Below are positions 1 to 64,000 of a DNA stretch of 64,000 bases, one piece after another. The DNA is from the human T2T-CHM13v2.0 reference genome, Homo sapiens: the NCBI GenBank assembly GCA_009914755.4, contig CP086569.2:26848001-26912000 (forward strand). The letters run 5' to 3'. The notes beneath the pieces are model-generated. The model was not told the DNA's origin. It saw only the letters and a program-made list of their open reading frames with translations, and did not search any database. The translations under genes were made by a program, and so were the position numbers. Position 1 is the stretch's first letter; every line of letters begins with the position of its first letter.

Positions 1-2785
1 ATATTTATAAACTAATGAAATACTTGAAGCCAATTCATGAAGTATTATGACCAAAGTTTCCACAATAAAGATGCTATCTCAGTATCTTCCTGTTCCTATA
101 ACACAATACCTTAGACTGGGTAAGTTATGAAACCAGAAATATGTTTCTTACAGTTTTAGAGGTTGGGAAGCCCAAGGTAAAGGCACTGGCAGGTTCAATG
201 CCTGGCGTAGGCCTAGTTTCTGCTTCCAAGATGGTATCTTGTTGCTGTGTTCTCCAGAGAGGACAAATAAAGTATCCTTAAATGGTGGAAGGGCAAAAGG
301 GCCCAGTTATTTCCATTAAGCCCTTTTATAGGGTTGCTAATTGCACTCTTAATTGCCTCCAGAAGCCCCCACCTTTTAATTCTATCACACTGGAGGGTTT
401 AACTTCCAACATATGAACTCTGGAGGGACACACACATTCAAACCACAGGTATTAAATGTAAAGATCAGAGGCAATATTGTACTATTCATAAAGCCTAGGA
501 ATTTCTGTGTGTTTTTATGTTCCGGGAGAAAACTGAAATGTGCCGGCAAAAGATGACCTCATTTTACAGATGGCAGTCCTTCACTGGAGAGGAAAGAAAA
601 TAGCTTAATCTTTAAAGAGTAGGCCTGGAGTTAATCAATATGATAGGTTATACTCATTTAAAATTTAGGAAATATAAGCTTAGAAAAACAGCTCTTTTTA
701 GTGTAATGAATGAGAAATTCTGTGACTGGAGAAGCTGTCGAACATCTTCATTGATTCCAGAATCATCTTCTCTAAAACAGATGGGCATGAAAGCACAAAA
801 TACACAAACACATTTATAAAACATTTTAAGTGTTTAAAAATGCAGTACTATAATTCCATCGTGTATGCCAGTGAACTAATTTTTAAAATTGGAATCATTG
901 CTATCATCAATGGAAAACAAATAGGTCATCTCAATGAAGGAAGTGATTAATTTCCCTCAAGTGTCCTGTGCTTCAGATTTGAATTAACCAGGAATCTAAG
1001 GAACATTCATATGTTGCTGTAATTCAAGCAAGACTTAGCAGGTCTATTAATTGGACAGATAAATTTATCTGCTAGGCCAGAATCAGAATATAGAAGGGAA
1101 GCAGAGAACCAGAGGAAGGAGGGAGGCAATGTATGCCCCTGGAAGCAACCTTGGACTGGCAGCCACCTTCACTGTTTGGTTCTTCTACAGCCAACTAGCT
1201 GACATTGACAGCCTCTTATTTCAGCTCTTTTTTAAATTTATTATTATTCTTAATTTTTTGTTTGTGTTGAAACTGAGTCTTGCAAATGGACGGCAGCCCT
1301 TCTTAGAGTTTCAGCGATTACTCTGATGTGGATCCTTTCCATATCTTTTACTCCACTCCTGATCTCTATACCTAGCCTCCCATCCACATTTCTGATAGTT
1401 TCTTTCCATACACATGTAGAAACTCCACAGCACCAGCTTCATCCCAGGAGTGATCATCCCAGTCCTTCGCTCATGAGCCATCTTCCATCCACCCAGTAAC
1501 TAGCCCTGGCACATTCACACTCTCTGTCCTGTGGCTGCAAGAGGGGTCTTCCTCATCATCTGCCTGGAATACTGAAACAGCCCTGTCAAGGCTCTCTGTG
1601 AATTCAGTCTCTGCCTGCGAGAAACCTGTGGTCATCTGCACCAGGCATTCCCTGAGGGGAAGATTGTATCTCATGTACAGTGTCTCTGCTCTGGTAGAGT
1701 CCAATGCCATGGTATTCTGGGCTCTGATAATCTGCCTTTTTCTTTCCAGATTGATTTCACATAACACCACCAACATTGTACTACAAATGTTTCATCTGTA
1801 CCAACCCATTTTCTGGGGTCTGACTATGGCTGTAGCTTCCTTGCTTGGCATTTGCCTTCACTATCTCCTCAGCTGGTGACATTTCCATTCTGTCATAAAG
1901 GGTGATATGCTGTTGGAGACCAAACTGAAATTCCAACTCTTCCTTATTTCTGAAGTGAAAAGTAATCACTCCAGCACATTAATTGTGCAATATCTTGTAC
2001 CTGCTTCTTGAAAATATACACATACTTGTTTCTTCTGTTTCTATCTCTTCCAGGGAAGGCCCATATTTCAACAAATTGTCTGTTCCCTCTGCATCATGGC
2101 ACGGGTCCCTACATCTCAAATGTTTAAATAGACCTCATTCTCAGAAACAATTATGCTGACCTTTCTCTTCCAGTTCTACCCATAACCTATTTTTTTATGA
2201 GTAAGCAATGCAAATATACAGAAGAATTTATAGGTTCACCAGAGGGTCATGAACCTTTTTGCTCTGCCTTGTTCTAAAGTCATCAGCAGGGACTGAGTTA
2301 GTTTCAAAAACAGGAGAAAAGCAACACAGTTTTTTCTCTGTCTCCACCCACCATCTCTTCTCAATCCTTCTCATGAAATTAAAATACCTTAAGAGACAGT
2401 TAATCATTTCTGCAAGTAGAAAGGCAACTTTCTGTGTGCTAGAAGAACAAGAAGAAAAAAGTTACTTATAAATGAGATTGCTTTCTTATATGAAATAGTA
2501 ATTTCAAGATAGTAATATTATTTAAGCACCTCTTTATTAAGGAAGAAAGGAAGCAAAACTACTTCACTGCTCTGGTTTATATTTTGTACCTACGTGGTGG
2601 AATACTGAAACCTCTTTGGACACAACGGAAAGAAATGAAGTATGTCCATTGTGCCCCTTGCATCAGAGAGAGCATATTTCAGCCTTTTCAATTTCCATTG
2701 AGGCTAGAAGAAGTGAAATGATGAATATAAAAAATTCTCAGTAACACCAATGTTACTCACTATGCTGCTTAATAATGTTTTTTTA

Positions 2786-2786
<1 letters not shown>

Positions 2787-2831
<45 letters not shown>

Positions 2832-2832
2832 G
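2787..2832. repeat. (ATT)n microsatellite (degenerated A-rich tail of the adjacent minus-strand Alu)
   Basis: 'attattattatt...' x ~15, directly abutting the Alu body. Confidence 0.9.
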
Positions 2833-3084
2833 AATCTCACTCTTTCACCTAGGCTGGAGTGCAGTTGAGCAGTCAGCTTAATGCAACCTCCACCCCCTGG
2901 GTTCAATTGATTCTCCTTCCTCAGCCTCACAAGTAGGTGGGATTACAAGCCCATGACACCATGCCTGGCTAATTTTTGTATTTTTAGTAGAGATGGTGTT
3001 TCACCACGTTAGCCAGGATGGTCTCAATCTCCTGACCTCATGATGCACTCATCTCAGCCTCCAAAAGAGCCACTGCACCCAGTA
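2833..3084 (-). mobile_element. Alu (minus strand), present in copy A only
   Basis: Reverse-complement Alu body 'ggctggagtgcag...cctcagcctc...ggattacaag...' ; the paralogous position in copy B (~23745) has no Alu. Confidence 0.9.
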
Positions 3085-3707
3085 AATAATTTCTAAATCC
3101 AGTATTATAATCTACATTCCACCTCAGAGGCAGAACACCAAGTTATTCAGTTGAATTCCTTTATCTTATTACCTTGTTTCAGTCCCTTTCCCAGGTCTGT
3201 GACAAATGGCTGCCGGTCAAAACTCCCTCTTGTAGCCATGGCCCCTACTCATCTGCTTCAGCCCAACTCTACTACAGTCTTGGGTAATGGTTTGCTGACC
3301 ATCTGCCTCAGTGTCTAGAAATTCAGGATGACACGAGCTTGGTTTGATTCACTGTTGTATGATCAGCCCCAAGGAAACTGCCCAGCAGAGACAGGCTCTA
3401 GATCAGGTCTTACAGAGTGGTTTCCAAAACGCATTTATTCTGGAATAAGCAAAATCAAACTTCTCAAAATCCCTTGCCTCTTTAAGTAATTCTATATGTT
3501 ACTGAATGCCATGACTATACCCAAGAAACTGCTAACCAGACATTTTGGAAATATTTTTAAGATGTATTTCCAATGTTTGGGAGGGAGTAAGAGGTGGCTT
3601 TCCTTGAGAAAATTACTTTCATATTTGAGGATGAAATACTTTGGTCCCAAAAGAAAAGAGCCTGGCTGTTTGCTCATCCCTGAAACAAAGGACAAAGCTC
3701 CCACTCT

Positions 3708-4232
3708 TGTGGGAATTAAGGGACAGGAGAGACCAATGGGTGGAACAGGAGGATTTTATTGGGCGTACGTTGACTTAGCGGAATAACATTTAAAGACTGA
3801 GCCCTGAACAAAGATAGGGCTTGACTTTCATACATGCAACTGAAGAGGGTTGGCAGCTAATGGCATGAAATCTGCAGGATGGGCAAGCAAGCTTATAGGA
3901 GTAGAATGAAGAGAGTTTTTAAAAAAAAGTGACAGGTGTTATAACTCAGGCATGTATCATGACTTTCAATAATATATGGATGGGAAAACAGAAACCTACA
4001 AAATTTTTGTCAACTTCCAGAAGTAGTTATAAAAGTATATGTGAGAGCACATCAAAGAATAATGGTATTGGGTGAGAGTACTAGAGAGGGGAAACAGATA
4101 AGAACGTGTTATTTTCACTCCTGCTCCTGGAACCCATTCTTTACAGGCCCCATCTCTGCTGATAGTGCTATCAGAGCCCCAACAGGGCCTGGCTTATCCC
4201 TGGGTTTTTGGAGTGAGTCAGCTCAGTACACA
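3708..4232 (-). mobile_element. ERV1 3' LTR (~525 bp; begins TG, ends CA)
   Basis: Start 'tgtgggaattaagg...' is homologous to the 5'-LTR remnant at 12414 and to the ERV2 LTR starts. End '...cagctcagtacaca' is homologous to the ERV2 LTR end '...gatagctacaca'. It is followed by a pyrimidine run (4238-4255), the reverse complement of a polypurine tract (PPT). Confidence 0.75.
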
Positions 4233-4429
4233 GAATATGTTTTTTTTTTTTAACATTCCCTGTTTCATTTCCACCTTTCATGCTTTTTGTAAATGAGGAT
4301 TAATAGAGAGAATCACCTAGTAATTCTTCAAGGGGGAGCAGTTCCCTATTTGGCAGGGGTTGATGTTTAGTTAGAGCCATTAGTTGAGTAGTCGTGTGTT
4401 TGTTTACAAGAGCCTCTATGGCTGCTTGA

Positions 4430-7000
4430 ATGTTTTTAACAAGGAGGGTAAGAGACAAATTAGAACAAGGCAGAATCCTAGTATGGCTAGAACTATTTTT
4501 ACTAAGATCTTAAATTCTTCAAAGGATGAAAATAAGCCCCCAAAGAGGGAAACTGGAGACTACCCTTTAAAAGGCTGGACTGTAACATGGGCCAATTTTT
4601 GGATTTTGGAAGTTGTATTCTTAATGATCTTTCTAGGCAGCATTTAGTTAGATTGAACTTTCCACATACCCTTCCTTCCTGGACTAGGAAGTAGTTTAAA
4701 GACAGTCTATTTCGATGAATAGCATTCTTCATTTTTGTGGCTTGTTGGGCCTGCAGATTTAGGGTCTTTGCAGTGTTATTAGTAATAATTTTCAGCACTG
4801 CCTGTAACCTTATGTTGTGGTAGAATATGTAAATAGGAGTGCAGTATCCCCAAATTCCATTTTCTGTCCAGGTGGCTGAGCCATGGTGTTGGAATTTTTA
4901 GGGGGTCATTAATTGTTTTACCAATTTCTTATGGTTATGTCTTTTGTTTGTTTGTTCTGTATTTGTTTTATAATAGACCGGATACCCTAAAGGTCCTCCC
5001 TGTCCTAAGGCGATTAGAAAGGAGACAGCCTAATTTTTTCCAGTACACTGGCCCCTGACCATTTAGCCAGCAATGGGCAATATGCCCATGGCCCACAGAT
5101 CCAGTAGAGCTCAGAGGGCACCTGACGGGTATTAGGAGCGTTAAGTTGGTACAAAGAATGCTTTAAAGAAGGGAATCAGGAGAATGGGCCTGGTTGGGGC
5201 AGTTTGGAATTATTTTTACCACAACATACAGTTTTTCCTACTGTTTTATTGTAATATTATTGTTCTAGGCAAGTTGACTTTCCTACTGGGCCTGTAAGGT
5301 TTTTCTCCAACAAGAAATGCATAATATTCTGATAATGGAGGTCTTTAAGAATCAGATGCTCTGGCTTGTGAACACAGGTTCAGGGGAAGAGACAGTAAGA
5401 GTGAAGTTATCTTGGGGCATTAGCTTTCTTGCCTCCCATGGCCATTGGTGTCCCATGTTGGTCCAACCACAAACATAGCATGAGGAGATATGTAGGCTGC
5501 TGGCTATGTTTTCAGCCAGTTGAATATACATCAACTGAATAGGCTTCCATATACTTCAACTGAATAGGCTTCTGGCTAAGAGAGAGGGTTCAAACAGTTC
5601 CTGGTTGAAATTTTTACAGAATGATTTTAAAACAGAGTTTTCAGGTGTAACCATCCGAGATTTCTTGATAATATGTAAATAGGCTTTTGAGTCTGTTTTC
5701 TGGCCACTAACTTGTATTCCTAGAGGAGCCTTTAAACTTGTAGCCCATACAGCCAGATACGGTTTTAAGGTACTGAGATTTTCCAGGTAGCAAGTGCTTG
5801 CCTTACAGTTTGTTTTTGCTGTAAGTATGACTCACCCCAGTGATTGCAGGTTACAGGACTGAATTATGCAGTTCCAGCAAATTGTCTCTGAGAAACTGGC
5901 AAAGAAAGCAAGGGGTGAACATATATTTTTGTGGCAACTATTATAGTGCTCTTCAGAATTAGAGATTATGGGAAAGGTTGAGCCCATGGATGTTAACTGG
6001 CATATATTAAAGGATAAGGACATAACTCCCCAATGGGAGGATGAGACCTTGGTTTGGTGTAGCAGGTTTCCTTCTATTGACCCATGAATTTTAAAAGAGG
6101 TCTCAGGTAGGAATTTGGGGTTATAACACATATAAGTCTAGCCATTTCCTGGGTCACAGACTGAGTAGTTTCGTTGTGAGTACAAGTTTCTAGGTGGGTC
6201 CCTGTACACTTTTAATAAGTGTGATATAACAGGGTTTTGGTTATGGTGCTCCCTGACCATATTGTTAGTGCAGTGTGGGCACTCTTCTCTGGTCTCCTTT
6301 TCTGAAACAAATAAGGGGAGTATTATAGTTAGGAGGAAAAGAAGTGGGCTTAGCTTTCCTATTGCCTGGAATAGGAAATAAGTAAAGAGTAACATGTTTA
6401 TACCAGGGAGGAAAAGAAGAAGTTTTTACACAGGGGAGGAGGTTGAGCAAAGTGAGAGAACAATAGTAAAACAATGATTGGATTTAAGATTTTTATCACT
6501 ATTTTATTATATTTTACTCCAGCTTCAAACGTACGTACAGTAGTCAGCTTCCAGGATGACTACAGCAGGGCTGTTGACTCCTCAAGTTTTAGCTGAGAAC
6601 AGACTAGTCAGCTTTCGGAATGACCAGAGTAGGGCTTCATCATTTCTCAGGGCAAATAGGTCATAGGATTAGCCAGCTCAGATGGTCTGGGTCATGTTTG
6701 CTGGTCCACTTGTCTTGGGCTGCAAGTTTTAGTTGACTGTGGTGGATCCAACGCACAATTTCTGCAATGTTAACAGCAGTGGAAGTGGACAAGGTTGCAG
6801 GATGGGGCCCATCCCATATGGGTTCTAGAGTGGTTGGATTTTATTTCTGACCTACACAGAGTCCCCAGGTCTAAAGTGGTGTGCTGTGTTTGTTGGGCTT
6901 ATGGACAATCTTTCCCATACCCAGCCATGGACCTCTTGCATGGCTCTCTTTAACGCCTGCCTTTGCCTTCTTAAAGTTAATTCCCTAGTTTGCAAAGTTC
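4430..7000 (-). pseudogene. ERV1 env (SU+TM), disrupted by stops and frameshifts
   Basis: ORF 4502..4798(-) carries the TM immunosuppressive-domain-like motif. ORF 6138..6395(-) carries 'NYSVCDPGNG' (SU). No single intact frame. Confidence 0.65.
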
Positions 7001-9995
7001 ACCCCTAATTTGAGCTATGATTGGGGATGGCCAGTGGAAAATAGTCCCTGAACTGTCTCGGTCACAAATTTCAGTCCATTTTCTGACCCTAGAGTTAGAG
7101 GCATTCTCAATCTGGGGATATCGTCTCTTAACAGTACTTCTGTTACTTCTCATGATTTCTCTGTTAGGGTGGGGAAAGCCTCAACTCATCCTGAAAAGGT
7201 ACAGAAAATCACCAGTATGTACTTACAGCCCACTGATTGGGGCATCTCAGTGAAGTTTCTAAGAAGGTTTTCACAGGGTGTGGCTCCCATTTCCTGAATT
7301 CCCAGGGGCCAAGTGGGCCCTTGTCATGGAATGTTCTGGGCACAAGTTAGACATTGTTTGCAGACAGATCAAGTGATGACAGTGAGCTGTGGCACATAGA
7401 AATGGTGTCCTAGCAGTGTTTTCAGTGACATTTTTCCCATGTGGGTTCCTTGATGGAATTGTTTTACAAATTTTGGGGCCAGCATTTCGTGGTTGGCTAG
7501 CCTCCTATTGGAGAATTTTCACCGTCCCTTTTTATATATTTTCCAGACCCTTGGGAAAAGCAGAGCTTCTCATTTGGAGGTAACTTGAAACCTCTGAGAG
7601 GTGCATATTTGGGAGGAGAGTCAGCTATGGCTGTCTGTCTGTCTATGGGTAGTCATTGCTGCCCCTTTTGCATACCTGTCTACCTTTTTGTTCCTTTTGG
7701 CCTCCAGTGATCCTGGCTTTTGGTGCCCCTTGCAGTGCATAGCAGCTGTCTTCTTTGGAGTCCATACAGCATCTAAGAGTTGCAGAATTTTTTCTTTGTA
7801 CTTTTTTTTCTTTTTGGCCCACCGCAGTTAAGAATCCTTTTTCTTTATATATAGCCCCATTATCAGGCAGCGTGGCAAAAGTATACTTGGAATCAGTATA
7901 AACATTGGCCATTTTACGTTTTGTCAGCAGAACGCTCTCATTAGGGCTATTAGCTCTGCCTTTTGGGCTGATGTTCTGGTGGGCTGAGCTTCTACCACTG
8001 AATCTAATGTTATCACTGCATACCCAGTTTCACGGACCCCTTTCAGTATATAGTATTTACCATCTGGGTCCCAGAGGGGTTGCTCTATAAGGTCTTTCTG
8101 GCTTGAGAATACATCATCTACTGTTTCCACAGAGTCATGAAGGAGGACCCCTGGTTTGACTGGGACTAAGGTAGCCAGGTTAAGGGTGTTTATTATTTCC
8201 AAAGTTATGTCGGGATTTTTGCATATGAGCCCCTGGTACTGAGTCACTCTTGGATTTGATAACTAATAGTGCGCTGTCTAATCCATTAAAGTTAGAACTG
8301 ACTGTGGTATACCCAGATGGTCAGCTGTTGTCTTAGAGCTAGTTTTCTATCTTGTTGTTCCAATAGGGTGGTGTCAGCTAGTGCCCTAAGGCAAGGAGGC
8401 TATGCTAGGGCCAAGGAGTTCAATTGTGTGGATAAGTACATCACCGGGCGAATTCATGATTTCACAACTTGGGTCAGGACACCTATAGCCAATCCCTTTT
8501 ATTCATGGACATGTGGAAAGAAAGGCTTACTTATATTTGGCAGTCCTATGGCTTGGGCCTGTGTTAAGGCTTCTTTGGCTTGTTTAAACACCTTCTTTTC
8601 CTGGACAGCCTCTCAAAGGAGGGGTTTCCTTTCCCCTCTCTTTGTGCCTTTATATAAGGGCTTGGCAATTAGTGAGAAATTTGGGACCCAGATACAGCAG
8701 AACCCTGCATTCCCCAAGAATTTTCCCATTTGGCACTGGGTGGTTTGAGTTGAGAGTGCATAAAGACATGGCTTTTGCTCACTGCTGAGCTGGTGTTCCC
8801 ATTGGCTTACTATGAAGTCCAGATATTTGACACTTTCTTGGCAAATTTGGCCTTCTTTCTGAATACGTTATAACCAGTTTTCCATAAAGGAGATGGAGGA
8901 AGTCTTGGATTCCTTGGTATCTGCCCCCTGGGGTTGGGGCTGCTAGGAGAAGGTCGTTTATGTATTGTAGCAAGGTGTAGTTGTCATTTGGTGTGGTGAA
9001 GGCCTTGATGTCTGAGGCCAGTGTGTCTCCAAAGATTGTAGGAGTGTTTTTGAATCTTTGTGGGAGTCTAGTCCATGTGAGCTGCTCCCCTGTGCCTGTG
9101 ACTCAATCGTCCCATTGAAATGCAAAGATGGGCTGACTAATTGGTGCCAGGCACAGATAGAAGAAAATATTCTTTAAGTCTAGTCAAGTAAATCAGGCAG
9201 CACTTGCCAGAATGAATCTTATTAGCATGTACGGATTTGGTATCACCAGGTGGAAGGTTACAGTAGCCTGGTTCATTTCATGTAAGTTTTGCACTGGTTT
9301 AGATTTACCAGACTCTGTATTTTGTTTTGGTAGCAGTGGAGTGTTCCAGGGTGACTCACACCAGACTACCAGACTAAGATTCTGTGTTTGAAGGGTCACT
9401 TTAAATGTTTGTGAATACCCCGCGTGTCTTCTCAGAGAAATAGGTATTGGTGAACCTGAACTGGAGTTGCTCCTGGTTTTAGCTTTACTATTATCAGTGC
9501 CTGATTTACAGCCTTTACAGCCAGGCTCAGTGGGTTATTGTTAGCCCATACTCCAAAAATTTTACCCAGTAGTGTAAACACTTTCTCCAGCCCTGGCTTA
9601 TGAGACAGTTCTGGTGACTGTTTTGTCTATACTCTTCATTCCTCAGCCTGCAGAATAATGAGGGTTAACACCATGACCTTTGGGTGAGTTAGGCTTAAAG
9701 TTATATCCTCGTGTGGCCCAAAAGAAATCTGTGCTGTCAGTTTCTGGAGCAGATCTCTTCCATGTAGGGGATCTGAGCAACTTGGGAGGTATAGGAATTC
9801 ATGTTGGACTTCTTGTCCCTCTATGACATACCTTCTAGGCCAGCAAGATGGCCTCCTTTCTGGATCCCTTGTAGCCCCAATAATAGTTGTATCATGTTTA
9901 GATAGTGGCCCTATGGGCTGTGTCACTACTGAGTGTTTAGAGCTGGTGTTCACCATAAAGTCCATCTGTTGCTCCCCTACTTCTACTGTGATCAT
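7000..9995 (-). pseudogene. ERV1 pro-pol (protease, RT, RNase H, integrase N-terminus), fragmented
   Basis: ORF 9636..9995(-) 'TTIIGATRDP...LHGRDLL' (protease). ORF 8779..8973(-) 'LQYINDLLLAA' (RT YXDD box, YIND here). ORF 7924..8247(-) '...TSAQKAELIALMRA' (RNase H). ORF 7643..7912(-) 'VYTDSKYTFAT...' (RNase H end into integrase). Confidence 0.8.
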
Positions 9996-9999
9996 GGGC

Positions 10000-11740
10000 T
10001 CCTGGGGACTTGGGAGATGGAGCCCGGTCTTGCATAGTCTTCCTATTTTTCGGTCTCTGCCAGCCCAATTAAGTTGATGCCTGGCTCCCTCATGGTGTGG
10101 TGGTCCTTGGCTGGCTGTTTGATAGTTTTGTGTCCTCTGTTATTTCTTTTACTACCCTCTAAACACTTATTTTTCCAGGGACCCCCTTTTTTTGCAGTGC
10201 AAATATTGATCTCTATCTAGTCTCAGCTGACTTTTGGGTCTCTGCCCTGCTTGGCCCCTTCCACATCTGAGTCTGCATCTGCATCTGCTTGTGATGATAG
10301 CTTCCCTTTCCATGAGGGCTGCCACTAGTAGATCGGCCTTCTTCCTGAGTCTCCAATCAGCCTCACTTTGTGCTTTCTGGTCACAGTTAACATACACCTT
10401 CGTGGCCAATTCTGAAAGCTGGGTGGCATTCATGCCTGCAAAACCATCTAGCTTTTGCACTTTTCATCTTATGTCCCCCTGGGCTTGTCCTACAAATGCT
10501 GCATTTACTATCTGCTGGTTCTTATCCTTGGGGTCAAATGGAGTGTAAAGCCAGAATGCCTCAAACAGTTTCTAATAAAACTTGCTAGGGCTCTCGTCAG
10601 TTTCTTGAAGCACTTCTGAGATTTTTTCTATATTGATTACCTGTTTTCTGCCTTCCTTTAGCCTTTGCAAGAGTGGTTTTCAGTATGCCTGCAGATGCTG
10701 AAACTGGTCAAATCATCTGGGTCCCAGTGGGAGTGTGCTTCTGGGAACTGGACCTGAGAGTATGCCTGGAAATTAAATGTGCCTTCTGGCACATGGGCTT
10801 CTGGCCAGTTGAGGGCTGAATGAGCCATCCTTCCATGCTCTTTGGTGTTAAACAGCATCAGGAGAAGATGTTTACTATCTGGACAAATTGAATTATGTGT
10901 CTGGAAAATGGACTGTATCAGATCTATGAGGGCCAGGGGCTTCTTCATGTAGGAGAGAATATGGTGTTTCCAGTTAGGGGATCAGTGATTGAAATAGGCT
11001 GGTAGATAAGGGTCCATTTCCCCCCTTACGTATGGCCATATTCATCAAAGTAGAGGCCTCCCCAAGTCTCCTTGAAAGGCATCTGCAGAACCAGGGCATG
11101 GCCATAGCAGAGGCAGCTCACTTGATTATTCTGACACTCCTCCTTGACCTCCTGGGGCAGGGGCTCTGATTTCTCCCTTTGGGGTGAAACCCAGGGTGTG
11201 TCACCATCTGAATTTGACTCCTCATGGGCCATTGGCCTTGGTAAAAGGGGGCTAATTGGGGTATAGGGAGGAGGGATTTCTGTCTCTTCTGGTGGTTTCC
11301 ACAAAGCCAGTTTTTCTTGCCCTTCTTATGGCTTTCCCTTTTTCTCCATTGCTGCTGGTGAAGCTGATTCCTCTTTCACTTTAGGCTCAGCTTGAGCAAC
11401 AAGCGTTTTGCAGTAAGCCATCAGGAAAGACTGTAGCCATGCTGGTTGGGATGATATTTAGCCATAAGTCAATATAAAAAAATTGGTCTGGATACCCTGG
11501 CTATTCTCTGACCCCAGTCACCACTTGATGTGCATGGTCAATTATTCCCCATCTATTGTTCCTTCAGCTGGCCACCCAACACTAAAATAGGGCTTCTCTA
11601 TTTTACAAAGACTCTTTTACCTCTGGGGAGTCGACTTGATACTACAATTCCCAGTGTAACATTTCTTAAACTTTTTAACGTGTATTCTAATATGGTGGGT
11701 TTTGACAACTTCCCTCACATCTCCTCCCAGTTATAGTGTC
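10000..11740 (-). pseudogene. ERV1 gag (MA / p12 with PPPY late domain / CA / NC Cys-His box), fragmented
   Basis: ORF 11026..11304(-) 'PPPYTPISPLLP' (L-domain). ORF 10658..10948(-) capsid-like. ORF 10167..10460(-) 'RDQYLHCKKRG' zinc-knuckle-like. Confidence 0.7.
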
Positions 11741-12390
11741 ATACACTTACTCTTTTACTTTTGCTTCAGAATGATTAGACCACCTCTCCTGTGGGAGTAT
11801 TTCAGATGATGCTTAGCTTTAATGGATGGTTTGTATAACCCCTGAACCCAGACCACCACAATCACTAAATTGTGTGGTGCCTGACTAAGCCATATGTGGT
11901 AGTTCCGGAGGACATATGCCAGTAATCCTGGTTGGTCCCACACTTCACTTGGGACATATGGTCTATGCTAAGAGACTTGCAGCCCCACATACATCGCCCT
12001 ACTCTTGCACATGCATTCACACAGTTTCCACTCTCAGTTCCTCTTCAGAGGTTATGGTGTAGGTTTCATCTGAATTAGAGAGCAAATCTTGTGTCCTGAT
12101 TTGGATAACTAGATACGCACTGGGAGGTGATCAGACTCCCATTCCATCTTTATGGTATGGGTCCTTCCTTGGGCCCCAAACCTTCCCATGGTTCAGCAGC
12201 ATGCTGTCCCTGGAATTGTCCTGTAGCCCCTTAAGTTCCATTGTGCTTTCGGGGGGTGCACAGGGTCACAGGACATCTGGCCTCTCTTTCAGGTTGAAGT
12301 TCTTCTGATGGTGCACCTGGGGTCACAGGTCTTTCCTGGCCTGGAGCTCCAGTCTGACAGGCAAAAGAAACAGCATACCTGTTGTCTCCA

Positions 12391-12408
12391 ATCCTGGATG
12401 AGCTCCCA
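12391..12408 (-). promoter_or_regulatory. ERV1 primer-binding site (read on + strand as a tRNA 3' end: 'atcctggatgagctccca'), tRNA-Arg-like
   Basis: Has the shape of a tRNA 3' end (T-stem, acceptor stem, discriminator, CCA). It is separated by 'gaaaa' from the LTR start 'tgttgcagg' at 12414. It is positionally equivalent to the ERV2 PBS, which matches tRNA-Arg at 16/18. Confidence 0.55.
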
Positions 12409-12413
12409 GAAAA

Positions 12414-12537
12414 TGTTGCAGGAATTAAGGAATAGTAGAGACCAGTGGGTGGAAAAGAAGAATTGTATTGTGTGCACCCTGATTTAACAGATTAACATTT
12501 AAACACTGAGCCCCAAACAAAGACAGGGCTTGACTTT
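12414..12537 (-). mobile_element. ERV1 5' LTR remnant (only ~120 bp, the PBS-proximal end; the rest is deleted)
   Basis: 12414-12537 is homologous to 3708-3835; homology stops abruptly at 12537. Confidence 0.65.
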
Positions 12538-14063
12538 TGAGTAGCTTGGATATTCTCTCTAGAAGTGTTCTTTGGATTTGTGTGTTGGTAGGTCATCCTC
12601 TTCTGGTTCATTGACTGGGAGAAAACAGTATTTCCTTGAAGCCCTTTTTATCTGTGCCTATTGGACTTTGTCAATTAGAAGCTTCTACAGTCCATCATCT
12701 GGGATACATGAAAGACCTAAAAATCCCAGTAAATTTACATACTGTCACTCTTCAAGTTGTGAAGTCCCTAGAGAAAATGTCTTTCTCTTTCTACTTTTCA
12801 GAGTCTGTGTTTCCCTTCTGACATTATGTCAGAAACATTGGTGTGTTGCAGTGTAACTGGGAATTCTAAAAAGTGAAAGTTATAGAAAGGCTTTTAAAGT
12901 ATCATGCAAAGAAATCATAGGAAGATAATATTACAGAGAATGGCATGATTAGATATACCTACAATGAACTGATTGTATAAAATAAAGTTTTCACCAAAAT
13001 TAAATAATCTCAAAGAAGTTTTTATAATATATGTGAAATATATGTGAAATAGCCAATGATTTATAGCATATAAATAATATAGGACAGTGAAGAAAAGATA
13101 GAATACCTTCCATACACTTGGAAAAATAATACCATTGGCAATGTTTTCAGAAAATGTAAGCAAAAATATGTCTTGCTTCAACTGCAGAAGGGATATAGTA
13201 ATAACACCTTTCTCAGAGGTTTTCTTTGTTAAGTAACAAGTGATTTGATAGAAATCAAGCACTTATTTCTAGCTCTCTGGAGCAAAGTGAAAATTTGCAA
13301 AAGCAACTCTCATGACACCCAGAGACTATAAGTGTAAGACAAAATTATTTTTTAAAAATTCAAACTCACTATCAAGAAAAACATCATTTCTGAGGTTTGG
13401 ACTCCAATAATATTGGTTGAGATTAACCTTAGTAGTTTGTTGAAGTAGTCAATTGAAGAGTAAAGTTGGATATACTCCCAGGAAAGAAACCATTTCTTTG
13501 TTCAAGAGGGCTGGACCCCCTGCCTAAATCATTGGTGAAAGTTCATATTGCTCAGACATTTAGTGGGAACATTTGAGTCAATACTGAAAGCCATGCCCAC
13601 AGATACTGGGATCTAACACAGAATGAGGTTTTTACTCAAAGCCATGACTTAAAATTTCATATCTCAACCTCTATCCAGTGTGATATTCTAGACTGAAGAG
13701 ATGATTTTCATATTACCTGAAAGATACAACTACCTTAAAATAAGAAACTGGAATAAAATACTAGATTGAACAATTAAGTTCTTAAAAACCTGAAAAGATT
13801 AACATAAAACTGCCCACCCACCAATAATAACTTTACATTTAAAAGGTTAACTTTCATTTACCACTTCAAAGACAACATTGCAAAATCAATGTTGGAAGTT
13901 CCATGCCCTAAGAGATAGTCAAGATGCTTAGGGGTCACCCTCAAAAATGAAAAGTTAAATCAAAAGAGTCTTCATAATAACTAGGGTTAGGTGTTTTTGG
14001 GGATGAAGAAATGGAATCTAAGGGAAAAACAAGTGGGTAACAGGATACAAATTTTTTAAATAG

Positions 14064-14414
<351 letters not shown>

Positions 14415-17400
14415 TGTTTGTTTTTTATACAGAAGATTCAGCATAAATATAGCAAGAATAAGTAATTTCCTAAGTAGATGTGAAAGTAAGGTTGCCAGAT
14501 GTAGGGGGAAAATACAGGAATTTAAATATCACATTTTAATTTGAAATTTGGCAATGTATTGACAAACAACAAAGAATTATATTTCAGTATAAGTCTGTCC
14601 ATGCAATATTGAGAATATTACTAAATTACAAAGCTATTGAGAATTATACTAAAATGCTGTTTGTTGTTTATTTAAAATGAAAATGTAACTGGGAATCCTT
14701 CATTTTATCTGGTGGCCATACATGAAAGGGAAGTTATGAAAGTTGAGCTCAGATTAGGAAACTTTCATCTGCATTTAAAAAAAACACCATGAGACAAAAA
14801 TGTTTAGAAAGGGCAACAGGCAGAATACAAAAATTATCTCTACACAGAATATTATTCCACATATGTTTTTGTTACTTAGAGATACATTTTTCAACTTATG
14901 AAGACTATGCAAATATCAAAGACCTATCAAAACACCAAGGAAAAGAAGAATAAAGGTTTCCTTGTTTCCTTTTTTTAGCAAGAAGAATAAATATCCAAAT
15001 GAAAGAGGTATTACAAGAATTTTTTATGAGGCTAATAAATGTGTTACTTTGTTAGAAAAAAGTTAACTAACTGGGTTCTACTGATAAGCTAAGAAAGTTT
15101 AGAAATATCGTGACAAATGTCAAAAGCAGGAAAAGAAATAAATATGAGTAAGAAAATTAAATCAACACAATTAGGAAAATAGGTGGCAGGTGGGGAAGGG
15201 GAGAGAAGAACTAAGGCAGATATGCCAAAGCAGAGACAAAGAAAATCTAGGGTAGAACAACTCTCTAATCAGATATTAGTTAGAGAGCTATGAGAGTAAC
15301 CATATTAGATGTAAACGGTTTATATTTCTGTGTTAAAATATAAAGTACTCTAATATTAGATTGAGAAAAAATTGCTTTTACCTAGAAATAATCACCCTGA
15401 AATATTGAAAATAAAGGTTTAGAGAAAATCAACAGGTATTTATCAAAAAAGTAAGGTCACTGATATTATACAAGGCAAAGGAGAGTTTTAAGGAAAATAC
15501 AAACAATAAAGAGGGATAATAAAATATAATTTATAAGGTAACAGACAAAATAAGAAATATCAAAATATGAAAATATATTTTAAAGATAATATAACAGTCA
15601 CAAATTTAAATGTCTCAGCAGCATTGTCTCAACCTACACCTGAGGCAAATTTTATGAATATCTATTTATGTAGACAAATCCCAATTGTAGTGAGAGGTGT
15701 TTAATATATTACTCACTTAGACTGATGAGTATACAGAAATTTAATAGTTAATAGATATACTTTGCAATGTTTATGTACTTACTTTTCTTCAGTTTTTTAA
15801 AGTGAAGCCTAGTAGTAGAGCACATTTTCAGGATTTGACAGCTCTGCTAGTAGAGAAAGAATTAATACAGAATAACCCTCATCCCCTTTAACATCAAGTC
15901 TATCTAATCTAAGTAGCACCTTGCTTTACCTTCTGACATGCTTACTAGTCATCATGCTCAACCTTCTTTTCCAGATCCACTTTCTCATGATACTGTCTTC
16001 TAACTGGCTTACATGGATGCCAGCAAAATGCAGGCTTACCAGGGTATCAAAGCAAAGAAAGAACACGAACTGCAAGATATCCAGTTTCTCTAAAAGGAGT
16101 AACTCACTTCTTACACATAAATGTTTGCCAGAGTGTTTCAGCCAACACATTGACAGCTCTGACAAATTATCAGACAACTGCTCTGCATTACAGATGTATA
16201 TCCCACCAAACTAAAGTAGACGTTCAAACACCTTTCTGTCTCAAGCTGCTGAGATGTAGCTCCCGGAATACCTTCCAGTGAGTACATCTTTTTCTTTAGA
16301 GCAAATATTGCAGGTTATATGTTAGCAATTTTAAAAGGTAACACTTTGACAAAATGACCTTTCACTCTGGAAATTTGTGGCACATTCACATTTGCTGCTA
16401 GAACATTTCTCTCAAGACACTCAATGGAATATGTGATACTCTTTGATAAGGACCTGTGACATGCCAGCATCAAAAGATGAGATGATAAATTCATATATAT
16501 GCTATCTATTCTCAAATAAGTGTTACCTACATAGGAAATAAAGTGAAATTGGTGTGAAGTTTCAATTCTGACAGCTGGCACTTATTAAACTTTGGCGCAT
16601 AAGTAACGTGATTCATCTCATGACTTTTTAAATTAGCTTTCTCTCCGAAGTCCGTGTCCCATTAATTTCCTCAGCCAAGAAGAAAATATTTTTCAATAAT
16701 CCTAAAAGTAGGTACAATTCTGCTGACTCTACTAGATACTCTAAAAAATCTAGATTCAGACTCATTGACAAGAATTCCAGAAGCACTTTTATAATAGGTT
16801 TTATTTCAACAAAATACTGATCTAGTTTTTATTATCCTTGAGAAATAAATGTCATCTCTGCCTTAAAGAGTATTTGGTATACATTTTTCAGAATTTATAT
16901 CAAAACCAATGACCTAAATATCTTTCACAGAATTTCGTTCTATGTATTTTTTTAAATTAAGAATTTTTACCTCACCAAAACAACCACCAGTTTAAACTAT
17001 TTTTCAGTGCTCTGGGTAAACAGTTTCACATCCACTATCTAAAACCTAATTTCAAATTGGCCAAAGATCTGTAACCTTTGACTTCTATAGACTTGAAGAT
17101 GTAAGTAATTTAAATTAGGGTTGGTATTTCATTTTCTTCTTATCTAAATCTTAATTCCTTGGAATAACAAAGTTTGGTGTTGCATAAGAAAACTTCCTGA
17201 GTTTAAGACATTTTCAAAAGAAATTTGCCTTCTGCCTTATTGTATTCCAGATATTCAGTGACTATAGTTACAGTGTGTTAGTGATGGTAAATTCTGTGCA
17301 GTTCTTTATGAAATACTCTACATAACTGTTAGGTACATCAGTGTTTTTCAAATGGGCTGCTTAATACAGGATCCATTGTGTATATTCACCTTAAAATTTA

Positions 17401-18949
17401 ACTTGTGATTTGGCTGTTTCCTGGATTTGAGAGCACCACATGTGCAGAAATGTACTCAAAATTAAGAAAGGAAGTACAATTTTATATGGATGCTATTAAA
17501 TTTGAACATCAAGTATCACATGTATCAGTGGGTTTTTCTTTTTTTTTATTTTTATTTTTTTGGTTACTCTATAAAAATGCCTGTTTGGGATTTTTTAATT
17601 TTAACTGAGAGAAGTTCTCTTCTGTATAGAACAAATATTCCAAAATAGTTACGTGTTTTGTTTTCCTGTTGCATGACAAAATTAACTATTATTTCCAGCA
17701 ATGGTGGTGCCTTCAGAGTCCAGTATTGCAGAAGATGTAGTGCCTCAAGTCTAATTTTAACTTTCTAATTCTGGTAGCTATTGTCAGAAACTTTTGAAAG
17801 CTTTGTTTATGTAGCCTTATTTTTTATGTAAAGAGAATTAAATTTTGCTATGTATAATTTTTTGTAATCTAACAGTTAATCCACATTGTCAATCAGTGTC
17901 AAGGGCTTCCTATTGTTCTACTCAAGTGTTACAATAAGTATTTGTAGATAATAGTTAATCCTTGTCTATGCTTATTTTAAAGATCTATATTGGTGAAAAT
18001 AGTTGTGGATATATTAAGAGAAATGAAATAAAAGTATAGCTTCATTCACTTGCCTTTTTACTTTATACAAATCTTATCTTTCTTTTTCCCTAGTATGCTG
18101 TGACTTTTGAATAATGTGCGTAGTAAAGATTTCACACTGGTGTGGTAGTCAAGTCTGTGAGTGCTACTTGGTTTATTTCTGGAAAATTTTCTTCAGCCAT
18201 TTAAGAAAATATTATAATCTACCGGGCTGTACTGGGTATAAAAGTGCCAAAAGCACTTCTGTAGTTTTCTGTATATAGTAAGTACTTTCCTGACTAGTTT
18301 TGAAACAAATAAAAGCCACCTACCTATGAGATTAACAAGGCTTAAACTTGTGCAAATTACAAGCAATCAGTGCCCATGTGTAGTTGTTTATTTTTCAAAT
18401 CGATGGTATAAAAATTGAAAGATTTACTCAGAAATATAGAGCAACCAGTTCTAACAATTACTCTCTAGAGTTGCAGAGCTAAATATGTTACTCAGAGTAT
18501 TATTATATAATGTTTTTCAACTCCTTATTTGTCAATATAATTCTGAATTTGGATTGTCCGCATCTGACCTTTTTTAGTGAGGCCTAGCCTTTGTCACTAT
18601 TGACACATGCCTACTCTTCATTGAGGTGCTGACTCTGGATCATCATCCTTTATTCATACATGACAGAAAAACAGTCAACAGTTCAATTAGTGTGCTATTT
18701 GTCACCTTCCTTTCTTCCTACTTTTAAGTAGCATTTTGTGCAATTATTTAAGTCACATGAATAGACAGGAAACTAAATAATACATAGATGTGATCACAGG
18801 CAGCCTCTAAATTATCCACAGTGATTCTGCCAAAAAACCTAGGACAATCTACAGGTTTCAGTAGAGATTTTTTTTTCCAGTTCTGCATTGTAAACGTTGA
18901 TTTTTAGAAAATAAAAATGAAATCAATTGTAAAGAAGGAGCCGTGTGTT

Positions 18950-21900
18950 TTAAAATTAATGAAACACTTGAAGCCCATTCATTAAGTATGAGGACCAATG
19001 GTTCCACAATAAAGATGCTATCTCAGTACCTTCCTGCTGCAATAACACAATACATTGGACTGGGTAACTTATAAAACCAGAAGTAAATTTCTTACAGTTT
19101 TAGAGACTGAGAAGTCCAAGATCAAGGCATTGATGGTCTCCATGTCTGGTGAAGGCCTGGTCTCTGCTTCCAAGACGGCACCTTGTTGCTGCCTTCTCTA
19201 GAGAGGACAAATACAGTGTCTTCTAATGGTGGAAGGGCTAAAAAGCTTTGTTAGTTCCATTGAGTTCTTTTATAAGGTCGCTAATTGCTCTCTTATTTGC
19301 CTCCCAAAATCTTGAATTTTTACTTCTACCATTCTGGGGTGTTTAAATTCCAACATATAAATTCTGGAGGGACACAATTACTAAAGCCACAGGCATCAAA
19401 TGCAAAGACCAGAGGCAATATTGTACTATTTCTAATGCCTAGAAAAATCTGTATTTTAGTGTTCAGGTAGAAAACAGAAATGTGCTGGGAAAAATGGCCT
19501 CTTGTTTTACAGAAGGCAGCCCAGCTCTTCAGAGGAAAGAACACAGCTCACCCTTCCCAAATATAGGCCTAGATTTGACAAATAAGATAGGTTAAACACA
19601 TTTAAAAATTTGAGACCAAAATAAGAATGTTTTTTAAAAAGAACAGCTCCTTTTAGTGTAATGAATGAGACATTTTATGACTGGAAAAGGGGTTTCACTT
19701 GACTCGATTATTCTTGGTTCATACACTATAGTATCAAATGCAATTAGGAAAAAACAAATACACTGGATTACACAGTGATTTCTATCGAGAGTTTTGTCTG
19801 ATGACAGAGAAACATTTACAAAGGGGTAAATGTTATGTATCTTCTCATTATATTTGCAATAGAAGCTGGAGAGCAAACCTGGTTTTCAAGAGTGATCTGG
19901 TCCTTCATGAGAAAATCCTGTTCAATTACCAAAGGGGAGACAAAAATTAAAACGTAAAAATTTTGAAAATTTGTGTCAGATTTATTTGGTATCTTTGTAA
20001 TGTTCTCAATTTATTTTCTGGGGAGTTTCTGGTCTTGCTTATCAATTATATTAGGATCAATTTCACAAGTTAGAAAATCCAATCCTTTCTTTTTATAGTC
20101 AGTAATTCTGACTGATTCAATAACTTCTTACAGGCAACCTCAAATTTCTAACCATTTCTTTTGGCTGAAAAAATAAGCAATTAACCGTTCACACATAAAA
20201 CACAGTGTGGGGAAACCAAGTCCATTTCAACTTTGTCACTAGATTGAAGCATGTCTATAGGGAGCCTTCCTGAATCACCTTTCTTGAGCTCTGATTACCT
20301 GGGGGAAAGGGAAGAATTTTGAAATTAGGTATGCATTAATTTTATGAAATACTTGGCTAAGAACCATTTTTGAAACATACATGTAATTTGAAAGCCTAAA
20401 AAAGCAGTGATTTATAAACACAAAATTTAGCAAGCACATCAAAATAAACCATAAGGTATGCATTTAACACCATGATGCTTCTGACATATAAAATATTAAT
20501 GTCAGTACTAATGTCCTTGTTATATGATAATAGTTTTTTTTCTCTTGGTCCTAAAACAGTGAACCACCCTACCTTACAAATTTTGACAAACTAAAATCTC
20601 TTAAATATTTTATCTTAAGAATGAAATATTTTATCTTAAATGTTTATCGGAAGAGTAATACCTTTAAAAGACTCGAGGTTCCATCTGAACTTTCGATTTT
20701 TTATGCTTTTCACCTTTTTGTCTTCAACGGAGAAGAAAGATTACTTGGATGTGCATTCTTGTTTCGAGAAGTAAAAATAAACCACAGAAGCCCTGTGTGT
20801 CCCCGCCCACAGTGTGTGTGCCAGTGAACTAATTTTTCATAATGGAAGTCATTCCTATCATCAATGGAAAACAAATAGATCATCTCAATGAAGGAAGCCA
20901 TTAATTTCCCTCAAGTGTCCTGCGCTTTAGATTTGAATTAACCAGGAATCCAGGGAACATTCTTATGTTACAGTAATTCAAGCAAGACTTAACAAGGTTG
21001 TTAAGTGGACAGAGTAATCCATCTGATAGGACAAGAATCAGAATACAGATGTGAAGAAGAGAACCTGAGGAAAAAGGGGTGCAGCATACGCCCCTGGAAG
21101 CAAACTTGGACTGGCAGCCATCTCCACCTTTGGGTTCTTCTAGTACCAGCTAGCTGACACTGACAGCCTCTTCCTTAAACTCTGATTTCAAAGCAACATT
21201 CTGAAGCAAAGCACAGTCTACTTTTTTACAGCCTTATTTAAGGATCAGATGAGAATGCACAAAAATTACCTTCAAAAACAACCATTTACTACCAAACTCC
21301 TAAGCTGCATATTCTACACAGCATTTCTCACTGCTTGTAAGACAAGAAGAGGACAGGGATTCCTTTTCGGGCACCTGCCACTCCTCTGAATTTGGACACT
21401 AATTGACTCCCTTCACTCACCTCAATGTAGTTACTAAAGGTGAACAATGCAGCAACTTGTACAGAGAATTAAGTCATAATTATTACCCTTTCTTGATCCA
21501 GTTTTTCTAGTTCCCTCTGTTCCCTTTCTAAAATGTAGGTTACTCTGCCTTTTTTTCTTCTCTCTGCCTTCATTCTTTCACTTGCTGTTTCCACATTTTT
21601 TTCTTCTTCCTTTTGTTCTTCAATTTCTTTCTGATCTAGATCTAATAGAACAGAAAATAAAGAATTGCTGCCTGTATCACATTGTTCAAATGAATGCAGG
21701 ACCATTCTGCAGGAGTCCTTGCCAAGATCCGGAGAGACTCTGCTGGGCTTTTGGTTGACATGTGACCTGCTTCAAGTTGCTCTTCCCTGTTCATTGACTT
21801 CAGGCCCCCAATCCCACTCCTTGCCACTGCATTCCACTTCACTTGGCTGAGATGAATACAAGTCACCCTCATCATGGCCGACTCCAACTGACATATCCTC

Positions 21901-24340
21901 CCTCCATGTCACAGGTTCTTGTCCTTTACACAGATCTCCTTTCTCTTCTTGAAAGCAAAGCCTACATTTCAACCTCTGCCTTTCATTATAATACCTCTCC
22001 TATCTGTATGACCCTGACTGAGCCACTGATCCCTATTTCTATACAGATCAGTTTTATAATTCTTACTCCCATAAAGATGCTCAACTCTGTTCTACTCTGA
22101 AAAACAGAACAGACATCAAACCCCTGCACTCCCCCAGCCATTCTAGCCATCTCACTGTTCATTTCCCACTTCCTCCAAATGGACAGCAGCCCTTCCTGGG
22201 GTTTTCACTATTATTCAGATAAGGATCCTTTCCATATCTTTTCCTCTATTCCTGCTCTCTTCACCTACCCTTGCATCCACAGTTCTGATAGTTTTCTACT
22301 ATACACATGTGAAATCCCCACAATACCAGCTTCATCATGGGTGTGATCATTCTAGTTTTTTGTTTTGTTTTGTTTTTTTGTTTTTTGTTTTTTTTTTTTT
22401 TTGTCATGCTCTTTCCATCCTCCATCTGCCCAGCAACCAGCGCTGGCACATTCATATTCCCTGTATTTCAGCTGCAACAGGGGTCTTCCACACCATCTCC
22501 CTGAAATACTTAAACAGCCCAGTCAGGACTCTCCTTGAAGTCAGTCTGTACCTTCTAGTAACTTGTGATCATTTCTACCAGGCATTTCCTGAGGCATTTC
22601 CTGTGTATCTGCTGTGCAGTGTCTCTGCTCTGGTAGAATTCAACACCATGGTAGTATGGGCTCCAATAATCTGCCTTTATCTTTCCATATCGATTTCCTG
22701 TAACACCACCAGCTTTGTACTAGAAATATTTCATCTCTCTCAACCCACTCACTGGGGCCTGGCCATGGCTGTGTCTTCCTTGCTTGTCATTTGCCTTTAC
22801 TGTATCCTCAGCCTGTATTAATCCCATGCTGTCATAAAGCCTGATATGACCTAACTGAAATGATAAAACCTAACTGAAATGTCATCTCCTCCTTATTTCT
22901 GAAGGGACAAGTAACCAAACCAGTCCAGCACCTTACTTGCACGATATCTTGCACCTGCTTCTTGAAAACCTACAGATACTTGTTTCGTCCACTTCTATTT
23001 TATCCAGGGAATGCCCATGTTTTAATAAATTGTCTCTTCCCTTTGCATCTTGGCACAGATCTCTGCATCTCACATGTTTAATTACATCTCATGCTCAGAA
23101 ACAATTTTACTGACCTTTCTCTTCAAGTTCTGACACGTAACTTATTTTTTTATAAAGCTAGCAATGCTAATAACAAGAAAAATTCATAGGCTTACAGGAG
23201 GATTCTGCACCCTTTTGCTCTTCCTTATTTTAAAGTCATCAGCAGGGAGTTAGTTAGTTTCACGAATAAGAGAGAAGCAACACAATTTTTTCTCTCATTA
23301 CCACCCATCTCGTCTCAATACTTCTGATGAAATTAAAATACAAAAAGGGACAATTTCTGCAGACAGAAATGCAACTTCCTCCTTGTTTAAAGAAGAAACA
23401 AAAGTTACTCTAAAGTGAGATTGCTTTCTTATGTGGAATAGTATTCTCAAAATAGCAATGTTGTTTAAGCACATTTATATTGAGAAATAAATAGGAAGAA
23501 CAAACTACTTTTCTACTCTGGTGTGTATTTTGCACCTGTATGGTGGAATACAGAAATGTCTTTGGACACAAAGGCAAAGAAATAAAGTATGTTTATTGGG
23601 TACCTCATAGCAGAGACAACAAATTTCAGCCTTTTCCATATCATCTGTGCCCATGCAGAGGTGAAATGATGAATATAAAAATTTCTCAATAACAACTATG
23701 TTACTCGCTATGCTGCTTAAAAATTTTAAGGCAAATATTATAATGTACATTCTCTCTGAGAGGTAGAACACCTTGTTACTCAGTTGATTTCGTTTATTCT
23801 ATCATGTTATTTTTATTCCCTTGCTTAGGCCTGTGAAAAATGGCTGCCTGTCAGAAACTCCCTCTTGTGGCCATGTCACCTATGCATCAGCTGCAACCGG
23901 TTTCTTCTGCAGTCCTGGGTAATGGCTTGCTGACCATCTGCCTCAATGTCTAGAAATCAGGAAGACAAAGGCTTGGTTTGGTTCACTGTTGTATGTTCAG
24001 CCCCAAGGAAAGTGCCCAGCAGACAGAGGCTCTAGATCAAGTCTCACTGAGTGCTTTCCAAAGCAGATTTACTCGGGAATCAGCAAAACACAATTTCTCA
24101 AAATCCCTTGCCTATTTAAGTAATTCTATGTGTTCCTCAGTGCCATGAATACACCCAAAAAACTGCTAACCAGACGTTTTGGTAATGTTTTGAAGAAGAT
24201 GTATTTTCAATATTTGTGGGGAACAAAGAGGTGGCTTAACTTGAGAAATTATCTTTCATATTTGAGGATTAAACACTTTGATCCCAAAAGAAAGGATCCT
24301 GGATGTTTGCTCAGCCCTGGAACAAAAGTGCAAAGCTCCA
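18950..24340. repeat. Paralogous block copy B; larger than copy A because of an extra ~1.1 kb (≈19700-20800) and an extra ~0.95 kb (≈21185-22165)
   Basis: See copy A. Also contains a poly-T/(GTTTT)n expansion at 22353-22412 that is absent from copy A. Confidence 0.8.
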
Positions 24341-24521
24341 ACATCTCTCTTCCCATCTCCCTCCATCTCCAGCAAGGAAAGTTGGTAATCTTAAAGAAGG
24401 CTGGAATAAGAAAGTGGGACAGACAAGAGAAGTCTGATGGCCAGTTTTTGTATAGTGCTAAGTTAAACCAGTGTTACAGCTTTTCCAAAAATTGAAATAC
24501 GAAATCTATTTCCCCAATTCC

Positions 24522-27720
<3,199 letters not shown>

Positions 27721-27721
27721 C

Positions 27722-27978
<257 letters not shown>

Positions 27979-28832
27979 AAGAAATACATTCTCTAAAATC
28001 ACTCATTTTAAATCTGATAAGTTAATGATGTATTTATGAGCTTAGCTCAAACTCTGAAATTTGTCATGCTGAGATTTTTAAAAGTAAACAGACACAACCA
28101 TAAAAAGTTTCATGATAGGAAAATGAGGTGATGCAGCTGTACTTGTAGTTTTATCACAGAATAAAAATGTTCCAATTTGTAGCTGCTTTTTTTTAATACC
28201 AATAGATATGTTTCACCAAAACTAATTTTTCTACAACTTCAACTTATAAAAACTGATACTTATGTTGAAACTTACCTTTAAAAGGTGAGTCAAATTAGTC
28301 ATTGTCCTTAAAATTTAGCTTGTTGACAACTGAAAATTCACTTTTGTCTTGAAGTTCCCTCTGTCTGTGGTAAAGGCTAGATTGGAAAAATAAAATTCAT
28401 GAATATGAAGTTCTAATAATGGAAAACCCAAGAGCATCAGGTGGCAAAAATCCTTCTGTTACTCAAGAAAATGCTCTGAAAAATTTCTTTTCTCTTTTTT
28501 TTGTAAAGATTACTCCACCTCACCACCATCATGAGGCACTGTTCTCAGCAATTAATACCTGCTTACTCAGTTACTCACTGTAACTATGTTATACTGTGAA
28601 GTGGGTACTACAGTTGTTAAGGAAGAATAATGTTGGACTCTGAATGCTACTCCTAGGAGTTTACTTTTTCAATAATGATAAAACATTTCCAAAACAATTT
28701 CTGCATATAATCAGCATGAGCCAGATGAGGAGGCATTAGCAAAAAATTGAGTGAACAGAGTGCCCTACTTAGCATATGTGTGTGTCTTATCCTTCCTTTT
28801 CGCTTATCACAAGTACAAAAAAAAAAATAACC

Positions 28833-28968
28833 TGGCCATGTGTGGTGGATCATGCCTGTAATCCTAGCACTTTAGAAGGCTGAGGCTTGCAGATTACTTG
28901 GTCAGGAGCTTGAGACCATCCTGGCCAACATGGTGAAAACCCGTCTCTACTAAAAATATAAAAATTAG
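28833..28968 (+). mobile_element. Alu left half (plus strand), interrupted after '...ctactaaaaatataaaaattag'
   Basis: Alu 5' monomer sequence. Its continuation is found at 41042-41208. Confidence 0.85.
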
Positions 28969-31900
28969 GTGGAGCCAAGATGGCCAAATAGGAACAGTTC
29001 CAGTCTACAGCTCCCAGCAAGAGCGATGCAGAAGATGGCTGATTTCTGCATTTCCAACTGAGGTACCGGGTTCATCTCACTGTGGAGTGTTGGAAGGTGG
29101 GTGCAGGACAGTGGATGCAGCATAGTGAGCATGACCCAAAGCAGGGTGTGGCATCACCTCACCTGGGAAGTGCAAAGGGTCAGGGAATTCCCTCCCTAGT
29201 CAAAGAAAGGGGTGACAGATGGCACCTGGAAAATCAGGTCACTCCCACCCTAATACTGCACTTTTCCAATGGTCTTAGCAAATGGCATACCAGAAGATTA
29301 TATCCTGTGCCTGGCTCAGAGGGTCTTATGCCCAAGGAGCCTCACTCATTGCTAGCACAGCAGTCTGAGATTAAACTCCAAGGGGGCAGCGAGGCTGGGG
29401 AAGGGACACCCATGATTGCTGAGGCTTGAGTAGGTAAATAAAGAGGCTGGGAACCTCGAACTGGGTGGAGCCCACCGCAACTCAAGGAGGCCTGCTTGCC
29501 TGTGTAGACTCCATCTCTGTGGGCAAGGCATAACCAAACAAAAGGCAGCAGAAATCTCTGCTGACTTAAATGTCCCTATCTGACAGCTTGAAGAGAGTAG
29601 TGGTTCTCCCAGCATGCAGCTGGAGATCTGAGAATGGAAAGACTGCATCTTCAAGTGGGTCCCTGACCCCCAAGTAGCCTAACTGGGCGACATCCCCCAC
29701 TGGGGGCTGACTGACACCTCATACAGCAGGGTACTCCTCTGAAACAAAACTTCCAGAGGAACGATCAGGCAGCAATATTTGCTCTTCACCAATATCCGCT
29801 GTTCTGCAGCCTCTGCTGCTGATATTCAGGCCAACAGGGTCTGGAGTGGTCATCCAGCAAATTCCAACTGACCTGCAGCTGAGGGTCCTGACTGTTAGAA
29901 GGGAAACTAACAAACAGAAAGGACATCCACACCAAAACCCCATCTGTATGTCACCATCATCAAAGACCAAAGGTAGACAAAACCACAAAGATGGGGGAAA
30001 AAACAGAGCAGAAAAACTGGAAACTCTAAAAATCAGAGCACCTCTCCTCCTCCAAAGGAATGCAGCTCCTCACCAGCAATGGAACAAAGCTGAATGGAGA
30101 ATGACTTTGGCCAATTGAGACAAGAAGTCTTCAGACAATCAAACTACTCCAAGCTAAATGAGAAAGTTCAAACCCATGGCAAAGAAGTTAAAATCCTTAA
30201 CAAAAAAATTAGACGAATGGCTAACTAGAATAACCAATGCAGAGAAGTCCTTCAAGGACCTGATGGAACTGAAAACCAAGGCAAGAGAACTATGTGATGA
30301 ATGCACAAGCCTCAGTAGCAGATCAGTTGGAATTTGCTGGATGACCACTGCTGTATGAGATACAGCTACTACTGGATCTGCACTGAATCTGCTACTGGAT
30401 CAACTGGAAGAAAGGGTCTCAGTGATGGAAGATGAAATGAATGAAGTGGAGAAGAGAAGTTTAGAGAAAAAGGAATAAAAAGAAACAAAGAAAGCCTCCA
30501 AGAAATATGGGAATATGTGAAAAGACCAAATCTACATCTGATTTGTGTACCTGAAAGTGACGGGGAGAATGGAACCAAGTTGGAAAACACTCTGCAGGAT
30601 ATTATCCAGGAGAACTTCCCCAATCTAGCAAGGCAGGCCAATATTCAAATTCAGGAAATACAGAGAACACCACAAAGATACTCCTCAAGAAGAGCAACTC
30701 CAAGACACATAATTGGCAGATTCACCAAAGTTGAAAACAAGGAAAAAATGTTAAGGACAGTCAGAGAGAAAGGTTGGGTTACCCACAAAGGGAAGCCCAA
30801 CACACTAACAGCTGATCTCTCAGCATAAACTCTACAAGCCAGAAGAGAGTGGGGGCCAATATTCAACATTCTTAAAGAAATGAATTTTCAACCCAGAATT
30901 TCATATCCAGCCAAACGAAGCTTCATAAGTGAAGGAGAAATAAAATCCTTTACAAAGAAGCAAATGCTGAGAGATTTTGTCACCACCAGGCCTGCCCCAA
31001 AACAGCTCTTGAAGGAAGCACTAAACATGGAAAGGAACAACCAGTACCAGCCACTGCAAAAACATACCAAATTGTAAAGACCATTGAGGCTAGAAAGAAA
31101 CTGCATCAACTAACAAGAAAAATAATCAGCTAATATCATAATGAAAGGATCAAATTCACACAAAACAAAACCAAAGCCAAAATGGACAAATGGGATCTAA
31201 AGAAACTAAAGAGCTTCTGCACAGCAAAAGAAACTACCATCAGAGTGAGCAGGCAACCTACAGAATGGGAGAAAATTTTTGCAATCTACTTATCTGACAA
31301 AGGGCTAATATCCAGAAGCCACAATGAACTCCAACAAATTTACAAGGAAAAAAAAAAAAAAAACCCATCAAAAAGTGGACTAAGGATATGAAGAGACACT
31401 TCTTAAAAGAAGACATTTATGCAGCCAAAAGACACATGAAAAAATGCTCATCATCACTAGCCATCAGAGAAATGTAAATCAAAACCTCAATGAGATACCA
31501 TCTCACACTAGTTAGAATGGCAATCATTAAAAATCAGGAAACAACAGATGCTGGAGAGGATGTGGAGAAATAGGAACACTTTTACACTGTTGGTGGGACT
31601 GTGAACTAGTTCAACCATTGTGAATGTCAGTGTGGCAAGTCCTCAGGGATCTAGAACTAGAAATACCATTTGACCCAGCCATCCCTATTACTGGGTATAT
31701 ACACAAAAGATTACAAAACATGCTGCTATAAAGACACATGCACACGTATGTTTATTGTGGCACTGTTCACAATAGCAAAGACTTGGAACCAACCCAAGTG
31801 TCCAACAGTGATAGACTAGATCAAGAAAATGTAGCACATATACAACATGGAATACTATGCAGCCATAAAAAAATGTTGAATTCATGTCCTTTGTGGGGAC

Positions 31901-47280: not shown

Positions 47281-49268
47281 TGTATCTGTTTATATTTCAA
47301 TGCCAAAATATTTTAAATGACTTTTTAATGATGTGTATAATTTTTCCAAGTTTAGAAATAAACTCCATTTGTTTGCTTTCACATATTTTGTACATTTGTT
47401 TTTATCTTAATAAACTGAGTCTATTGACAGAACTATGAAGATGCTTATTTATACCATATCTCATGTTCTACATGTCCAGTTTAGCAAATATGCATTATCC
47501 ACTTATTTGCTAAAAGCCATCCTTTTTTCTCTTCATAATTTAGATGATTCTCAAATATCACACATCATTTTGCAATCTGATTCTAACTTCTATACTGCCA
47601 AATGGTCTGCAAAATTAACCTAAAAAAAAAAAAAAAAACAAACAAAATAAGTGAAGGCTGACAGACTAAGTAACGTGATTCAGCTGAAGCTAGTCAATCA
47701 GAAAGTTGTACTTACCGAAACTTTTGGTCTGGAGGGTTGGAGAGGCTGTGCCTTGACTCAGTGGGTGATTGCTGGGGCATTCTGTCAGAACAAGGACTGG
47801 GGAACCCACATGTAATCTGTCCAGACCTAAGGTTCAGAAGGAACCAAGGCAAGAATATTACCAGGTGCATGAAGATACCAAGCGGTTTCTAAAGAGCTCT
47901 ATTAGTTCAAAAATAAATTGTTATCCTTGCAAATAGCAAATTATGATGCATAAGATCCACAAAACTAATGATTCAAACACCTAAGTTAATTGCACTGGCA
48001 ATAATAAAATGCATGAAAGTAACAGGCAGCAAAGGAAAGACAGCTCTTAGTATCTAAACACCTCTGTGTGTAAAGGAGACACTAGACCTTGCCAGTCTGT
48101 CCTGCTGACTCTCACAGCAACCCTCTATCATGGGTGGAGAGATGGAGGGTAGCTACCCAACTCCAGAGCAGCACACAACGCTTTGTCCAGGTGGCTAACC
48201 TTCCAGATACATTTCACTTTAAGGTTCTTTTTGCTTTCGGAAAAGGGGTAGAGAAGACTTGTCTGGAGGAAATGCCACTGTGTAGCCTCAACACTGCACT
48301 GCCCATGAGTGCTTCCAGGTGCCAGTCCTTTAATCTTTAAGTTTTTTTCACTTGAGGCTGCTCAGAGACAACTCTGTCCTCTGCAAATATATGGCTTTCT
48401 AGAGAACTGGAAGTAATGTTTTTGAAAGCTTTCAGCAAGTGCAGAGATGGTGAGCTCTTTGCTGGTAGTGGGCTTTTGGTATGATGTTAACGACTCTCAG
48501 ATAGCAACTTCTGAAAGCCTTTTCCAAGGGTCTGTCCTCTTACTTAAGCTCTTTGCCTCTTGCTTAAGCTCTTTGACCCTTGCTTAGTATTAACTACAAA
48601 CTCAAGGTCAGAATTGGAAGGACTACCCTCCACAGCTCCATTTGGAAAATTTGGGATCCTTGATGTTACCATACCTCTTTTCTGTTTAAGAGAATCGTTC
48701 AAGAAATCCTGATGTATAGCACCATTGCAAGGCACCATATTGCCACTTATTAATCCACTGACAGAATGATGGATCAGATGCTGCTTTGGATTACAGTACA
48801 CTTTATTCTCTAGGGCTGCAGAGTACAAAATGCTAATTTCAAAAGTGAGTGGACACAGAAGAGAAGAAAATTCATGTAATTGAGAATATTATTGTTTTGA
48901 AAAGTTGAAGAGAGCAATAATAAGGACAAACTTCCACATTAAACAGTTTCTGATGCCATGGTAGTGATAACCACTAATATTTATTGAGGGCTTATTGTAC
49001 CAGCTACAGCTTCATGTGTCTTTTGTAACACAGTACAACTTCAGAATCCATTATGCACAATTTCCACATCCCCACAGCTCTGAAAATTGAAAATTTATTC
49101 ATAACTTAGGGGCATAGCCTAGCCAGACATGAACTCATTTGGTTAAATACTATGACCTGAAATGACGTGAACCCATATATTATCTTTATTTGCCCCGGCA
49201 TGAATATTCATACAGTTGACTGGAAAATAACTAATGCATTTCACTACAGCAGGTACTACAGAATTCAC

Positions 49269-49305
49269 ATGCTGTGGATTTCGTGTGCTGTGAAATCCAC
49301 AGCAT
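49269..49305. other. Perfect 14-bp inverted repeat with 9-nt spacer (hairpin-forming)
   Basis: 'atgctgtggatttc' gtgtgctgt 'gaaatccacagcat'. Confidence 0.8.
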
Positions 49306-52300
49306 ACGGCATGAGTTTCAGACAAAAAGTAAGAACCTGCATTCACAAAAACACTGTGGTCAAGGAATTCTCACAGCTTCCGTTTTATAGATGGGAGACT
49401 AAAGCTTATTGACCCTGGGTCACACCGTTAGCAGGTTCAAGAGCTACTGCACTTTCCTAAGGCAAAGCCAGTGCCTGTGTCTCACTGTCCTGAAATGCCT
49501 TCCAATGAAGCTGTGAGAAAGAAGCTTGCCCTCCTCATTGCATGCAAGTGCAAAAGTTCTATTCCCATTCAACTATTTTTATTAACATGAGACTATGGTT
49601 TCAGCTGTGAGAAGTTTCACAAACAGAACTGAAAGGAAAATGAGACCAGAAAGGAGAAGAAATGTGTAAAGAGTTAAAAATAAGTCAAGTGCTGGTAGAA
49701 GAGAGCAAGGAACTTATGAGGAAAAAGTGCAAAGGGGAACGAGGAAGGCTCAGAACAAGTTTGAGAAACCAGTTAACTGGTAACACAAACACACTTTCTT
49801 TGAGCTTGAAAGCAACTGAAGAAGAAAGCATCTAAGCTTCAATATCCTTATTATGAAGTAGGAAGGGGCACAGATGTATCCACAGTGAACACACAATAAT
49901 AAAATCATACCAATCATACCAATCACCACTTATTGAGTGTTTTCTTATGTCCCAGGCACTGCGTTGTAACCCATCTCCTTTCATCACTTTCATCATGGCT
50001 CAATAGGCATTATTTTCCCCATTAAAAATGAGGAAACTGAGGCCCAATGAAGTTAAGGTAACATGTCCAAGATTAAACAACTAACTTCAAAACAGGGATC
50101 CAAAAGAACAGTTGTCTGATTCTGAGAGCAATGTTCTCTTTGCTAAACTGCCTTGCTCCTCCTGTGTGTGCATATATCTATCAAGGAATCCATAAAATTA
50201 CTGAACTGCTGTTAACATTGAGGTAACAAATAGAAAAGAAATTTCTAAGATAAACCTGGAGACTTCTATGTCACCACCACGCCTTTCCCATTTGAGACAC
50301 AAGGCTCTCCCAAGCCATGAGGCACCTATGAAACAAGTGACTTTTGCTGATGATCCAGATGGTATTACCAAAGTGGATAGGGAGTTTTACTTCTAAGATG
50401 ACACACGTTTCTGTGGCTTTTCCTCTAACATAACAATTACTTAATATTCAATAAATTAGGGTCATTACATTTTCACAAGCATCAGAAGCTTTACACACAG
50501 AAAAATATTCATAGATTTAAAATGTCTCTAACCTGTCTGAGTTTGCTTCAGTTGCAATACAAAATCGGTCACCTGAATACTTAACTTTTTATGGAAGTTT
50601 GTAATCTAGTATCTGGGCCTTCAGCCACCCAGAATGCTCATTCTGAAAAGATTCAGAATCAGAAAAGAAATTATTGCAAAACAAATCACGGCTTGCTTCA
50701 CAAGGAGACGTTTTCTTATCCTGTTTGTACTCTTTTAATTGAGAATATTTATGCCAGTAAACAACAGGGTCCCTATTTTAAAAATGACAAACAGAACACA
50801 AACTAGGTGGGTTTAACAGATTTCACCATCTTTTTCAGTCATATCAAAACATTCTAGGGCATGTGGGCAGAAGACACGGTGAATGTTTGTAATCCTTAGG
50901 GTGAGAATCCAGAGATAACAGTGGAAAAAATCTGGCACTCTGAAAATTTTACATTTAGGTGTGTTTGCTTTCTTCTCCATGTTATTGCTATTATGAATAT
51001 AAGATCATATTATCACTAGAGAATTTTCTCAGATGACAAAGAGAAACTTTACTATATTTGGGGGAGTAATGTTTGATATTAAAATAAATCTGATTTGCAC
51101 AGGTGTGACTTGGGCCAAGTTTACATACTGAAGAAGTGTATTTGTATCAAAGTGGAACTGGCAAGGAGCAAGACTCACTGCATCTTGCAGTTGTACTGCA
51201 GAGCTGGCCTGTGATTTTTGAACTCCTCATGCTCAGCTATGATAGCATTTCCTGCTTTCTGCAGTTCTTTCTGAAATACCACAATTTCATGAGCCAGTGG
51301 AGCCAGATATAAGAAGGCCAAAAGAAATCCTAGTCATTATCTACCTTAAGTTTTCTTATTTCATTTAACAGAAACATTTAAACAGCTTTTACATTGTTGT
51401 TTCTTTTCTTGGTACTCATGCAATAAATATAATATTAATTCTATTTAATGATCTCAGAGTAGTCCTAACACTCAAATTTCAGAACAAAAGTATTTAGTGC
51501 ATTTTATTGCAAACGTTATTACTCTTGGAGTCCTACTCCAAGTAAAAGAACTCTTTCAAATCCTCAGATTAACCTAAATAGCTGTTTCTCTCCTATACCA
51601 TGAAGAGAAGGAGCTCTCTGTCTGGTCTACCTGTTGATGACATCCCCAACATCCAAAATAATCTGTGCATCTGTCAGCAGCAGTTGGGATCCAGGCAGAA
51701 AGCAGATGGCTCCTACAGACAAAGTCATCTAAGAGTCCTTTAATAAAGGGTGACTTATGCAGCATGCCCACAAATGTTGGGGAAGTTCCCTTACATAGTA
51801 ACAGGGCCACTCTATGAGCACTGACTACTCTAAGGAAAGTTAAAGGCTCTAGGTATTACCTCCCTCTGCTGGCAATCTGGAAGGCCATGGAGAGGTAAAA
51901 ACTACATTTATTTTGTATGTATCCTGAGAAAGAGGAAATAGCAGTAGAGGAAATTGAGGTAGGGAAGTGATAAACTCTCTGCCAAAATGTTGTTCCTTAT
52001 TTTTTTTTCTGTCTCTCTTGATTAACTTACTTTTTCATTATTGCCAAAAGAAGAGTAAGGTAGGCAGAGGTTAGAATCAAACAAATCAAATCTAAAGAAG
52101 GGAGAAAACAATATTAAAGAATATGGAGGCACATTTTTTAATGAACGAAGATTCCTGGCATATCTATTTTTGTCAATTAACAAAACATTCCCAGTTGAAA
52201 ATAAGGCTTATTGCACAAACTACAGACAGATGAGCTTTCAGTCAATCCCAGGTAAGATCTGAAGAATGAAATATTTGTGAGCACTTAAAAAAGGTGAATA

Positions 52301-52695
52301 ACACAAAAGAAATAATTTCACCCAATGCAAATAAAGTCAGACTACCATACTTTCTTTGTTGAGCATAGAGCTGGTAAAAGCTGCAGGTGTAGAACTCAGT
52401 TCTGGACATATGGAACTCAGTTACTGGACATAAACAAACAAAACTATCAGAACTGAAGGATTGAAATTAACTGCAAAATGTATGATCTGTTCAAGTATTG
52501 GTGGCCTCTCAAAATTTTCTGTCTGGTCTTACTGTAAGCTGGTGATAGCATCTCAGTCTCTTTTTCATCTTAATATTTAATATGTCAAAAGCAAAACCCT
52601 AGTGTTTTTTCCTCTTAATTTGTATTTTCTAATTATAGGTGATATCACCTTTATAAAGAAGAACTCTACTTGGCAATAAACATTAGAATATTGTG

Positions 52696-52730
<35 letters not shown>

Positions 52731-52760
52731 GTTACTGTGTATACATATATACTATATATG
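52696..52760. repeat. (TA)n microsatellite with degenerate TA-rich extension
   Basis: 'atatatatatatatatatatatatatat...tatatatgcatatatata'. Confidence 0.9.
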
Positions 52761-53041
52761 CATATATATAGTAATTTTTTTACTCTCATAATTCTGAGTT
52801 TCAAAAATAAACATGCATACTTAAAATTCAAAAGCTTCAACCCAGTGCTTCAGCACTACTTCTCTTCCTCTTAGCAAATCCATGGCTTTTACTTAAAGTT
52901 GCCTTTGGCCATAAATTTCTTTTATGTCAATCTACATAGAAAATTATTAATTTTTCGCAAGAAAACTGATGAAAGCCAAACTGATGTAAATGAATATACT
53001 GTTTTCTAAATTCCACAAAGCAACAATTTCACCTTCAAGAG

Positions 53042-53348
53042 ACTCCAACTTGGCTGGTTACTGTGGCTCACAACTGTTATCTTAGCACTTTGGGAGGCCA
53101 ATGTGGTAGGATCACCTGAGGTCAGGAGTTCAAGGCCAGCCTGTGTAGCATTGTAAAACCACATCTCTAACAAAATGCAAAAATTAGCCAGGCATCATGG
53201 CGGGAACCTGTAGTTTCTGCTACTCAGGAGGCTGAGGCAAGGGAATCACCTGAACCTGGGAGACAAAGGTGGTTGTGGTGACCTGATAATTACCATGGAA
53301 CTCCAGCCATGGTGACAGAGTGAGACTCCATCTAAAAAAAAAAAAAAA
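53042..53348 (+). mobile_element. Alu (plus)
   Basis: 'ggctggttactgtggctcacaactgttatcttagcactttgggaggcc...gtgacagagtgagactccatctaaaaaaaaaaaaaaa'. Confidence 0.9.
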
Positions 53349-53543
53349 TTCCAGACTTGAGTTTGAATTTTTTCAACCTATTGGAAAGCAAAGTTTCAAA
53401 CTTATACAACTAGATATTCTAGCTGCATACAAATTGACTCTCCTAATTACTATTTACCTGTATTTTCATATGTTCCTAACATCCCTTATGTAATATATGC
53501 TACTTAGTGCTTTAAAATCTCCAGTCCTTTATCTAAAAAAGAT

Positions 53544-53830
53544 TTTTTGACAGGTTCCTGCCCTATTGCCTAGGCTGTAGTGCACTGGCGTGGTCTTGAC
53601 CCACTACAACCTCTGCCTCCTGGCCTCAAGGGATCCTCCTACCTCAGCCCCCCGAGTAGCTGGGACTACAAGCACACACCACCAAGTCCGGCTAATTTTT
53701 TGTGTTTTTTATAGAGATGGGCTTTGTCAAGCTGCTCAGACTGCTCTTGAACCTCTGGGTTCAAATGACATGCCCACCTCAGCCTCTCAAAATGCTGGGA
53801 CTGCAGGCATAAGCCACCACACCTGGTCCC
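53544..53830 (-). mobile_element. Alu (minus)
   Basis: Poly-T, then '...gcctaggctgtagtgcactggcgtggtcttgacccactacaacctctgcctcc...gctgggactgcaggcataagccaccacacctggtccc'. Confidence 0.9.
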
Positions 53831-56178
53831 GTTAACTAAAAATTGATGAGTTCTTCAGGAAGAACCATTGAACAAAATGTGCATTCAGCAATAAAACTGC
53901 AAAAGAATATAATCCCACAGTTTTTAGTGATGGTGCTCTCTGTATGTTTCAGTTCATGGGTCATTCTGACTCAGAGTTAGCAAGCTCTTATGAACTCCTA
54001 AATGAATGGGCCATCCTTCCATTTATGTTTTCACAGAGCAAGAATTTACTACTTAACACATATCAAGCAGCATACTGGGAACAAGTTATACAAATGTAGA
54101 CAGATATAGTCACTGTCTCTAAAGACCTCACAATTTAATCAGGGAGAAATAATCACAATAAGGTATAACTTCATAACTGAGGTAAATAAAGACTGCATGC
54201 AGGAACGAGACCTAAATCATTTGCTCAGTGGGAGTCAGGGAAGATATCACCAGGGTGACAGTCCAGCTGTGTCTTGAAAGACAGTATGGTTTTATCAGGA
54301 AGAGAAAAGGATTGACATTCCAGGTGAGGAAATACAGCCATGGCGGTTTGTGTGAGGATGACAATCTTCCTCAAAGCCTTCAGAAACTCACAGTTAAATA
54401 AACAGGAATCTAGCCAGTCCCGTATCTTGCAGATGAAGTTATTAGTCTAAACACAATCCAAACATCTCAAAAAACTGTGCTTCCAACACTCATTTTTATA
54501 GCTGGAGCAAGCCCAATTCCTATCAATGCTATATAAAATTGTAAAGGGTGTGCACTTAACATTAAACAAGTAGGTCTCATTGAGAAGCCCCAAGCAAGAC
54601 TTAATGCTAGGGTAAAGCCTTGCTACTTTTAACATCTGGCAGCAGCAGTTCACGATGTAGGCCAAAAATACTGCTGTAAATCCAGTGTGGTCTAAGACAT
54701 ACACTTAGAAACAGAATATGATTTCTTAAAAAATAGATTCAATCCCACTTGCTGAAATAGACTCCCTGCCACTCCTCATCCTCACTTTCTCTTGTCCAGT
54801 TACTTCCCAGATGACCAGATCAAATGGCCACATGGATGACCTTTGCAGCCCTGGTGACTCCTTCACCCCAGGGACCTTGAACTTTGTTCATTTCCATGAC
54901 TCCATCCAATGGCAGCACAGTGCATTTGCTTTCCAGTATCCACCTGAAACCTAATCCTGCAATTCTGTACTCTTGGACAATTGTTATAATTCCACCTGCC
55001 AGTCTCTCCAGATCTAGTCCTTGATCCCTGAGACCGCTAATCCACCCTCCCTTTCCCCCTGGGTTAGCTGCCACTTGCCCCTCCTCTGCTTCCCTTCACT
55101 ATGCAAGATAAGCCCAGAATCTTCAGTTAAATAGGCTGCCATTCTCACATCAAATAAGGTAGGCTCTGCAAACCTCCAATCCTTAAACATCTTCATCTTT
55201 CCACCCTCACTGAAAGGTGAAGAAGAGATGGATGCTTAGAATTCCTCCACGGACCTACCAAAAGTAAAAATAAAAATAAAAAATAAACTCCCCTCCAAGC
55301 ACATGGTTTGGGCTTACTTAATTTCAGGCTCCCCCAACTACAGCTGGGCCCTCAATACAGGTGATCAGTCCTCTGTGCCTTAAAGAGCTGTTCTTCCGTT
55401 ACACACTTGAGCTGCTCTGTACCTCTGAGCTGCTCCTAAAACCCATGATCTAACCCTCTAATCTGCCTGAGAAGATGGAGCTTATTTAGAGTGTGCTTCT
55501 CATTATCCCAACTTGACTGTTTACCTCTGACATTCTTCCTTTTCTACTTGTCCCAGAGGAAGCAAATGTGTTTACGTTTCAAGGCCCATTCTCCTTTTTC
55601 TTTGCAATGTTGACCCCAGTTCCTATTGCTCTTCTGGGGCCTTGTTACCTCAATTGTATCATCTCATTCCTGGATCTTGAGCCAACCTACTAATAGCTGC
55701 AGGAAATAGGTACACAGTAAAATATTTGTAAATACCACCTGTTGGGAACAGTCCCCCAAAATCTGGCCATAAACTGGCCCCAAACTGGCCATAAATAAAA
55801 TCTCTGCAGCACTGTGACATGTTCATGATGGCCATAACACCCACACTGGAAGGTTGTGGGTTTACCAGAATGAGGGCAAAAAACACCTGGCCCGCCCTTG
55901 GTGGAAAACTGCTTAATGGCATTCTTAAACCACAAACAATAGCATGAGCAATCTGTGCCTTAAGGACATGCCCCTGCTGCAGATAAATAGCCAAACCCAT
56001 CCCTTTATTTTGGCTCATCCCTTCATTTCCCATAAGGGATACTTTCAATTAATCGAATATCTATAGAAACAATTCTAATGACTGGCTTGCTGTTAGTAAA
56101 TAAGTGGGCAAATCTCTGTTCAGGGCCGTCAGCTCTGAAGGCTGTGAGACCCCTGATTTCCCACTTTACACTTCTATA

Positions 56179-56182
<4 letters not shown>

Positions 56183-56218
<36 letters not shown>
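56183..56218. repeat. (TG)n microsatellite
   Basis: 'tgtgtgtg...' x ~18. Confidence 0.95.
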
Positions 56219-56219
<1 letters not shown>

Positions 56220-56426
56220 TTTAATTCCTCTAGCACTGCTGGGTTAGGGTTTCCCCAGCTGAGCTGGTCTCGGCAAGGGGCACCCATACGCAAGGGGTTG
56301 AATCCAGGTCAAAGGATCACTGGAGTGATGGTTGGAGAATGTGGAACCAGCTGGAGGACACCCAAGTACTCTTAAAGCAATCCCCTTGGTGAGTAAGAAG
56401 GGGAGTTCAGAAGCATCAGGGTAACA

Positions 56427-57610
56427 ATGGGACAAGTGCGGGCTGTGGTTAGTTCCACCTTGGAACTTTTTCACACTGATGATGGGGAGGAAGGAGAGTA
56501 TAACGAAGTAACACAGGAGGTTTCAGAGCAGGTTTATTTGCCAACTAAAGCTAAAGCGGCAAAGGAGGGAGAGGTTCATCCCTACCCTTCTGCACCCCCT
56601 CATTATTATACTGAAGAAAAAGGCCCTCCAGATCTTTCTTTTCCAGAGGACCCTGGGTGAAAACTTTTTGCCCCAGTGAGTGTTCAAGCAGCGCCTTGAG
56701 TGCTCTCAGTTCTATACAGGCAGTAATTCAGCAAGCTAGAAGAGAGGGTGATTTAGAGGCTTGGCAGTACTCTGTTAGAATACAACCCCCAGATCAGCAG
56801 GGAAATATTTGAGGCTTTTCCTTTTAAATTACTCAAGAATTTAAACAAGCTATTCATACTAAAAAAGAATGTAGAAAAAATCAGTGAGTCAGGCTGCCAG
56901 ATAGCAGGAAAAAGTAACTGCTGAGTCTGAAATGTGTCCAAAATGTAAAAAAGGAAAACATTGAGCTAGTCAGTGTCACTCTAAGTTTGATAAAGATGGG
57001 AACCCAATTTCAGGAAATGCCATGAGGTGCCAGCCCATCCCGGCCCCCACTCCAGACTGGGGCATTTCCAGCTCAGGCCATTCCTTCACCTCTGTACAAT
57101 ATCTGTCCCCTGCCACAGCCAGTAGTGTGGCAGTAGATTTATGCTGCACAAAAGCTGTGAGCCTTCCGCCTGGGGAACACCCACATAAGGTCCCAACAGG
57201 AGTCTGTGGACCCTTGCCAGTGGGAACAATAGGATCACTTTTAGGAAGGTCTAGTTTAAGTTTAAAAGAGGTACAAATACATACAGGAGTCATTGATTCA
57301 GACTACAATGGGGAAATTCAAATTGTTATGTCTACTTCTGTTCGCTGGAAAGTAGAGCCAGGAGAGTGTATAGCACAGCTCCTGATTGTGCTGTATTTGG
57401 GAATGGGAAAAAGTGAAATTAAATGAAGAGGAGGATTTGGAAGCACAAATAAACAAGGCAAAGCAGCTTATTGGGTAAATCAAATTACTGATAATTGTTC
57501 TACCTGTGAAATAAGTATTCAGGAAAATAAATTTAAAGGTTTGGTAGTTACAGGAGCAGATATTTCAAACATTTCTCTTCAGCACTGGCCGTCTGCATGG
57601 CCAATTCATT
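56427..57610 (+). mobile_element. HERV-K-like (betaretrovirus, HML-type) internal mosaic: gag fragments (PPxY-like region, CA end, NC Cys-His box), dUTPase, protease (active site mutated to VTGAD)
   Basis: ORF 56427..56660 '...SAPPHYY...'. 56700-56830 translates to 'AVIQQARREGDLEAWQYSVRIQPPDQQGNI'. 56930-57010 '[28 protein letters not shown]'. ORF 57022..57426 '...TGVCGPLPVGTIGSLLGRSSLSLKEVQIHTGVIDSDYNGEIQIVMS...' (dUTPase). 57480-57610 '...KFKGLVVTGADISNISLQHWP' (protease). A possible LTR-like segment upstream (~55690-56180) is not confirmed. Confidence 0.7.
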
Positions 57611-58099
57611 GTACATGAAACTGACTAATGAATGGACTCTTTTTAAAAGAACACAATAAGCATGTATTTTCTATTTCTCAGTTACTTTTTTTAAAATTGG
57701 AAATTAATGTGGGATTTTATTCATATCCTTCTATTTTTCTTTTCCTTTAGCTAATATTAATTTTTTGACTCCTAGATGACAGGCAGTCATATATTGTAGG
57801 TATCACAATGAACAAAAGACAGTGAGACAATTTGTAAGCTTTAATGAAGCTTATAGTCTTTATCAGTCAGGGTCTTAGCAAATAACAGATGGCATACTGA
57901 AAAGTTACTACTACTCCTAGGCCTAAAGTGTCAAGGGGAGGAAATCCTTTCTGGAACCCACAGTGAAAGTTCTATCTGTATGAAAGTTTTGACCACAGGA
58001 GCTATTAACAGATAGACAAATCAGCCCAGACAACTTGCAGCCTATAAGGGAAGGAAACAAAGGAATTAGTACTTCATTCTCTCCTTCCACCCTCAGATA

Positions 58100-58350
58100 T
58101 CTTGCCAGTAGTTTCCTTTGGCCAAATCTAGTTGGAATCCAGAGGGTAAAGAAACCCAAGCAGGCCAGCTTCATGGAAAACACTACAATATGGAACGAGA
58201 TAGAGAATCAATCTATAGCAGATATCTAGCCAGTATTTTCCTTTGGCCAAATCTAGTTGGAAGCCAGAGGGTAAAGAAGCCCAAGCAAGCCAGATTTATG
58301 GAAAATAGTACAACATGGAAACAGATAGAGAATCAATCTGTAGCAAAAAC
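58100..58350. repeat. Tandem duplication, 2 units of ~127 bp (~85-88% identical)
   Basis: Unit 1 58100-58227 '...tttcctttggccaaatctagttggaatccagagggtaaagaaacccaagcaggccagcttcatggaaaacactacaatatggaacgagatagagaatcaatctatagcag...'. Unit 2 58228-58350 '...ttttcctttggccaaatctagttggaagccagagggtaaagaagcccaagcaagccagatttatggaaaatagtacaacatggaaacagatagagaatcaatctgtagcaa...'. Confidence 0.85.
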
Positions 58351-61300
58351 TAAAGAATAAGCAGCACACAATATATGGAAACTGGCATTTAAGTAGGTAA
58401 GTATTATACAGAGTGATAAGTGCTATGTTAGAGGAAGTTCTGCATAGCATTACAACTTTTAGAAGGGGCATCCCTGATTTGCTACTCTGCAGTACCTCTT
58501 GGACAGGTGTTGTCCACCAATTCTGCTCTAGTCAGATCAATTCATATTCAGTAATTTTAAAAAGCATTTTATTATGCAAATTTTTGAATTCCATATGAAA
58601 GTAAAGAGAACAGTAATTAGTTGCGATGTATCCATCATGTACAGTCAACAACCATCATTACTTTGGAATATTGAGGCTTCTATCGCCCAACTACTCTTTT
58701 TAATTTTGTTTGAGAGGGGTTTATAAAATATTACAGCATTATGTTATTTTACCAGAAAATACTTAAATACACATCTCTGACAATAATATTTTAAATAGAT
58801 TTTACATATCACCATGTCACTGGCATACTTAATAACATTAACCTATTATGCTAAGAAAATTAATTAAATTCTTTAACACCATCTAATATCATCTATACTC
58901 AAAAATCCCTCAGATCATGCAATTGATTGACAGAGAAACCGGACTGTTTGTCCTATAGACCATCCCACATTCTGAATATCACAGATTGGTTCCTTATGAC
59001 TTCATTTAATATACTCCTCTTTTTCTGGTATTTCCCTTAAAATTGTGTGTAGCCCCAGAGCCTTAATTGTATTTTGTTCCAATTTTAGGCAATAATATTT
59101 AGTGAGTGGTGGTGTATACTTTCCATTACACTGCCTTGGAGGCATATAATGTCTGATTGTCCTACTTCCAGTAATGGAAACTGTCACTGTGGGTTCAGAT
59201 GATGTCAACCTGACCCTTCCATCATCAAATTTCTCACCAACACTTCAACTAAGGTTTTTAGAATTAATTGATTATTGTTGTCAAGGTACATTATGCTTTT
59301 AGGGGATGCAAAATGGAGATTTTCTTCTTCTATCATTCCTTTTGAATCTATCAATTCAACAAAGAATAACTTTCTCTCCATAATTATTAGCTTATCTTAA
59401 AATGCCCTTCATCTGGAAAGTGACGATGAATGCTTTAAAATTTCCCCTTCATCTGTTTTCAGAAAAATGGGTTGATGTCTTAGCAACTTCCAATGATATC
59501 TAATAAGTTTTTATCATTCTGAATTTATTTACTTTTATACTTGTGATGTGTTTTTGACGATTGAAGTTATTATTGCTCAAATTATGTCTTTTTCTGTCCA
59601 GTGGGAGTTCACTAAGTTAACATGTATGTTAATATTTTGCTTAACTTGAAATTGAGATGCCTCTTTGAATTATACTCACTCCCAACATCTCTCCCTTTTA
59701 AAATACTATATGTTGCTACAAGACTTTGTTGGAATATCACATGAATACACTTGAATCCTCTAATCACTAGCCACATATTGGATAGTGTTCAATATTCATT
59801 CTAACTTTTCAAGATATCACCAATTAACTCCAATTCAATTCTATGTCAGACATGTCACTTAACTGAAATTTGAGGTTCTATCACTCTTCATACCTACGAA
59901 TTCTGTTTATACTCATTGTTATGGAATTTGGAGTTCTCCACGATTTGTCCTTAAACTTATTTCTCATTACTACTTTACCCTACCTCATTGCTGCCCTATT
60001 TGTCTTTTTCAGCTTCTGAAAGGCAGATCCTTATTGAATACTTCCTGCAAGTCTAGGTTCGTGGAAGTTTCTGAGTGAATTTGGGAAAGGGTAAAGGGAG
60101 TTGAAATCAAAACAGTAAGAGATGTATTCAAATTTTTTTGCTAATTCCCCTAACTCCCTTTGCTATGGCTCTAGGCTCACCAAAAGAATACTGTCGGTTA
60201 TGGGTCTTTCTAGGTAGATCTTACTTTCAAAAAGAGACTGCTCTCACCAAAGTAATATATTGCCTATTTCTCTTTCAGTTATGTTTTTTTTTCATAAATA
60301 AGTTCCTGGCCTTTTCATTACAGGTAGCTTTCCATGCTGTATCTTTTACATAAAGTCCATAGATATTCATGGATTATAAAAGTCTAGTGATGCCTGAGAC
60401 CTTAGAGACCGTATAACCTATTGTATCTCAACAGGGATCAATGGACTAGATATATTAGAACGATCCCTGGAAATTTTCATTCTATAGGACTGGGATGAGG
60501 ATAAAAAACTGTGCTTTTTATACAAATAAAAACTTCCCAGGTGATTCTGCACAGTAAGACTTGGAAAACCCTCCTATTTTATAATTCCTTACTTTTGCTG
60601 ATGAATTAACAGGCCTAGGAAAGAGAAGAAATCTTTTCTTTACACATAATTTCTTGCTTAGGGTCTCGATCATACCACAGTTGACTTTTGAGCAGTTATT
60701 TACAACTCCAGCACTATGTACTAAAAAAGATTGAAGCGGTTCAGTTTGGAAGATCTACATTAGGGAAACAACACCTAGAGTAAATCCTGGAGCAGATTGT
60801 GAAGTCAGTCCCAAATGTCATTTGGGCACAAGTGTTTTTTGCTTCTATTGCTGAAATGCACATAACTTATGCCATGGGACATATTCAAAGAGGCAGAAAG
60901 CTACAATTAGAAGGTGGCAATAACACACATTGCCATCAATGAATTTAGAGAAAAAATAATTGAACTTGTCATTAAAGTCAAAGCTGGATGCATTTTGGAA
61001 GGGTAATCAATTTCTGAAGGGCCCCAGTGCAAACTATTCACATCGTTGGAGGTTGTTCTCAGCTACATGCTACAATTAGGCAAGTAGGTTGTACTTTAAT
61101 ACTAATGGGTAGTTCTTGTTCTGTGATATAAACCCATTTTCGAGACTTCTATGCCTATATCAATTGTATATGCCAATACCTCCTCAGATGTGTATCTGTA
61201 CATTATTTTTCTTAATGATATTGAACACTTTCATATGTGAGGCAAAACCATAAAGCATTTTATTGTCAGATAAGGGAGTAAGACAACTTGTATAGGTTTG

Positions 61301-61429
61301 AATTAAAAGATAAGTTTACTTAGTAGTATTGGTTCAGAGGCAAGAATTATCACATTCAATTTGTGGAAGATAATGAGAAAGATTGATGGCATACGAGGTG
61401 GGCCTTGGAGAATGGGGTGGGTGGAGACA

Positions 61430-61512
61430 GATGAGAGAGATGAGGGGAGAGGGAAGGAGGGAGGGAGAGAGAGAGAGAGGGAGAGAGAAAAGCAAGAAAG
61501 GAGAGAGAAAGA
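61430..61512. repeat. GA-rich simple repeat
   Basis: 'gagagagatgaggggagagggaaggagggagggagagagagagagagggagagagaaaagcaagaaaggagagagaaag'. Confidence 0.85.
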
Positions 61513-64000
61513 ATGAACAAAAGCATTCATTCCAGGCTTCCAGGCTCAGAGAATTGTATGAATAACGCTACAGGTGAATGAGAGTACAAAATAGATCAGG
61601 CTAACCCAGAGACTTATCCTTAGCAGACATTATTTGAAAGGACAGTTCACCCTCTAAGTTTCCTTAAGAAGTTTTCACTGGAAAGCTCCTGTCTTCCGCT
61701 TTCATAGTTTGGTGGTAAACAGAGAGGTGTAGTTGAACATCACCTGTAGACCAAATAGGGTGTTAACAGAAAACTAGAACTCTGACAATGATGCTATAAT
61801 TATGCGGAAGGAGGGTCAGTAGTGTTAAGGAAAAGGGAGTAAAGGATTTAGAAACCGAAGGGTAAATTTTCAGCCTCTTCCTTGCTACAAATTAAGCATA
61901 TCACCTTGGGTTTTTACTCAATGTCTTTTGCACCTTGCTTTCTTTCTTTATAAAAATAGGATGAAAACGCCTCTTCTTTCTAGGTCTGTGGATTGCTGTG
62001 AGGATCAAATAAGATAAATGCAAATTTTGGTGTTATTATTAGAAGTAATAATGGTAAAATGGAGTATTTCATATCATTTAAAGATTTTTTATATATGCTA
62101 AGATATTTTTTCATACTTTTTCAAAATATCAATTCTGTAGTGCCATAAATAATTGTATTAAATGAATCGCTGGTACAAAGATCACATTCTGGTTCATAAG
62201 TCCTGTCTGGATGACTTAGAAATATTTAACTGTTAATATGAATATGGAAATCCAGCAGACTGAATCATTAAGGAGGAAAAAGGACCCGTTTTATGCATCA
62301 GACAGATTTCAGTAGCTTATATTGTCTACCTACAGGAGCTGGACACAATGATTCTTGCATATTTTGGATTCAAATGCATTTTTATTATTATTTTACCCCT
62401 GAAGCTAGGTTTGGAAAGACAACATTTGTTACTTAAGACAACTTAGAAAAAAAAAAAAACTATTTCTAAGTTATCACATTGAAAGGGTTGTTATGAGACC
62501 ATCACATTATTTTATTTGCCAAATATGAATATGTTTCCTCAGTAATGTACTTTTGATTGTTATTGTTTTTAGAGAAATAAGATACTGTTCTCAATAAAAT
62601 AAAGAACATGCTCAAATAACGAACTAATAAAGGGATAAAAATAGTCAATTAACATTGAGACGCTTGTTCACTGTCACTAGTAATCAAATAAATACAATGC
62701 AAATAAATCATTGAGTTATTATTTCAAACTATCGAATTTGCAAACATTTAAAAGAAAAAGAGCTGGCAAATTCATAACCTCCTTTAAAAAGGGAATACTT
62801 AAATGAATTATAGTAGAGTGATTCAAGTACATTATAAAGAATAGATGGCAGTGAGGAAATAATCATAATAAATACATAAAAATCTGATGTATAATTGGTG
62901 ATCTGTAAGAAAATGTGGGGAAAAGGTAGTAGCATTTACTTCTGAATGGTTGTACAATTTTTAGAGTTTTAAAAACTCCATTTCTGAATTTTCTGCAATA
63001 ATTATTACTGTTATTATCAGTAAAAATGAGAAAACAAAAATATGTGTGTGTGCACTCATACATGAATGCACACCTACTTCTTCTAGAGTTGTTTGGTTCT
63101 TAGTTACAGTAAAACTATAATCTACCACAAAATGACAGCAGCATGCTTTACTGAGCTGCAGTTGTGCATATGGCCTGTTTATTCTTTTTTTTTTTTTTTT
63201 TGGTCAACCTGTACTTCTTGTTTGGCTTTCTGTATTATAGATATTTGATATTATAAATATAAATATTATAGATGTTTGCAAGTTACATGTTTCTAATTGC
63301 CCAGCTACAAATATCAGTGGTGGTATATGCACTATCTACTACACTCATTCGGGACATAAATTTATATAACAGAAAGGCTACTGTTTTTGTAATTTAAATA
63401 CACAGGGCTATTTTATTCTATGGGAGCAAGCAGAATTTAATTTAAACTGGCGTTTTTTCTGTAGACCTGGGAGTAGAATTTTTTTTTTTTTTTGAGATGG
63501 AGTCTTGCTCTTAATTTTACCCAGGGATGCACTATTTTATTATTTTATAGTGAATAATATCTGACAAGCATGCATTATATTGCTACCTGCTGAGTCATGA
63601 ATACATGAATACTACCAAGTAAATAGCTCAAATTTATAAATTTTAAAGCAATTTTTATTTTTGAATTGATCTTGTGTTTTTGATAGAATATACCTAAAAG
63701 GCTTAAAGTGCATGTAACTGAGCAATTTTCTTTTATGTAATGATGCAAAGTATATGAATAGTAAGTAATCTGACTCAGCAAAGAGACAAGAGTTCATACC
63801 CAAGAGATTCGTGCTTTGAGGTTTGGAAATAGCTCTTGTTATGTATTTTTGATCTTGGGTGGGCTATTAGCTATAAGTCTTGGTGTCTTCATCCATAAAA
63901 TGGTATTAATAGCACCTGCCTTTTCTGCTTTTCAGGTGTAGAGACTTGAAAAGTAAATAATAATACGTGGAAGTTCTCTACCGCCTTCTGTGCCCAGCTT

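What the first reader, a model, noticed from the sequence alone, without database searches (positions are those of the whole stretch)
3708..12537. Structurally rich gammaretrovirus-like provirus (ERV1) with a truncated 5' LTR
The minus strand carries, in order: gag (PPPY late-domain motif, capsid, Cys-His box), protease, RT, RNase H, integrase N-terminus, env SU (CDPGN) and env TM with an immunosuppressive-domain-like motif. All are interrupted by stops and frameshifts. The 3' LTR is complete (3708-4232; TG...CA; PPT-complement pyrimidine run at 4238-4255). The 5' LTR retains only its PBS-proximal ~120 bp (12414-12537), so the promoter-bearing U3 is gone. The PPPY motif, the gag/pro-pol organisation and the CETTG-less but CKS17-like TM are class I features.
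Basis: partly seen in the sequence, partly recalled or inferred. Interest (0 to 1): 0.5.

Follow-up and report, generated by a model that had tools for sequence, protein, structure and literature searches.

The report
Decayed ERV3-type provirus, already catalogued
This is an old, dead copy of an ERV3-type (HERV3 group) endogenous retrovirus that has lost most of its upstream LTR; it matches proviruses already listed in a published human catalogue on the Y chromosome, so it is ordinary.

Summary
The minus strand of 3705-12539 carries a nearly full-length class I (gammaretrovirus-like) provirus. In order it has a 5' LTR stub, a tRNA-Pro primer binding site, gag (MA, PPPY, CA, one decayed Cys-His box), protease, RT, RNase H, integrase, env (SU and TM), a polypurine tract and a complete 3' LTR. 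Pfam, profile searches and tblastn against published consensus proteins support every part.

All genes are broken. The protease and RT active sites are mutated, and the integrase core has a deletion of about 70 residues.

The family can be named: HERV3 (ERV3/HERV-R-like, HERVERI supergroup). Env scores best against the HERV3 consensus. The exact 18-nt primer binding site, the chain length, the gene offsets and the spacing to a second provirus all match HERV3 chains 5219/5228/5243 on hg19 chrY in Vargiu et al. 2016.

Corrections:
- The polypurine tract is most likely 4268-4288 and the LTR most likely starts at 4267. The A-run at 4240-4251 then lies inside U3.
- The LTR ends at 3705.
- The integrase zinc-binding and C-terminal domains are both present.
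- A primer-binding-site-like word after the 3' LTR belongs to flanking DNA.

Verdict: already known, low interest.

The parts
12414..12539 (-). 5' LTR remnant (R/U5 end only). It contains a decayed polyA signal, AATACA. Homology to the 3' LTR breaks sharply at about 12539/12540.
   Evidence: Table S1 of PMC4724089 gives a 146-bp 5' LTR for the matching chains.
12391..12408 (-). Primer binding site TGGGAGCTCATCCAGGAT. It matches the tRNA-Pro complement TGGGGGCTCGTCCGGGAT at 15 of 18 positions. All three differences are G>A. A 5-nt spacer TTTTC separates it from the LTR.
   Evidence: The tRNA-Pro sequence comes from my own knowledge. The same PBS is typed 'P (AGG)' in PMC4724089 Tables S1 and S6.
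10016..11691 (-). gag, with frameshifts and stops. MA 11649-11398, PPPY late domain 11274-11263, CA (p30) 10975-10392, single decayed Cys-His box 10217-10164.
   Evidence: Pfam. tblastn of the HERV3 gag consensus covers aa 15-579 at 66% identity and 734 bits. Motifs.
9549..10139 (-). Protease. A stop-free stretch of 167 codons spans 10139-9639. The active site DTG is mutated to NTS (MDFMVNTSSKHSVV, 9965-9924).
   Evidence: Pfam RVP E=6.5e-8. 80% identity to the HERV3 pro consensus..
6585..9635 (-). pol. RT 9213-8929, with YxDD mutated to YIND at 8967-8953. RT-RNaseH connection 8600-8391. RNase H 8040-7657. Integrase HHCC 7482-7333. Integrase core with a deletion of about 70 residues at about 7042. 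Integrase C-terminal domain 6837-6721.
   Evidence: Pfam. tblastn of the HERV3 pol consensus covers aa 15-1156 at 62% identity, with consensus aa 926-996 missing..
4345..6422 (-). env, with stops and frameshifts. SU carries CDPGN (6158-6144) and CXXC as CYVC (5480-5469). TM carries an ISD and CX7CC (4711-4637), followed by a membrane anchor and a tail. The stop-free TM stretch is 4897-4505.
   Evidence: tblastn scores: HERV3_a 689 and HERV3_b 685 bits, against HERVI_a 521, HERV1_c 453, HERVE_a 281 and HERVT none. TM family profile against PDB. Homologues named ENR1, i.e. ERV3-1 Env.
4268..4288 (-). Most likely polypurine tract, AAAAAGCATGAAAGGTGGAAA.
   Evidence: It parallels AAAAGCATCAAAGGGGGGAA|TGAAACAG in the HERV3 consensus. 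It also parallels the MLV PPT/U3 junction, from my own knowledge. This is inferred, not proven.
3705..4267 (-). Complete 3' LTR. The polyA signal AATAAA lies at 3760-3755. The LTR ends ...CACAAGA at 3705.

Best explanation
This is a fossil provirus of the HERV3 (ERV3/HERV-R-like) group, HERVERI supergroup, class I.

Inferred history:
- A gammaretrovirus-like virus that primed reverse transcription with tRNA-Pro integrated into the germ line of an Old World primate ancestor, roughly 27-58 million years ago.
- The copy then decayed neutrally.
- A later deletion removed U3 and the start of R of the 5' LTR, together with the upstream flank. The provirus therefore has no promoter of its own.
- Only the 3' LTR is structurally whole.

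Shown by the sequence:
- Every gene carries stops and frameshifts.
- The protease (DTG to NTS) and RT (YxDD to YIND) catalytic motifs are mutated.
- The integrase core has an internal deletion.

The locus matches HERV3 chains already listed on hg19 chrY at 24.16, 24.72 and 25.77 Mb. A fourth is probable. These would be near-identical copies produced by duplication of the surrounding Y-chromosome amplicon, not by retrotransposition. The element does nothing as a virus. Any residual activity would be limited to regulatory signals in the 3' LTR.
For: - Domain order and gamma-specific Pfam families Gag_MA, Gag_p30 and MLVIN_C.
- LTR pair.
- PBS-Pro at 15 of 18 positions.
- Env is closest to the HERV3 consensus and further from the HERVI, HERV1, HERVE and HERVT consensus proteins.
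- Identity to the HERV3 consensus is 66% for gag, 80% for pro and 62% for pol.
- TM homologues are named ENR1, the ERV3-1 Env.
- The ISD variant '[12 protein letters not shown]' is listed under HERV3 in PMC4724089. This locus reads [12 protein letters not shown].
- Table S1 of that paper lists HERV3 chains on chrY with exactly this mutated PBS, a chain length of 8857-8858 nt, a 146-bp 5' LTR, 22.7% LTR divergence and an open pro. The element here spans about 8.84 kb (3705-12539), or 8858 nt (3703-12560) once the catalogue's 146-bp 5' LTR is laid from the LTR end at 12414.
- Stretches of the published HERV3 consensus that are printed in lower case are identical to this sequence. These include 48 residues at the N-terminus of the pro consensus and the 3' LTR end plus 40 nt of flank.
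- A second chain in the table starts 32.97 kb away. That position falls at window ~45534, where the gag of the second provirus in the window begins (45537).
- K2P distance between the LTRs is 0.27 over 128 nt, which gives 27-58 My at 5e-9 to 2.3e-9 substitutions per site per year. This fits the 30-40 My quoted for ERV3 (PMC5775217).
Against: - The LTR family (LTR4, LTR61 or LTR76) could not be named, because no LTR library was available.
- No target-site duplication can be checked, because the 5' end is gone.
- The age rests on about 125 nt of LTR overlap. It ignores the higher male mutation rate and possible gene conversion between amplicon copies.
- Gag, pro and pol were compared only with the HERV3 consensus, not with rival consensuses. 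That consensus was itself built partly from copies of this locus, which inflates identity.
- Assignment to chrY rests on matching a published table, not on a genome alignment. Naming the amplicon (blue, b1-b4) rests on memory only.
Confidence: 0.93

Rival explanations
1. Tandem or recombinant provirus. In this reading the 'complete 3' LTR' is really a shared middle LTR, followed by the primer binding site and leader of a second, truncated provirus downstream (below 3705).
For: The 8-mer TGGGAGCT, which is the first 8 nt of the PBS, follows the 3' LTR at 3703-3696. BLAST extended the LTR homology through it (3696-3828 against 12401-12537).
Against: The same word begins a stretch of at least 3.7 kb (4-3704) that is colinear with 18949-24342 at 76-84% identity. 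In that second copy no LTR precedes it. After the 8-mer the sequence diverges from the PBS and leader. The six-frame translation of 1-3707 has no retroviral Pfam domain. The word is therefore flanking DNA and the resemblance is chance.
Confidence: 0.02
2. Mosaic (non-canonical) provirus. In this reading gag-pol comes from one HERVERI group and env or the LTR from another, as is common among class I HERVs.
For: PMC4724089 reports frequent env swaps within class I and overlap among HERV3, HERV1 and HERVI. PBS-Pro is the minority type for HERV3, listed as 'R, P, w, e'. Identity to the HERV3 consensus is uneven: pro 80%, gag 66%, pol 62%, env 53%.
Against: Env scores best with HERV3_a/b among six env consensuses. 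Gag, pro and pol align to the HERV3 consensus end to end. The locus is filed under taxorder 10230 (HERV3), and its sequence appears in the lower-case parts of the published HERV3 consensus. Uneven identity is expected from different consensus quality and different constraint.
Confidence: 0.05

Closest known systems
HERV3 group (ERV3 / HERV-R-like; HERVERI supergroup; Repbase HERV3-int with LTR4/LTR61/LTR76), specifically chains rvnr 5219/5228/5243 on hg19 chrY in Vargiu et al. 2016 (PMC4724089)
   Same: The gene order is the same. There is one zinc finger. The ISD is of the type [23 protein letters not shown], matched here at 17 of 23 positions. The PBS is Pro. Env, gag, pro and pol align to the HERV3 consensus. 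The exact PBS string, the chain length, the stub size of the 5' LTR and the neighbouring chain all match the catalogue rows.
   Different: Nothing of substance. The LTR subtype was not determined here. It was also not determined which of the near-identical Y copies the window represents.
ERV3-1 (HERV-R) locus at 7q11.21, the founding member with an intact env ORF
   Same: It belongs to the same group. The TM and ISD are closely related. The age is of the same order, 30-40 My, and the distribution is Catarrhini-wide (PMC5775217).
   Different: It is a different locus. Here env is broken: the catalogue lists 5 stops and 6 shifts, and the longest stop-free stretch is 131 codons. The PBS here is Pro, whereas Arg is the majority type for the group.
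HERV-I / HERV15 (RTVL-I), HERV1 and HERV-E, the sister groups in HERVERI
   Same: They share the class I organisation. They share SU motifs (CDPGN or CSPGN, and SSCYVCGGT) and a TM with YQNRLALDYLLA...CGKFNLTNCC.
   Different: Their env consensus scores against this locus are lower: 521 bits for HERVI_a, 453 for HERV1_c and 281 for HERVE_a, against about 687 for HERV3.
Murine leukaemia virus (exogenous gammaretrovirus)
   Same: Both use a tRNA-Pro PBS, a PPPY late domain, MA/p30 Gag, one Cys-His box and an MLV-type integrase C-terminal domain. Both have a PPT followed by TGAAA..., and an Env with CXXC in SU and an ISD plus a Cys motif in TM.
   Different: TM has CX7CC instead of CX6CC. The TM profile scores higher with filovirus GP2 than with MLV or XMRV TM. 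The HERVT (MLV-like) env consensus gives no hit. The copy is dead.

Membership tests
Class I (gammaretrovirus-like, ERV1) endogenous retrovirus | Gag of MLV type: p15 matrix, p30 capsid, one Cys-His box in NC | tested here: met
   Pfam Gag_MA E=9.6e-5 and Gag_p30 E=3e-15. One decayed box, DRDQYLHCKKRGSLEK.
Class I (gammaretrovirus-like, ERV1) endogenous retrovirus | pro-pol order PR, RT, RNase H, IN, with an MLV-type integrase C-terminal domain | tested here: met
   RVP, RVT_1, RT_RNaseH_2, RNase_H, Integrase_H2C2 and MLVIN_C are colinear on the minus strand.
Class I (gammaretrovirus-like, ERV1) endogenous retrovirus | Gamma-type Env: CXXC in SU, and an immunosuppressive domain plus CX6CC-like motif in TM | tested here: met
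   CYVC at 5480-5469. [25 protein letters not shown] at 4711-4637. The spacing is CX7CC, as in the HERVERI consensus. The TM profile hits GP2 and syncytin-2. Five of the 7 aligned TM sequences (all paralogues; this copy scored none) hit PF00429, best E=0.018.
Class I (gammaretrovirus-like, ERV1) endogenous retrovirus | LTRs flanking PBS and PPT; 4-bp target-site duplication | tested here: inconclusive
   LTR pair, PBS and PPT were found. The duplication cannot be checked because the outer end of the 5' LTR and its flank are deleted.
HERV3 group (Vargiu et al. 2016, taxorder 10230) | Internal proteins most similar to the HERV3 consensus | tested here: met
   Env: HERV3_a/b 689/685 bits, against 521, 453, 281 and 0 for HERVI, HERV1, HERVE and HERVT. 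Gag 66%, pro 80%, pol 62% identity to HERV3. Gag, pro and pol were not compared with rival consensuses.
HERV3 group (Vargiu et al. 2016, taxorder 10230) | ISD [23 protein letters not shown]; one zinc finger; PBS R or P | tested here: met
   The ISD matches at 17 of 23 positions. The paper lists the variant [12 protein letters not shown] under HERV3. There is one Cys-His box. The PBS is Pro.
HERV3 group (Vargiu et al. 2016, taxorder 10230) | LTR of type LTR4, LTR61 or LTR76 | not testable with these tools
   No Dfam or Repbase LTR library was available. The published HERV3 chain consensus contains this LTR in its lower-case tail, which is circular.
HERV3 group (Vargiu et al. 2016, taxorder 10230) | Listed as a HERV3 chain in the hg19 catalogue | tested here: met
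   The exact PBS string, the 8857-8858 nt length, the 146-bp 5' LTR, the sub-gene offsets and the neighbouring chain at 32.97 kb all match rvnr 5219/5228/5243 with 5221/5230/5245. No genome alignment was possible.
ERV3-1 env gene (7q11.21) | Intact env open reading frame at the chromosome 7 locus | tested here: not met
   Env here is split over three frames with several stops. The locus matches chrY chains.

The most novel reading that the evidence does not exclude
The structurally complete 3' LTR, present in three or four near-identical copies in the Y-chromosome ampliconic region, might have been kept as a working promoter, enhancer or polyadenylation site for testis-specific Y transcripts. 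Alternatively, the stop-free protease stretch of 167 codons might be translated. Nothing in the sequence argues for either. The stretch has a dead active site, and one open segment of that size is expected by chance in a provirus of this age.
Probability: 0.03. Interest if true: 0.3.

Novelty: already known. Interest (0 to 1): 0.07.

Why it matters
It matters little. The human genome holds about 40 ERV3-like elements (PMC5775217), and ERVs are known to pile up on the Y chromosome. This copy is already in a published hg19 catalogue, where its truncated 5' LTR, its PBS type and its stop and shift counts are recorded. The useful outcome is a clean annotation with corrected boundaries, a family name, and the recognition that the window is Y-ampliconic DNA. 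That last point explains the density of ERV and L1 fragments and the internal duplications in the window.

Tried and rejected
- Tandem-provirus idea, prompted by TGGGAGCT after the 3' LTR. Rejected: the word belongs to a 3.7-kb flank that has a paralogue at 18949-24342 without an LTR. The flank has no retroviral domains.
- Search for the missing U3 of the 5' LTR elsewhere in the window. Nothing was found above noise. 12538-14110 is unique in the window.
- Pfam on env pieces directly. There was no TLV_coat hit. A single-sequence PDB search with TM was only marginal, GP2 at E=0.043. A profile of paralogues was needed.
- The first protein-database search with the TM stretch returned only unnamed contigs, probably human contamination. 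The profile search gave the ENR1 names.
- Literature search for the ISD string gave one 1993 paper, and its held text did not contain the passage. That lead was not usable.
- Rfam over the whole window found no family.
- The start of the 3' LTR could not be settled. Alignment with the second provirus and the published consensus 5' region did not resolve it.
- The second provirus's own LTR pair covers only about 380 nt, so it could not serve as a ruler.
Full report

Yes. Within 3000-13500 the only direct repeat of at least 40 nt is 3707-3828 against 12416-12537, at 81% identity without gaps. With gaps the match is 78.8% over 137 nt, with E=5.6e-27 against the whole 64-kb window. The homology breaks sharply at about 12539/12540.

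The rest of the 3' LTR (3829-4267) has no second copy anywhere in the window. The sequence 12538-14110 is unique in the window. The 5' LTR was therefore shortened by a deletion, not split by an inserted element.

I translated the minus strand in three frames, masked the stops, and scanned Pfam (MLVIN_C again). The hits are colinear:
- Gag_MA 11649-11398
- Gag_p30 10975-10820 and 10700-10392 (E=3e-15)
- RVP 10004-9726 (6.5e-8)
- RVT_1 9213-8929
- RT_RNaseH_2 8600-8391
- RNase_H 8040-7657
- Integrase_H2C2 7482-7333
- MLVIN_C 6837-6721 (2.9e-6 alone)

- PPPY at 11274-11263
- a decayed Cys-His box, DRDQYLHCKKRGSLEK, at 10217-10164
- CDPGN at 6158-6144
- an immunosuppressive-domain and cysteine motif, [25 protein letters not shown], at 4711-4637

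**2. Env needed extra work.**

Pfam did not hit any env piece. The TM stretch alone gave only a marginal PDB match, filovirus GP2 at E=0.043. A database search found paralogous copies at 64-78% identity.

A profile of these paralogues hit filovirus GP2 at E=4.5e-7 and syncytin-2 at E=6.5e-4. It also gave weaker, non-significant matches (E 0.03-0.16) to ASLV TM, XMRV TM, HERV-T Env and syncytin-1. Five of the seven aligned TM sequences touched PF00429. This is the retroviral and filoviral class I fusion subunit.

A profile search of the large protein database returned 806 relatives. The named ones are called 'ENR1 protein' or 'Envelope glycoprotein'. ENR1 is the UniProt mnemonic of the ERV3-1 Env; that point comes from my own knowledge.

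**3. Which family?**

Vargiu et al. 2016 (PMC4724089) describe the HERVERI supergroup, which contains HERV-E, Harlequin, HERV3, HERV1 and HERV-I. For HERV3 they give:
- ISD consensus [23 protein letters not shown]
- PBS types 'R, P, w, e'
- one zinc finger
- LTR4, LTR61 or LTR76

They list the odd ISD variant '[12 protein letters not shown]' under HERV3. This locus reads [12 protein letters not shown].

I ran tblastn with their env consensus proteins against the window. The summed scores over 6422-4345 were:

| Env consensus | Bits |
|---|---|
| HERV3_a | 689 |
| HERV3_b | 685 |
| HERVI_a | 521 |
| HERV1_c | 453 |
| HERVE_a | 281 |
| HERVT_a | none |

The HERV3 consensus for the other genes aligns as follows:
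- Gag aligns over aa 15-579 at 66% identity.
- Pro aligns over all 193 residues at 80% identity.
- Pol aligns over aa 15-1156 at 62% identity.

Consensus pol residues 926-996 are missing at about 7042. This is a deletion of about 70 residues in the integrase core. By my reading of the consensus, it removes the region that holds the catalytic Glu. It explains why Pfam's integrase-core model was silent.

**4. The locus is already catalogued.**

The PBS is TGGGAGCTCATCCAGGAT at 12408-12391. It matches the tRNA-Pro complement at 15 of 18 positions, and all three differences are G>A.

Table S1 of PMC4724089 contains exactly this string in HERV3 rows (taxorder 10230) on hg19 chrY:
- rvnr 5219, 24158855-24167712
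- rvnr 5228, 24719829-24710972
- rvnr 5243, 25768147-25777005

The occurrence count suggests a fourth row. Each row lists '5LTR PBS MA CA NC Prot RT IN TM PPT 3LTR'. Each has a 146-bp 5' LTR, 22.7% LTR divergence and a length of 8857-8858 nt. The stop/shift counts are gag 2/6, pro 0/0, pol 12/13 and env 5/6.

If the 146-bp 5' LTR is laid from 12414, the chain runs 12560-3703. That is where the LTR ends here. The gene offsets also fit: gag 11552-10190, pro 10174-9674, pol 9673-6620 and env 6022-4316.

Lower-case stretches of their HERV3 consensus are identical to this sequence. Examples are the first 48 residues of the pro consensus, and the 3' LTR end plus 40 nt of flank.

There is also an independent check. 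The table has further HERV3 chains on chrY (rvnr 5221, 5230, 5245) starting 32,968-32,974 nt from the first set. In window coordinates that is about 45534. The gag of a second provirus in the window starts at 45537.

I therefore take the window to be human Y-chromosome ampliconic DNA. The Alu elements agree with a primate origin. That the coordinates lie in the AZFc region, and probably in the 'blue' amplicons, is recalled from memory and was not tested.

**5. Boundaries and corrections.**

- Aligned to the 5' copy, the 3' LTR ends ...TTCCCACAAGA at 3705. The 5' copy ends ...TTCCTGCAACA at 12414.
- A better PPT is AAAAAGCATGAAAGGTGGAAA (4288-4268), followed by TGAAACAG at 4267. This parallels the HERV3 consensus AAAAGCATCAAAGGGGGGAA|TGAAACAG and the MLV junction (own knowledge). 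The LTR would then be 563 bp.
- I could not settle this boundary. The second provirus aligns through the whole region, and the published consensus 5' end is flank-contaminated.
- The polyA signal AATAAA lies at 3760-3755. In the 5' stub it has decayed to AATACA.

**6. State of the genes.**

- All reading frames are broken.
- The protease active site reads NTS instead of DTG, at 9965-9924.
- The RT motif reads YIND instead of YxDD, at 8967-8953.
- The integrase core is deleted internally.
- The only sizeable open stretch is 167 codons over the protease. My rough estimate, not a formal test, is that one such open segment is unremarkable in an 8-kb provirus of this divergence.
- Rfam finds nothing in the window.

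**7. Age.**

The K2P distance between the LTR copies is 0.27 over 128 aligned nt (p=0.22). This gives 27-58 My at 5e-9 to 2.3e-9 substitutions per site per year. That range agrees with the 30-40 My and the Catarrhini-only distribution reported for ERV3 (PMC5775217). The estimate is weak, because it rests on about 125 nt, a Y-linked mutation rate and possible conversion between amplicon copies.

**8. A rival that I tested and dropped.**

The 3' LTR is followed by TGGGAGCT, which is the first eight bases of the PBS. This suggested an LTR-int-LTR-int tandem.

However, the stretch 4-3704 is colinear with 18949-24342 at 76-84% identity. In that copy the same word is preceded by unrelated sequence. 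The stretch also has no retroviral domain in any frame. The word is therefore flanking DNA.

The homology between the two copies stops exactly at the provirus. This is what one expects if the provirus inserted into one copy and the other flank was later lost with the 5' LTR. That last step is inference.

**9. Mechanism.**

Shown:
- a class I provirus with a tRNA-Pro PBS, a PPT and an LTR pair
- loss of U3 of the 5' LTR
- inactivating changes in every gene

Inferred:
- germ-line integration in an Old World primate ancestor
- neutral decay
- deletion of the 5' LTR promoter together with the upstream flank
- multiplication to three or four copies by duplication of the surrounding Y amplicon, rather than by reinfection

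The element has no viral function. The only conceivable residual activity is regulatory use of the intact 3' LTR, for which I have no evidence.

**10. Verdict.**

The element is a member of the HERV3 group and is already catalogued. Novelty: already known. Interest: low.

Noticed in passing
window 41227-46737 (minus strand): A second, related provirus lies 29 kb away in the same orientation. Its LTR pair is 41227-41605 and 46354-46737, at 76% identity. It has gag 45537-44196, pro 44258-43721 and pol 43759-41969, then a deletion of integrase and env that leaves only the env tail at 41884-41777. Nucleotide identity to the first provirus is 63-67%. Amino-acid identity to the HERV3 consensus is 47% in pro and 54-56% in gag and pol. 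It corresponds to chains rvnr 5221/5230/5245 in PMC4724089 Table S1. Its exact group (HERV3, HERV1 or HERV-I) was not resolved.
   Followed up: partly
window 35693-36575 (plus strand): An env SU fragment at 35693-36461 matches the HERV-I env consensus best: 53% identity and 297 bits, against 169 bits for HERV3_a. It is joined directly to an LTR-end-like piece of about 100 nt at 36474-36575. It is a third HERVERI remnant, embedded among L1 fragments.
   Followed up: partly
window 4-3704 and 18949-24342: A stretch of about 3.7 kb is colinear with a 5.4-kb stretch 19 kb away, at 76-84% identity and interrupted by insertions. It has no Pfam domain in any frame. The homology ends exactly at the 3' LTR of the provirus, so the second copy looks like a paralogous pre-insertion site. 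Whether it is a segmental duplication or a non-coding repeat family was not decided.
   Followed up: partly
window 24522-27723, 31150-33510, 37248-41039: There are several L1 ORF2 fragments, 84-94% identical to one another, in direct and inverted arrangement. They include a partial tandem duplication (25195-26451 against 26381-27644), an open 317-codon piece of the ORF2 C-terminal region (26317-27270, minus strand), and an RVT_1 hit at 38278-38880.
   Followed up: partly
They show that the window is primate DNA. 53063-53817 forms an inverted Alu pair.
   Followed up: no
protein P0001 (metagenome contig) against window 4505-4732: A 154-residue predicted protein from an 897-nt public contig is 100% identical to the TM stretch. 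It then reads on into L1-like sequence at the point where the window has a stop codon. It is either another amplicon copy with a different structure or a chimeric assembly of human contamination.
   Followed up: no
TM family profile (alignment A3) against PDB: The HERV3-type TM profile scores clearly higher with marburgvirus and ebolavirus GP2 (E=4.5e-7 to 1e-4) than with any retroviral TM in the PDB (syncytin-2 6.5e-4, XMRV 0.07, MoMLV 0.7). This is a known kinship, but the ranking is striking. The cysteine motif here is CX7CC, not CX6CC.
   Followed up: no
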